Part shown: positions 1-64,000 of the stretch, in pieces | Position numbering within the stretch: position 1 is the stretch's first letter | How the letters are laid out: each line of letters opens with the position of its first letter | DNA from: Rebecca billardiae RCC1528 | Lineage: Eukaryota > Protista > Haptophyta | DNA: 64,000 nucleotides | Direction of reading: 5' to 3' | Assembly (NCBI GenBank): GCA_965240325.2 | Contig: OZ251232.1 | Coordinates: 1,488,001-1,552,000, forward strand | Translations under genes and position numbers: made by a program | Notes under the pieces: generated by a model | Told to the model about the DNA's origin: nothing | The model's database searches: none | The model's input: the letters and a program-made list of their open reading frames with translations, nothing else

Positions 1-280
1 TATATATGTGTGAAAAGGCTGTCGTCATCGTCCCGCCGCGCGAGTAGAGTCTTATCGCGTTCGTCCGCCCCCAGCAGCGGCCCCAGCCGCGCAGGATCGG
101 GCGGGTCGGCGCCGGCGGCGCCCCCGGCCCGCCGGGGCCGGGTGGCAACGCGGCGTCGCGCGCGCTTAGCTACCAGTAGCAGTCGCCATCATTTGATTCA
201 TACACTTGATGTATTTAACGAATACACATAAAAGAAAATCAAAAAAAGCGTCACGGTAACCTGTCCGGAAATTCAGATTT

Positions 281-2613
281 TCACGTCGCCAGCGGCCCTG
301 TGACGAGCTGCGAGCCAGCACTCAGCGGCGCGCCACCAGCCATCGCCGACGTGCTCGGCGGAGCGCGTACTGCACTCCGAACCACAGGAACAGGTTGACG
401 GTCGCCTCTCCCGGCCCCAGAGTCGCAGTCGGCATCGTGCACGCGCGGCGCGCGCGCGCGCGCACGCTCGAGCCGATCGAGCAGCCGGTCGCGAGCGGCG
501 AGCCGGGCGAGCGCTCGACGGGTCAGTCGCGGTGGGCACCTGGTCAGCCGCTGGATGTGAAGCGTGTGCACTCAGTGGGGCATGGGATGGGCGGGACCAC
601 GCGCGCGGGCGTGTGAACGGCGCGCGACGCACGACGCTAGCACACCGAGCCGACACATGCCTTCGTCCTTGTGCCCAGCCGCAACGCGCCCTCCGTCTGC
701 GCGCCGATGCTGAGCAGCGGGTACGACCAGCTCACGAGCATCGACGGCACGCGCCACCCGACCACTGTCGTCGGAGAGACGCGCGTCCAGTGCCACCAAG
801 CCGTCGTCCGTCGCCCGAACTCCGGCACGAGCGAGCCGACGAGGTGAGCGGGCTCGCGGTAGGGCTGCTGGCGGCGCGCGTGCGCGTCGCCGGCAAGCTC
901 TGCGCGCCGCCCGTTGCGCGCTCGCGATTGCAGCCGAACCAGCACGCGGCGCGCGCTGCCTCGAGCCCGGGCTGAGGGCAAGCAGACGGGCGAACGCGGG
1001 CACGTCACGCGCGTAAGCCTTGCGCAGCGTCGACCCCGGTCACCTGTGCGCTGGTCCTCGACCTCGTCAGATCGCCCTATAGCTCAGTCACTCTCGCCTC
1101 GAGCTGCGAGCGCGCGCCGTCGCCGCCTCGGAGCCGCTGCGCTGCGCGTGCTCGCTGGCCGCGCGGAGCTGAGCTTCGAGATTGTTGATCTCGAAGGGGC
1201 ACACGGATGCGCGGCGGTCGCCACGCATGCGCCGGGCAAAGGCGGTGCTGGCGCGGCCCCCACGCATGCGGCGGGCATCGAGAGAATCCGCGGCACGGCG
1301 GCCGAGGCACTCGGCGCGGCGCGCGGCCGGAGCAGTCCGAGCCGATTGCGCGGCGCGGCCGGCGCGCCGGTCGGCCCGCCGGCCACCGGCGCGCCGGCCG
1401 GCTGCGCCGCTTCGCCGGTGGGCGGCTGGCTACGACGGCCAAACAGCGCGCGGCGCGCATACCGCGGGCGCACGCGATCCCGCCCGCCTCGCGCTCGACA
1501 GCTCGCTCGATGCTGCATGCGGGTGTGCTGCGGCTGCTGACGGCTCGCGTGCAGCCGTGAGCCGTCGCCTCGCAGCGTGATGATCGCCCGCGCGCCGCGG
1601 CCGGACAGGTCAAAGGAGCCGCCGAGCGGACGCGCGCTGCCACGGAGGCCTCGTCCACCGGCGTGGCAGGGCTCGCTACCGCCCCGCCGTGCGTGCCGCG
1701 CCGCCGCCGCCACCGCGGCCGCAGCCACCGGCCGCGGCGGCGGCTGCGGCGGCACCGCGGCCGCGGCCGCTGCCGGGCGCAGCCAGCGACGAGCGCGCGG
1801 CTCAACGCGTCGTTGCCGCCACCGCCGCCGCCGTGCGCTGCTTCTTCGTCACCTTGCGCAGCACGCGGAGGAGCTGCTGCTTGAGCAGCTTGCCCGCCTT
1901 CTTGCCATGCATCGTGAGCGAGCGCGTGTGCGTCACGCTGCCCGCTGGCTCCTCCGGCGGGTAGCGTCCCTCTGGCATCGACGCGCGGCCGGCCGAGTTG
2001 ATCGACGCGATCCACTTGCGCATCACCGCTCACTCGCGCCGCCGCCACGCGTCCTCGGCTTGAGCTAGGTGTGGGGCGAGAGAGCCCGGTCTCGATCACG
2101 GTGTCCATGGTGCTCTTCGCGCTCGCCCGCGCGCTCGCCACCGACGCGTCCACCTTCGCCAGCCCCCCGAACCCCAGCAGACAGGTGAGCCAGCTCGGTG
2201 ATCAGCACGGTCCGGAGCACGCGCACGCCCTCGTCGTCGTGAGATGCGCGGATCCAAATTCGCCATCACGCACGGCGGCGTGCCCTCGAGCGCCCACTCC
2301 GCGGCGCGCTTGGCGATCTCCCACGAGTGCGGGGCCAGGATGTGCGCCTTCAACCGCCGCCCGTCGGCCTTGCCGTGCGACGACGCCGCGCTCCAGTGTG
2401 CGCGCGGGTGGTTGCGATGAACGGCGCAAGCCCACTGTTCGTGAGCGGCGCCGGCGTCGGCAGACTCATCGGCACGCCAGGCGTGGTACGGGCGGCACAC
2501 TGCGGCGGCGGCGGCGCGGGCGGGCTCTTGTACCTCTGCCACGCCGTCCGCTGACGCGAGACGACCTCCTCGCCTGCGCAACACGCCGCGCGCGCGGGAG
2601 GGTCAGATTCCAC
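281..2613 (-). other. possible multi-exon hypothetical gene (unresolved model)
   Basis: Several protein-like minus-strand segments (e.g. KAHILAPHSWEIAKRAAEWALEG; MMRKWIASINS...KLLKQQLLRVLRKV; PEFGRRTTAWWHWTRV) are separated by (GC)n intron-like tracts. I could not build a consistent spliced frame and recognised no family. Confidence 0.25.
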
Positions 2614-3719
2614 GCATCAGCAGTCCAAGAGCTTGTGCCCGGGGAAAAGATAAAATCGCTTCGCTCACTACCGGGCGCCCTCGCAAGTCGCAGCTCCCAC
2701 TGGGGACGCTCGGCCGAAAGACAGTCCAGGATGGCGTTGAGCGCGTGGGCGGCGCGCGCCAATCCAACGCCGGCGCGGACATCGCGAGAAGACTCCCGAG
2801 GGGTTTTTCGCCCGATTCGCGTTTGCTGCCCTCGTCGTCTCGCGTGCAGGTCGAACGGGGGCTAAATCGACCCGTTCGGAGCGGTACGCTCGGCGCGTCG
2901 ACACGATCGTGTGACCTGGGGCGATCCTCGCCCGACGTGCACGTCGAACGCTCGCGCCGGCCATAGCACCAGGCGCTGCGCACGATGGCCGCCTCGCGCG
3001 ATCCACCGCCGCGCGTCGGGCTCGGTGCGGAAACGCACTCAACACGAGGTGTCTCGCGGGCGGGAAGCGCCATCGCACGCGACGCAAGATTTGGCGCGGC
3101 CTTCTGAACACGATCGCCGGAATCCACGCACCGGACTCAGGCCGCCTCGCTCGCGGTCCGGTCCCCCGGCCCAGCCGAAGCCCACGTCCGGCCTGCATGG
3201 CGTCGACGGTGACCAATGCGACGGAAGCGCAGCGCCAACGGCGTACGACGCGCAGCGGACGCACCTCCCGGTCTGTCGCCGTGGCAGCAACCGCGTCTTC
3301 GCGAGTTGGCGACCCTCGCCGCAGCGCGACACAGACAAGCCCGTGATGCCATCCGCAGAGAGATGAATCGTCGAGCATGCAACATCGACGCGCCATCCTC
3401 GCCCATGGCGCAGGCGCTGCGGGACGAGGCGGACGTCGTCACGCCGGTGACGGATGCGCTGCGATTCGTTAGCCTGCGTGAGCAGCTCGTGCCCACACTC
3501 GATCGCGAGTGGCAAACGCTGTCGCTGTGCGCGCGCGCGCGCACAACCAACAGCTCCTCGTGCCGCCAAACACGCGGGCGCCAGACCTGTCGAAGAGGCG
3601 AAGAGCAACGACCGCGTGAGCGTCAACGCGCTCGTGCTGAGCGTGGCGGCCGTTTACGATGTCAAAGCGACCTGCGCCGAGCCCATCATGCCCGGAGCGG
3701 ACATCGGCAAGCGTCCTCG

Positions 3720-3990
3720 CGACGACCGCTCTCAGCTGGCGGCAGGAGGACATGCACATGATCTACTCTGGCGGCTTCGTCGGCGGCGAGGCGCTCGATT
3801 ACGCCATCGCGGTCGAGATGCGGTACATACGGCGCGTACCCGCGCTCGCGCGGGGCAACGGGCTACCCGCCCCGCCCCGCGTGCTGCACATTCCCTCGTG
3901 GGTGTGGGCCTCGCTGATGTGCACGGACGCATAGTACCGCACGTGGGAGAACTTCACAGGTGGCATCACTGGACTGGTCCGACTGTCCGT
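3720..3990 (+). pseudogene. degenerate Ulp1/C48 peptidase-like fragment (possibly transposon-derived)
   Basis: WRQEDMHMIYSGGFVGGEALDYAI...VLHIPSWVWASL resembles the Ulp1 N-terminal 'D+..L..G.W+.DE+IDFY...+HIF.S.F' pattern. It is frameshifted relative to the upstream segment and has an in-frame TAG at 3932-3934. Confidence 0.25.
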
Positions 3991-6179
3991 CACCCACGGC
4001 CACGAGCGAATGCTGTGGAATGACGCGAACCCGCAGAGGAATAAACATTGCGACAGCACTGGCACGGCCCGCCGACCCCCCGCCGCCACCAGGACACAGT
4101 TTAATATATACAGTTTGCTGGCGAGTTTATTGGAGCGCTGTGGAGGGCTGAGAGGGCCAAAAACTCGCGGGCACGGCACCCTGGAGGCATGACCCTGGAG
4201 CAATGCTACGAAGCCCGATTCCGCAATCTACCCGCGCCTCGCCGCGCGCGCGCAAGCGCGTATCTTGGCCATCGGTGCGGTCGAGACCAGCGGGTTGCGT
4301 GGTGCCCGCGCGGGGTGTGGGCACCCAAGTAGATAGTCACGATATCCACCCCTACGCCGCGCCCGCGCCGCGCGCCCGCCGCGCAGCGCCGCTGCCCACA
4401 TCGGCTGTCGACGTCAAGCCTCCGAAGGACGGCCCGATGACATCGTCCCGACAGCTCGCGATTCAAACCGGGCGCGATCGCCGCTGGTGCGCACTGGTCG
4501 TCCAGGACCGCCCGAAGCCTCGGCAGGGGCCGCAAAACACGCGAGCAGCCCAAATCGGCAAATGCCCGCAAATGGCCCCAGTGGACAGGTTACCGTGACG
4601 CTTTTTTTGATGCTTTATGATTCCTTTCATGTGTAGTAGTGTATATATATATGTGTCCTCCTGCATGAAGAGCGACGCGACGCCATTGAGTATGGACGAA
4701 CATCACCCACAGTCTGCGTGATGTGCATGCGAGGGCAGGTATTGCAGCATATATGCGAGCATGCAGCAAATGCCGATACACACCATGCCGAAATGGTGAT
4801 GTATAAATATATACTTGCGCGTGGTGGGGATTTGTCCCTGGCTGAACGGGAAGAGCGACTGAGCCGACGGTGCCAAAGCTGCGCGCAGACTGCGCCAGCG
4901 TGTGGCAGCAAGGTCACTAGCAAAGAACGCAGAGGAGATGGCGGGACCTCGGGCTTTGCAGATGCGCAGGCCGAAGCAGGGGCTGCCGAGAGATGAGCAG
5001 CTCGGCCCGAAAGGTCGTGTAACCGATGATCGAGCGAGCTCTGCTAGGTGGGCTGCTTGATATGAACTTTGGTAAGTTGCCACGCCGACTTAAGATGACC
5101 TTGTATATGATCTCGAGCGCCGGATAGTGGAGAGGAGCGGGTACTTACAGAGGAGCCAGTGTGGTTGGCCGATATGAAAGGACCAGCGCCCGCCATGATG
5201 ATGATAAAGGATAGCTCCGTGGCCGATGAGCTCCGGAAATCGACTGCAACTACCTGCAGGACCTAGAAGACGATGGCGGCCCTTGTCCACCAGCTGCGCG
5301 TTGCCTTTCCAGCCTCCCGACACACTCGGTTATAACTCCGTTATAACGCCACATATATATATATGTACACAGTGGAGAAAGATCGGGCCGAAGCCGTTTG
5401 AGCATGGTCGGTTGTGAGCACGCCCATTCGAATCGATGGCGCGCTCCGAGCGGCGGGCATGCGCGCATGTGTGCCGCGAGGGGGGCTGCGAGGCGTCGGC
5501 CGGCTTGCCAAGGCGGTTCCCCGGGGCGGCGTCACCCTCGCCCGCCCCTCCTCGCCCACCCTCGCCCCACGGGCGGCCACACGTGAGCTGTTAAGATGAG
5601 TTCACGGGGGCCGCGCGGCACGCGCGCGGAGAGGCGAGGAAGGGGTGTTTCGCGGAAAAACGCAACGTCGCATTGTGCTCAACCCATGTGGGCACCCGCT
5701 CCACACGTTTGTACGCCGCCAAACCGCACACAGCGGCCTGAGCAGCTCCCAGACTGAGTTTCGCTCTTGAAGCCTGTTTTTGGGCCAGATCTTGGTGTGG
5801 ATGTAGCGCGGCGAGGAGGCGCCGGGCGCGCGCCCGAGCTGCGTGCTGGCACTCGCCATGACTCATAGACATCGTCCGTCGCGAACGACCCGGCTCGCCT
5901 CGACCTCTCCGACCCGCCGGGCAGCCACGACCGAGCACGGCACGACAATGGCCAAACCGGGAGGCTTCTCAGACCGCGTGGGATGGGCATAGGCGCGAGA
6001 GAGGGCGCCCAGCGCGCTCTTGAGATGCACAGGAGTACGCACTGATGCGTATGGAACCAACCCATCACGATCGCCCCGACCTGGCGCGCCCTATCTGGCC
6101 CGTCAGGCTGCCCGCGCCGCCGCCGCCGCGCCTCGCCGCCGCCACGGGCGCCGCCGCATCGCGGGCACGTGGGTAAGTC

Positions 6180-6478
6180 TGTATTCAACAAATACAGAAT
6201 TTCCGGTGCGGCCCTCTGTTGGGCGGCAAGGTCGATCTGGTCGACACCTGCCGCGCGGCATGGGCCACGGCGCGGCGAGGTGGCGGCTGGCGCACCGCGG
6301 CGCGGGCGGGATGGCTCGAGGACACCACCGCCCCGCCTCCCACGCCGCGCCGTGCGCGTGCGCCGTGCTCTCGTCGCGTACCGAATTTCCTGCGGCGAGC
6401 GACGTCACACAGCGCGACCATGCCATCGCGCGACCAAGTGCCGTCCAGCGCGGCGATTTGTCGTATTTGTTGAATACA
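6180..6478. repeat. 299-bp segment bounded by a perfect 16-bp inverted repeat (MITE-like)
   Basis: TGTATTCAACAAATAC at 6180-6195 and its reverse complement GTATTTGTTGAATACA at 6463-6478. The arms are AT-rich in a GC-rich context. No clear TSD. Confidence 0.5.
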
Positions 6479-7710
6479 TGCGGGTACGAATCGGACGCAC
6501 GACGCCCTCGACGCACACGTCGAGAGCCACGCGCGCGGCGTGGACTGGCACGCGACGCGGAGATGGCGGGCGCGGTGCCGCGGGCGCGCGACTGGTCTAG
6601 AACAGCACAATGAAGCGCGGGACGGCGCCGCGCGCGTGGGCTCGCTGCCGTCTCCTCGCAGTCGAATATTTCTGTGCACCCTCCTACCAGGTCAGTCGAC
6701 CGACTTGCACGCGGCATGCGAGCACTGCGTGCGGGGAGGAGTGTGACATGGCAGGCTGTGGCGAGGTGGATGGCCGTGCAGGAGTATGCTAGGAAGGGCC
6801 GCTCCCGCGCTCGCGCGGTGCCTCGCGCACGCCTCGTCGAGGACGAGCGTGTTTGAATGGCTCCGGGGAGGCCTGAGACTTCGCTTGTTCACAGCAGCGC
6901 GCGACAGGTGCACACAACGAAGGTGACGACCAGGCACTCCGGCGAGGGCGGCTGTGCTGGCAGCAGACTGCATTCGGAGTAAGATGCGCCATCTTACGCG
7001 CCGCTTCGCCTCGCTGCATCGCCGCACTGAGCAGCAGGGCTCCACGCTCACGAATGGCTCACCACGAGCTACGTGACCGGCCAGCCGCGTGCAACCCGGC
7101 GAGGCAGAGAGGGGCGGAGGGATGGGGAGGCTGGGTGGGATGTTGCAGTCCCATGCCCGGGGCACTTGTCAGGCGCCTGCGCGGCCACCGTAGCGTCTTC
7201 TGTGCGCTCGTGCGGCCCGCGCGAGAATTTCCCCGAAAATCGGCTCGTGTCGGACGGGTTACGGTAACGATAATCCCGTTTTGTTCACTGTGTATATATC
7301 GGATATGTATGTGGCGTTATAGGGAACCTATACTACTGAGTGTCTATGAGCGACGCCAAGAATCCGGCTAGCAGCATGGCATTCCTGATGCGACGTTGCG
7401 GTCCCGCCGGAGACGACCGAGTCCGTTACCAGAGTCCGTGACCGTGAGTGATGAATGTGATGATGCCATCCGACCACGTGCCATGCTCGGGGCGGCTGCA
7501 GAGTCTTCGTTCTGCTGTAGTCAGCCAGAGAGCCAGAGTCTCTCGGACCGACGACGACGCCAATGTTATGCAGCCGGCCGCCCTGATCTGCGACTCTGAG
7601 TGAGTAGTGCCCCGAGTGAGACTGCTGAGCTGTGAGCACGGTGACACCGCAGTGCCGAGTGCGCCACTCTTCACGTGTGACTGTGAGGCCGGGACACCTA
7701 GCTTGTGCGG

Positions 7711-8409
7711 CTACGCATCGTCCTCCCCTGCGTCTGCGCCCACGTCACAGAGCTGCCCCATCTCGCACTGCAGGTCGTCCATCGCCTCATTGATCTCGTC
7801 GACCAGCCCGTCGAGCCCAGAGCGCAGCAGCGCAGTCTGCTCACGCGCCCGCGCGAGTGCCTCGCCTGCCCCCGAGTCGAACTCGGCACGCAGCTCGGCG
7901 ACGCGCGCCTCGCGGCGGACAAGCTGAAGCTCGACGGTCACCGAGAGCTTGCGCTGCTCGAGACCCTGCAACGCGCGCACGAGTGTCGCCAGGGCTGCGC
8001 CATCTGCACCTTGTGAGCTGAGTGCCGCCTCGGCAGCGTTGATGCCCGCGGATGCGTGCGCAAACTCGGCGGTGAGCTGCGCGCAAAGCATCTCGTACGC
8101 CGCGCCGTCCAGGCGCTCGAGAAAGGCGACAAATCCGCGCTCGAACGCGCCGTAGCTCTCGACGCGCTCGGTCTGCAGCTGCTGCACGAGCCGGACTAGC
8201 TCAACGGGGCCCATGCCGCTCATGTCATGCGCGACGACGACGGCCGTGCCCGCCTCAGGCGCCGCCGAAGCGGCGGGCGGGCACACGTCGAGGTCGGCGG
8301 GGTTGAGCGCGGGACCACGCGCATGGCAAGGGCACGCACCGCTGCCGTCGCACGGGCGTGAGGCTAGCAAGCGCAGCGCGTCCGCCACGTCAATGCCGGG
8401 GGACGCCAT
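7711..8409 (-). CDS. REX1-B (required for excision 1-B) domain protein, 232 aa
   Basis: The intronless ORF from MASPGID carries the REX1-B pattern LQTERVESYGAFERGF...YEMLCAQLTAEF...S..I...LVRALQGLEQRKL.+TVELQ...LVDEINEAMDDLQCEM. Confidence 0.8.
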   Translation of the reverse strand: MASPGIDVADALRLLASRPCDGSGACPCHARGPALNPADLDVCPPAASAAPEAGTAVVVAHDMSGMGPVELVRLVQQLQTERVESYGAFERGFVAFLERLDGAAYEMLCAQLTAEFAHASAGINAAEAALSSQGADGAALATLVRALQGLEQRKLSVTVELQLVRREARVAELRAEFDSGAGEALARAREQTALLRSGLDGLVDEINEAMDDLQCEMGQLCDVGADAGEDDA

Positions 8410-8687
8410 CCTGCTGAATCTTCCGCGGCCTTCGTGGAGTTTCCGACGCAAATCGTTCAATAATCGCAATCGCCGACTCGCCGTTCCATGGACAATGAAT
8501 CAATCGTTCACGCGATGGCGGACGACCATGCACGATGCAGCGATTTGTGAGCGGTCCTCACTAGCCGGCCCCGGTTCTGAAACGGACCGTGGCTTCTCGG
8601 GCGTGGCGATTGGCTCCTGACTACAGTGCAGGAAGTCATCCGCTAACGGCGCATGCTCTCTGCGCCTAGGCAGAGCAGCCAGAGCTG

Positions 8688-9080
8688 CTAGCACGGAAAA
8701 TGCTCTGCGAACCACGAGCCGATGCTCAGTGGCATCTTGATGAGTGTGATGGCAAGGTTGGCGAGCGCGCCGATGCACCCGACCGCCGGACAGCAGAGGG
8801 AGAGGATCGTTGCTGCACACCACCGCGCCACGCATGGGTTGGGCGCGTGCAGGCTGAGCCTCAGAGGCAGACGTTGCGGGCGCTCGCACGCGCAGACTGC
8901 CGCGCCGAGCGCATTGCGCACCTGGGATCCAGATCAGGATCCCCACCAGCGTGAGGAACAGCCCAAAGAAGCCGAAGACGAGGCCTGCGCGCGCGCGATA
9001 AGGGGCGTCAGCATGCGCCGGCGTTGCCGCAGCATCGGCGGGCGCGCCGGCTCACCCAGGAGCGTGCCGATTGGACGCAT
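8688..9080 (-). CDS. TAXIMIN-like small Cys-rich hydrophobic peptide, 70 aa, 3 exons (9080-9056, 8984-8922, 8812-8688)
   Basis: Canonical GTGAG..CAG and GTGCG..CAG introns join in frame to give MRPIGTLLGLVFGFFGLFLTLVGILIWIPATILSLCCPAVGCIGALANLAITLIKMPLSIGSWFAEHFPC. This matches the plant TAXIMIN pattern RP+G.L+GL.F...+VG.++WI...+LS..CP.......LAN.A+.LIK.P+....WF....PC*. Confidence 0.8.
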
Positions 9081-9248
9081 GATGGTGAGCAGTGCTCACG
9101 GTCGGACCGTCGGAGCTGCCACTGCTCAGAAAGCTCAGGCTCTCGACTTGGGTGGAGCGGCTGCGCGGGTCCGGGAGTCGTGAGCCCCAGCCCCCAGTCA
9201 CCTCCCGGGCACGAACGCATCCGCCGAGGCCGAGGTGGAGGGCACGTC

Positions 9249-12200
9249 ATGGCGTCGCCCGACGCGGGCCGCAGCGCTGAGGCGGTGGCGACGCCCGTCG
9301 TCGCGGCGGTGCGCGACTCGCTCTCCCCGTCGTGCGCGCAGCCGCTCTTCGACCTTTCCTCGCCCGGCGTGCAGTGGATCATGCCAACGTACTTTGGCGT
9401 GTGCGCGCGGCACGAATGTCCGAGGCACATACCGCCGACGTGCTCGTGCGCGGCGGCGGGCGGCGCGTCGCACGCCGTGCTCCACCCGCGCTGCGAGAAG
9501 CACGTCGCGCACATGGCGCGCGAGCAATGGCCCGACGTGGACGCCGTGTGCGAGGCGCTCTACGCGCTGCCCGTCGGCAAAGGCTACACGGTGCGTAGCG
9601 CGCGCAGCTGCCGCGCGGACGCACGCGGCGTCGTGCCCGGGCTGATGGGCGTCTGTGCCTCGCGTGGGGCGCGCTCGCGTACGCGTGCGCCGCGCCGCGC
9701 AGGTGTGCGCTGAGTGCCACCGCAAGGCCCACGTGATGGCCGAGGCTGCTGACTGGACGCGCGTCGTCTGGGCAGCGACGCTCGCAGGCTGCACGCAGGC
9801 GCACGCGGCGGACAGCAGCCCGTCGGACTGGTCGCCGCTCGACGCGCTGGTGGAGGCGACCTCGCGCGTCGTCCAGTCCGCCCTCTCCGAGGCCACCATG
9901 TCCGACGCCGTCACCTCCATCGTGATGACCATCTGGTCGGGCGCGTCGCGCTCGCTTGTTCTCAATCAGACCGAGCGCGCGCGCGCGTGGGCGCAGCTCG
10001 AGGCGCGGCTTCGGGACCTCGGGTCCGGCGACGCGGGGACGGCGCCCGCGGCGATGCGCGAGGCGCTCGCACGGGCCGTGCGCCGGCGCACCGTCACGTC
10101 GCTGCGCGCGTGGGAGGACGACGTGACTCGGGCTGGCGAGGTGGCGCCGCGCGCCGCGGGAGGGCGCGATGGCGGCAGCGCCGCGCGCGCCGCTCGCGCG
10201 GCCGCCGCCAACTCGCCGCTGCCGGCGGCATTGCCAGCCTCGACGTCGGGCGCCGAGCCGCCGCCCAGCACGCCTGATACGGGCCGCCTTACCGAGCTGC
10301 AGGCGCGTCTCGACGCGGAGGTCGCGCGCGCCGAAGCGGCCGAGGCGGCCGCGGCCGAGGCGGCCGCGGAGCTCGAGTGCGCGAGAGCGGATGCGGAGGC
10401 GGCGCGCAGCTCCGCCGAGGCGGACGCGGCGGTGGCGGCGGTGTCCGAGCTCGCCACCGCGCGAACCGCGTGGGAGGCCGCTGAGCGCGAGCTGCGCGCG
10501 CAGCTCGAGGACGCGCGCGCCGAGGCTGAGGCTGCCAAGGCCGCAGCGGCGGCGGCGGAGGCCACGGCGGCGGAGGCGGCGGCGGAGGCGGCTGCGGAGG
10601 CGGCGGCAGCGGCGGCAGCGGCGGGCGGCACAGACGGCGTGGGCGACCAGGCTGAGGCAGAGGCGGAGATGGCGGCCGCGAGCGCGCGTGAGCTCGCGCT
10701 CGCAGACGCGCTCGCAGACGCCGACGCTCGCCTGGCCGCTGCCTCCGCCGCCGCCGCCGAGGCGGACGCGCGCGCGGAGACTCGAGCGGATGAGGCGGCG
10801 GCCGCGGCCGCGGACGTTCAGCGCGAGCGGGCGCAGGCGACGTCGGAGCGCGAGGCGGCCGCGCACGCGCTCGACGGCGCGCGCGCGGAGCTCGCGGAGG
10901 CGGAGGCGGCCGCGCGCGCGGAGATCGCCTCCCTGCGCGAGCAGCTCCGAGCCGCGCGCGCCGACCTCGCCGCCGCGCCCGCCGCCGCGTCGTCGCCACT
11001 GGCCGCGCCCACGCGCCAACTGCCGCCGGTGGCCGGCGCCCCGGCGGCGGCAGGCGCAACCGCAGCCGAGGGCGGCGCGGCTGTGGCAGGTACGGCGGGC
11101 AGCCCGGGCGCGGCGGCGTCCGACGCCGCGGAGGCGGCCGCGGCGCAGCAGCAGCGGTTATGCCGTCAGCTCGAGCGCGCGCGCCGCGCCCTCGGCTCGT
11201 CAGTCCGCCGCGAGGGCGCGGCATTGCACTCGCTTCGACAGGTGTGTAAGGCAGTGATCGCGCGCCGCGCGCCGCGCGTGCGCCGCGCGGTGGTGTTACA
11301 CCGCAGCCGCGCCACGCGGCTCACGCGCGCGGCCATGCGCCCTGCCAAACCCGTGCGCGCAGGCGCACGCGCGCCAACTGCTTGGCCTGCGAGCGCAGCA
11401 CGTTGCAGACACGCGGCGCGCCGACGACGAGGTGCGGTGCCCCCGCGCGAAGCAGCGCGCCCGTGCGCTTCCGAGCGCGGGTTGGTTGGCTGCGGCCGCG
11501 CGCGCCGCGGTGCTCTGCGCGCCGCCCGTGGCTGAGCGCTCGCATCCATCGCCCTCGTGCCCGCCGCTCCGCCGTGGCGCGCAGGCTGCCGCCGCTTGCG
11601 CGGCCGACTATGATCGAGGCCTCGCGGAAGGCACCGCCCGCGCGCGTGCGGAGGTGTCGCGACTCCGCTCGCTGCTCGGCGCGGCGGTCGCTGAGCAGGG
11701 CGCCATGTCGAAGCGGCTGCACGCGCTCTCGACGAGCCCACGCGGTGAGCGCGGCGGCGCGGCGGCGGCCGACGTCGACGGCGGCTCCCACGGAACCACT
11801 GCGACCGCCCCGGCTGCATCGGTGCCGGCCGCGGCGCCACCGATGGCCAACGGAGACGCCCGGCTCGAAGCGTCGGGCGGTCTGCCGCTGCTGGACGGGG
11901 ACCTGCTTGGGCTGGGCGGCATCGAGCTGGGCGGGGCTACGGGCGGCGCACGCGCGCCGCTGCCGGCACCGCCGGGCGGAGGCGCGGCGCTCGAGATCTC
12001 CGGACTCGCAGACGGTCCCCTCTCGGACGCGCAGCCGCGCGAGGCGAGACGAGCGTCTCCGCCATCGCAGGAGGCGGCCGATTCGGACACTGCTGGCGCG
12101 GCAAATGCACCGCCCGCTGCCGACATGCCGAGTGCAGCTGCAGGGGCGTTGCTGCCAGCAGCCTTGCCCGCACCGGTAACACCGTTGTCGCCATCATCTC

Positions 12201-12460
12201 CCCAAGATGCTGGTGGCGAGGCGACCGATGACACGGCGGCTGACGCCGCGCTGACTGCAGTGTCGCCTCCCACTGGCGCGGGTGCGGAGACCGCCACCGT
12301 GGACCCCGATGGTCACGATGCGCCCGGCCGTGCGAACGCCGTCACTACCGCCGAGGCTGCGGCGAGTTTGGCTCCCGGGCCCGGCCCAGCGACGCTGGCA
12401 GTGGCAGCGGCGCCGGCGGGCGCGGCCGGCGCAATTGCGCTTGATGCCGATGATGGATGA
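9249..12460 (+). CDS. hypothetical protein with Cys/His-rich N-terminus and long Ala/Glu-rich coiled coil; introns ~9591-9702 and ~11242-11584
   Basis: ATG at 9249. GT..CAG GC-run introns link ORFs 9024-9713, 9655-11535 and 11432-12460. CxxHxC...C and VCAECH motifs suggest a Zn-binding N-terminus. Confidence 0.65.
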
Positions 12461-13065
12461 GACTTGAGAGTCTGCCTTGAGAGGCGCTCGTGATGACGTG
12501 ATTATTCAATAATTCAGACGTTATATACGATGCTGATTCTATGATCGAATGAGTAGACCTGACTCACCTGCGACTGCGTCGCCGTCTGCCGCCGTTCCGC
12601 AAGTTCGGGCCGAATCCGGAATCCGGGTCCGGGACTACTCGGGCCCGGGGGCCCCACGCCCACGGGCCGTGCCCGGGCACGGGGCGACACTCCGGGTCGC
12701 TACGCAGTACGCTATTGATGATCACATTTCCGATTTCGGATGCTGCGCGCTATATAGCGCTGTCTGCCGGCGGTCCGACTCCGAGTGCGGACGGAGTGAC
12801 CGTGCGTTACTGTGCCGGGGCGCGGACTACTCCCCCGGCCCCGAGTCGACACTCGACAGTCCCCGGCGGACTGACTGCTGTCGATCGGGAGTCATCGGGA
12901 CAGAGTGGCTCGCAGGGTCTCGACGGTCTCTGTTACCAATAAAATTATTATTAATATATATAATAATAATGTTTAAATTGATGACGATATAATCAATCGT
13001 CTCGAGCCTGCAACACCTTGAATGACCCCAGTGGGCGGAAATGGCCATATCTCCCGGAGATTGCG

Positions 13066-13087
13066 TTTACTGACGTACGTCAGTAAA
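13066..13087. other. perfect 22-bp palindrome TTTACTGACGTACGTCAGTAAA
   Basis: Read directly from the sequence. It contains inverted TGACGT (CRE/bZIP-type) half-sites in an intergenic region. Confidence 0.7.
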
Positions 13088-14704
13088 GTTTCGTCGGGAT
13101 TTTCAGCAATTTCATTGGAGGAGGGTGCCTCACTCTATTGTCCAAACTTGCATTTTCGGGATGTGAAGCTGTAAGTGTTTCGCCTTGCGGAGTAGCGCAG
13201 CCGCCAAGCCGTCCAATGGGAAGCCAGCTCGGGCTTCGCTCAATGAAAAATGATCACATCGGCTCCCGCGAGCCCCGATAGGAAATAGAGCTCGCTCCGT
13301 TCCACTTCGTCGGTATCTCGCCGTCTCGTGGTGGGCGAGGGGCGGAGCTGAGTGGTTGGGTCTGCGGCGCGGACTGCGATGCTGGGCTGCTGACGTTCTC
13401 CGCGCGGGATATCTGAGGGGCACGCGAGCTGTATGTAGGGCACGCCTTGCAAACAATCTCCCCGCTGTACGTGCAGGTCATGCTAGCGTCCTCCGCGCCA
13501 AAAAAACCTGCTTGTTCTTGCGCGAGGCCCGAGTCCGCGGCACTCGGTCGCTGCTCGCCGCAAGCTGGCACGCGTCAGCGTCTACACATTCACGATTCGG
13601 TGGTCATCGTGCGCCTGAGGACGGGGGCGATCTACTGAGTGCGCTGCTAGATGAGCAGGCCCGCGTAAGGTTAGATCACCCTGCTCCTCACGCCTTGCGC
13701 GCACCTTGGGTTGCTTCCGTCACGCTTGAGGCGCTTCACGTCGCACGGGTCGGCGTAAGCTGTGTGTGTGATGCAAGCAGACGTCTTCCAAGCCTGGCTT
13801 GTACCCGATGGGAGAGCATACTTCTATCGCCTTCAGCCACCACCTTCTCCGGCGTTCGACGCCCACACTACATGCGACCACAGCCATACGCAGCTCGTCG
13901 GGACTCGTCTCCGTTAGCTTATCGATGTGCAAACGCCAAGGCCTGTGACACGCAGGGAAGACTGATTCGCCATGGCATTTGTGCACTGCGTGAAGTATTG
14001 ACACCAGCGCACGTTCGCCAGGTAGATTTGCGGGAGCAGAGCGTGCTTTTCTGCAAGGATTCGCACACGTATCACAGAAGTTCAGCAGTCGCGGGCTCGG
14101 ACTGAAGATCTCTGCACCGTCGCTTGGCCGTGAGTGACAGGAACAGGCGAGGAGCTCCCACGGTGCTGGCGCACAACATGCCGTGACAGCGGGGGGCACA
14201 CACATGGCGCGTGCGCTGACACAACCGCGCGGACGACCGGGCTAGGCGCCACTGATCGGCCGCCCTCGGGCAAGGCACCGGCGGACTTCGCGGCCGGAAC
14301 GCCATCGGGACAGCCGTCCCTCGTTTCGGCCGCCAGATAGTCTTTCGCCTTCTTCAAAACTCTAAACATTGACTGGCCAAGTAACTCTGAGATTCGCAAT
14401 CGTGCGGCCAAAAACGGGGCTGGGGGGCAGTCAAGGTGGGCTGCCGTCTAGTGTGAGTGTGGGCCGCGAGCGAAAGTCCGATTCTCACGGTTGTTTAGTC
14501 ATAGAGCACTAGACCCAGTCGCATGATGAATAATTCCTTGCCACCCGGCACGCCTGGCGAGAGACGGGGAGTGGGACGGTGTCGGTGATGGTCGAGCTGC
14601 CTTGTGCGCTGCGCAGCTCAGCCTGCAGACGCACCCCACAGAGTTCCCCCCGGGAACGCGTCGTGCTCACACAAGCGCCCGCAGCTCCCACGAGCGCCCG
14701 CAGC

Positions 14705-16116
14705 TCACGCCAGCGGGGCCTTGTCGTCGTCCGACTGCGCTGTGCGTGCGGGCCGGCGCCGGCCGACCACGAGCGCAGCGAGCGCGACAAACGCAGTGAG
14801 CGCGCCGAGCGCAACCGCGCCGGTCACGAGCGTGATCGTCTGCTCCTCCTCGGAGAGACCGCGCCACTGGCGCGCGTGCACGTTGCGCAGCGCCGGCGTC
14901 GGCTTCCAGTCGGGGTTCGGGCAGTTGCCCAAGAACCAGCAGCCCGAGGCCTGGCCCGCGTGCAGCGTCGTGCCCTGCGCGGCGCAGCGCGGCCGTGGCG
15001 GCGAGCAAGGAGCGCATCGCGTGAGCGTTCCGCGCGGAGGGCGCGCGCAGCGGCCGGGCGGGCGCGTACAATCACGATGCACCACCAGGTGTAGCAGTCG
15101 TCGCGGTTCGGCGGCGGGAACGGCGGCGGCGAGGGCGGCGGCGAGGGTGGCGGCGGTGAGGGCGAGGGTGCGGGCGAGGGCGGCGGCGAGGGCGGCGGCA
15201 AGGGCGGCGGCGGTAGCGGCGGTGGCGGCGCGGGCGGCGGCGAGGGCGGCGGGTTGGGCGGGTTGGCCGGCGCGATGCAAATCGAGTTCGCGCTGCCGAC
15301 GTTGCTCGCGAAGAAAGCCTCGCACGCGTCCAACCAGGTCGGGACGGGCGGCACCGTGTTGGGAGCGTACCCGAAGGGGCTGCTCGGCGTGACATCGGTG
15401 AGCTCGCCCTTGTTGGGGGGGTCCTGGCAGCAGATACTGAGGAAGAAGCCATCCGCGGTGGGCGAGACGTCGAAGCCGCCCTGGTCGTAGTCCTTCAGCT
15501 TGACGACGACGTAGATCACCTCGCCAGGGACCACATCTGTCACCTGCGCCGCGGACCACGCGTCGGTGCCGCCGGACACCGCGCGGCCGTGGCAGTTCAT
15601 ATCGAACGGGTTCGCCCGGAAAGTCGCGGTCGTGGTGCCGAAACCGAGACCGCCGCCGATGATGTCGCAGCCCGTGTTCCCGCCACGCCAGATATTGATG
15701 TGCTCGGCCTCGTTGTTCTCTGCGCGACGGCGCGGGCGTGGGAGGCGGGAGCGCGCGGCGTGCGTCGCCGATGAGAAGAGGTGTACACATGCGACACATG
15801 CGACGGATCACTGCAACCACCAGGCTGCAGCCGGGAGGGAGGCGCAGGCGCGGCGCGCACTGACGAAGTCGCCGTCGTTGGAGTTCAAGGTGACCTTGAT
15901 GTTGAACGGCTTGGTGTTCGTGAAGTTGAACGCAATGTCCGGATCCGGGTCGGGGCCCGAGACGAAGATCTGAAAGTTGAACGCGTCGTGCGGGATCTGG
16001 TTCACGACATTGTCGCAGTCCAGCTGCTTGTAGATCGGCGGCACGTTGACGCAGTTGTCGATGAGCGCGAGCGCACCTGGCACGAGCGCGGCCGCGACGA
16101 GCAGCTTCGACAACAT
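14705..16116 (-). CDS. secreted/type-I membrane protein with Cys-containing ectodomain, SPPP (extensin/pherophorin-like) stalk and C-terminal TM; 3 exons
   Basis: Signal peptide MLSKLLVAAALVPGALA; introns ~15863-15720 and ~15075-14975; (SPPP)n tract ~15110-15260; TM LVTGAVALGALTAFVALAALVV followed by GRRR. Confidence 0.8.
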
Positions 16117-16833
16117 CGTGCCCCGCCAAGCTGCGCGCGCACGGATCCGATGTCCGAGCAGGAACCAGGCAGGCGGGCGGTCCGCGCAGCGATACGATCG
16201 GCGCCACGGGCCAAGCGCGGGCGCGGGCCGGCGCGTGGGGGGGGTGTCACGCGTGAGCCAGTGGGCCGTACGCGCAGACGAGCACGCTGTCGCACGTGCC
16301 ACCCAGAACGGGCACGTGGGCGCCCCAGCCGGCTGCGCGGCCCGCGGACCAGCGCTCACCTCCCACGGGCACCGACGCTCGCGGGTAGCCTTGCGTGACC
16401 CTCGCCCTCGCCCGCTGTGACACTGCTGCGCCGAGGCCTCGCGAGTGATGATGGCGAGATCAGGATGCGCCTACGACTAGCTAGAGCAAGCGGGCGCCGC
16501 GCGCCGGTGAAGCCTACACGGCCTTTCGATGCGCCCAAGTTTCACATAGTGGGGGCAGTCTGAAAACCGCGGAGGTCGGCGCTGGTTGACAAATCTTGTC
16601 TATGATCTCCCTCGTCGCGCCGGCCTCCCATATGTAAAACCTGCTAAATCCGCATGCGGCGGCGCAAAAACGAAATAATATGTGTGTCGACCCGTGTCGA
16701 TCTATGTCGACGAGCATGCGTTTTTGTCCCGTGCACCCGTGGACGCACTTTTCTTGGTCCGGACCGCAGATTCCGGGTGGAACTTGGACCGCTTCCCCGC
16801 GGCGCGGTGCTGACGCACGATGCCGGCCGCGAG

Positions 16834-17187
16834 ATGAGGGCGACCCGGTGCTCGATCCTCCTCATCGCCTACACTGCGCGAGCCGCGCAGAGCCCTCCGG
16901 CAACAGGCACAGACGCCCGGCTTGGCATTTCTGAGCGTCAGGTGCTCATCCTTGCCCTCGTGGCTGCGTCAACTCTCACATGCTTGCTCGGCATTTGCCT
17001 GTGCATTGTGGGCTTTGCAGCCTGCGCGCTGGCAGTGGGCACGAGCCCACACATGTATCGCGTCCTGGATGCCGTCAGCCTCGCTCGAGGGGGGCGCCCA
17101 TCGTATCGACCCATGAGCCGCGCTGGCCGTGACCATCACGCGGCAGCAGATGTCGAAATTTCGTCGGCATCCTCTGGCGAAGGCTGA
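16834..17187 (+). CDS. small predicted single-pass membrane protein (~117 aa)
   Basis: ATG at 16834, a weak signal-like N-terminus, and the hydrophobic Cys-rich segment VLILALVAASTLTCLLGICLCIVGFAACALAV. Confidence 0.5.
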   Translation: MRATRCSILLIAYTARAAQSPPATGTDARLGISERQVLILALVAASTLTCLLGICLCIVGFAACALAVGTSPHMYRVLDAVSLARGGRPSYRPMSRAGRDHHAAADVEISSASSGEG

Positions 17188-18346
17188 GCACCGCCGCCCA
17201 AGGCATGGTCCGGCCATACTCATACTGTAAGCCGCCACGCTGCCAGCAGCGCCACGCGTCGAACTGGCCGTCATTGCGCGGGGCTCAGGATACTTTTTCG
17301 GACGAAGGTCTTACATACACCGTCGCCAAGACACATCCGCTGCTAGACAATAAGAATTCGCTGCCGGCGTCACGTCGCCGGTAATCATCGGCGTCATATG
17401 GCATATGCGCTGCCGCCTCATGAGGGCAACTGCATGTGACTCCGGACTCGGAGTCACTGGGCGGTCCGCGGACAGCAACGGGCTGATTGCCTGCTTCACT
17501 GAGGAATGAACGGGCCACTCGCCAGTCAGCACCGTAGGCTACTATCGACGGATATCCCACTGCAACAGATCTATAGGATCTGATCCTATGCGGCTATGCG
17601 GGCAGTATGGCATAGGTCATAGTAGATGAGTTCTCCAGAGCGCCAGCGGCTCAGTTTTGCGCATACGATCATCGGTGTTGCTATATCGTACACACAACTC
17701 CACCGGCTGTCGGCACACACCATCTCCGCCTGCCGCCACGGCCACGGCGGTCGCGCGCGCGCGCGCGCGACCGCGCGCGCGCGCGCGATCCTATGCCATA
17801 GGATCCGCGCCAGGGACGGCTACATAGGATCGGCATGACAGCGTCAGTTGCTCGCCCCTGGCAGCCGAGCGGCGACCCTGGGCACGGACGGCGCCGGCGA
17901 GTGCTCGCGCCGGATGCCCGCGCTGCCGCTCGCACCGCCGCCCACGCCGCCAGGCGCGTTGCTGCCCGTGGCACACCGATTCTGGGGCGGGGCGAAGAGA
18001 GGGCAACCGCCATCTACTCGGGCCAATTCTATGATTTAAAGACACAGGCACGAGGGCGCAGCTCTCCTGATTCGTCTGTCGAAGTACTGAATGGAGTTAA
18101 TGGAGGATGTCGGAGCGCGTTGGCCGCGGGTGAGGGAGTCGTCGTAACCGATGCTGATCACACGGTCACTGAGGTAGTAGGCGCCCGGGGATGCCGCTGT
18201 TTTGCAGTCGTCGTCGGCCTTGGTCATCATGTAGTTGCCCGTGTCGTCGTCGTCCGAGGCTGTTCAAGTTGATGCCGTAGTGCAGGTAGTGGATGTGGTC
18301 GCCCGGGCCGGTGTGCGCGGCCTAGTGGCCTTGCCGAGTTGAGGGA

Positions 18347-18464
18347 GTAGTCGCCCTTGCCGTTGAGGAAGTCGTCGTCCTTGCCGTTGAGGAAGTCGTC
18401 GCCCTGGCCGCAGAGGAAGTCGTCGCCCTTGCCGTTGAGGAAGTCGTCGTCCTGGCCGCTGAGG
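18347..18464 (-). repeat. 24-bp tandem repeat, ~5 units (translates as G[KQ][GD]DDFL[NC] on the minus strand)
   Basis: Unit GTCGTCGYCCTKGCCGYWGAGGAA repeated; also present in copy 2. Confidence 0.9.
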
Positions 18465-18517
18465 GTGCCTGCGCTGCCCAACCGGGCGCGTCTGGCGCGC
18501 CAGCGCCGCGCGCGGCT

Positions 18518-19621
18518 CTACGCCAGCGACTGCGGCGCGGCGGCAGCCAGGTCACGGGGGGGGTCGCCGAGGGACGCGGTGCGAGCCTGCTTGGCCGGCT
18601 TGGCGTCGCTCCCGCCAGCGGAGGAGGGCCCATCCTCCTCCGCCGGCGTGGACGGCTCGGTCGCCGCGCGCTTGCCGGCTGCCGCGGCGCCGGGGGGCAG
18701 GACCAGGCGGTAGTTGGACTCCCCGAGCGCCGGCCTGGCCTGTTGCACCTCGGGCCCGTCCGACGGCGCGGCCGCGGTTGGTGGCTGGGGTGGCGGGATG
18801 GCATCGTCCGAACCCTCCCCCTCGGGCTCCTCCGCCTCCGGGCCGGCGGGGTCCGCCGCCTGTTGGTCGGCCGGCTGAGGAGCAGGGCGGCGCGCAGCGG
18901 CGGGCGGCGCGGGCGGCACAGGCGGCGCGGGCGGCACGCCCCACAGGTTGTGTGGGACGCGGGCGGCGCCGGCGATGCGGCGGCTCGGCTTGAGCGGCGC
19001 GAAGAAGATGGGGTGCTCGGGGTCGATGGGCATGAAACGCAGGCGGAGGAAGATCAGGTTCACACCGCCGGAGTAGATGTTGGTCTCGACGTGCTCACCG
19101 TTGGTCACGTACTTGTTGATGTCGGGCACGATCTGCTCGTAGAGGGCCCTGTGAAACTGCACGAGCGTCATCGTGGGGCTAACCGGGAGCGTGAGGGACA
19201 CGTCCTTCGCCTGGGTTGCGAGGTCGGCCGCCGACAGCGCGAGCATCTCCTGCGTGAGCTCCGTGGTGCACGCCGTGAGAATGTTCGGCATGCACAGGCT
19301 GGTGGCCAGGCGGCGGCAGATGGTCATGTTCTCGAGCACCGAGCCGGTGAAGGAGAAAACGTGCTTATTGCCTTTGGGGTCCTGGGTGAGTCCTGAGAGC
19401 AGTCGCCCGCCTTGCGAGTTGGGCGCCACGTCGCTCAGGCAGCGCGCGCTCAGCTTGATCATCGTCGTGCACATCTGCTGGCCCGCATCCCGCCTGGCGG
19501 TGGGGGTGCTCGGCCGTTCCACCTGCAGCCCGCGCTCGAAGTTGTTGGAAGAGGGGAAGAAGCTCAAGGCGCTCCTGCTGTTGAGACGGTCGCGGAAAAA
19601 GCCGTGCTGGTAAGGGGGCAT
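18518..19621 (-). CDS. element-encoded 367-aa protein of unknown family (globular ~225 aa plus Pro/Ala/acidic tail)
   Basis: Intact ORF from MPPYQHG in both element copies, with synonymous substitutions between copies in the central region. Confidence 0.8.
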   Translation of the reverse strand: MPPYQHGFFRDRLNSRSALSFFPSSNNFERGLQVERPSTPTARRDAGQQMCTTMIKLSARCLSDVAPNSQGGRLLSGLTQDPKGNKHVFSFTGSVLENMTICRRLATSLCMPNILTACTTELTQEMLALSAADLATQAKDVSLTLPVSPTMTLVQFHRALYEQIVPDINKYVTNGEHVETNIYSGGVNLIFLRLRFMPIDPEHPIFFAPLKPSRRIAGAARVPHNLWGVPPAPPVPPAPPAAARRPAPQPADQQAADPAGPEAEEPEGEGSDDAIPPPQPPTAAAPSDGPEVQQARPALGESNYRLVLPPGAAAAGKRAATEPSTPAEEDGPSSAGGSDAKPAKQARTASLGDPPRDLAAAAPQSLA

Positions 19622-21403
19622 GGTGGCCGGTGTGGCGGGCGCGGGGCTGCGGAGGGCCGGGGGGCGGGTGCGGAAGCACTGCGGTGCGAGCGAGGTCGGT
19701 GCTGGTGCCAAAGGCATTTCGGCGCGCGGGGTTGAAATCAAATTTCAAAACCCAGGTCCGGAGTGGCCCCGCCGGTCCCCCGGACCACGGCGGCCCGTCG
19801 TGCGTTTCGGGGGGAGAGGGGTTTGTCGCGAAACGGGCAGGATGGGGAAAAGGGGGGGGGGGGGGGGGGGGGGGGGGCTCGCGGCCGCCGCGGGGAGGCC
19901 GGGACGGGCGCGGTCTCCACCTGAGGGCCGGGCGCTGCTCAGGAAGGAGGGCGGCCCACACTCCGCGTGTCGCTCCCCAGTGCCTCCGCACAGGCACACC
20001 GCAGGTGTTCGCCGTCGTGTCGGGATGAGCATGCGCTTGGCGTCCGCACCCGGGGCCAGTCCTTTCATGGTCAGCAAGCAGGCGGGGGGGGGGCGTGCGT
20101 GTGCAAGCGCGGGTGGATATGTCGTGTCTGCGATATGCGGAGTGTTGGATGCGGGTTGCGCCGGTGCCCCAGGGCACCGGTGAGTGTGTAGCTGTTTCGG
20201 GCACGCCTCGCGAACGCGAGGCGCTGGAAGACATGGCCACTCGTCGTAGCGGGTCGGGCGGGGGGGTTTGGTGGTAAGGATTTTCCGAAAAATCGGCCGC
20301 CGGTTTTTCGGAAAATCGCGGGACTGTGGCGGACGCGATCCATGCCGCACCACGGTATGGCCGCGCCGGGGGAGGACGCGGGACCGGAGGTGCAGCAGGC
20401 CGCAGCTGCGATTGTTGCGTTGATGGGACGGGCGGCGCGGCGGCCAATACCCCGGCCCATGATCCGGGCGATACCCGGATGTCGAGACCGGGGCACAAGT
20501 TCCCGAGCGGGTGCCGTACAGTAGGAGAATCAGCACCTGCTCACACGTAGCGAGCATTGCCCTTGGTCTTGTTCGCACGGGGATCGATCTGGCCCACAGC
20601 TTCGCGATGCTGCGCGCTGTGGGCCAGGTGATGCAGGCTTTCCAGATCGCCGAACTCAAGAGGACTGCTCGCACTGCCAAGGCTTGGGCCTGTACCGCGG
20701 TGGTGCTCGGCGGACCTCGGATCCAAAGCCACAGCTGTGGTTTGACCTCGCGGGCGTACAAGGCAAGACTGTATGGTCGCAAGGCCATCGATGTGAACGT
20801 GTGCACGGCGCCACTCTGCCATGCTTCAACTCGTCTGGGTCGAGCTGAGGGCAATCATTCGTGCCCGGAGCATCTGTCAGGCGCGCGTGCATGCATGCGC
20901 GCCGCGCGCCGCTGCTGCGGCCCGCGGCTACAGCTCCTGTCACCTTAGCAGATATCTAATGTTGACCACCCCTTTGCGCATCCTGAAGTAGGCCGTGGCA
21001 GGTGGGCCTTCCGCGACTGCGCCCATCGTCATCATGTCGCCGTGATCATCTGTCAGCAGCTGATCGTCTGAGAGTCGTCTGCAGCTTGTCAGACTGTCCG
21101 CCCGTCCGGGCCCGGGGCCTCAGGCTCAGGCTGCTTTCGATCGGGCTGGCGCCGAGCTCAAGTGATAATCGTGGGCTCACATGCAGTCACATATCCGGCG
21201 GCGGATGGCAGCATTGAGAGAAACAAGTCTCACTCGCAGGCTCAGCTGATGACCGCCGAGACCAGCAGCGCGTCAAAATCGTCATCAGTAGTAGTACGTG
21301 TAGCATCATCGTCAACGGTCAGCTCATAGTCAAACTGCATCGCTCGACTCGTCCTCAGCCGCCGGTTGCCCCTAGGAGCGGGCGCAGCGTCGCCTTGGCG
21401 CCC

Positions 21404-22980
21404 TCAACTGCAGGCCAATCGCGTCAGGTGGCAGCGGGGGCAGCATGACGAACGCTGAGTCGACGATTGCGAGCTTTCCTGCTGGCGCCTCGCCCGCCGC
21501 TTCGCCCCGCAGCACTCGCAGGGATGACTGCCGGCAGCGCTCGCAGCTCTGAGCTCACCGGCGATCAGCGCGCGCAGCTCATTCGCACGCTGACCGGTGA
21601 GCGTGCCCGCGCCCATCGCGTGGTCGAACGCGGCGTAGGCCGAGGGCAATGCGGCTTTCCGCACGTACGTGTGCGTCGCCAAGCCCCGCGCGAGCTCGAG
21701 CCACACGCCGCGTGCAACGGCAGCTCAACCGCATCACGCATGAGGCGGCACGCGATAGAACCGGCGCTCACTGAGGCGGCTTGCGCAGGGCGTAGCTCGG
21801 CGAAGCGCTACGGTAGATGAATACCTGCCCCCGAGACGCAAGCCACGACATGTCTGTCAACTGGGACAGCACACTGAGGGAAGCATCAGCTGCGAGGTCA
21901 GGGTGTCTACTGCCAGACGTCTGCCAGTAGAACACCTCGCGCCCCACCTTCGTGCCAGCTGGGCGGAGCAGGTAGCAGCAAGAGTTCGCGCAGTACGGTA
22001 TGGCAGCGTCCACGAACGGCGAGAGGGTCGCCCAACCGCCATGTACTTGGATTGAGAGCTCGGCGCATGCGTTGAACGATAGGAATTGTCCTCCTGCGTG
22101 GACGGCAGCTTGCGCGCCTGCTTCCCGGCGGCGGGAGCAAGCACGACGGTGGCGCACGCAACAAGGATCGACACCACGCTCATGGCGAATGTCTGCCGTC
22201 CTCCGCCTCGCCTCTCGCATCCGATTTGCGGCCGATTCGGCGACGTGCAGATGGGCGGCATGGCGCAGCCTCGCGGCCTGGTGAGCCATATGAGCGCCCG
22301 CTCCCAAGTACCCGTAAGGTATTGACACATAGGAGCCGGCGTCATAGGCGACTCGCCTTTGAATAGCAGCTGCCTTCATAGGCGCGCGCTCAAAATAGCG
22401 CACGCCGACGAAGCTGAAACAGTTTGTCAAAGTGACAAACTTCGCTACCGCCAAACCCCCGGCCCGAGTAGTGCGTGCGGCCACGGACCTCCCACGATGC
22501 CCACGATGGTGGCGGCCGTCCTTGTGGACCATGAGCCCACGAATCCAAGAGCGTGCGGGTCGAGCGTCGCGTAAATCGACTGCGGCACACGCATGGTGTG
22601 TCTACAGGTGCGATACCATCCACGCACGCGGCATGGCAAGATGTTCCGGCTACCTCCGAGGCTTGCTCTACATGCGCGCCGATGCTCAATCGCAACCACC
22701 TGACCGGACGCGAGCGACCCGCAGCGGCTTGCGCGCGCAGCCCCGGCGTGACGTACAATGCCATGCTTGGCGAGGACCAAAACGCATTGTGGAGGAACCT
22801 CGTACGGCTCCGGTCGAACACAGTGAACTACGATGTGTGAGCATCAAGCTGGGTGTCATCTACAAGTGCCACATGTCGGTCGGCGTTGCCGCCGTGGAGT
22901 CGCAAGGCGGCAGCGACCGCGACGGCTTCACGCGCTCCATCCGCGTGGAGCCCAAAACATGCGGTGGTGGTCGAAACTCA
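21404..22980 (-). pseudogene. frameshifted piggyBac (DDE_Tnp_1_7)-like transposase remnant
   Basis: Fragments lie in the expected order across frames: PTDMWHL*MTPSL (N-terminal P.D.F.LF), VVAIE (VAIDE), TLTNCFS (DN.F.S), KYMAVG (YNKYMGGVD), Y...PAGTKVGREVFYW, LELARGL, and C-terminal CECC...CPRC (Cys-rich domain). Confidence 0.55.
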
Positions 22981-24514
22981 CAACAAGCTCGCTCTGGCGG
23001 ATGGTGGCGACACTGCTACCGACCCCTAGGTGCAGTCGTACCATTCGGCAACATGAGAAAATGTCGTCTGCTGAGTCGTCCCTGGGGCCATCCTACCTAT
23101 CACCTATGCCATAGGATTGAATCCTATGCAGGATAGGATCGCAGTGGGATATATCCGTCGATTAACAGTGTCACTACTTAGTTAGTAGCGGGTCAGCTAC
23201 TAGCTGTAGCTTAGAAGCCCTAGCAGCTTTTCTAACTCGAATAAGCTGTCTGTCGAAATCATATATACAGGACTCTGATCCGATCCAGAACCGTGGTTAT
23301 TATATGAGTTATGACTCTGCGCAAGCCACTCTCTGAGTCCGTGCTGCTTAATTAGCTTATTACTCGGCCTCGGAGCGCGCGGCGTATCCGCGACGGCTCG
23401 GAACACGGAGCAGGGAGTCGGACCGCGTCAGTGCCGTTGCCAGTCGTCACGAACTCGTCACTCGTCAGTGAGACAGTTTAGTATATAACTCTTAGTCTTA
23501 GCTTATATAATAAATATAGTCTTATAATACTGATTCTGACGACGAGTACAATATATGAATATTGGATCAGCAGACTACTGTACCGCGCTGAGACTTATAA
23601 CTTCAAAATAGTATACAGCCGACCGGAATCCGTCGCTGACTGTCGCAGCTAGTGAGAGACTGCTGCTCGGACTTGAGCAGTGGCTGCGCAGGTCTACTTC
23701 ATCGACTCTCCGGGCCCGGGCCCGAGCTGACTGCTCCCGGACGCCGTCGCTGAGCCTGACACTGTGACTGACAGTCCCAGCTCGGGCTGAACGCGCATCA
23801 GCATGGCCACGGGCCTAACCGCTAACGGCTGCGCGGTCGTCTCACGCGGCCCACGCAGCGGCCAGCGGCCGTCGTAGAAATAAAATTAATAATAATTTAA
23901 TAATAATTAATGATCGTCGATCGCGCACGCCGATAAATACTTAATGATGAGCCGCAGATTTGACCGAGACGAGTGACGTCGCGCGACTCGGCCTCGGGCG
24001 TGAGCCGTCGGACGCGCGCGGATTATTATTATATTCGCGACTACGCCCGGATATGCCTGTACAGGCTGCATGTACGGACGGTACCTAGCAGTCTTATGTC
24101 TGTACTCAGTGCTGACCTAGACTCTGAGCACGCAATATATATATATACTACGACTGATGAAGCCTAGCTAGTGGCTGAGTAGTGCGCTAGCTACTACCGC
24201 GCGTCACTGCCGACTGCGTCACTCCGAATGACTACTCGGATATACTGCTAGCTGCTAGGACGACTGTGCCAATAATAAATCTGCTGCTGAGGGCCGCAAG
24301 TGGCAAGTGCATGCGGCGCGCGCCCGATTCGGCGCATACACCGCCATCAACGCGAAGTATATATATACATATACATATATGTATATATATGTATTGCTGA
24401 TATGATGATAACAGCATGAGACGACGCAGCTGCTTGCTGCATATCATACGACTAAGCAAGCAGCTAACGAGTAACGTCGCGCTCCAATCCGACACTACTG
24501 CAGTTCCGTCAGAA

Positions 24515-27303
24515 TCAATTCGTCGTCTTAGCCATGTCGGCCATGCGCGCATCGGCAAACGGCCTGTATCCCTGCCCGATCGTCTGCATCAGGAATTGCA
24601 CGTACAGGCAGATCATGAAGGCCTGCTGCTTGGGGTCCGCGGCGCCGCCGTGGCCACCCTCGATGTTCTCGTAGTACAGCAGCCCGTCGCAGCACTCGGC
24701 CTCCTCCAGACGCGCCACCATTGCGCGCGCGTGGTACGGGTGCACGCGGTCGTCGCGCGTGCTCGTCGTCATGAGCATCGGCGGGTACTGCCGGCGCGGG
24801 TCGATGTTGTGGTACGGCGAGAAGTTTCGCAGGAAGTCCGCCCAGTCGGGCGTGTCTGGGTCGCCATACTCGGCCATCCACGACGCACCCGCGAGCAGCT
24901 TGTTGAAGCGGCGCATGTCGAGGAGCGGCACGGCGCACACGACCGCACCCCACTGCTCAGGGCTGCGTACCAGCATGTTGCCTGCGCGGCCGCGCGCCGC
25001 GCGCCGCGCGAGATGCGCGCGTGAGCCGTGCCGGCAGTAGGCGCGGCGATGCCCCCCGTGGCGCGACGCGCGACCGCGGTCGCGAGGTGCGCGCGCGCGC
25101 GCGCGCGCACACCGACGAGCAAGCCGCCGTTCGAGCCACCGCGGCAGGCGAGCTGCTCGCGCGTGGTGACTCCCAGCTCGACTAGACGCGCGGCCACGGC
25201 CTCGAAGTCTTCGTACGCCTTGTGCCGCTTCTCGCGCAGCGCCGCGCGGTGCCACGCGGGGCCGAACTCGCCGCCGCCTCGGATGTTCGCCTCGACGAAG
25301 CAGCCGCCGCGCTCGAGCCACGCCGCGCCGACCGTCGACATGTAATTCGGAGTGAGCGAGATCTCAAAGCCGCCATAGCCGTATAGCAGTGTCGGCACAG
25401 GCTGCGCCTCGGCGGCAGGCGCGGACGGGCCGGGCGGCGCGGCGGGCGCGGCCGCCTTGGGCCGGACGATGAAGAAGGGCACGCGCGTGCCGTCCTTGGA
25501 CGTGGCGAACTCCTGCGAGACCTCGAGCGTCGACGCGTCGAACTGCGCCGGGAGCGAACGCAGCGGCCGCGCGCCGTCGAGACCGCGCACGCCTGCGGAG
25601 ACCGAGCCGATCGAGAGGGCATGCGGCTGGAGGTGCGACCACCTCGTCAGCCAGACGTCGTCGCCCTCGTCCGCGTCGACCGCGCCGATCGAGAGGCCTC
25701 CGATGAACGGCTCGCGCCCGTCGGACTCGTCGCACGCCCACGCGCCGTCGTCCGAGCACGAGAGAGAGAGCACGCGCGTGCGCACCTCGTCCAGCAGCGT
25801 GCACACCGCCTTGGTGCGCGTGAGCGTGAGCCCGCGCAGCGCGACGCGCTCCGTGGGCTCGAAGAGCGGCGTGAGCGTCGGCTCGCGCCCGCCCGCGCCC
25901 GGAGGCGCGCGGCCGCCCGGCCCGCCCTCCAGGTCCCACGCCAGCTCGTCCACGCGCGCGGCGAGGAGGGTACCCGGCTTGAACCCACGCCACTCGGAGC
26001 GCAGCCGGATGAGCAGCTGGTTCCGGAACTGGCGCAGCGTGCAGTCCTCGGGCACGGCGTCGTCGAGCGAGAGCCAGCCGCCGACCGAGCCGTCGGGCGC
26101 CACACGGCGCAGCCTCCGCTTCGACGTGTAGAAGGAGGGCGAGCGCACGCGCCATTCATACACGTGGCTGGGCGAGGGCGCGCGGTGTCAGGCGGACGTG
26201 GTGTGATGGGGCCGAGCGCGCGCGGCGAGCGAGCGAAGGAAGGCGCGCGCGCCGGAGGGCGGCGTCGGGCGGGAGGGCGGGCGCGTCGCACGTGAGGCGC
26301 GCCTGTGCCGCGCGCACGCGCGCGCGCGCACGCGCGCCGCGCGCGGCGCGGCGCGCACGCACCTGCCGTGGCGCGAGCGGTAGCCGCTGACACTCACATC
26401 CGTTTTCTCCCCACGGTACACTTCGACCGCCGAGCCGAGCGGCGTGCCGCGGCGCCACTCGCGCACGGTGCGCGGGTAGCCCGAGTCCGTCATCGACTCG
26501 CCGTCGCCAAAGTCCGTCCCGACCAGCAGCACGTCGCGCGACTGCCACGCCACGTTCGACTTGGCCTCCGGCAGCACGAAGCCGCCCTCCGCCTCCGGCA
26601 CGAACGCGAGTTTCGTCAAGTCGAACTCGCGGACGACGGTCGCGTCCGCGCCGCCGCGCGAGAGGTGGATGAGCGTGCGCGTGGGCGGCACGCCGGGGCC
26701 TTCGTCGAGCAGCGTCGAGCCCTTGTACACCCAGCTCTCGCCCTCCGCCGCGCACAGCTTGTCCACCGAGAGCACCTCCTCCCACGCCGGCTCTCCGCTC
26801 TCATACGACTCGAGGCTCGTGCGGCGCAGCACGCCGCGCTGGTTGTCCGCGTCGGTCCAGAAGTTGTAGTACAGCTCGCCGATCTTGGAGATGTACGGGA
26901 TCTTGTCCTTCGACGTCAGGATCGCGTGCACGCGCTCGAACAGCGGCGTGCCCGTCGGGTCGCCGAGGCGCTCGAGCGTCTCCGCGTTGTGCTTGCGCAC
27001 CCAATCGAGCGCGCGCTCGCCGAGCACGTCCTCGAGCCACGCGTGCTCGCCCTGGCGCGCCTCCCATCCTTCGACGAGCTGCTCGGCAGAGGGCTCGGCG
27101 GGCTCCGCGCCCGCGCTGCCCGCGGCCGCAACGACGCCAAGGCCGGCGGCCGCCTTGAGCGCCCACCGCGTGCCGCGCTGCGTGGCGGACGGTGCTGGGA
27201 GGATGCGCGCGCCATGGCGGGGCAGGCGGCTCGCGGAGGCAAAGAGGCCGCCCATCGACGTCGCTGCGCACACACCCGACGCGAACGTGAGGATGCGGCG
27301 CAT
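24515..27303 (-). CDS. prolyl oligopeptidase (peptidase S9A); exons 27303-26363, 26167-25113, 24981-24515
   Basis: Motifs WLEDV, SRGGADA, SKDGTRVP, LYGYGGF, ANIRGGGEFG, the catalytic GGSNGGLL, DDRVHP and GGHGG; GT..AG introns restore the frame; N-terminal organellar-targeting-like extension. Confidence 0.95.
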
Positions 27304-27401
27304 CGGGCCACGCGACGACCCTCGACCGGCCGGGCGGTGAGCAATCAGCGCAGCGGAGCGCGCGCGTCGGCGTCGGCGCCTCGGCGGGGAGTCGGGGAAG
27401 A

Positions 27402-28589
27402 ATGATGTCCAATCTGGCCGGCATGGTGGTCTGTAGGCATCCCCCGTGTGATCACGCCGGATGCACCAAGCAGCCGTCGTTCGGCATGCCGGGCGACGCG
27501 CGCGCCAGCCTTTGCGCTGCGCACAAGCTGCCCAGCATGGTCAATGTGAGGAGCCCCAGGTGTGAGCACGTCGGCTGCACCAAGGTGCCATCATACGGCA
27601 TGGCAGGTGACGCGCGCGCCAGCCTTTGCGCTGGGCACAAGCTGGCCGGGATGGTCGACATGAAGAGCCGCAAGTGCGATCACGCCGGCTGCACCACGCG
27701 GCCTTACTTCGGCATGCCGGGCGACGCGCGCGCCAGTCGGTGCGCTGCGCACAAGCTGGCCGTTATGGTCGACGTGGTGAGCCCCAAGTGTGATCACGCC
27801 CACTGCACCAAGTTGGCGTCGTTCGGCATGCCGGGCGACGCGCGCTCCAGCCGGTGCGCTGCGCACAAGCTGGCCGGCATGGTCAATGTGAGGAGCCGCA
27901 GGTGTGAGCACGCCGGCTGCACCACGCGGCCTCACTTCGGCATGGCAGGTGACGCGCGCGCCAGCCTTTGCGCTGCGCACAAGCTGGCCGGCATGGTCAA
28001 CATGGTGAGCCCCAGGTGTGATCACGTCGGCTGCACCAAGGTGCCATCATACGGCATGCCGGGCGACGCGCGCGCCAGCCGGTGCGCTGGGCACAAGCTG
28101 GCCGGGATGGTCGACGTGAGGAACCGCAAGTGCGATCACGCCGGCTGCACCAAGGTGCCGTCGTTCGGCATGCCGGGCGACACGGGCGCCAGTCGGTGCG
28201 CTGCGCACAAGCTGACCGGCATGGTCGACGTGAAGAGCTTGAAGTGTGACCACGTCGGCTGCACCACGCAGCCTGGCTTCGGCATGCCGGGCGACGCGCG
28301 CGCCACCCGGTGCGCTGCGCACAAGCTGCCTGCCATGACGCGCGTTTACAAGCGCGGGCTGGAGCAGGGCACGAGCACCAAAGTATCGAGCGCCGCCAAG
28401 CGACAGCGGAAGCGCACCGGCAGCACAGCCACTGCCTCAGACGTCTCAGCGCCGCAGCCGCGGGGGCGGTCGCACGACTCGCGGCTGCCGCCTCCGCTTG
28501 AAGCGTGGGTCACAGTGCCCTGCGTCGTCGCATCGGCGCCCCCGCATGTACCTGTGGTGATGGCGAGGCGGGTCGACACTACTGACTAG
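27402..28589 (+). CDS. EsV-1-7 cysteine-rich repeat protein (8 x 38-aa repeats) with C-terminal basic NLS-like tail
   Basis: Eight tandem C-x4-C-x3-P-x-F/Y-G-x-P-G-x6-C-x2-H-K-x2-G-M-V-D/N-V units (114 bp each), a KRQRKR motif, and no introns. Confidence 0.9.
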   Translation: MMSNLAGMVVCRHPPCDHAGCTKQPSFGMPGDARASLCAAHKLPSMVNVRSPRCEHVGCTKVPSYGMAGDARASLCAGHKLAGMVDMKSRKCDHAGCTTRPYFGMPGDARASRCAAHKLAVMVDVVSPKCDHAHCTKLASFGMPGDARSSRCAAHKLAGMVNVRSRRCEHAGCTTRPHFGMAGDARASLCAAHKLAGMVNMVSPRCDHVGCTKVPSYGMPGDARASRCAGHKLAGMVDVRNRKCDHAGCTKVPSFGMPGDTGASRCAAHKLTGMVDVKSLKCDHVGCTTQPGFGMPGDARATRCAAHKLPAMTRVYKRGLEQGTSTKVSSAAKRQRKRTGSTATASDVSAPQPRGRSHDSRLPPPLEAWVTVPCVVASAPPHVPVVMARRVDTTD

Positions 28590-28720
28590 AGTCGTCGACT
28601 CCTGTTACCGGTAGTTCTTCCGCCGGCACTGAGTGCGATCGGACCGCGTCGCTGCGGCCTGATCGACGAATATTCGATGACGACATCCGTGAATAATAAG
28701 ATGATATAGCGCTGAGCTTA

Positions 28721-30635
28721 TGACCGCGTTCCGCGGTCCTTTTCCGTAGAACGAACGTAGTTCGGGGCCCGCGGTGGCGGTGCACCCTCCGTCGCACCCT
28801 CCGTCGCGATCGAGAGTGGGCCCGCCCGGCCGCGAGCCCGGCAGCGAGTAGACTCCAGCGGCGCGCCGCCGCCCGCCGCGCGGCCGGGCGGGCCCATCGC
28901 AGCCGCCGGCGAGGCGCCGATTGTGTACAGTCGAAGTCATGGCCGACTGAGATCGTCGGCACGCGCTGCTGCTGCGAGATCGTCGGCGTCGGCACGCGCT
29001 GCTGCTGCGAGGGCTGCTCGCTCGCCAGCTGACCGAGGCACTCGAGCAAGCCAAGGTATGAGCACGCCTCGTCGCAGCCAGCCAGGGCCTCCATGATTTT
29101 GTACAGCACCTCGCACGCGTCCTGCTGCTGCTGCCCAAACGCCGTTGTCCACCGACAGACCTCCGCGATCGCGTCGTGGAGCGGCTCGAGCAAGCTACGC
29201 GTCGGCCCCACCTCGCTGGGCCACTCGCAGTTGACATGCGCGAGCGCCAGCGAGCGCATGCTCGGGACACGATGGGGTTGGTGGACTGCTCAGCCGCGGC
29301 AGATGTGGCGAGCGAGACGATGGAAGGGCACGCGAGCAGCGCCGCCAGCAGCGAGCCGAGGTAGCACGTGACGCCTAGGTTGAGCGTGCCCAGCAGGCTG
29401 AGCGAGCCGGCCGGGCGCCCCCGCTGCGGCTGTGCTTTCTCTGCAGCGGGCATTTCCCCGTCGAGCGCGGCGAGTGCCGCAAAGCGGCTGCCAGCTGTTG
29501 GGCCGGGTGAGGAGGAGGGAGGGAGCTGGCCTGCGGGGCGCGTGGTGAAGTCGGTGATCAGTCGCGTCGCGCTCCCCCTGCCGATTGCGCCTTCGTCCTC
29601 CAGCACGGTGCGGACCTTGCGAACGAAGTTGTAGATCGACCATTTGGGCACGTTGTACTTCACCGCCGCAGAGGGCACGTCCTGCTTGTGCCTCACGACT
29701 GAGATGGCAGCAGCGATGCTCTGGAGCGTGCTCTTAGCCACCTTCTTCACTGCCCCGGATTCGAGCAGCACGTTCAATACGCGGCGAGCGCGGTCCTCGT
29801 CGGCGTCGCCAGCTGAGTTGTTGTCGCGACGGACCGCCGGGTTGCTTGCACGCCGTCGCGCCCGGGCTGCAGGCGATCGTGCGCGAGCTCGAGCGCGCGG
29901 CGGCGCCGCTATCCGTGCACCAGCTGGCGGGGACGCTCGGCCCGGAGCTCGGAACCAATGAGCGCGCACAGGCTCTCGAGGCGCCCGGCGGCGGCGGCGC
30001 GACAACTGGCTCGCCAGAGGGCAAAAGGCCAATAGCTACTCCCAATTCCCGAAGGCTGATGATGAATACGCACACGTGCGCCTGATGAATATCGATGATA
30101 TTCTGCTCGACCCCGGCGTAGCAGTCCACGAACCATATATACATTACAATGTATGAAAACGAAGCGGTGCAAATGATGTTCTCCAGTATAGTGGATACGA
30201 CCCCGACGAAGCGATTTTATGCCTGCGTGAACCATACATATGAATACGAAGCGCGGTGCAAATGTTCTCCAGTAGTGAATACGACCCCGACGAAGCCAAT
30301 ATATATCGGTTGGTTACTTCGCTGATCCCGTAAGGACGTGCAAAAATAGCCTCAAAGAAGCTGACGCTTGTATTGGACTTGTAACCGTCCTACTTCACAC
30401 AGAAGTGAACTCTCACGCCCGGCCGTCCACGATTGATTAGGGGAATGTCGTGGGCGCGGTTTTTTTCTCCGTGATGCATCTGTAGAGAGGGTCTCAAAAT
30501 TCGAAACTCGGTCTCCGCCAGCCCTAAAAATCGGCCCCCGCGTCCCTTTTTCTTGATCAAAGATCTTTTTGAAACGTGGTTCGGGCCCGCTGGTGCGGGC
30601 TCCACGCTGCGCGCTCCGCCCTGCACCGCGGGCCA
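28721..30635. mobile_element. asymmetric-end DNA element, family X copy 1, carrying an HTH-USP gene fragment
   Basis: End A TGACCGCGTTCCGCGGTCCTTTT at 28721 and end B ...CCCTGCACCGCGGGCCA at 30635. Both ends are shared with 30639-32255 (inverted) and 37866-39161. Flanks are TTA and TAA. Confidence 0.8.
28930..29860 (-). pseudogene. HTH (psq/CENP-B-like) plus ubiquitin-specific protease (C19) N-terminal catalytic fragment, frameshifted and truncated
   Basis: SAAVKYNVPKWSIYNFVRK (HTH_psq-like); GTLNLGVTCYLGSLLAALLACP (USP Cys box); after a frame change near 29265, QQQDACEVL (QQD box). No His box appears before the element end. Confidence 0.7.
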
Positions 30636-30782
30636 TAATGGCCCGCGGTGCAGGGCGGAGCGCGCAGCGTGGAGCCCGCACCAGCGGGCCCGAACCACGT
30701 TTCAAAAAGATCTTTGATCAAGAAAAAAGGGACGGGGGGCGATTTTTAGGGCTGGCGGAGACCGAGTTTCGAGTTTTTGAGA
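30492..30782. repeat. ~290-bp near-perfect palindrome formed by tail-to-tail junction of two family X elements around TAA (30636-30638)
   Basis: ...CACCGCGGGCCA-TAA-TGGCCCGCGGTG..., with arms complementary over ~145 bp. Confidence 0.95.
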
Positions 30783-32255
30783 TCGCATAGAGAGGTCTAT
30801 TAGGCCGAAAATAAGCGCGTCCAGCTCATTCCCTTAAGTAAAGTGCGATCTGGACGTCAGCTGGACGTGACATTAACGTAACGGTTCGTTACGAGCGCGA
30901 TTTTGTGGGTAGACTCTCGTTCATGTGTGATAGTTTGCCTCCGCCTTGATGAATATGAACTTGGCTTCGCGGCGGTTGGTATCTAGAGTCTAAAACCCGC
31001 AAGCCTTATTGAAAATACCCGCGCAGCTATTCGTTGCCAGCCCATTCCATAGTCACTGACTTACCGAGCTGGCGAGCTCAAAACCTGCCGTCGTCGCAAG
31101 GACGACGTGCTGTGCAGGTTTCTTCTGCTGGGGTGGCGAGCGAGCCTCGACGACTCTTGGTTGGTCCGCAAGGGGGCGCTCGATGGGCAGGTGCGCGTGG
31201 CAAGTGCCGAGTGGCGCCTGGAGCGCGCGTCTGCGGCGGGTCCCGACGGCCGTCGACATCGCGTTCGTGCCCGCTCACTAGTCACTCCGCACGCCCCTGC
31301 CGCGCCCTGTCGATGCCTGCGCGGCCGGCCGGCGCGCGGCCGCGCCGCCGCCGCCGCAGCCGCCGCCCTGTGTTCGGGCTCTCGCAAGCTCGGGGGCAGC
31401 GGCGCATGATGCCGGACTGATCGATCTCGGAGTCTCCGACTTCACCACACGCCCCCCTTGCCATGCCTCTCCGCCAGGGTCTCCCAGAACTCTTCTTCAG
31501 AGCAGGCGCAAGTCGAACTCGGAACTGGCCGCGGCCCCGCGCGCCGTCGGCTCCCCGTGGCTGTCAGCTCCGCGTGGCCTGGGCGCCTGGCGTGCCCAGA
31601 GCTGGCCGTGCCTCTGCGACGCGTGCCGAGCCTGACCGAGGTGTGTCACCCCGTGCACGCGCGGCGCGCGCAAGCACCGGTGCTGCATGGCTGCTCGCAC
31701 CGTGCTCCCTGGCTCGCGGTCAGTCAGCTCGGCCGCGTGGTGCCTGGTGTGCACGTAGAGTCGCGCTCATGCGTCGCTCACGCCTCGCGCCCGCCTGTCG
31801 GCCGTCGCGCAGGCGCGCAGGTCGAACCCTACTGACCTGCAGATCATCTACTCCTGCGCTGCTGGCGTCGCGGCGACGACGGTCAGCGGCAGGCCCGAAC
31901 GAACGGTCGAATCCGCGCGGTCCCGCGCCGTCCGGCTCCCTGGCTGTCAGTCAGCTCCGCCGGTGGCCTGGCGTGCAAGAGTCGCGCTCGTGCGTCGATC
32001 ACGCCGAGTCGCATCCGCCTGTCGGCCGTCGCGCACGCGCAGGGGGTCAGGTAAGGGCCGTCTGTGATGAGGGCAGCTCGGCCGACGACCGACATCCACA
32101 CTCGGCGCACGCCGGCGGCGGCGCGGCGCTGGGGCGGCGCGCCGCTGGATGGAGTCTAGTTACACGTGTACGGGACGACTGCGACGGAGGGTGCACCGCC
32201 ACCGCGGGCCCCGAACTACGTTCGTTCTACGGAAAAGGACCGCGGAACGCGGTCA
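30639..32255. mobile_element. family X copy 2 (inverted), non-coding internal degenerate repeats
   Basis: End B reverse complement from 30639 matches 38880-39161 over ~260 bp. End A reverse complement ending at 32255 has ~75 bp identical to 28721-28796. Confidence 0.8.
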
Positions 32256-32601
32256 TATATTTGAGTTTGTTACGACCGCAGATGAATGAATCCAGATGCA
32301 AGACCGATAACACTTAACAGTGCCAGCATATTATGACATGCATGACTCTGAGTCAGAGTGTCCCGGTCGTATACTACTATACGACGATTCCGGTAGCGTC
32401 AGCAGTAGCGCAGACTGCCGCCATCAGCAAGCCGCCATCATCATATCATCGAAGACATATATATATTGTCACTACTCAAGTCATGCCGCCCATGCGGCAC
32501 GACTGCGGTCTGCGCGGCCGCCGCCCATCCCGCATCCGAACCGGCCCGCGCGCGCCGCGCTGACTGGCTAGCTGACGACTCATCATCATCATCTAATCAT
32601 A

Positions 32602-32723
<122 letters not shown>

Positions 32724-32817
32724 GAGTCTCTCTCGTCACTGACAATTTTATGCCTGGTGACACTGAGCCTGAGGACCGCGCGGCCGTCGTCCAGGATCGT
32801 AGCCTATCGGATCGCGC

Positions 32818-32958
<141 letters not shown>

Positions 32959-33072
32959 TAGTCGTAATTAAGTCGTCACGGACTGTCGTGTAGTTACTGC
33001 TGTGACGCAAACCCGGAGCACCCAGCTGCGGCAGAGGCACCGAGCCGACCGCTGAAGCGCCAGTGAGATGAA

Positions 33073-34344
33073 TCAGGGTCCCCTCGCCCGGAGACCGATC
33101 ATGGCCCAATCCAACCATGCTTGCGCTACTCGCGCCACGTCATGATGCCGATGATGCGGCTGACGCTTGATGCCTGGCGATGATGACAGTCCAGCCAGCG
33201 AAGCCCGTGCTCTCTGACAGCTCTCCGACGAAGACTGTTCCGCCTGCGCCTCGCAGAACCAGTGTGCCTGCGCCCCACCTGGGAGGAGCGTCGCCGGCCG
33301 CCAAAACCCCTGCGGGAGCCAGACCTTCGCCTGCCGGCCGGCGATGATCCCAGCCTCAGAGAGCCCGCTGACGCCTGACACGAACACGCGCGCATGCGCA
33401 AAGTCAGCGATGATCTGCAGCACGGAGGAGTTGCGCGGGAGGAGCGTGTAATTCGCCGTGTCCCCATCACCAGCCATACTAGTATGATCGAAGTAACGCG
33501 CAGGATCGCCATCCGAGTGCACATACACGGGGCTGCCAGGGTGCGTCTGCTGGATGCGTCGCAGGACGTGGGGCAGCTCACGAGCGGCTCGGGCGAGCAT
33601 CTTTGGCCGCGTGGTGCGCTCGTCCCACCTGTTTTCCTCAAGCGCGTCTCCCAGTCGCACGTGCGCGACGATGGCGTCTGCCGGGAGCCGGCGCTCAGGA
33701 ATCAGACCGCGCGCGGCGTTCGCAAATGCCTCCATGTTGTGCAGCGCCTTCCGTCTCCGCTCGGGGACGCGCACGTCCAGGAGCGATTCCATTGAGCTCC
33801 ACGCGCTCACCAGTGCCATCGTCACGTTCGCTGGCGGGCAACGATCCCCACTCGCCCGGGCGTGCGAGTGAACCCCCGAGGCAAGGTCGGACACCGGGAC
33901 AATGCTGTTAGCCATGCCGAGATGCGGCAGGCCGCCCAGGCCGTTTTCGAAGCGCCGGACGACCTGACGGACTGCGGCCGCCACCTCGGTGTGTTCGTCT
34001 TTGTCAAGATGGCTTATCTTCCAGGAGCTGGCGTGGGTCTCCATGAACACGTCCGCATCGAACACCATGCCCTCCACGCCATGCAACGCTATCACCGAGA
34101 AGAGATTCGTGAGCTGGCTGCCCACGCCGTCATGAAACAGCTGGATGAGGCGGAGAGGAGGTGCATCCGGGTCACACGCGCCGTACGGGTTGATTCTGAT
34201 TCGGTCGCACCAGCACGCCGGTGGCCGAGCGACGAGGAGCAGGACGAGTGCCATCTGCATGCGGTCCAATACCGTCGTCGCCATGCTGACTCTGAATGCC
34301 GACTGGCCGCCAGGCGCCATCCTGAAGTTAGTGAGCACTGTCAC
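33073..34344 (-). CDS. GT-B fucosyltransferase-like glycosyltransferase (GT11/GT23/NodZ-type motifs), intronless; true start uncertain
   Basis: DGVGSQLTN (G.GNQ-like), IVAHVRLGD (HxRxGD GDP-sugar motif), VYVHSD and ARVFVSGVSGLS, plus a hydrophobic N-terminal signal/anchor. Confidence 0.7.
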   Translation of the reverse strand: MTVLTNFRMAPGGQSAFRVSMATTVLDRMQMALVLLLVARPPACWCDRIRINPYGACDPDAPPLRLIQLFHDGVGSQLTNLFSVIALHGVEGMVFDADVFMETHASSWKISHLDKDEHTEVAAAVRQVVRRFENGLGGLPHLGMANSIVPVSDLASGVHSHARASGDRCPPANVTMALVSAWSSMESLLDVRVPERRRKALHNMEAFANAARGLIPERRLPADAIVAHVRLGDALEENRWDERTTRPKMLARAARELPHVLRRIQQTHPGSPVYVHSDGDPARYFDHTSMAGDGDTANYTLLPRNSSVLQIIADFAHARVFVSGVSGLSEAGIIAGRQAKVWLPQGFWRPATLLPGGAQAHWFCEAQAEQSSSESCQRARASLAGLSSSPGIKRQPHHRHHDVARVAQAWLDWAMIGLRARGP

Positions 34345-34638
34345 TGAGCACTTGTAACAGTCATTGCTGCTAAGAGTCGTTCACTCGTTGCACCGAAGGA
34401 ATGATGAAAGGGGGGAGGCACACAGCTCACTGGGCAAGGCTCCTAAGGCAGGCTAGATGCCACCCACATCGAAATGTGGGGAGTGACCGAGTGAGTGGGC
34501 TCTCAGTGAGGGACTCCTTCATCATCGGCGTCGTCGTCAGTGTCACTCGGGCTGTTCATGTTGGCGGTTGGCGGCTCCAACGCCCTACGAAGCTGAAGCT
34601 GAAGTTCGCCACCAGGTCCAGGGCATCGGCCACCGCCG

Positions 34639-34647
34639 TCAGCGCGA

Positions 34648-34679
<32 letters not shown>

Positions 34680-34939
34680 GCTGCATCTCGGCGAGCTCGT
34701 CCTTCGCGTCGAGCACGAGCGAGAAGGCGGTAGAGAACTTCTGCTGCTCGACAAGGGGCAGGGAGTCGCTCACGCGCCCGATCTCGGCGTACAGCTCGTC
34801 CAGGATCTTCGCCATCCCGCGGCGCTTCGAGCTCTTGGACGAGGTGCCCGGGCCGTTCGAGCCGCCGCCGCCGCTGTGCGCACCCGCTGCGGGCGTGTTC
34901 TGCGCCTTGGCGGGCGCCTTGGCGGGAGTGCCATGCGCA

Positions 34940-34974
<35 letters not shown>

Positions 34975-36492
34975 CCCGCTCGTCGGCTGGCGCGCAGTGC
35001 GGCCCGTTGATGAGTCGAGGAGGGCGAGCACGTCCGCGTGCTTGCGCTCGAGCGCCTTGTCGCGTGCTGTCTCGCCCGATCCATCCTTCGCGAGCACGCT
35101 CGCCCCGGCCTCCAGCAGCACCCTGGCCACCTGCGCGCACGCGCGGACGTGGGCCGCAGCAGCGGTGAGCGCCGGGGCACGCGCGGTTCAGCGCGGGCGG
35201 CGGGGCCGCGCGGCCGCCGCTCAGCACGCCGCCGCACCTCTGTCGAGCCATTCGCCGAGGCCGAGTGCAGCGGCGTCGAGCCCACCTTGTTCACGCCGTC
35301 CACAGCCGCGCCATGCTCGAGCAGCCAGCGCGCGGTGTGCGCGCTGTCGCGCACAGCTGCCCAGTGCAGCGCGGTGTGACCGAGCGCGTTGCTCTGCTGT
35401 GCGCCTGCAGTGCGCCGTGCACGAGTGCGCGCGCGCAGCGGCGGAGGGTGCGCGGGAGGGCGCGGGTGAGAGCGGGGCGGCGCGCATGCGCCCGGCGTGA
35501 GCCTTGCAGGCTACGCGCGCACCGAGGAGCCCGACGTCGGCGGCGAGCAGCGCGTCGAGCGTGGCTGTGTCCCCCACCTTGGCGGCCTCCAACCACCGCA
35601 CAGAGGGAGGCGCGTCCGCGGGCACGCGCGGGCCGGGCGAGGCGGAGGAGGAGCTGCCGCCACCCGGGCTGACCGCGCCGTCGCGCGGCTGCCCCGTGCC
35701 CGCACCGCCGCCGGCGGCGGCGAGCTTCGCCTCCGCCGCCTTGGCCCGCTTCGTCGCCTTCTTTCTCCTGTTGCGCGCGGCGTTGGCGCCTCGAGCGCCG
35801 CCGGCACCGCCGCCGCCGCCGCCGCCGCCCCTGCGCATGCCGCGCAGTCCGCCACCAAAGGCGCCGGCGCCGCCCATGAGCTCCATCATCGCGATCATCT
35901 CGGCCATCTCGTCGTCGTCCTCGTCAAAGTCGAGCTCGTCGAGATCGAACCCAGCCCCGCCCTCCATCATCATCGCCATCAGCATGGCTTCCGCGCCGCC
36001 ACCCGCGCCGCGGCCGAGGCCGCCCACCTCGGCGAAGGGCACGCGCGTGCCGTCCGGCATGAGCACCTTGCCGTCCGCGTCGCCCTGCCCGAGGCTCGCC
36101 TTGAGGTACGACTGGAACGAGCGCTGCATCTCTTCGCGCTCGTCGTCGTCGGCCACGTCCAGCCCCTCCATCGCCATCAGCTCGGCAAAGATGTCGCCGA
36201 AGGAGCCGCCGGGGCCGAACATGGCGTCCATGAACTCGTCGATGTCGAAGCCGTCCATGTCCGCCTCGCCGTACTGGTCGTAGCTGCTCCGCTTCGTGCT
36301 GTCGCTCAGCACGGCGTACGCGGCCGAGATCTGCTGGAACTTGGCCGTCGCCTCGGGGTCGGACGCGTTCTTGTCGGGATGGAAGAGCAGCGCGAGCTTG
36401 CGGAAGGCTCGCTTGATGTCATCGTCGCTCGCGCCGCGCTCGACGCCCAGCCTGGCGTACAGGTCGGCGGCGTGCGGGTCGGCAGGCGGCAT
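34639..36492 (-). CDS. DnaJ-domain protein with ankyrin repeats; 3 exons
   Basis: J domain DLYARLGV...[14 protein letters not shown]...[13 protein letters not shown]; ankyrin repeats [18 protein letters not shown] and GETARDKA; GC-run introns ~35515-35396 and ~35238-35132. Confidence 0.9.
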
Positions 36493-36720
36493 CCCCAAGG
36501 CAGCTCGCGCGCACACTCGCGCTTCGCCCGCTGCGGGCACCCGGCCAACTGCTCGTTGGCTCAGCGCTTTTCAGCTTGGCGCGCGCGCGCTCACGCCCCG
36601 GTGAAAAGGCGCCGAGCAGCTTCGCTTTCAGCTTTGCCTTGAATTGCGACCGCCCGGATGCGCGTCACCGGCCGGGGTCCGGTCGACCCCGCGTCCCGGA
36701 GGCGGACCCACGGCCTCAGC

Positions 36721-37377
36721 ATGCCCGCCGCCGCCCCTCGACGCGTGCTGATCATCAGCGTGTTATTGTACAGAGTGCTGCCTCTGGCAGCAGCGACCGT
36801 CCTCCGTGCCCACGGCGCTCGGTCCAGCGTATACAGATGGCCGGACCGGGGGCTCCACGCCATGCGCCCGCCACCTGTCGTCATGCTCACGTTGGCTGAT
36901 GTGGACGAGGGAGATCTCGTCGAGTACACGCTGTCAGAGGCAGAGCGCGCGAGCGTTGATGACGGCAAGCGCCTGGGACTTGGCGCGGTGCACGATGGGC
37001 GCGTTCTACCACTGTGCAAGTGGTCGGCCGAGTCCGATGAATTTCTCTTCGACGAGGACGCCGAGCCGCTCGAGCTCGATGCCGCGACGCGCGTGTTGGA
37101 CATGTCAATGGTCTGGCTCAGCATGAGGCTGGTGGGCGGCGGCATGGGCCCCGGTAACCCGCACGGCGAGGTGTGGGCACGAACGCGCGCGCGCGCGCGT
37201 CGGCATCCAGCCGATGACGCGCATCTCGCGCGAGATCCGCGCAGTGTTGCCCGGCTCTGATTTGTGCGCCGCACGCCCGCGCCGCAGGAGAGTGAGGATT
37301 GCTGGACGCTGGAGGATGGCGCCCTCAGTCCTGACACCCGTGTCGTTGTCCGGCCCGAGCGGGAGGTGTGGTGGTGA
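36721..37377 (+). CDS. conserved algal hypothetical protein, probable bipartite plastid targeting; intron 37171-37287
   Basis: Signal-peptide-like N-terminus followed by an Arg/Ser-rich transit-like stretch. The splice gives ...GMGPGNPHGE|ESEDCW...RPEREVWW*. Confidence 0.75.
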
Positions 37378-37865
37378 CTCTGCTCAGAGCGAGTGCGCTC
37401 CTCGCTGACGGAGGCTGCCTGGATCCGAGAGATGCCTGCGGCTGACAGTGAGACTTTACGATGTTTCTGAATTCCACACCGACGGTCCCGTGCCGCCCCG
37501 GCCGGGCACGTTCGTCGCGGCGGGTGATGCCAGCGGAATCGTCAGCCGCCGGACCGCGCGCGCGTGATGATCCTCGACCTCGTCCAGGCGGAACGAATGC
37601 GGATACCATCCGAGAGAAGTCAGAATCGGATCAGACTCAGGCACGCCGAGTCGGCGTTGCCGCCCTCGCCAGGCAGATGACTACAGTCTACACGGAAACT
37701 AGTACAGTAATTAACAGTTTAAGAGTCGTGCCTAAGTTAGTCCGATTCTTGAGTCATGAGTGATATTTATCGCAACGGCAGCTATGCCTATGCAGCATGC
37801 ACTGTGTCTGGGCGGCTGGGCCACGCACACAGACACAGTACGTACTTAACTCGACGACAGGCTAA

Positions 37866-39161
37866 TGACCGCGTTCCGCGGTCCTTTTCTGCATATAGAA
37901 TCAACGCAGTTGGGGGCCCGCGGTGGCCGTGCAATCGCGGCTCTCCGCCGTAGTGGCAGTTCGCCAGTTGAAGTCGGTTCTGAGATGCCACTGAAGCTAT
38001 TAGTCCGACCGTCCGCCGTCGCCCTGCCTGCGCGACCGCGAGACTCATTCACACTTCACACAATCACAGCAGCAGACCTGAGACCGCACCCGGCACCGGG
38101 ATCGTCAAATCGGACGTCCGTCTGACAACTAGCTGCCAAAATAATGTCCAACTGGCTGATCAGCTCGGATCCGACCCGTCCGCGATCGTGCCATCGGCAT
38201 CGGAATTACTACTAGTAGCTGCCAAACTGTGTCCAACTCTGGCTGATCAGCTCGGATCCGACCCGTCCGCGATCGTGCCGAGTGAGTCGTGCCGCGGAGC
38301 TCGGAGTACTGAAGGAGTCGGGTGTGACAGCAGGGTGCTTTAGCGCTGCGGCCCGTGCCAGCCAACGACCAGACGTACTCTGGCCACTTGACCCGTTGCA
38401 CGGGTGAGTGACCGTACGCCCTGCCTAGTGCCTACCGCGCGCGCCGCACGACCGGCGACTCGGGGTGATGGAGAGCGGATGGCGACAGCAGCAGCAGTCC
38501 TCATGAAGACGATGAAACTGGCGGCACGGGTGCACGAGGTGGCAGGCGAAAGCGCGCCGACGAGACCGCATTTGACACACCTGAGCCGCACGCGCGTGCC
38601 GTCGCCGAGCGGCGAGCGCTGCAAACGCGCAACCGTACCGCGCGCGCCACGACGGCGCGGCACTAGCTGATGCAGGCCGTACTGCCGGCACTGCTTCTGC
38701 GATCATGCGCCACGGTCGCAGCTGACTGCGTGAGCAGCAAGCGGGAGGCGGGTCCGGAGGCACGTGCAGGCGCCGTCCCGCATATCCGCCATCGCCCATC
38801 GTGCCGGGGCACGTCACCTCCGACGATCCGGATGTGGCCCAGTCCGGACGTCACGCGATCCGGGAAGACGAGTACGATTCGCTCGTAACGAACCGTTACA
38901 CTAAAGTCACGGCCAGGCTCACGTCCCGTCCATCGATTAGATATGGAATCAGCTGGGCGCGCTCTTTTTCGGCCTAATAGACCTCTCTATGCGATCTCAA
39001 AAACTCGAAACTCGGTCTCCGCCAGCCCTAAAAATCGCCCCCCGTCCCTTTTTTCCGCCGCCCCCCGTCCCTTTTTTCTTGATCAAAGATCTTTTTGAAA
39101 CGTGGTTCGGGCCCGCTGGTGCGGGCTCCACGCTGCGCGCTCCGCCCTGCACCGCGGGCCA
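37866..39161. mobile_element. family X copy 3, with a TAA target-site duplication
   Basis: TAA (37863-37865), end A TGACCGCGTTCC, then end B CACCGCGGGCCA and TAA (39162-39164). Internal ~65-bp direct repeat at 38128-38192 and 38214-38279. Confidence 0.8.
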
Positions 39162-39221
39162 TAACGTAGTAGTATCACTGTGATCTCGCCTGACTGAGCT
39201 GTGTGCGCCTCTGATTCTTAG

Positions 39222-39934
39222 TAGGTGCATCATCTAATCTCCCGTAACGGTCGAGCACCCCTCCAGCCCTCGCTGTGCGAGGGGTGCGACGGAAAGCAAA
39301 GAACAGTGGGACACTGGGGACTTTGGTCCCGCGCCCCTCTCGCGGGCTCTGGTGCGCGAACGCTTGGTCACTACTGGCCGCCGAGCCGCAGATTGTCGCT
39401 CCGTGCACCAACAAAGGCATCCCCAGCCGCATGTTGCCGCTCGACACCTCGTCTCGCCTCGCGCGGAGCCAACTTGTGGTGTGCGGGAGCCACCCGAAGC
39501 ACAGGCTGTGCTGCACGCTGCGCGTCGCGAGTCGTGAGTGCATCGGAGCACACGGCGGTGCATGACGTGCCATGAGACCGGCATGAGTATGTACTCAACG
39601 GATTGCGCGTGCGATGGCGTCGCGATGCACTGTTGACCCGCCACGCGCGTCGCTACACGGCCCAGTGTGCTTCGGGTGGCTCCCGCACACCACAAGTTGG
39701 CTCCGCGCGAGGCGAGACGCGGTGTCGAGTGGCAACATGCGGCTGGGGATGCCTTTGTTGGTGCACGGAGCGCCAATCTGCGGCTCGGCGGCCAGTAGTG
39801 ACCAAGCGTTCGCGCGCCAGAGCCCGCGAGAGGGGCGCGGGGCCAGATTGACCAGGGTGCCACTGTCCTTTCTTCGGAGCGGTGCCTGGAGCGACCCGCC
39901 GGCCGTTACAGGGCCGCTGAGAAGGCGGTGATGT
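39222..39934. mobile_element. foldback/MULE-like non-autonomous element with long TIRs and candidate 8-bp TSD ATTCTTAG
   Basis: ~175-bp inverted arms (39328-39503 vs 39666-39842) with few mismatches, extending outward imperfectly. ATTCTTAG at 39214-39221 and 39935-39942. Confidence 0.7.
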
Positions 39935-40017
39935 ATTCTTAGATAGTAAACTGTGGTCTGTAACAGTTTCGTTTCGTAATCCGTTTTGTTTGCAGCGGAC
40001 CTCGCTTGTGAGTTGTG

Positions 40018-41676
40018 ATGCGCGCCCTCGTCGTGCTCCTCGGCGAGAGCGACGCTGCCCGATCGTTCGTGCCTCGGCTGCGTGAGGTGTTCGCCGGCAT
40101 CGAGCAGCATGTCGGTCATGCGCGCCTCGACGTGCGCTCCGGCTCGCAGCTTGAGGACCTGCTGCCCGACACGCGCATGCCGATTGGCCGCGAGGAGCGC
40201 GCGCAGTGCGAGCGCATCAAGGCGTTCGATCTCCTCGATGTCGTGATCGTGTACGCGACGCCCGACGCGCTCCCGTGGCACTCGCACGCCCAGCAGGCCG
40301 TGTGGCTCGTGCGCAACTGCCTGCTCACGCGCAAGTGCGTGCTCGCCGTCGGCGGTGGCCTGCAGCTGATCTCCTTTGTGCTCGCGACCGGCGCCGAGCT
40401 GTCCGAGCGCGTGCGCGTGCTCCCCGGGCACGCGCCGCCATGGGAGCCGCCAACGGCGTCAGTCGTTGGTCGTGCCAGCGCCGATCTCTCCGCGCTCTGG
40501 CTTGAGCGCGCGACCGGCACACTCTGGCGGCACGTGGGGCGCGCGGCGCATGCGCACGGTGGTTGGGAGGTCGCAGGGGATGCGGGCTCGCACATGGACT
40601 CGGGCCACCCGGACGCGCCGCACCGGCACGTGAACGAGCGCGCGCGCGACGCCGAGAGCGCCGCGTTCGCGCGCACGCCCGGCACGCGCCGTCTGCGCGC
40701 GCGCGTGCACACCAGCGCGCGCGCTCACGCGTACTTTGCCGATCAGCCGGCTGAAGTCGTGCTCAGCTCCCGCACTCGGTGGCACTGCCACCTGCAGCCG
40801 CCGTTCGACGCGGGGCCGCTTGGCGTGGCGCGCGTGCTGCTGCACCACCCGCACGGCGTGCAGGCGCTCGAGGTGGGCAACACGCTCGCGCTGCAGGCCG
40901 AGCTGGAGCGCGGCGAGGACGACGGCGGCGGCGCGGTGCGGCTGTGCCGCCGATTCCTCGTGGCGAGGCACGCCCTGATTCAGGCGCGCGTGGACGGCCG
41001 CGCCGGGCTGCATGCGGACGAGGCGCGCGGGGCGCCGCTGCAGCTGGCGTTCATCGTCGCGCAGTGGCACGTCGAGCACGTCCCGTCCGCAGCGCTCGAC
41101 GCCGTCGCCGCCCTCGCGCCCCACGTGGGCCCCTACTTCGGCATGCGCAGCCACACACACGCAGGCGGCGGCGGCGGCGCGGACGAGGCGGCCGCGGAGG
41201 GTGCGGCGTGGGCTTGGGAGGCGACGGGCGAGGCCGCGTGGGGAGGAGCGCCCGACGGGCCGCCTGGCGAGGAACGCCGCTCGAGGGGTGGCCCGCGGCC
41301 TCAGTCTGCACGGCGCGCACCGCGCACCGCGGGCGCGCTGCGCGCGCCGGCGCGACCGCTGAGCGCGCACGGCGGAGTGACGGCTAGACAGTCGCAGCGG
41401 CCAGCGGCGTTGCACGGTGCGCTGCCCGCCGATGGGAGCGGCCCTGAGCTGTTCGCGCCGTGCGAGCGTGTGATGCGCCTCGCGCCACACGGCCGAGGCG
41501 TGCCCTACAACAGCTGGGCGCGGCGGCAGGAGGAGATCAAGAGGCTCGACGCGGCAGGTGGCCCGGCGACGCTCGCAGCAGCGTCGGGCCCGTTTGCCAG
41601 TGCGGAGGACGTGCGCCGCCTCGCGGAGAAGGCCGCACGCGCTACATCCATCCACGATCGCCCCTTCCGGCTGTGA
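40018..41676 (+). CDS. hypothetical protein with degenerate class-I glutamine amidotransferase-like fold
   Basis: Intronless 552-aa ORF. KCVLAVGGGLQL corresponds to P+LG+C.G.Q without the Cys, and TLALQAELE corresponds to G+QFHPE without the His. Confidence 0.6.
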   Translation: MRALVVLLGESDAARSFVPRLREVFAGIEQHVGHARLDVRSGSQLEDLLPDTRMPIGREERAQCERIKAFDLLDVVIVYATPDALPWHSHAQQAVWLVRNCLLTRKCVLAVGGGLQLISFVLATGAELSERVRVLPGHAPPWEPPTASVVGRASADLSALWLERATGTLWRHVGRAAHAHGGWEVAGDAGSHMDSGHPDAPHRHVNERARDAESAAFARTPGTRRLRARVHTSARAHAYFADQPAEVVLSSRTRWHCHLQPPFDAGPLGVARVLLHHPHGVQALEVGNTLALQAELERGEDDGGGAVRLCRRFLVARHALIQARVDGRAGLHADEARGAPLQLAFIVAQWHVEHVPSAALDAVAALAPHVGPYFGMRSHTHAGGGGGADEAAAEGAAWAWEATGEAAWGGAPDGPPGEERRSRGGPRPQSARRAPRTAGALRAPARPLSAHGGVTARQSQRPAALHGALPADGSGPELFAPCERVMRLAPHGRGVPYNSWARRQEEIKRLDAAGGPATLAAASGPFASAEDVRRLAEKAARATSIHDRPFRL

Positions 41677-41752
41677 TGATGATCAAGCTGAAACAGTACT
41701 TTGTCCCTGGGACAAACTTGAAACTTGTATCTGATGAACCAGGCAAGGGCCT

Positions 41753-42828
41753 GAGGCCACTTCACCGAAATCCAGGTTGGGGAGGATCTCCGCTGCACTG
41801 GTGGGGAGGATGTCATCCTCCCCGCTCGCCACGGCTGGGGAGGATGTCCGCCGCGCTGTCCGGTCTTTCGCCGCTGACAAAACTTTCGAAAACGAAAGTC
41901 GCGCCATGGCGGACCCGGTGTTCCCGCCCGGCGGCGAAAGGGGCGCGGGGCCGGTGGCTCGCGATCCGAAGGGCAGTAGCTCGCGACCTCGCTTGGGCGG
42001 TGGCAGCGGCGCTGTGGCACGGCGTGTACCATCCGCGCGGCTGTGCGCGATCGCGCGGTCCCGTTCGTCGCCACGCCGCGCGCGACCGTTCACGCCACAG
42101 TCTGTCCGCACTGGCATGCACCCGTTGCAAGCGCATGACGGCGGAGAGCTCAGAGAGCCCGTCACGCGCGTGACGACCGTGTGGGATGGGTTGTGCCGAT
42201 ATGAAGGCTGCCCTTCGTAGGCTTTCTGATGAGCCCATCCAACGTTCAGACCATTCCTAACTGCTGAACGATGAGTCATCGCCTGCCACACGGCCATGGA
42301 GTTGTGGACAGTACAGCAGCCGTCCATGATCCTCATGCCCGCCTCATGGGCCGGCGCGTGCCTCCCTGAACATGAAGACAAGCTGTACAACCCATCCCAC
42401 ACGGTCGTCACGCGCGTGACGGGCTCTCTGAGCTCTCCGCCGTCATGCGCTTGCAACGGGTGCATGCCAGTGCGGACAGACTGTGGCGTGAACGGTCGCG
42501 CGCGGCGTGGCGACGAACGGGACCGCGCGATCGCGCACAGCCGCGCGGATGGTACACGCCGTGCCACAGCGCCGCTGCCACCGCCCAAGCGAGGTCGCGA
42601 GCTACTGCCCTTCGGATCGCGAGCCACCGGCCCCGCGCCCCTTTCGCCGCCGGGCGGGAACACCGGGTCCGCCATGGCGCGACTTTCGTTTTCGAAAGTT
42701 TTGTCAGCGGCGAAAGACCGGACAGCGCGGCGGACATCCTCCCCAGCCGTGGCGAGCGGGGAGGATGACATCCTCCCCACCAGTGCAGCGGAGATCCTCC
42801 CCAACCTGGATTTCGGTGAAGTGGCCTC
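41753..42828. mobile_element. very young foldback element: 442-bp perfect TIRs, 192-bp spacer, 5-bp TSD GGCCT
   Basis: Arms 41753-42194 and 42387-42828 are reverse complements with termini GAGG..CCTC. GGCCT at 41748-41752 and 42829-42833. Confidence 0.9.
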
Positions 42829-42969
42829 GGCCTTGAACCTCGAATATGGGACGCCGGCGCCGAATAATTCGACTCGCCCAGCTGATGAAAGAAACGACGG
42901 GCGCGCGGGGGCGCAAGCGTCGCTTCGACCGCGCGCCGCCGCCGTCGTCGACAACCAGCCATGCGTCGC

Positions 42970-44529
42970 ATGGCCACCGTGAGCAACATGCCGAAGGAGG
43001 CTGCGCAGGCGGAGGGTCGGCCGTACAAGGGGGGTGCCGGCGTCGACGCGATGAACAACGCGCCGTATGGCTACTGGTCCGCGCGCGTCTTGCGTGCCGC
43101 GCGACGCGCCGCGCCGCGCGACGCTCCTGTCGGCACCGGGCTCACTTGGCCGCGCTGCGCCGCTGCTCGCAGGAAAGAGTCGATGACGACGCTCGACGCG
43201 CGACCGCGCATGCCCTGGATGATGGTGTGCACCTACATCTTCTGGTGCTCGTGCGTGCACGTCTTCGTGCTGCTGATGCGCGACACGACAGAAACCTCGG
43301 ACCTCGACTCAGACGGTCCGGGCAAGATCGTCTACATCCTGGACGCTTGGGTGCTCGGCCTGCTCGGCGCGGCGCTCTCGTTCCTGCTAGTCTTTCGCAC
43401 CAACAACGCGTACGCCCGCTGGTGGGAGGGCCGCATCATCTGGGGAGTCATCACCTTCACGTCGCGTGACCTCGCGCGGCAGGCCACGGCGTACGTGCGC
43501 GACGAGGCGCGTGCGGAGCGCTTCGTGCGCCTCGTCATCAGCTTTTCGATCGTGATGAAGCGGCACCTGCGCGCCGAACGGGAGCTCCCTGAACTTGCGG
43601 ACGTGCTCACGCCCGAGGAGCGCAGAGCCATCACGGGCGCGCAGCACATGGTCGTGTTCACACTCGAGCTGCTCGCGCGCGAGCTGAGCGCGGCGCTGCG
43701 CGCGCAGCAGCTCGGCGAGTTCACCGCGATGACGATCGACCAGAACCTGTCGGTGCTCTCGTCGACGTTGGGGCGGTGCGAGCGCATCCTCACGACGAAG
43801 ATGCCGTTCGCGTACGTCGTGCAGCTGCGCACACTGCTGGGCATCTGGCTGGTGGCCCTGCCGTTCGTCACGCCCGCGTATATCGGGTGGGGCGGCATCG
43901 TCGTGTGCGCCATCGTCGCGTACGCAATCATCGGGCTGGAGACGATCTCGATCGAGATCGAGCAGCCGTTCGGCCACGGTGCGCGCGCGCGCTGGGCGCC
44001 CTCGCGCGCGAGCGCCTACGAGCGCGCGCCCGCTTGGCACGTGCGCGGTGGGTGGCCCATGCCGACCGCGCGCGGTGGGTGGCCCTGCGCGGTGGGTGGC
44101 CCTGCCTCTTCCCCTTGCCCCGGCGCAGAGTACAACGACCTGCCACTGGACAAGTACGCAGACCTCGTGATCAAGCCCAACCTGCTCGCCATCCTCGAGC
44201 GGTATACGCAGGCCAACGCCGCGGCGGGGAGCACCGGCATGGAGCTGGGCGATGGCGTGCGCTCCCGCACCGCCGCTTGCGACAGCCCAGTCAGAGCCAG
44301 CACCACCGATGCCGACGGCGTGCAGGGCGTGGACCAACGCTGCCGTGATCATGGCAGCAGCCCGGCGCACCGCTCTGTGCTGCCAAGAGAACAGGCCGCG
44401 ACGTCGCCCATGCTGCTGCCGAGCAGTGCTGTGCTACAGCCCTTGCCCACGGCGTCGTCGCCTGTACGCCCTGCGGGAGCGTCGCTGAGGCAGTTGCAGA
44501 CGTTGCCGTTGGAGAACATCAGACATTGA
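42970..44529 (+). CDS. bestrophin-like anion channel (UPF0187/YneE/VCCN-BST type); introns ~43077-43172 and ~43979-44128
   Basis: LLVFRTNNAYARWWEGR, CERILTTKMPFAY and IEIEQPFG..YNDLPLD motifs. Confidence 0.93.
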   Translation: MATVSNMPKEAAQAEGRPYKGGAGVDAMNNAPYGYWSARVLRAARRAAPRDAPVGTGLTWPRCAAARRKESMTTLDARPRMPWMMVCTYIFWCSCVHVFVLLMRDTTETSDLDSDGPGKIVYILDAWVLGLLGAALSFLLVFRTNNAYARWWEGRIIWGVITFTSRDLARQATAYVRDEARAERFVRLVISFSIVMKRHLRAERELPELADVLTPEERRAITGAQHMVVFTLELLARELSAALRAQQLGEFTAMTIDQNLSVLSSTLGRCERILTTKMPFAYVVQLRTLLGIWLVALPFVTPAYIGWGGIVVCAIVAYAIIGLETISIEIEQPFGHGARARWAPSRASAYERAPAWHVRGGWPMPTARGGWPCAVGGPASSPCPGAEYNDLPLDKYADLVIKPNLLAILERYTQANAAAGSTGMELGDGVRSRTAACDSPVRASTTDADGVQGVDQRCRDHGSSPAHRSVLPREQAATSPMLLPSSAVLQPLPTASSPVRPAGASLRQLQTLPLENIRH

Positions 44530-44778
44530 TGGCAAGGTCCCGTGTCAGAAGTCTCACGTCGTCATCGTCAGACGGACACCTGGCTGAACAACTGTGAATC
44601 AGGCTGCGCAGATGAGCGCTCGGGCGCGCCGATCAACGGATCATCGACATCGACATCGACGGACCCAGACTGATCAAGACCGACGACGACGGGCGTGCGA
44701 AGTCCCGGGCAGGCGAGATACAATAAAAGCGGATGACCAAGCCAGCACTCCAGCAGCCTCTTGTGGCGCGGAGCCACG

Positions 44779-45843
44779 ATGAGCATCTCCGCGGACGAGG
44801 CGCGCTCGCTGCTGGCGTCGATCGACGGCGCCGCGCCTAAGAAGGGCGTCCCGAAGGTGGAGCGGCTCTGCGGCCTCTGGGCTGGCATGGGCAGTATCCT
44901 CCTCGTCGATGGCCGCGTGGTCGTCAAGCGCGTGACCTTCCCCAAGTCTGATTCCCGCGGCGACGTGCGCAAGATTGAATCGTACCGGCACGAGGCGGCC
45001 TTCTACGCGCGGCATGCGCCCAAGCTGCTGGCACCGCCACACTCGCTCGAGCTGCCGCGCCCGTTGCTTGTGCAGGCCGATGACAAGGGCCTGAGCCTGT
45101 GCATGAGCAGGCTGGATGGCACCCCGCCCGCAGGCGACTTGTCCGACGCGGAGGCGCATGCAGCTGCGCGCTGGCTCGCGACGCTGCACGCGGCGTACTG
45201 GGGGATCACGGAGGAAAAGCTGGACGGGCTGCAACTGCAGGGGACGTACTGGTATCTGGACACCCGTCCGGACGAGCTCGACAGCATGCCGCGGCGCGGG
45301 TGGGAGGCGCGGCTCCGGCTGGCCGCGCGAGCAATCGACCTCAGGCTGAAGCACGACGCCCTGCAGACAGTCGTCCACGGCGACGCGAAGGACGCGAACA
45401 TGCTCTTCTCGCGCGCACCCGGCGGCGAGGTGCGCGCGCAGCTGTGTGACTTCCAGTACTGCGGCCGCGCCCCGCCCTCGAAGGACCTCGCCTACTTCTT
45501 TGCGTGCGCATGTGGCGTCACCGGCAGGCCAGCCGAGGCGACGCTCCTCGAGGCATACCACGCCACGCTGGCGACGGCGCTGCGCGAAAAGGGGGTGCAG
45601 CCGCCGCCGTTGGAGTGGCTGTGCGCGTCGGTCGACGTGGCGTATGCTGACCTCGCGCGCTTCATGTCCGGCTGGGGCTGGTGGGGCCGCGCTGAGCTGA
45701 GCAAGCGCGCGCGCGCCCTGCTGGATGAGCTGGACGGCGGCGCCGCGCCCGGCGAGGGTGAGGCAGCCGAGGCGGCATACGAGCGCGCCATCATGGAGCG
45801 ATACCCACCGGACTATCAGAGTGGCGGCGCCGCTGCCAGCTGA
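44779..45843 (+). CDS. ecdysteroid-kinase-like / choline-APH family small-molecule kinase
   Basis: VVVK, SYRHEAAFY, the Brenner motif TVVHGDAKDANMLF, DFQY and DLAYF. Confidence 0.9.
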   Translation: MSISADEARSLLASIDGAAPKKGVPKVERLCGLWAGMGSILLVDGRVVVKRVTFPKSDSRGDVRKIESYRHEAAFYARHAPKLLAPPHSLELPRPLLVQADDKGLSLCMSRLDGTPPAGDLSDAEAHAAARWLATLHAAYWGITEEKLDGLQLQGTYWYLDTRPDELDSMPRRGWEARLRLAARAIDLRLKHDALQTVVHGDAKDANMLFSRAPGGEVRAQLCDFQYCGRAPPSKDLAYFFACACGVTGRPAEATLLEAYHATLATALREKGVQPPPLEWLCASVDVAYADLARFMSGWGWWGRAELSKRARALLDELDGGAAPGEGEAAEAAYERAIMERYPPDYQSGGAAAS

Positions 45844-46089
45844 CGATGACGAAGCCGATGATTGCTGATGATCATCGTCGCCACATTGCATTGACGACTG
45901 GTCTGGTCCCTGGCCCTGCTTAGTGCTGTGCAGACACGACTGCTCGCGCGTCACGACAACTAGCAGCTTGTCACCGTACTCCGTAGCTCAAGCTGCCGGA
46001 TTCGGAGTCCCGACCTCTGCTGACGGGGAGCAGCGCGATCGCCGCTGCTCGGCGTCGCGCCGCGTGCACGGCACAACGGACGGTCCCGC

Positions 46090-47760
46090 TCACAGCAGCT
46101 CGTGCGCATCGGCCTCAGCGCTCCGGCTGTCGGCCACGCGCATGCGCACGCCAACTGCAGCCACCGCCAGCGCCGCGGCCGCCACTGCTGAGAGCGCGAG
46201 GACGAGCGCCAGCGGCGGCCTCGCGTCCCGCGCGCTACCGCCGTGCGCTGCCGACGCCTCCGCGCGGAGCGAGGGCGCGCACGCCGCGACCGCTGGTGCG
46301 GGCCCGGCGCCGCCCGAGCACTCCAGACCCTGCTCGGTCTCGAGTGAGCATACCGGCTCGGCTGCGGCCGCCGGCGCGTCGCTGCCCTTCTTGGACTTGC
46401 TGGACTTGCTTTTCTTGAGCATGCGCGCGCGCGTCTTGTGCGCGCACGCGGCGAGCGAGGCCTCGCCGCCCTCGCAGCTGAAGTCGTACGCGCTCGAGAC
46501 GGGGTAGGCGTTGGTCGCTGGGCTCGCGAAGACGGCCTGCGCGCGCCGCGCGTACCGTCGGCGTGCGTGCGGAGGGGCGGTGTGAAGGGTGGGCGGGCGG
46601 GCGGGCGGCATGGCTGGCAGCGCCCTCCTCGCTGCGGCGGGGCGCGCGCGGCGCGCGCGCGCACCGACGAGCCGTCGTAGCCCAGCTCGCGGCACGCCGC
46701 GTCCGCCGCACTGGCGGAGAGCGCCGTCCCGCACAGCGTGTGCCATTCGGCGCCCTCGTAGACGAGCACGCTGCCGCTCGGGAAGGCGCTCAGGGCGAGG
46801 CTGCCCTCCGAGGGCGCGCACACGGCTGGGCCGGGGCCGGGGGCGCCGAGCGTGGTGGGTGCGGCGGACGAGTCGCCCTTGGTGGCGCCCGCGCTGACGG
46901 CGATGCCCACGATGGCGAGTGGCACGCAGATGAGCGCGGAGACGAGAGCCCTACTCGTCCGCGGGCGGCGCGCGCGTGTGCGCGCGCGCCGATCGCTGCG
47001 TCAGCGCCCGGCATCGCGGTCGCGCGTGCGCATGACGGCCCACCGCACGTGCGAGGACGCGCGCGCGCGCACGCGCGCAGACACACCATGGCTTCTGCAG
47101 GAGCTGCTTGGGTCCGGTGCCTCCCGCTTTGTGCTCCTCCACCCCCTTGATGGCCAGCTTGACTCGGCCGTCCGCGGACGTCTCGTCGACGTCCAGCCGC
47201 ACGCCAGCCTTGAGCGTGGGCGGCGGGGCCTTGGGCGGGCCGTTGGCTGCGGGCGCGGCGGGCTGGGCCAGCGGCGGCTGTGTGGTGGCTGTCTGCGCGC
47301 CGCCGGCAGCGGCGGCAGTGCCGGCGGCGCCGGCGGCGCCGGCGGCGGCCGCGGCGCCCGCGGCCGCAGCTGCTGCGGGGACCCCCGCTCCCGCGCTCGC
47401 CTCGGGCGGCGCGGCACCGTTGGGCTCGGCCGCCTCGGGCTGCGGCAAGCCGCAGAACTCGTTGAACGGGCCGCGCTCATCGTCGGGCAGGGCGTCGTTG
47501 ATGAATATGAGGTAGTCGTTCAGCGCCTGCTGGCGCTGCTCCAGCGCCGCCGCGTTGTTGATTCTGAAGAGCGACTTGGGCGCGGGGAACTTGGTGCGTG
47601 CGAGCGACGGCGTACTCTCGTGCAGCTGGACGAACTCGGAGTAGCGGTGCTTGGTGAGCGTGACAACATCGCCGAGCTGGTGTTCGACAACGTACACGCG
47701 GTACTCCTTTCCCCCCTCGATCGCCGTCTCCGACTCGACGACGCGCACCGTCGCAGGCAT
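46090..47760 (-). CDS. PX domain - TM - SRCR domain - TM protein; exons 47760-47087, 46950-46665, 46536-46090
   Basis: PX: KEYRVYVVE...HRYSEFVQLH...FPAPKSLF...LEQRQQALNDYL. The in-frame splice TG|G leads to TM ALVSALICVPLAIVGIAV. SRCR: GSVLVY...WHTLC...AADAACRELGY...FSCEGGEASLAAC...C...C. A second TM follows at the C-terminus. Confidence 0.8.
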
Positions 47761-50418
47761 GGTGGCAAGCACGCGGGGAACCTCGGGGTCCTGCCGGGAT
47801 TCGTCGTCAGATTTTGGGCTGCACCTCTTCCGCTGCCGCGCACGCCGCACCGTCTTTCAGTTCGGCCCGCCCTCTGATCGATGCCTATTGGCGCAGCCCG
47901 GCATTTACAAAACTGAGCGCCACGCGCTCGGAAGTATGCACACCGGTCGAAAAACGGGCGTCGTCGACTCTCACGAGCGGGCGGTACGTATTTGTTTCGC
48001 GCTTTGGCTGAGTACTGGTACGTGAGTATGGCACGATGCCGGTCCCCCCGCTCCACGAGGTGTTGTTCGCCTCCAGGCGCCCCGCACCCGGCTGGTTGGC
48101 GGCAGGATGGCGATCAAGTGGCGCGTGGCCGACGTGCGGCCCGAGAGAAACGTGACTTGGGCGCCGCGCGCCGCGCTGGCGGGGTGTCCTGGACCCACGC
48201 GCGCCGTCGAACTCCTGGCGCCCGCTTGCGCATCAGGCTAGTCCTCCGCCTGCGAGTAGCCCGCGACGGCGGCCGCCGCGCTCTTTGAGTGGGTTGACCG
48301 CGCCCGAGCCTGCTCGCCGCCGAGCGCAGGGATGAGTTGAGCGCGGCGCGAGGCGGCGATCGCTGTCGGGCGATCGCATGAGCCCATATGGGCCCCATCT
48401 GCCACGGCGCGACCGCTTCAGCATGCGTGTGTGACGTCGGGTAGCAGGTGAGCACTGTCGGCCAGCGTGCCCGCGCGCGCACGCGCGCGCGCACGCAGGG
48501 CTCGACGGGTCGGATGCCGCTCCGTGGCGTCTCGTGACGTCTGCACTACGCAAACTGGCTGGCACGATTGGTCCGCATCTGATCGGTACAGGCAATCGCG
48601 GGCAATAAGCCGGAGCTGTTGACCACAGTTAAGGAACTGGGGTTTGCGGCTATCTGCGGATCTGGCCTAGAAACTGAGACTGGCGATTGGCTGGTTCGCT
48701 ATAAGCATAGTCACACTAAGAAACCGGGACTACGTCGTCGCGGCTGACGAGTGGACAGTGGTCCGCCGAGGCCGCGCGCAGTGCCCGTGGGACGCGGCCC
48801 GCGCGGCCCGCGACTACGAGTACAGGCCAAGGCTTCCCGACTTCTCCTGATGACTGACTCCTGGCCAGTGCACCGCAGCATCCATGCAACATCATGCCAG
48901 ATTTGCTCCAAAATGGCCCAACAGTTTCGTCGGCCTCGCCGGCCGGGCCTAAAGACTCAGCGGGGAGCTCTGCCCCCCTGCGCCCCCCGCGCCTGTGCGG
49001 CGGGCGGACCTAGCTAGCCGTAAGAAACTGAGACTCCGTAGGCGCTCGGGCTACCGAACGGCTAAGAAACCGAGACTAGCCGTGAGATCTCTGACTTATT
49101 ATTGGCCGCGATTGCCTGTAGTCATGTGACGTCTTGCTGATGCCGAGTGTTCGCGACGAGAACTCACTGCGATGAGACAGTGTGGTGACATGATTTGACG
49201 ATATTCACCCACCTATTGCATCAACAGATCAGCGTCGATGCCACGAGTCCACGACAGCTGTCCTGTGAGCAGTGAGTATAAAGCCGTCGATCGGTCGCCA
49301 TATCCGCGGGGCTGAGGCCGTGCCACTGACCAGTCAACGCCGCCATACGCGACTGGCACTCAGTGGCCGACGGACTAGCTAGGAGCCCAGGGCCAGGCCG
49401 ACCGGCGGGCAGGTGTGACTGTGAGGTGACAATTTGTCGAGTCCGTCACTGCTGTCCGCCTGAGTGATTAGTAGAGTGGCATTGTTTACATGTTGTCTGT
49501 ACGCAGGTTAGCTCCGCAATCAATCAGCGGAGCTAACCCTCACTCCTCAGCCACCCTCACTCTCTAATCAATCACCCGCTGCGCACTGAACAGCACCGCT
49601 GGCGTCAGTAGTACCGGTACGAACTGCTGATCCGTAGTGTAATCGGTTCGGCCTGCGATAGTCATAGTGACGGAGTGTGCCGACTCACTCCGGCTGCTCA
49701 CGCGCACGCGGCCTCTAATCATTCCTGACTTCGTTATCCGCCTTCGGAGCGTGTCTGTCTGCTGCACGCGTGGTGGGCCAGGCGCCTACTGCGCAGAATG
49801 CAAGACAGTGGCAGTGTGGTTGAGGTCAATCCGCCGCTCGCAGCGGTCCAAGGCTCGAGCCCGAGGCTGCGTCGAATTCACACTCGAGAGCGTTTCTGGG
49901 GAGAAGGTGCTGGTTCATTAACCGATCTCATCATTTAAGAGGATTACTTACTTGGTTGTGTACGGCAATATCATCGAGGGCTTGCAGGTTTCGTCGGCTT
50001 CGTCGCACTCATATGTTGAAGAGGCTTCTCATCGACCTTTTGTTTGTTTTGGGTGTGTTCTGAAAATGATTGAACCATATGGGTACCTCCGAACCGGCAT
50101 GTACGTCAGATTTGTGCAGTGCGAACACTCTCGAGAAAACCCGTTTTTTGCCGGCGTTCCCATATATATCAGCCGACGTTCGTCAATTAGTAGTAGTAAT
50201 CAGGTTGTTAGCCCTATGATCCCTAGCAACGTCAATAACACTTTTCAAAGGGCGTTTTGCCAATCCTAATCACAACTTTGGGCTCGCCAGATTCTCATCT
50301 CGAACCAGTCGTGATGACTCGCACGTTGCGCCACTAAAAAAGCCCGTCGGCGGGCGGCCGGTCGTGGGCACAGCCCATCTTGCACTGGTCCGAAACCGCG
50401 GCGACGTCGTCGGACGCA

Positions 50419-53400
50419 ATGGTCGAGGCAAAGGTCACCCCTCTGGCGGTGGAGCCGGCGGTGGAGAGCGACGAGACCTCGACGAGCGACGACGCGACCC
50501 ACCGGTCCCCGCGCGTGGGTGGGCGTGGCCGCGGCAGCAGCATCGCCGCGGCGGCGCGCGGCGCGCGCCGGCTGGTCGACGCCGTGCTCGGGCACAACGA
50601 GGACGAGGACGAGGACGAGGACGGCGCGCCGAGGAAGGGTCAGCCGAAGGCAGCCAAGGCTGTCAAGAGCATCCTCAAGTCGGGCCATGACCACGGCCGG
50701 CGCAAGGGCGCCGACCGCACCGTCAGGTTCCGCACGGTGCTCGCCGGAGATGAAGCCCAGATTGACGACGAGCGCGTGAAGCTGATGCTCGAGGCTGAGC
50801 AGCGCGAGCGGCACGAGCGGCTGATGGGGATGGCGCGGCTGGCGCGCGTGCCCATGCTGACGCTGGAGGAGCTCATGATCCCGCTCCGCCTCGCCTTCCC
50901 CACCGACATTGCGTACTCCGGCGTCGCGGCCACGGTCGACGTGCTCGGCGACCTGTTCGAGCTGTGCTGGATCTACAAGACGATCAAGGAGCAGCCGACG
51001 CTGGAGGAGGCGCGGAAGAAGCTCGAGGCGGCGAGCAAGGACGCGGACGACCCGTCGACCGTCCTCGCCATCTACACGGCCGCGCACGCCGTGCGCGACA
51101 TCGGCACGGTGCTGACGCTGCACTTTGCGCGCGGCGTGTACATCGTCAGCGGCGACGACACGCTGTGGACGCTCGTGCAGGTGGTGCGCGCGGTGCGCGT
51201 GGCCGAGCTCGTCGCGTACGTGCAGCAGATCAACAACGACCTCTCCACCAACGTCAAGTTCCTCGCGGTCTACAAGTTCTCCCTCGTCCTCATCTCCGTG
51301 CCCCACTGGGTGCGCGCCCGCGCGCGCGCGCGCATGCTCGCGCGCCGGCGCCGGCGCCGAGCGCATCAGCATGCGCGCACGCGGCGTGCGCGCCAGCGCC
51401 CGGCGGCTCGCTCACGGCGGCTCGCGCGGCGTGATGCGCGCGCTCGCGCGTGCCGCTCGGCAGGTGGCCTGCATCTGGTGGGCGCTCTCCAGCCGCTGGG
51501 CCGAAGATCCGCTCGACCTGCCCACGTGGCCGGCGCAGATCCCTCATCTCACGCACAACGCCGAGCTCGACCCGGAGCGCGCGTCGCTGATGCAGCAGTA
51601 CCTGATCAGCGTGTACATGGCGTGGATGGGGCTCACGTCGATGGGGTACGGCACGATCATCCTCACGGTCAAGCAGGAGGTGCTCTTCGCCGCGGCCGTC
51701 GCCACGATCCAGATGGTCTTCTACGCGTTCGTGCTCGGCACGCTCTTCCACTATCTCGTGCGCACCGACGAGAACACCGTGCACTACAACGAGCTGATGA
51801 AGGCGGTGGACGAGTACGTGCAGGACCGCAAGCTGCCCAAGGAGCTCGCCGCCAAGATCCGCGCGCACTACGTCTTCCAGCACCGCAAGCTCGCCGCGGG
51901 CACCGACCGCATCAACGGCCAGATGCCGCTCTCGCTCCGGACCGAGGTGGCCGCGCAGCAGCACATGCGGGAGATGGAGGCGACGTGGGTCTTCTGGGCT
52001 TGCACGCCGCAGTTCCTCTCGTACCTCACGCTCCACCTGCGCGAGCGGTACATGATGGTGCGCGCGCGGCGCACCGCGCGCGATGCGCGCGCACCGCCGC
52101 CGCGCACCGCCCTGCGCGCGCGCGCGGTGCCGCGCGGCGCGCTCGGCGCAGCGCTCATGCCGTGCGCGCCGCCGTCCGGCCGCGCCTCGCGCCTGCCACC
52201 CGCGCCCGCCGCGCTCGCCGCCGCCGCCGCGCGTCGCAGCCGAGCCAGACGCTCTTCAAGCGCGGCGACGGCGCGGCCGAGCTCCTCTGGTGCATCGGCG
52301 GCTCGCTGCACGTGTGGAAGGGCGAGCAGCTCATCACCACCGTGCGCTCGGACGTGGGCGCGGGCCAGATCGTCGGCGAGGTCGCCTTCTTCATCGGCAT
52401 CCCGCACCCGTACACGGTGCTCGCGTCGACCAAGGGCGAGGTGACGCTGAGCGTGCTCACCGCGGCCGCGTTCCTCGACATCATCGCGGCGTACCCCGAG
52501 CAGACCGACCACATCCGGCAGAACCTCCTCCGCAAGTACGGCCTCGACAAGAACGGCGCCGACCTCGCGTCGGGCGGCTCGAACGAGCAGATGGATGAGG
52601 ATGAACTGCGTGAGTACGAGGCGCTGCGCGCGACGGTGCGCGCGGCGATCGTCGAGCGCAACGAGGAGCTGTTCTCGCAGATGTCGATGGCGGTGCACCA
52701 GGGCGACGTCGAGACCGTGCGCGCGCTCACCGCGCGCGGCTTCGACCTCGGCGCGCGCTCGTACGACAAGCGCACGCCGCTCCACCTCGCGTGCATGGAG
52801 GGCCACCGCAACGTTGTCAAGGCGCTGTGCGACCTCGGGGCCGACACGACGACGCTCGACCGGTTCGGCGCGTCGCCGTTCGAGAACGCGGTGTCGGCGC
52901 GGCACTCGGCGGTGGCGGACGAGCTCTCGCGCGCGGGCGCGCAGCTCCGCCTCGACCGCCCCGCCTCGTGGATGCACTCCGCCGCCAAGTCGGGCGACAT
53001 GCCGCTGATGACGATGCTCGTCGCGCACGGCGTGCATCTCAACGCCAAGAACTACGACGGGCGCACCGCGCTGCACGTGGCCGCGACGGAGGGGAACACG
53101 CGCGTGGCGGAGTACCTGATCTCGAACATGGCGGACGTGCACACGCGCGACCGCCACGGCCGCTCGCCGCTCGATGACGCCATCATCCTCAACCACCAGC
53201 TCGTCGCGCAGATGCTCGTGCGCGCGTCCGCTCGGCCGGACGAGGCGCACATGGCGTTCATGCTGCGCGACGCGTCGGCCGGGGGCGACGTGGACCGGCT
53301 GCGCTTCCTGCTCACGGTGGGCGCGAGCGTGAACGCGACCGACTACGACAAGCGCACGCCGCTCCACTTCGCCGTCGCCTCGGGCTCCATCTCCACCGCC

Positions 53401-56400
53401 TACCTGCTCGTCAAGTCGCTCGCCGATGTGAACGCTCAGGACCGTTGGCACCGGCCGCCGCTTGTCGACGCGCTCGAGATCGACACGATGATCGCGAGCG
53501 TGCTGCTGCAGGCGGGCGCGCTGATGCCCGCGCACTTCGACGCGGAGGCGTCGCTGCAGGCCAGGCTGCGCGACGCGCAGGCCATCCCGCCCGTCGAGGT
53601 CTCCCGCCACGTGACCACGCTCACCGTGCAGCACGAGACACACTCCAAGGCTGTCGTCGACAAGTCGCGCGAGGTCGAGGTGGCCATCTCCGACCTGGCG
53701 AGCGAGCTGGGCCACCTGCAGCGCTCGCAGCGCCACGCGTTCCGTAACGTGGGCAAGTGGGCCGACGTGTGGATCAACGAGTACGCCGAGGAGCTCGACT
53801 CCGACACCGACTCCGACCCGGACGACGTGGAGGACGACGACGACGCGCGCGACTCTGACTCGGACGGCAGCGACGCCGGCGGCGGCCAGGCCGCGGGCGC
53901 GGCGGCGATCAAGCCGGCGGCGGAGCGCGACGCGCGCGCGGCGTCGAAGCAGTTCATCAAGCTGGTGCTCCAGCTGCCCTCCGCCGAGGCCGGCCTCCTC
54001 GAGATCCGCGACCGCTTCGCCTCGCTGCTCTCCGCCGACCGTCTCTCCGCGCTCGACGAGAGCGCGCGGCGCGCGGAGGAGGACCGGCTGCTCTACACCA
54101 TGCTGCAGGACGTGTTCGAGCTGGACGCGGAGCGGGCGGACGCGGTGGTGAACGACGTGTACGCGGAGCTGCACACCGTCCTCGGCGACTCCGCGCCGGC
54201 GCCGCCCGCGCGCGCGCACGCCGCCGCCGCCACGGCCTCGGCGGCCGCGGCGCGCTCGGGCGCGCCGCCGCCCGCGCCGCCGAGCGCCGAGCGCTCCGCC
54301 GCCGACGAGATGGAGGCGATGGCGCAGCCGCACGGCAGCGGCGGCTTCCACGGCCGGCGGACGTCCTCGGGCGGCCCCGCGAAGGCGGCGGCGGTGCACC
54401 GCGTCGACTCCAAGTCCGCCGGCTCGTTCAAGGACTCGCTCCGCCGCGGCTCCAAGACGGGCACGGCGCTGATCGATCTGTCCATGCAGCTGAATGAGAC
54501 GCGCGCGCACGCGGGCCGGCCGCGCGCCGCGGCGCCGCCCGCCTCGCAGCCGGGGCTGGGCTGGCTCGAGATCGCGGATACGGACGGCCCGGTCTTCCTC
54601 TCCGACCTTGGCCACGTCGTGCTCTTCTGCTCGCGCCGATTCATCGACGTGCTCGCCGAGCGCCACGGCAAGCGGAGGCATCGCGAGGCGATGGCGAAGG
54701 CGGCAGCGGCCGATCCGTCGCCGCGCGCCGCCGCCGCCGCCGCCGGCTCGCCCGAGTCGGGGCCGCGGATGCCTTCGAGTGCGGTGAATGGGCTCGAGGG
54801 CCTCCACGACGACTCCACCTCCGGCGGCGGCAAGCGCGGGGGACGGCTCAGCGGCATGGCCAAGCGGCTGCGCGAGAGCTTTGGGCCCGACGCTTCCGCC
54901 GCCGCGGCCGCAAAGGACGGCGGCGGCGGCGGCGCGGGCTCGCAGCACGGCTCGCCACAGTCGCCGCACGTGCACGGCGGCGGCGCGCAGGGCATCGAGA
55001 CGAAGGAGGCGCGCGCGCTCGCCTCGATCGAGGAGGCGTGCTTCGTGATCACCCGCCTCTTCCGCGTCTTCGACTCCAACAGCAGCGGCGAGATCCGGAT
55101 GCGCGACGTGCGCAAGCTACAGGGCGAGCTCGGCGAGCTCGGCTCGGCCGAGATCAAGTCGCTGCTCACGTACCTGATGGCGGCGTCGCGCACGTTCGCC
55201 GCGCCGGCGGACACGCTCGCGGACGAGGGCGAGCCCGAGCTGCCGGACGACTTCGAGATGGTCGCCGTCGCCGGGCGGAAGAAGTCGCTCGCGCGCCCGC
55301 CGATCGTGGGCGCGCGCGGCTCGGGCGCGCCGTCCGCGCAGCCGGCGGCACCGCTACGCAAGTCTCAGACGCTACGCACGTCGCTCGTGCTCGGCAAGGC
55401 CGACGACGACGCCGAGGACGCGGACGGCAGCGGCGCGGCGGGGGCATCCGCGCTCGTCGCCACCGCGCCCACCGAGCCGAAGCGCGCCCACGTCGCGCCC
55501 ACCGCCGTCTCCGCCGCGAGCGCGGACGAGAGCGCCCCAGCACACGAGGACGGGCGGCAGGTCGCTGCCCGCGCGACCGTCGCGTTCTGCGCGGGCGCGG
55601 ACGCGGAGGCGTCGCCGCCGGCGGACGACTCGTCGGCCCAGGGCAGCTTCGGCGGCGCCAAGGGCAGCTTCGGCAGTGGCGGCGTGCACGGCCGCTCGCT
55701 CATCTCGGCCGGCGACCAGCTCATCCAGCTCCGCCCGAAGGCGCGCGCGCGGCTCGCTCAGTCCATGTCGGAGCCTCAGTTCTTCATCGGCGTTTCTTCG
55801 TGGATTCTTCTGGCGGTCTCGGAGGACGCGGGCGAGCGGGAGGGCGCGGCGGCGGGCGGCGGGGCGGGCGTGGGGATCGAGCACGCGGAGGGCGTGTTCA
55901 TCCCCAGGCTGAAGAAGGGCGAGGCTCTCGGCGCACCCAAGCCCACGCCCAAGCCGGCGCAGGCAAAGGCGAAGGCGGCCAAGGCGGAAGCGGCCCGGCT
56001 CGCGGCGGCAGAGGCGGCGCTGGTCGCCGAGCTGCACGCGGCGCTCGGCACGGCGACGGCGCTCGTGCTGCTCGGGGAGAACGTGCAGATGCGCATCGAG
56101 GCGGGACGGCTGGGCGCGGTCGAGCCCGTCGACGCGGACGCGCTCCTCGCCGTCGTGAACCACGCCATCGCCATCCCGCTCGACACGACGCGCGCGCACA
56201 TTGCCGGCTGGCTTGAGAGCGTGCTCGGCCTCAGCCTGAACAGCGCGGCGGCGGCGGGCGGTGGCGGCGCGGAGGGCGGCGGGTCGGAGGGCGGCAAGGG
56301 AGACGCCGACGACGAGGAGGAGGGCTCGCCAGGGATGGCGCACCGCCTCCTGCTCAGCACCGCCGACCTCGACGCCGGCGCGGTCGACGACGTGACGACG

Positions 56401-59400
56401 TGGGAGAAGTTGCTGGCCCGGCTGCGCGACCGTGCCGCGGCGATCCGGGCGGATGGCGGCGGCGTGGACCCGGTGCTGGCGGGCGCGGAGAAGGGCGCGC
56501 AGAAGAACGGGCTGGTCGCGCTGCTCGAGGCGTTCGACATCCAGGTGGGCTCGCGCGTCGTCGCCTCGGACAACGCCGCCGGCGCCGAGGGCGCCGGCTC
56601 GTCGGGAGCGCCGATCGTGTGGCCGTGGTACATTGTGTCTGTCCACTCGTACGCGAGCGGCCTTGCGACGACCCTCTTCTTCGCGCTCGTGCTGTGGGAC
56701 GTGCTCACCGTGCCGATGCAGCTGTGCTTCTTCGAGGAGGTCGTGCAGATGAACTGGGTGCCGTACGTCAACCTCACGTGCGACGTGCTGTACGCGCTGC
56801 GGATCGTGCTGCGGTTCCACACAACCTTCATCAACGAGAAGTCGGTCGAGGTGTTCCACGCGCGCGAGGTGCGCGCCAACTACCTGGCGACCGACTTCGT
56901 CCCGGACCTGTTCGCGTGCTGGCCGCACGACCAGGTGCTCTGGGCGCTCGGGATCGACCCGATGATCCGCTTCGGCGTGCGCATGCTCCGCCTCCTCAAC
57001 GCGCGCTACCTCTTGGCCTCGTTCAAGGCGTGGCGGGCGGCGCTCTCCGAGCGCGACATCGGGCGCGGGCTGATCAAGAACGCGCTGCCGCTCGTGCTCC
57101 TCATCCACTACGGCGCGGGCCTGTGGAACGTGATCGGCTTCTCCAAGCTCGCGCACACCTTCTGGGAGACCACGTGGGCGGACATCTACGAGATGCAGCG
57201 CATGCGCGTCGGCGGCGAGGGCCATCTCGCGCTGTACACGACCCCTGAGGAGAAGCTGCTGGACCACTACATCACCGCGGTCTTCTTCGTGCTCTCGCTC
57301 GTCTCGGCGCTCGGCGTCGTGCAGCTGCCGGCGAACTACGTCGAGCTCGCCATGTTCACGGTCTTCGCCACGGTGAACATGACGATCTACGCGTACTGCG
57401 TCGGCGGCATCTCGGGCATCGTGATGAAGCAGGACGACGAGATCGTCGGCAAGCGCGCTCACTTGGAGCTCGTGCACTCATACGTCCGGCACGTGCACGT
57501 CTCGACCGACCTCAAGGGCAAGATGACCAAGTTCTTCGTGGACAAGCTGCAGCACGCGTCGCTCACGTCGGTGGACTCGGAGCAGATCTACTCCGGCCTG
57601 CCCGTGCCGCTGCAGATGGAGGTCTCCGCGCACACGAACCGCGCGCTCGTGGGCAACGCCGCGCTGCTGCGCGGCTGCTCAGACGGCTTCCTCGACCGCC
57701 TCTCGTCCGTGCTGAGGGAGCGCGAGCTCGAGGCGGAGACGGTGGTCTTCCGCGCGGGCGAGGCGTGCAAGGAGCTGGTCCTGCTCGCGTCGGGCACGGT
57801 CGAGCTGATCGACGACGCGGAGAGTGCCGCGTCCGACGACAAGAACGCCGTGTGCGGCGCGGGCGAGACGCTCGGCGAGGTTGCGTTTGTTTTTAACATC
57901 CGCCACTACAAGACGGCGCGCGTGAGCCGCACGGACAAGGCGAACTCGTTCGTGCTGAATCGGGAGGTGTACCGCGAGCTGCTCAAGTCGTTCCCCTCGC
58001 AGGAGGACCTGATCATGGACAACGCCGTGCGGCAGTACGAGGGCTCGAGTGCGCGCGCGAGCGATGCGCGCCGCACGCGCCGCGTGCTTGCCGCCGCCCC
58101 GCGCGCGCTCGCGCGCGCGCGTCACGCGCAGAGGCTGAGCGCTGCGCGCCCGCGGCATGCCACGCGCCGTGCGCGCGGCCGTGCGCAGGCATGACTTCCG
58201 CGCGCTCAGCACGCTCCAAGGCTTCCACCGGCGGCAAGAGCAGTCACAGCAGCCAGAGCTCTGGCTCGCGCGACGACGCCTCGATAGACGGGCATTCCGA
58301 CGCGGGCGCCTCAGACATCTTCTCGCTGCAGAAGGTGCGAGCGCCCCCGCACCGCGCCCGCCGCCGCGCGACCCGCCGCGCGCGCGCACGCGCGCGTGGC
58401 GGCGCTGAGCCGCGCTCCGCCCGCCCGCCACCGCTTGGCTGCGCGCGCGCGCGACGCCCGCAGACACTGACGCACGCGAAGATGAAGCGTGACGAGCAGA
58501 TGCACGCGCGCATCTGCACGGCGTGCGTGAAGGGCGACTTTGAGAAGGTGCGGAGGCTGCTCTCGGCTCGGTCGATGGACATTGACCACGCGGACGGGCA
58601 GGGGCGGCGCGCGCTGCAGCTCGCCGCGTGCGGCGGCGACAAGCGCGTGATTGATCTTCTGCTCGCCGCGCGCGCGGACGTGAACGCGGAGGACAGGCGA
58701 GGGCACACCGCGCTCGACGACGCGCTGCAGGCCGACCAGCTCGACGCGGCGGCGCAGCTCGCGAGCCACGGCGGGCGGCACGGCTCGCGCAACGTCTCCG
58801 AGGAGATGTGCGCCTTCGGCGGCACCGCCGACGGCGCCTCGCAGCTGCAGCGGCTGTGCCAGTTCGGAGGCGACGTGAATGCCGCGACGCTCGAGCAGCG
58901 CTCTGCTCTCCACGTGGCCGCGGCCGAGGGCTGCGTGGAGAACCTGAAGCTGCTGCTCGAGAACAGCGCGGACGTGAACGCGCGCGACTCGCGCGGCGCG
59001 ACCGCGCTGCAGGACGCGCTCATCGGGCGCAAGGACGAGGCGTGCGCGCTGCTGCTGCAGCACGGCGCCGAGCTGGGCGAGTTTGACATGGCTCTGCACC
59101 TCAACAACGCGGCCGCGGAGAACGACGTGGTGCACCTGCGGCGCATCATCGAGTTCTCGTGCTCCGTGAACACGCAGGACAACCTCGGCCGCGCGCCCAT
59201 CCACCTCGCCGCCGCGAGCGCCAACATCAACGCGCTCAACTTCCTCGTCGAGGTGCGCGGGATCGACGTCAACCTCGAGGACATGTTTGGAAACACTGCG
59301 CTCGACGACGCGCTCCGCGACGCCGGACCGACGCAGAAGGTGGTCGTGGAGATCATGTACGCGTGCGGCGGGCGCGAGGGCTCGCACGTCTCGCGCAGCA

Positions 59401-60174
59401 GCCGCGCTACGGGCGACGTCGAGGCCAAGCGCGTCGGCGAGATGCGGCGCGCAATCAGCGCGCGTGAGCAGATGATGCGTGACGTGCGAGCGCTGCGCGC
59501 GTGGGTTCTGGAGGAGCGCGGCGCGCTGCAGGCGTTCAGGGGGGAGCTCGACAAGGCCATCGCGCTGCAGCGGCAGAAAGGCGCCGTGCTTGCCGACGAG
59601 ATGCCCGAGCTCTGGGAGCACATCTACAACTACGCCGGTGCGCAGCCACGCCCGCGTCGCGCGCACCGAGCGGCCGCCGCGCGCCGCGCCGTGCGCGCGC
59701 GCGCCGCGCGGGACACGCGCGAGTCAGCTGGAGGCCGAGGAGAGTACACGGGGCTCGAAGACGCGCACATCTGATCGCGCCGGCCGCGCTTCGTCCCGCC
59801 CCCGACCCCTCCGCGTCGCCGCAGAGGGCTACTTTGACTGGCGCACCGACGCGATGCGCACGCTCGCGCCCACCATCGAGCGCTGGACGGAGGACGCGAA
59901 GGACTTTGCGCTCTTTGCGTGCCAGAAGCTCAAGATCAAGGTGAGCGCCACGCCGAGCGCGGCACGACTGCGCACCGCCACGCACCGCCACGCCACCGCG
60001 CGCGCGCGCGCGCGCGCGCACGCGGCTCACACGATGCGCGTTTGATCCGCCCTCGGCCCGCGGCGGCGTGCTCAGTACGACGAGATTGTTGGCCTCAGCG
60101 AGGTGGAGGCGAAGCCGGTGGAGAGGCTGTACGAGGTCACCTTCCGCAGGCCCGTCAAGGTAGACGCGCGCTGA
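50419..60174 (+). CDS. giant (~2940 aa) tandem two-module CNBD channel: [pore-CNBD-ankyrin]-EF-hand linker-[6TM-CNBD-ankyrin]; 7 exons
   Basis: Exons 50419-51309, 51464-52057, 52240-58048, 58189-58334, 58464-59637, 59825-59940 and 60076-60174 sum to a multiple of 3. Filter 1 is TSMGYG; CNBDs contain VGEVAF and LGEVAF; there are many ankyrin TPLH/TALH repeats; EF-hand DSNSSGEIRMRD; filter 2 is SALGVV. Confidence 0.9.
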
Positions 60175-60634
60175 CCGCCCGTCCCGAGAATCGTGGCGGC
60201 CATGCGGATCGGATTTCGCTCCCCCGGACACCCCGGGATGTGATGAACAGTTGGGCCTCCGCGGCAGAAGACATGCGAATCTGCGATTGTTGATCATTGT
60301 CAGATGACTAATTCTATGATTTAAAGACACAGGCACGAGGGCGCAGCTCTCCTGATTCGTCTGTCGAAGTACTGAATGGAGTTAATGGAGGATGTCGCTG
60401 GAGCGCGTTGGCCGCGGGTGAGGGAGTCGTCGTAACCGATGCTGATCACACGGTCACTGAGGTAGTAGGCGCCCGGGGATGCCGCTGTTTTGCAGTCGTC
60501 GTCGGCCTTGGTCATCATGTAGTTGCCCGCGTCGTCGTCGTCCGAGGCTGTTCAAGTTGATGCCGTAGTGCGGGTAGTGGATGTGGTCGCCCGGGCCGGT
60601 GTGCGCGGCCTAGTGGCCTTGCCGAGTTGAGGGA

Positions 60635-60752
60635 GTAGTCGCCCTTGCCGTTGAGGAAGTCGTCGTCCTTGCCGTTGAGGAAGTCGTCGCCCTGGCCGCA
60701 GAGGAAGTCGTCGCCCTTGCCGTTGAGGAAGTCGTCGTCCTGGCCGCTGAGG
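60635..60752 (-). repeat. 24-bp tandem repeat, copy 2
   Basis: Same array as 18347-18464. Confidence 0.9.
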
Positions 60753-60805
60753 GTGCCTGCGCTGCCCAACCGGGCGCGTCTGGCGCGCCAGCGCCGCGCG
60801 CGGCT

Positions 60806-61909
60806 CTACGCCAGTGACGGCGGCACGGCGGCAGCCAGGTCACGGGGGGGGTCGGCGAGGGACGCGGTGCGAGCCTGCTTGGCCGGCTTGGCGTCGCTCC
60901 CGCCAGCGGAGGAGGGCCCATCCTCCTCCGCCGGCGTGGACGGCTCGGTCGCCGCGCGCTTGCCGGCTGCCGCGGCGCCGGGGGGCAGGACCAGGCGGTA
61001 GTTGGACTCCCCGAGCGCCGGCCTGGCCTGTTGCACCTCGGGCCCGTCCGACGGCGCGGCCGCGGTTGGCGGCTGGGGTGGCGGGATGGCATCGTCGGAA
61101 CCCTCCCCCTCGGGCTCCTCCGCCTCCGGGCCGGCGGGGTCCGCCGCCTGTTGGTCGGCCGGCTGAGGAGCAGGGCGGCGCGCAGCGGCGGGCGGCGCGG
61201 GCGGCACAGGCGGCGCGGGCGGCACGCCCCACAGGTTGTGTGGGACGCGGGCGGCGCCGGCGATGCGGCGGCTCGGCTTGAGCGGCGCGAAGAAGATGGG
61301 GTGCTCGGGGTCGATGGGCATGAAACGGAGGCGGAGGAAGATCAGGTTCACACCGCCGGAGTAGATGTTGGTCTCGACGTGCTCACCGTTGGTCACGTAC
61401 TTGTTGATGTCGGGCACGATCTGCTCGTAGAGGGCCCTGTGGAACTGCACGAGCGTCATCGTGGGGCTAACCGGGAGCGTGAGGGACACGTCCTTCGCCT
61501 GGGTTGCGAGGTCGGCCGCCGACAGCGCGAGCATCTCCTGCGTGAGCTCCGTGGTGCACGCCGTGAAAATGTTCGGCATGCACAGGCTGGTGGCCAGGCG
61601 GCGGCAGATGGCCATGTTCTCGAGCACCGATCCGGTGAAGGAGAAAACGTGCTTATTGCCTTTGGGGTCCTGGGTGAGTCCTGCGAGCAGTCGCCCGCCT
61701 TGCGAGTTGGGCGCCACGTCGCTCAGGCAGCGCGCGCTCAGCTTGATCATCGTCGTGCACATCTGCAGGCCCGCATCCCGCCTGGCGGTGGGGGTGCTCG
61801 GCCGTTCCAGCTGCAGCCCGCGCTCGTAGTTGCTGGAAGAGGGGAAGAAGGTCAAGGCGCTCCTGCTGTTGAGACGGTCGCGGAACACGCCGTACTCGTA
61901 AGGGGGCAT
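60806..61909 (-). CDS. element-encoded 367-aa unknown protein, paralogue of 18518-19621
   Basis: Intact ORF of the same length as copy 1. Confidence 0.8.
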   Translation of the reverse strand: MPPYEYGVFRDRLNSRSALTFFPSSSNYERGLQLERPSTPTARRDAGLQMCTTMIKLSARCLSDVAPNSQGGRLLAGLTQDPKGNKHVFSFTGSVLENMAICRRLATSLCMPNIFTACTTELTQEMLALSAADLATQAKDVSLTLPVSPTMTLVQFHRALYEQIVPDINKYVTNGEHVETNIYSGGVNLIFLRLRFMPIDPEHPIFFAPLKPSRRIAGAARVPHNLWGVPPAPPVPPAPPAAARRPAPQPADQQAADPAGPEAEEPEGEGSDDAIPPPQPPTAAAPSDGPEVQQARPALGESNYRLVLPPGAAAAGKRAATEPSTPAEEDGPSSAGGSDAKPAKQARTASLADPPRDLAAAVPPSLA

Positions 61910-62818
61910 GGTAGCCGGTGTGGCGGGCGCGGGGCTGCGGAGGGGGGGGGGGGGGGGGGGGGGGCGGGTGCGGGCACTGCGGTGCGAGCGAGGTCGGTGC
62001 TGGTGCCAAAGGCATTTCGGCGCGCGGGGTTGAAATCAAATTTCAAAACCCAGGTCCGGAGTGGCCCCGCCGGTCCCCCGGACCACGGCGGCCCGTCGTG
62101 CGTTTCGGGGGGAGAGGGGTTTGTCGCGAAACGGGCAGGATGGGGAAGGGGGGGGGGGGGGGGCTCGCGGCCGCCGCGGGGAGGCCGGGACGGGCGCGGT
62201 CTCCACCTGAGGGCCGGGCGCTGCTCAGGAAGGAGGGCGGCCCACACTCCGCGTGTCGCTCCCCAGTGCCTCCGCACTTCGCCGTCGTGTCGGGATGAGC
62301 ATGCGCTTGGCGTCCGCACCGGGCCAGTCCTTGCATGGTCAGCAAGCAGGCGGGGGGGGGGGCGTGCGTGTGCAAGCGCGGGTGGATATGTCGTGTCTGC
62401 GATATGCGGAGTGTTGGATGCGGGTTGCGCCGGTGCCCCAGGGCACCGGTGAGTGTGTAGCTGTTTCGGGCACGCCTCGCGAACGCGAGGCGCTGGAAGA
62501 CATGGCCGAGGGAGGACCGCCTGGCTGGTCCCCAGCTGCTAAAAGATTCATCGAGAGTTCCCATTCAAAATGTGCTGGCGCGCGCGCCATTCATCAATTC
62601 ATCACCTGCGCTGCGCCGAGAATTGAGGCGAAGGACGGCAGACGCAAAAAAACATTTCGCTTCGAGATCGACAGAAGATCAAACTGGAGGCGGAGGGTCG
62701 CCCTCCCATATTTACTCCGTCCGCCGCCTCCCGGAAACTGCCGCCTGTGTCGCGTCAAAGCTGACGTTGGCGTCATCGTCTGCGCCTCGTCCAGACGGCC
62801 GAGCACCCGCCCCGAATC

Positions 62819-64000
62819 ATGGCGCCGACGACCGCGCTTGTGTCATGCGCCGTGCGTCCTTCGGACATGGACTCGACGGAGCAGCCCAAGTCGCTGCTCC
62901 CGATCGGTGGGCACCCCCTGCTTAAGCTCTCTCTCACGCAGCTCGTGAATGCGGGCATCGAGCGCGTTGTGCTCGTGCTCGGTTTCCACGGCCAGCACAT
63001 TCGCCAGATGATCGAGGCGGAGAAGGCCTTCAAGGAGGTCAAGTTCGACTTCATCGACCTCGGGGACGACTGGCGCGACGGCTTCTGCCCTTCCCTGCTC
63101 AAGGCGCGCGACGCCCTCAAGGACACCGGCGAGTTCATCCTGTGCACGTTCGACCACATCTTCGAGCCGAGCATCATCGAGCGCATGATCAAGATCCCGG
63201 CGACGCCAGACGGTACCACGTGCCTCGTGGACACGTCGCGCAACGAGCCGCTCGCCGGCTCGGGCGACTGCACGCGGCTCACCATCGTCGGCGAGGAGCG
63301 CTCCGTCACCAAGGTGAACCCGCCCGAGGCCGAGTCGTCGGGCACGGAGGCGGGCCTCTTCAAGACGACGCCATCCATCCTGGACGTGATGCAGGAGCTG
63401 CACGACTCGAAGCCGTACTTCCCGTTCTCGGCGGTGCTCCAGGAGCTCTCGTCGCGCGGCTCGCTGTACGCGATGCCCACCGAGGGCGCCCTCTGGTTCG
63501 CCATCGAGAACTTCCAGCAGCTCTCGAGCGTGCGCGAGCACGCGGCGACCGGCGCACCGCTCTTCGCAGGCATCCTCGGCGCCGAGGCTCCGAAGCGCAA
63601 GAGCTTCATCGCGCCGAGCTCGTCGGACCCGGACGCGATCTTCTCGCTGCCCGAGCGGCAGAAGGGCAAGATCGTCGGGCGCGACGACTCGCTCGGCCTG
63701 CCCAGGAAGATCAACGTGTGCCTCGTCGGCCTCGGCCGCGCAGGCCACTTTCACATGCGCTCGATGGCGATGCTCACGGACAAGGTGCGGCTGCTGTGGG
63801 TTGTCGACGTGAACGAGAAGGAGGTGGCGCGCGTGGCGAACGAGTTCGACTGCCACGGCACGGCGGACCTGGACATCCCGCTCAACGACGCCAACGTCGA
63901 CGCCGTGATCGTCGCGTCCACCACCTTCCTCCACTACGAGCACATCATCCGCTGCCTGAAGGCGGGCAAGGCGGTGCTCGCCGAGAAGCCCATCTCGCAC
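62819..64000 (+). CDS. fusion of nucleotidyltransferase-like (IPCT/LicC/MobA-type) domain and Gfo/Idh/MocA (myo-inositol 2-dehydrogenase-like) domain; 3'-partial
   Basis: The frame is open from ATG 62819 to the window end and is absent from the ORF track. It reads PKSLLPIGGHPLL...AGIERVVLVLGFHG...FILCTFDHIF...EAGLF...WFAIEN, then INVCLVGLGRAG...VDAVIVASTTFLH...AGKAVLAEKPIS. Confidence 0.88.
   Translation, partial: MAPTTALVSCAVRPSDMDSTEQPKSLLPIGGHPLLKLSLTQLVNAGIERVVLVLGFHGQHIRQMIEAEKAFKEVKFDFIDLGDDWRDGFCPSLLKARDALKDTGEFILCTFDHIFEPSIIERMIKIPATPDGTTCLVDTSRNEPLAGSGDCTRLTIVGEERSVTKVNPPEAESSGTEAGLFKTTPSILDVMQELHDSKPYFPFSAVLQELSSRGSLYAMPTEGALWFAIENFQQLSSVREHAATGAPLFAGILGAEAPKRKSFIAPSSSDPDAIFSLPERQKGKIVGRDDSLGLPRKINVCLVGLGRAGHFHMRSMAMLTDKVRLLWVVDVNEKEVARVANEFDCHGTADLDIPLNDANVDAVIVASTTFLHYEHIIRCLKAGKAVLAEKPISH

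Follow-up and report, generated by a model that had tools for sequence, protein, structure and literature searches.

The window, which is the whole stretch of 64,000 nucleotides analysed here, contains a small gene of three exons on its minus strand, whose spliced product would be a 70-residue hydrophobic peptide resembling the TAXIMIN family. The contig that carries it is at least 1.55 Mb long and the locus occurs as a single copy in the 72-Mb genome. A REX1-B domain gene follows on the same strand, and a long ORF starts upstream in the opposite direction. The features of the locus are the following.

9655-11535, plus strand: ORF of 626 aa, rich in Ala, Glu and Arg, in DNA of up to 84% GC (peak at 10350-11100), with weak matches to coiled-coil-type Pfam families (Golgin_A5, E 0.013).
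9056-9080, minus strand: exon 1, with the ATG at 9080, eight codons (MRPIGTLL), then the G that opens a split GGC codon (Gly).
8985-9055, minus strand: intron 1, 71 nt, GTGAGC...GCGCAG, GT-AG, phase 1, GC 0.77.
8922-8984, minus strand: exon 2, 63 nt, 20 full codons, encoding a hydrophobic helix with the end LIWIP.
8813-8921, minus strand: intron 2, 109 nt, GTGCGC...GTGCAG, GT-AG, phase 1, in the codon three positions after the conserved Trp (Trp+3).
8688-8812, minus strand: exon 3, 125 nt, with the two last bases of a split Ala codon, 40 codons and the stop TAG at 8690-8688; its layout is a Cys/Pro turn, a second helix and a K-x-P...W-F...F-P-C tail.
7711-8469, minus strand: REX1-B domain gene (PF14966, E 4e-20, residues 90-184 of a 252-aa ORF).

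The REX1-B gene is the next gene downstream, about 280 nt after the TAG of the TAXIMIN-like gene, and its start is probably an ATG near 8410. On the other side, the region between the TAXIMIN-like gene and the divergent 626-aa ORF (9081-9654) may serve both as a bidirectional promoter.

The sequence-only reading had proposed that three small exons are joined through canonical introns into a peptide of 70 aa. Direct reading and translation showed its coordinates and junctions to be correct, with 9055/8985 and 8921/8813 being the first and last bases of the two introns. Piecewise translation of the minus strand gave a spliced coding length of 213 nt, corresponding to 70 codons and the TAG, and the split codons read Gly at the junction of exons 1 and 2 and Ala at that of exons 2 and 3. 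Neither 71 nor 109 nt is a multiple of three, so the frame is kept only when both introns are removed. An in-frame TGA (9098-9096) lies five codons upstream of the ATG. The GC contents of the exons at the first, second and third codon positions were found to be 0.54, 0.46 and 0.83, which is the pattern expected of coding DNA in a genome of 68% GC, and the introns have no such periodicity. We infer the splicing of the three exons from the sequence.

The spliced product is absent from the ORF track, as the same reading had pointed out; the list holds a 77-aa ORF, made of exon 3 and part of intron 2, and a 48-aa ORF that includes exon 1. Microproteins spread over exons of 25-125 nt slip past ORF-based annotation. 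The peptide was also rightly described as hydrophobic: of the 68 residues encoded by whole codons in the three exons, 3 are charged, and the mean hydropathy is 2.4 in exon 2 and 1.3 in exon 3. The motifs LIKMP, WF, SLCCP..GC and the terminal PC were all found in the translated exons.

Plant TAXIMIN genes were collected with a DNA pattern, K-x-P-x5-W-F-x3-[IF]-P-C-stop, which was written from the C-terminus of the window gene and guided by the plant C-termini encoded in the cloning primers used by Colling et al. (PMC4526920 supplement). The pattern matches the window once. In the metagenome collection it matched 120 loci (L008-L127), and 89 of these are last exons of plant TAXIMIN genes from host DNA in plant-associated samples; some of the matched contigs contain a contiguous full-length reading frame. 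A cysteine filter was passed by 37 distinct tails of 38 aa, of which 36 were kept after L024, without a TAXIMIN motif, was set aside. Two of the full-length proteins from these contigs lie on chromosome-scale NCBI assemblies, where PF28483 is recorded for them. Loci L011, L019, L029, L035, L037, L064, L084 and L122 are copies of one repeat from the same plant-associated metagenome series; they have a stop inside the match and are unrelated to TAXIMIN. Criteria for membership in the family were taken from the Pfam model PF28483, Onrubia 2014 and Colling 2015.

The comparison with plant TAXIMINs that had been suggested as a check was run exon by exon, and significant profile similarity was found. 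Exon 3 aligned to 26 plant last exons over 38 ungapped columns (hhalign 97.3%, E 1.9e-11), with 12-19 of the 38 residues identical to those of the plants. Exon 2 aligned to columns 11-28 of a profile of 24 plant first exons (profile A5; hhalign 95.3%, E 2.3e-8), which is the expected register. When the plant tail profile was searched against all six frames of the 72-Mb genome, the sole match was the window at 8691-8804 on the minus strand (E 1e-8, 42 bits). In a fixed-register PSSM test, exon 2 and both the non-pattern and the pattern part of exon 3 ranked first among the ~90,000-110,000 six-frame k-mers of the window, and not one of 100,000 shuffles matched exon 2 or either part of exon 3. 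The eight codons of exon 1 were compared with plant columns 1-8, where 69 of 100,000 shuffles and 3 window k-mers, itself included, reached its score.

These comparisons contain some circularity, since the pattern by which the plant genes were retrieved makes agreement at nine residues of the tail obligatory. When a HMMER model was built from the 22 non-pattern columns of the tail, the window was not among its matches, and most of the HMMER score therefore comes from the C-terminal signature, on which the retrieval of the plant genes was also based. Searched genome-wide, the plant N-terminal profile missed exon 2, with its 20 residues, and gave one spurious match of 14 bits. In an exhaustive phmmer search of 1.84 billion proteins, exon 3 by itself matched no plant protein at E <= 0.001, and a feature search with it gave no usable match. 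A Pfam scan of the exons and of the 77-aa ORF, with a library older than the TAXIMIN model PF28483, returned no match, and back-translated algal motifs yielded no confirmed relative in the metagenome collection.

The exhaustive phmmer search of 1.84 billion representative proteins with exon 3 alone did identify a protein of 102 aa, denoted P0002, with E 3.6e-4 and 49% identity, and the alignment is flush at both C-termini. P0002 is a contiguous, intronless ORF on a Logan contig of 4.2 kb (SRR13370223_15135, locus L002). A precomputed PF28483:TAXIMIN match is recorded on it, and in its language-model features P0002:33-102 resembles plant TAXIMIN clusters at a score of 0.91, sharing 206-208 features with them. 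Over all exons, the window and P0002 are identical at 35 of 70 residues (50%) without a gap. Exon 1 corresponds to residues 33-40 of P0002, the split Gly to G41, exon 2 to residues 42-61, the second split codon to residue 62 and exon 3 to residues 63-102, so that both split codons are in register and the Gly one is identical. Exon 2 is 58% identical to residues 42-60 (BLASTP, E 2e-5), an identity equalled by 0 of 20,000 shuffles in fixed register. For exon 1, 4 of 8 residues are identical and 45 of 20,000 shuffles, again in fixed register, were as good. Because exons 1 and 2 were not used in finding P0002, their match to it is independent support for the splice model.

The second phmmer match, a 772-aa repeat protein (P0001), was spurious, as the match is a low-complexity stretch of 20 residues. 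Word-index protein searches with exon 3, with P0002 and with the alignment of both found nothing beyond P0002. After the plant clusters, the next feature match of P0002:33-102 in the ESM Atlas was a hypothetical cluster of 82 aa, mostly from arthropods, at 0.82; this score falls short of the reliable range, and the cluster is a weak pointer to relatives in animals.

The contig of P0002 (L002:1-4182) has 72% GC and is extremely compact; its 4.2 kb contain five intronless genes, which are separated by 21-130 nt. The TAXIMIN homologue has a GT29 sialyltransferase-like gene, a SET/Rubisco-LSMT-like gene and a DUF3119 gene among its neighbours. In the genome of the window, GT29-like stretches occur at 15 or more scattered places. 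The neighbours of P0002 are only 30-50% identical to genes of that genome. The contig comes from a photosynthetic microeukaryote, a GC-rich microalga.

A short, hydrophobic protein such as this one might also come from a chance open frame in GC-rich DNA, with a coincidental likeness to TAXIMIN, and exon 3 drew blanks in the word index, in the feature search and in the Pfam library that predates PF28483. We consider this explanation very improbable. Three separately encoded pieces match both P0002 and the plant profiles at a register set beforehand, at scores reached by 0-69 of 100,000 shuffles in the case of the plant profiles. Moreover, the plant profile matches one place genome-wide, the GC content is periodic by codon position, and the plant references carry PF28483, that is, they are TAXIMIN genes. 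On the profile evidence, we regard homology of the window gene to TAXIMIN as established, and the resemblance first noticed in the sequence was borne out against real plant genes by the hhalign results for exons 2 and 3, the single genome match and the permutation tests.

We then compared the predicted protein with the described features of the family. In plants, TAXIMIN genes have two exons and one intron, and the proteins have six conserved cysteines and a constant hydrophobic C-terminal part of 46 aa (PMC4526920). At 70 aa, the window product is close in size to these proteins (~73-75 aa), and it has an N-terminal hydrophobic segment and a hydrophobic C-terminal part. The stretch that runs from the Trp to the C-terminus has the same length as in plants, 44 residues, the Trp being the third residue of the plant 46-aa part. 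Exon 3 retains the three conserved prolines (in C-C-P, K-M-P and F-P-C), which are aligned to invariant or nearly invariant plant columns. From R-P to P-C, the alignment of the plants, P0002 and the window is ungapped; counted from the residue before R-P (Cys or Met), the length to the terminal P-C is 70 residues in the window as in plants. The window gene departs from the description in having two introns, and in having four cysteines, three around the turn and one at the C-terminus. The only cysteines common to the plants, P0002 and the window are the one at Trp+15 and the terminal one, while the Pro at Trp+11 is invariant. The missing six-cysteine motif would mark the window gene as a divergent member of the family, without undoing the profile evidence.

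To our knowledge from a literature search, TAXIMIN has been reported in land plants only, down to Physcomitrella and Selaginella, and the search found no publication joining TAXIMIN with an alga. In the genome of the window, a gene for the red-type Rubisco activase, cbbX, scores above the curated cut-off and lies on contig 41, which appears to be the plastid (G000:C41:42383-43231, minus strand); a second cbbX lies on nuclear contig 7 (G000:C7:3283278-3284042, minus strand). The presence of cbbX in both plastid and nucleus is the red-lineage arrangement, and therefore the genome is not that of a green plant. The plastid and nuclear copies thus support the earlier claim of a non-plant alga as host, outside the Viridiplantae. 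The profile tests and the non-green host together also uphold the proposed extension of the family beyond land plants, with the addition that the Pfam model already flags one microalgal homologue, P0002.

A phylogeny had been proposed to separate vertical inheritance from horizontal transfer. In a tree of 38 columns, the window and P0002 were paired (99/96) on a long branch outside all 36 land-plant tails, although an alignment of this length is too short for firm topology. The position outside the plant tails argues against contamination or a recent transfer from land plants. On that question, the tree places the window gene outside the sampled land plants, and 38 columns are too few to say more.

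A TAXIMIN homologue could have been gained from a green-lineage donor, by endosymbiotic or horizontal transfer, instead of descending from an ancient eukaryotic gene. Such a transfer would fit with the described and clustered members being overwhelmingly from Streptophyta, with the finding of one other non-plant relative only among 1.84 billion representatives, and with intron 2 interrupting the very codon that carries the one plant intron. It fits less well with the pair formed by the window and P0002 (99/96), which lies outside the 36 sampled land-plant sequences rather than among them, and with the composition, extra intron and changed intron phase, which look native. We regard a green donor as rather unlikely, though far from negligible. 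The TAXIMIN family is older or more mobile than thought.

To characterize the predicted protein, we used P0002:33-102 as a proxy for structure modelling. The AlphaFold2 model, from a two-row alignment, consists of two helices (residues 4-36 and 38-67) with a break at the invariant Pro (mean pLDDT 76). A shape search with this hairpin gave antiparallel helical hairpins as best matches, but these were generic (e.g. chemoreceptor signalling domains) and uninformative. In Arabidopsis, TAX1-Venus is found at the cell membrane, and only when the N-terminal hydrophobic segment is present; the 46-aa C-terminal part of TAXIMIN has up to 29 hydrophobic residues (PMC4526920). We favour a hairpin in the membrane because of the modelled hairpin, the few charges and the membrane location of TAX1-Venus, and the window product is most likely a two-helix hairpin membrane microprotein, judging from the model of its relative.

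In the mechanism that we propose, a short N-terminal stretch, containing one Arg, would be followed by a long hydrophobic helix, a tight turn with the invariant Pro flanked by cysteines, a second hydrophobic helix, and an amphipathic C-terminal tail ending in K-x-P-x5-W-F-x3-F-P-C. The first helix would take the protein into the ER membrane, by analogy with the N-terminal segment of Arabidopsis TAX1. The protein would then remain, as a hairpin of two helices, in a membrane of the secretory pathway or in the plasma membrane, with a cell-autonomous role such as the modulation of a membrane partner, and it would not be released as a soluble disulfide-knotted hormone. The common cysteines, after the turn and at the C-terminus, are at opposite ends of the modelled hairpin, and for this reason lipidation or intermolecular bonds seem more likely for them than an internal disulfide.

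The model put forward for plants is a different one, in which the first helix serves as a signal peptide that is removed, while the C-terminal part of ~46 residues, with its cysteines, is secreted as an extracellular signal, either autocrine or from cell to cell, that would act through a receptor. The plant family has been described as secreted peptides (PMC4526920), the plant-like distance of 44 residues from the Trp to the C-terminus would allow an equivalent 46-aa product in the alga, and the three conserved prolines are present. However, cleavage and secretion of plant TAXIMIN are in-silico predictions (PMC4526920), and TAX1-Venus stays at the membrane. The presence of four cysteines rather than six, with two positions common to the alga, P0002 and plants, speaks against a conserved disulfide fold. 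In addition, an Ile precedes the equivalent cleavage point, which we infer to be unfavourable by the -3/-1 rule, and the 'mature' part is almost wholly hydrophobic. Secretion of this part is in our view unlikely, though still a serious alternative. It is quite probable that the locus is a genuine single-copy nuclear gene of three exons for a 70-residue TAXIMIN (PF28483) in a red-plastid alga, and that its product is a membrane hairpin acting cell-autonomously.

TAXIMINs are listed among the plant cysteine-rich peptide hormones, and we know of no receptor, processing or structure for them. A homologue in a unicellular, non-green alga moves the origin or the spread of TAXIMIN beyond land plants. 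It also reveals which residues are truly universal in the family, namely R-P-x-G, V-G..I-W-I, the Pro of the turn, one Cys after the turn and K-x-P...[WF]-F...P-C; the six-cysteine motif is not among them. The algal homologue favours a membrane-resident, cell-autonomous function, which is testable in a single-celled system. We tentatively suggest that TAXIMIN may be an older eukaryotic hairpin membrane microprotein, acting cell-autonomously and present in red-plastid unicellular algae, rather than something that land plants invented for signalling between cells, and that the six-cysteine 'secreted hormone' label may describe a later elaboration or misread what is a membrane protein; we hold this as a possibility with somewhat less than even confidence.

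The PMP3/RCI2 proteins are small two-helix membrane microproteins, located in the plasma membrane in plants. The predicted window protein is like them in being a protein of the ~55-75 aa range with two hydrophobic helices and a short turn. It has no sequence relationship to them: no family of this kind turned up when the exons and P0002 were scanned with Pfam, and no homology is claimed.

With land-plant TAXIMIN (Taxus TbTAX, Arabidopsis TAX1/TAX2), the window protein has in common R-P-[LI]-G, G-L-x-F, V-G-x-x-I-W-I, the Pro at Trp+11 and the tail K-x-P-x5-W-F-x3-[IF]-P-C-stop. The plant cluster C-x-C-P-C-C-x-C reads L-C-C-P-A-V-G-C in the window, and the plant Cys before R-P is replaced by the start Met. 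The alteration of the plant CxCPCC motif to SLCCP..GC is as the sequence-only reading had claimed, and accompanies the reduction to four cysteines. The genes differ in their introns as well. Of the plant genomic loci that contain both exons, 22 of 22 are interrupted by one intron, at codon Trp+3 in phase 2. Intron 2 of the window interrupts this codon too, although in phase 1, whereas intron 1, after codon 8, is without counterpart in the land-plant genes or in P0002. An intron in the Trp+3 codon is thus seen from mosses to seed plants (e.g. L010, L028, L120) and in the alga, one base apart. It could be an old intron that slid or an independent gain at a similar site.

P0002, the closest relative that the searches found, is like the window protein in its reduced cysteine content, in its P-x-V-G-C-I turn and in its grouping on the tree. 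It differs in being encoded without introns, in an acidic N-terminal extension of 32 residues and in having F-F for W-F in the tail. In contrast to the land-plant TAXIMINs, the window gene has as its host a unicellular alga with a red-type plastid. Taken with these likenesses and differences, the window gene would be a new, divergent member of the TAXIMIN family outside land plants, and not a new kind of system.

Follow-up and report, generated by a model that had tools for sequence, protein, structure and literature searches.

Helitrons are recognized by a 5' TC, a 3' CTRR, insertion between A and T and the absence of target-site duplications, and Penelope-like elements by a partner GIY-YIG endonuclease and a hammerhead ribozyme in the terminal repeat. 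Other elements live on a retrotransposon partner. The eel UnaSINE1/UnaL2 is the textbook SINE/LINE pair with a common 3' tail, and BARE2 of barley is an LTR retrotransposon that keeps Gag and depends on the Pol of its partner BARE1. To our knowledge, protein-coding parasites of LINEs are rare, with HAL1 as the classic case. This mammalian element ("half-L1") is described as protein-coding and RT-less and as encoding its partner's own ORF1p (Bao and Jurka 2010; PMC3627910). The sharing of 3' tails between SINEs and LINEs, with recognition termed "stringent," is the subject of a general statement in PMC5786205. For the Dualen/RandI group (Kojima and Fujiwara 2005), PMC4640811, PMC9977147 and PMC8557442 describe one giant ORF that holds both an AP-endonuclease and an RT, and define Dualen by an AP-type plus a restriction-like endonuclease in one ORF. 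Its protease module is called Josephin-like in PMC8557442, and very long target duplications are reported for Dualen-4b in PMC9977147.

Here we describe a 2.2-kb element with two near-identical copies in the window, that is, in the whole 64,000-nt stretch of DNA that was analyzed, which belongs to a GC-rich, alga-like genome of 72 Mb. An earlier note on this DNA had reported both copies (18025-20238 and 60310-62507) and found their flanks to be unrelated, which we confirm; the copies differ by 35 substitutions over ~2184 aligned bases (1.6%) and by indels in G-runs. The right-hand limits proposed there, however, are mere points at which subfamilies A and B diverge from each other. Subfamily A extends 12 nt beyond 20238 and subfamily B 31 nt beyond 62507, and the true ends are 18025-20250 for copy A and 60310-62538 for copy B. 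The sense strand of the element is the minus strand of the window, on which the ORF lies. Read from 5' to 3', it comprises a 629-nt leader, a 367-codon ORF, ~440 nt of putatively decayed coding sequence with 24-nt repeats and a ~52-nt tail, as follows:

18021..18024, minus strand: target-site bases next to the copy-A 3' end, GGCC in this copy (GAC(C/T) in 24/29 copies)
18025..18076, minus strand: ~52-nt 3' tail of copy A, with a 25-mer (18027-18051) that recurs without mismatch at LINE 3' ends
18077..18517, minus strand: 3' region of copy A, with five 24-nt tandem units at 18314-18512
18518..19621, minus strand: 367-codon ORF plus stop, copy A
19622..20250, minus strand: 5' region of copy A, 629 nt
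19852-19877: variable poly-C tract (on the plus strand) in the 5' region of copy A
20205-20222 and 20161-20180: perfect hairpins of copy A
20239-20250: subfamily-A 5' terminus, 12 nt
60306..60309, minus strand: target-site bases adjoining the 3' end of copy B (GACT)
60310..60361, minus strand: 3' tail of copy B
60362..60805, minus strand: 3' region of copy B (24-nt tandem units, 60602-60800)
60806..61909, minus strand: 367-codon ORF plus stop, copy B
61910..62538, minus strand: 5' region of copy B
62474-62491 and 62430-62449: perfect hairpins of copy B
62508-62538: subfamily-B 5' terminus, 31 nt

The constant end of the element, on the left of the window plus strand, reads AATTCTATG and has GAC(C/T) in front of it. 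Its AAT is invariant among copies and is thus counted as element sequence. The opposite, 5' end reads ...CATGGCC plus the 12 or 31 subfamily-specific nucleotides. In agreement with the earlier note, we found neither poly(A) nor terminal inverted repeats in the element; inverted matches between its two terminal 60-mers reach at most 5 nt. Both of the perfect GC hairpins that had been reported near the right boundary exist as well, but they open the 629-nt leader and so belong to the 5' rather than the 3' end of the transcribed strand. One octamer of the constant end, ATTCTATG, matches the CR1 3' repeat ATTCTRTG, but on the antisense strand, and we treated this match as coincidence.

Beyond the single pair known before, 129 matches were found genome-wide for a family-specific 27-mer immediately internal to the tail (control, 0) and 28 for a 26-mer at the 5' (hairpin) end. 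The family therefore numbers at least 129 copies, which are sharply bounded, lie in unrelated flanks and are spread over most of the 41 contigs. The earlier note was right that this is a mobile element whose gene matches no known transposase, RT or Rep protein; our searches likewise gave no family or homologue for it. The 5' end is missing in ~100 of the 129 copies, and all truncated copies retain the constant end; given the position of the ORF on the minus strand, these losses are 5' truncations. Matches at the DNA level, with the plus strand as query, all start at base 1 and either run to full length or stop at variable points (65, 157, 462, 696, 1064, 1080, 1113, 1176, 1214, 1284, 1489 and 1990), and at the protein level there are 33 complete N-domains and 12 copies with a progressively shortened N-terminus. 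Head-truncated copies are stacked beside older tails. The genomic loci examined held no additional tail or diverged ORF copy, and two metagenome scans for the tail found nothing. Copies of subfamily A are only 0-3 substitutions apart per 2.2 kb, and the family is very young and probably still active. Such near-identity, which suggests ongoing activity, is relevant to the annotation and the genome stability of the alga.

Insertion is associated with a short motif. The 3' end is adjoined by GAC(C/T) in 24 of 29 copies and by GRCY in 27 of 29. At the 5' junction, 17 of 29 copies have GAC(C/T) between positions -3 and +13, compared with a background of 8.6% in 4996 control windows (p = 1.5e-11). 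The resulting short duplications of 4-6 bp centre on GAC(C/T); exact ones, for instance CTGACC, GGGCC, GGACT and AGACT, flank 12 of 29 copies, and ~40% of the copies, including both of those in the window, are without a clean duplication. Thus, the earlier statement that target-site duplications are lacking is correct for the two window copies but fails across the 29. A shuffled-pairing control gave a mean of 6.2 duplications against the 12 observed; this control is weak because GAC(C/T) is common to every copy, and hence the background windows were adopted.

The comparison of ends that the earlier note had proposed finds the constant end also at the 3' end of a LINE, an outcome that the note itself had named as contrary to its reading. 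This LINE has RVT_1 (2.6e-24) and Exo_endo_phos (29.9 bits, cut-off 24.5) domains in a single open frame of 2170 aa, and the frame with APE and RT occurs at C5, C11, C18, C19, C33 and C12. The solved structures closest to this RT are R2 (3e-10) and L1 ORF2p (3e-3). LINE copies become more numerous toward the 3' end, rising from 7 through 10 to 20, and the LINE is thus itself 5'-truncated. In all eight checkable copies, the tail 25-mer lies with 0 mismatches on the LINE sense strand, 1.3-2.2 kb downstream of the last LINE probe, where we estimate a chance expectation of about 0.01 matches per LINE copy. Tail sharing with the LINE is accordingly defined by the position and orientation of exact 25-mer matches rather than by base-by-base alignment, and the distance from probe to tail differs (1319-2224 nt) among near-identical LINE copies. 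A gene-less family of 682 bp (at least 40 copies, 97-100% identity) has only the tail in common with the 2.2-kb element; its version spans ~50-57 nt and is 89-90% identical. A stem in the tail is supported by one compensatory change of a pair, G-C to C-G, and the tail probably folds as a stem-loop. By residue count there is little room before the APE in the 2170-aa frame, and the partner looks like a single-ORF element; the APE domain begins ~0.6 kb upstream of the 5.3-kb LINE segment used for comparison with the ORF. On motif reading only, the C-terminal module is cysteine-protease-like and OTU-like in look, and further motifs are RNase H-like. No PD-(D/E)xK motif was seen after the zinc knuckle in the 1768 residues read, which stop ~200 residues short of the C-terminus, and Pfam gave nothing there.

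We consider it highly probable that the 2.2-kb unit is a non-autonomous non-LTR retroposon that uses the LINE machinery through the common 3' tail. It has a constant 3' end with variable 5' truncation, shares its tail with a LINE that carries both APE and RT, and encodes neither an RT nor an endonuclease. The polarity of truncation, the short duplications, the non-Helitron termini and the end shared with the LINE together argue for target-primed reverse transcription. We infer that the LINE protein acts in trans: it would bind the tail and nick the DNA after GAC(C/T), and the element RNA would be copied by target-primed reverse transcription. Such a scheme would account for a 3' end that stays constant, for 5' truncation at random points, for target duplications of 4-6 bp and for the stacked head-truncated copies. 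The element RNA itself is probably a Pol II product, because the element contains TTTT runs, which would stop Pol III, and because the 367-codon ORF has a good start context; the leader may have promoter activity.

The 367-residue ORF product consists of a structured N-terminal part (~1-225) and a Pro/Ala-rich C-terminal part. GC content is 0.91 at the third codon positions and 0.47 at the second, a coding-like pattern that reveals a true coding origin. High GC3 extends beyond the stop codon, with two changes of frame, as expected if the ~440-nt 3' region is decayed former coding sequence. Among 29 copies, 24 keep the ORF open, and both subfamilies have open copies. The earlier note had described it as intact with coding-like conservation; it is indeed present in both window copies, but they do not show such conservation, with 14.5 nonsynonymous and 6.5 synonymous changes between them (dN/dS ~0.8). 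Between subfamilies A and B, dN/dS is about 0.8-1.0, a comparison that is uninformative and in which selection on the ORF is not visible. By reading, 10 of the 11 replacements between A and B in the N-terminal part are conservative. More diverged homologues, in older sister elements, have 37-44% amino-acid identity to the ORF product, and nucleotide identity to the sister elements is 67-68%. The homologues with checkable surroundings, at C7, C14, C29 and C1, lie in sister elements of the same build with a homologous leader upstream and, wherever this could be checked, the same tail, and thus the unit evolved as a transposon lineage. The 26 5'-terminal bases are 88% identical in a sister element, compared with 68% for the remaining leader, and the 5' leader matches just its own family and three sister elements.

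Outside this genome, no relatives of the ORF were detectable in protein, family and structure-sequence searches. It had no match in Pfam, NCBIfam or the PDB sequences, and a word-index protein search and the ESM Atlas were both negative. Two phmmer hits among 1.84 billion proteins were rejected: in each, the score adds up short matches to the internal repeats of an unrelated protein, in one case a SpaA-type repeat protein. AlphaFold2, given the single ORF sequence, reached a pLDDT of 40. Within the genome there is no intron-bearing or stand-alone paralogue, and the ORF has no protein or DNA similarity to the partner over the 5.3-kb LINE segment.

Several other explanations were weighed against the LINE-dependent retroposon. 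The window by itself, with only two copies 42 kb apart in the same orientation, could suggest a segmental duplication of a single-copy locus; the family as a whole excludes this, with its 129 or more sharply bounded copies in unrelated surroundings across most of the 41 contigs. The earlier note had favored a Helitron- or Replitron-like rolling-circle element, or a new class of DNA element, in which the plus-strand TC is the 5' end and the hairpins are the 3' terminator. Such a reading draws on the absence of inverted repeats and poly(A), the GC hairpins close to one end and the TC that follows AAT at the constant end, but it is contradicted by termini, duplications, truncation polarity and the end shared with the LINE. 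The element lacks a CTRR end, an A|T target and flanking A/T (the AAT belongs to the element), short target duplications are present, and the supposed terminator is the very end that is lost in ~100 of 129 copies. The constant end is moreover shared, in the orientation of a LINE 3' end, with an RT-encoding LINE, the sole coding element with this end that we found. We regard the rolling-circle reading as extremely improbable. Hardly less improbable is an "ORF1-only" internal-deletion derivative of the partner, resembling HAL1, with the 367-aa ORF as the first ORF of the LINE. The 3' tail is that of the LINE, and an ORF-bearing non-autonomous element is the HAL1 layout (PMC3627910). However, neither the N-domain, searched in six frames across the genome (E up to 10), nor the 611-nt leader matched at or near a LINE copy, 5.3 kb of the LINE show no protein or DNA similarity, and a LINE that looks single-ORF has little room before its APE.

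With regard to the ORF, a host or other mRNA may have gained the LINE tail by template switching and become a master copy, the ORF being passive cargo in decay that plays no part in transposition. We judge this amplified retrocopy unlikely, although with a real chance of being correct. The coding origin apparent from GC3 and GC2, the A-versus-B dN/dS and the coding-type GC3 beyond the stop, with one stop and two frame shifts that suggest a partly broken original gene, all fit it, as does the amino-acid identity among sister elements, which by our estimate is close to the neutral expectation at the nucleotide identity observed. The retrocopy sits less well with the lack of a paralogue in the genome and with the same-build elements that surround the checkable diverged homologues. 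Furthermore, the 1.1-kb ORF is unbroken where the adjacent 0.45 kb carries three disabling lesions, and uniform decay would predict about 7 in the ORF; it is open in most copies and in both subfamilies, and its N-terminal replacements are mostly conservative. By analogy with LINE ORF1, the product could instead be a cis-acting RNA-binding helper, to which we give slightly less than an even chance. Rather doubtful is the fuller proposal that the orphan protein is a new kind of helper, ORF1-like in function, unrelated in sequence and needed in cis, which would make the family "half-autonomous." The element would then supply an RNA-packaging protein, the promoter and a 5' hairpin signal and take only endonuclease and RT from the LINE, and the conserved 5'-terminal hairpins would serve as a second cis-signal.

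Known classes were also considered by their hallmarks. Rfam searches with the 2.2-kb element and the 682-bp family (E up to 1) returned neither a hammerhead or HDV-like ribozyme nor a small-RNA head; the 682-bp family also has no tRNA according to ARAGORN, and by eye there is no HDV-like P1 pairing for the 5' end. A strict SINE was rejected on the absence of a Pol III head (tRNA/7SL/5S) and the negative Rfam result. A Penelope-like element was rejected since there is no ribozyme match (E up to 1) and the partner combines an AP-type endonuclease with a LINE-type RT.

Overall, the apparent "new element class" resolves to target-primed reverse transcription through a borrowed LINE tail, which is a known mechanism. 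A little-studied algal lineage harbors a tail-sharing community of a giant single-ORF LINE, a gene-less 682-bp passenger and a gene-bearing 2.2-kb passenger. If the ORF is functional, a passenger protein unrelated to that of the partner would be a natural test of what LINE RNAs need in cis. Compared with described systems, non-autonomous Helitron/Helitron2 elements likewise have no inverted repeats, GC hairpins near one end and gene fragments inside, but differ in termini, target, duplications, truncation polarity and partner enzyme. SINE/LINE tail pairs correspond in that the non-autonomous element carries the last tens of LINE bases and in the 5' truncation, short duplications, absence of poly(A) and probable tail stem-loop; unlike SINEs, the 2.2-kb element has no tRNA, 7SL or 5S head, is 2.2 kb long and contains TTTT runs and a 367-codon ORF. 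The partner resembles Dualen/RandI in its giant ORF with APE and RT, its RNase H-like and protease-like motifs, an RT nearer to R2 than to L1 and its algal host; on the other side, no restriction-like endonuclease was seen in the 1768 residues read, the protease module looks OTU-like rather than Josephin-like, and the target duplications here are 4-6 bp, unlike the very long ones of Dualen-4b. HAL1 likewise needs the RT and endonuclease of a LINE and keeps coding capacity in a "non-autonomous" family, whereas the ORF here has no detectable similarity to its partner or to any LINE protein, and the partner apparently has a single ORF. BARE2 is alike in concept, a parasite that makes one protein and borrows its enzymes, but it is of the LTR type and makes a protein homologous to its partner's Gag.

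The repeat finder and pairwise alignment bore out two copies at 18025-20238 and 60310-62507, each switching abruptly into unrelated flanks. They differ by 35 substitutions over ~2184 aligned positions, plus G-run length differences. A junction alignment of 29 copies moved the right-hand boundaries proposed in the earlier note: positions 20238 and 62507 are merely the points at which two subfamilies diverge, and subfamily A extends 12 nt further (to 20250) and subfamily B 31 nt further (to 62538). The element was correctly described as lacking terminal inverted repeats, as no inverted match longer than 5 nt was found between its terminal 60-mers. Both copies carry a 367-codon ORF on the minus strand, as well as perfect GC hairpins.

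Features of the 2.2-kb element in the window
18025-20250, minus strand, copy A
20161-20180 and 20205-20222, perfect GC hairpins of copy A
60310-62538, minus strand, copy B
62430-62449 and 62474-62491, perfect GC hairpins of copy B
18077-18517 and 60362-60805, minus strand, region past the ORF stop with coding-type GC3 signal

Other repeats in the window include a perfect 442-nt inverted repeat (41753-42828; 100% complementary, 192-nt spacer) (possibly a foldback element, possibly an assembly artefact), ~10 tandem 114-nt units of 65-89% identity (27332-28429), and several repeat pairs, some inverted and some direct, 78-206 nt long and 93-100% identical, at 28719-39164 (pairs in and near this region: 28719/32180, 30527-30832/38945-39164 and 39298/39666).

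Across the source assembly (72 Mb, 41 contigs, GC ~67%), a whole-element search yielded 47 matches out of 717 first-look candidates, more than 30 of them full length at 96-100% identity. Because copies of subfamily A differ pairwise by only 0-3 substitutions per 2.2 kb, we consider the family very young. The genome-wide count that the earlier note had called for gave 129 matches to a family-specific 27-mer that adjoins the constant (left) end on its inner side (reversed control, 0) versus 28 to the hairpin-end 26-mer; a family of this size excludes segmental duplication of the window locus. All partial DNA matches start at base 1 of the plus-strand query and stop at scattered positions from 65 to 1990, and a six-frame protein search recovered 33 complete N-terminal domains along with 12 copies progressively shorter at the N-terminus. 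Since the ORF lies on the minus strand, the element retains its 3' end and sheds its 5' end. Thus, the twin hairpins do exist in both copies but are 5'-terminal, and not the 3' terminator for which they had been taken.

The four bases adjoining the 3' end read GAC(C/T) in 24 of 29 copies (GRCY in 27), and the GAC(C/T) motif is found again between -3 and +13 relative to the 5' junction in 17 of them, whereas it occurs in 8.6% of 4996 control windows (p = 1.5e-11). Twelve of the 29 copies are flanked by exact 4-6 bp duplications; the others have additional bases at the junction or no duplication. Extra bases or missing duplications are often seen at LINE 5' junctions. The reported absence of a target site duplication therefore holds for the two window copies, which are both among the unclear ones, but not for the family. 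Every defining feature of a Helitron that we tested came out against the rolling-circle interpretation, these duplications included. Head-truncated copies are stacked beside older tails at four places (contigs C13 and C38, C15:748433-750343 and locus L007), which would reflect re-use of the GAC(C/T) site regenerated by every insertion. Two copies (C3:243006-245167 and C21:707427-709589) are truncated at the identical base and have common sequence past the 5' junction and different 3' flanks; they could represent a chimeric 5' end formed by template switching, or insertion into another repeat. Two further loci (L008 and L020) share 11 identical extra bases, CTGGGCGGACC, past the 5' end, and one may derive from a transcript that began a short way upstream of the other, as in 5' transduction.

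The constant-end 25-mer has 648 matches at ≤3 mismatches, far above the 129 family copies, so further elements carry this tail. One is a 682-bp family, for which 898 first-look candidates yielded at least 40 copies of 97-100% identity and which has only ~50-57 nt of 3' tail in common with the 2.2-kb family (89-90% identity) and no ORF, tRNA or Rfam match. Another is apparently one reverse transcriptase (RT) family of the genome, in which RVT_1 (2.6e-24) and Exo_endo_phos (29.9 bits, cut-off 24.5) share an open frame, with a reported 2170 aa.

Probable partner LINE and 682-bp family
C5:282776-288079 (loci L039 and L062), partner LINE, with the AP endonuclease (APE) at C5:282173-282856
C18:1520701-1521382 (L061:12-693), 682-bp element adjoining a full-length 2.2-kb copy

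Among solved structures, the LINE RT is nearest to R2 (3e-10), followed by L1 ORF2p. Within 1768 residues that form a single open frame, motif inspection pointed to the last part of the AP endonuclease, the RT, a DGS motif of RNase H-like type, a CCHC knuckle and the beginning of an OTU-like Cys motif; Pfam gave no support for the last three. The 7-20 copies are 99-100% identical, some are 5'-truncated, and counts made successively closer to the 3' end give 7, 10 and 20. In all eight copies on contigs covered by the match list, a 0-mismatch tail 25-mer lies on the sense strand 1.3-2.2 kb downstream of the last LINE probe (chance expectation ~0.01 per copy, estimated from 648 matches in 72 Mb). 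These sites lack the 27-mer of the 2.2-kb family and so are not insertions of it. The position and orientation of the exact matches indicate that the LINE shares its 3' tail with both passengers, the 682-bp family apparently being the second. Even in near-identical copies, the spacing between LINE ORF and tail varies by hundreds of bases. Between the passenger tails, one compensatory exchange (G-C to C-G) falls in a stem of CAGG/CCUG plus GAG/CUC; it is a hint, not proof, of a recognised stem-loop. Overall, the 2.2-kb element is very probably a non-autonomous retroposon mobilised by this APE- and RT-encoding LINE, whose enzymes would act on it through the common 3' tail.

The ORF had been described as lacking any recognisable transposase, RT or Rep, and searches of Pfam, NCBIfam, PDB sequences, a word-index protein search and the ESM Atlas were indeed empty. 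The only two phmmer matches (1.84 billion representatives) were rejected as short segments of unrelated proteins summed over internal repeats. Single-sequence AlphaFold2 gave a pLDDT of 40. Four loci of the same genome do encode relatives, 37-44% identical across residues 4-121 and stop-free within the match.

Older sister elements (ORF match; element)
C7:597111-597446; C7:596599-598488
C29:951173-951484; C29:951173-951978
C14:1651732-1652049; C14:1650860-1652049
C1:2111086-2111319; C1:2110554-2111319

A homologous leader (67-68% identical) precedes the match at C7, C14 and C29, and at the loci open to checking (C7 and C1) the exact tail 25-mer follows it; in the C7 element, ~1.4 kb long, the 26-mer of the 5' terminus is present too, at 3 mismatches. 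Thus, leader, ORF and tail have moved as one transposon lineage, whose two termini appear better conserved than its interior.

GC at codon positions 1/2/3 of residues 1-230 (0.58/0.47/0.91) and an A at -3 of the start codon mark the ORF as a real coding sequence. As to its role, a functional helper has a little under an even chance by our estimate, and decaying cargo is a less likely alternative. Between subfamilies A and B, nonsynonymous changes number 14.5 and synonymous ones 6.5 (dN/dS ~0.8, a ratio in which no current selection is visible), with 10 of 11 N-terminal replacements conservative as judged by reading. Coding-type GC3 signal persists past the stop, in frame across 8-residue GDDFLNGK-type repeats (the product of 24-nt tandem units in the "3' UTR") and then in the +1 and +2 frames, and this region appears to be a decayed remnant of the C-terminal part of a formerly longer protein. 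The 1.1-kb ORF has no disabling lesions versus an estimated ~7 predicted from three in the neighbouring 0.45 kb, which, if decay is uniform, argues for selection on the ORF. A candidate 48-nt GT...AG stretch spans the stop codon, and splicing it out would preserve the frame.

LINE passengers with a common 3' tail are well known (PMC5786205). Passengers that code for protein are rare, and those like HAL1 encode the ORF1p of the partner itself (PMC3627910). The data do not support an origin of HAL1 type here: the six-frame search placed no ORF match near any LINE copy in the genome, so the ORF is not the LINE's ORF1. In its size, its host and its accessory modules, the partner LINE is similar to the Dualen group, but the restriction-like endonuclease of that group was not found within the 1768 residues inspected (PMC4640811, PMC9977147, PMC8557442). 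The published haptophyte transposon surveys searched give LINEs in broad terms only (PMC5963040). The LINE-tail passenger is of a known type, from which its unrelated orphan ORF and conserved hairpin leader set it apart.
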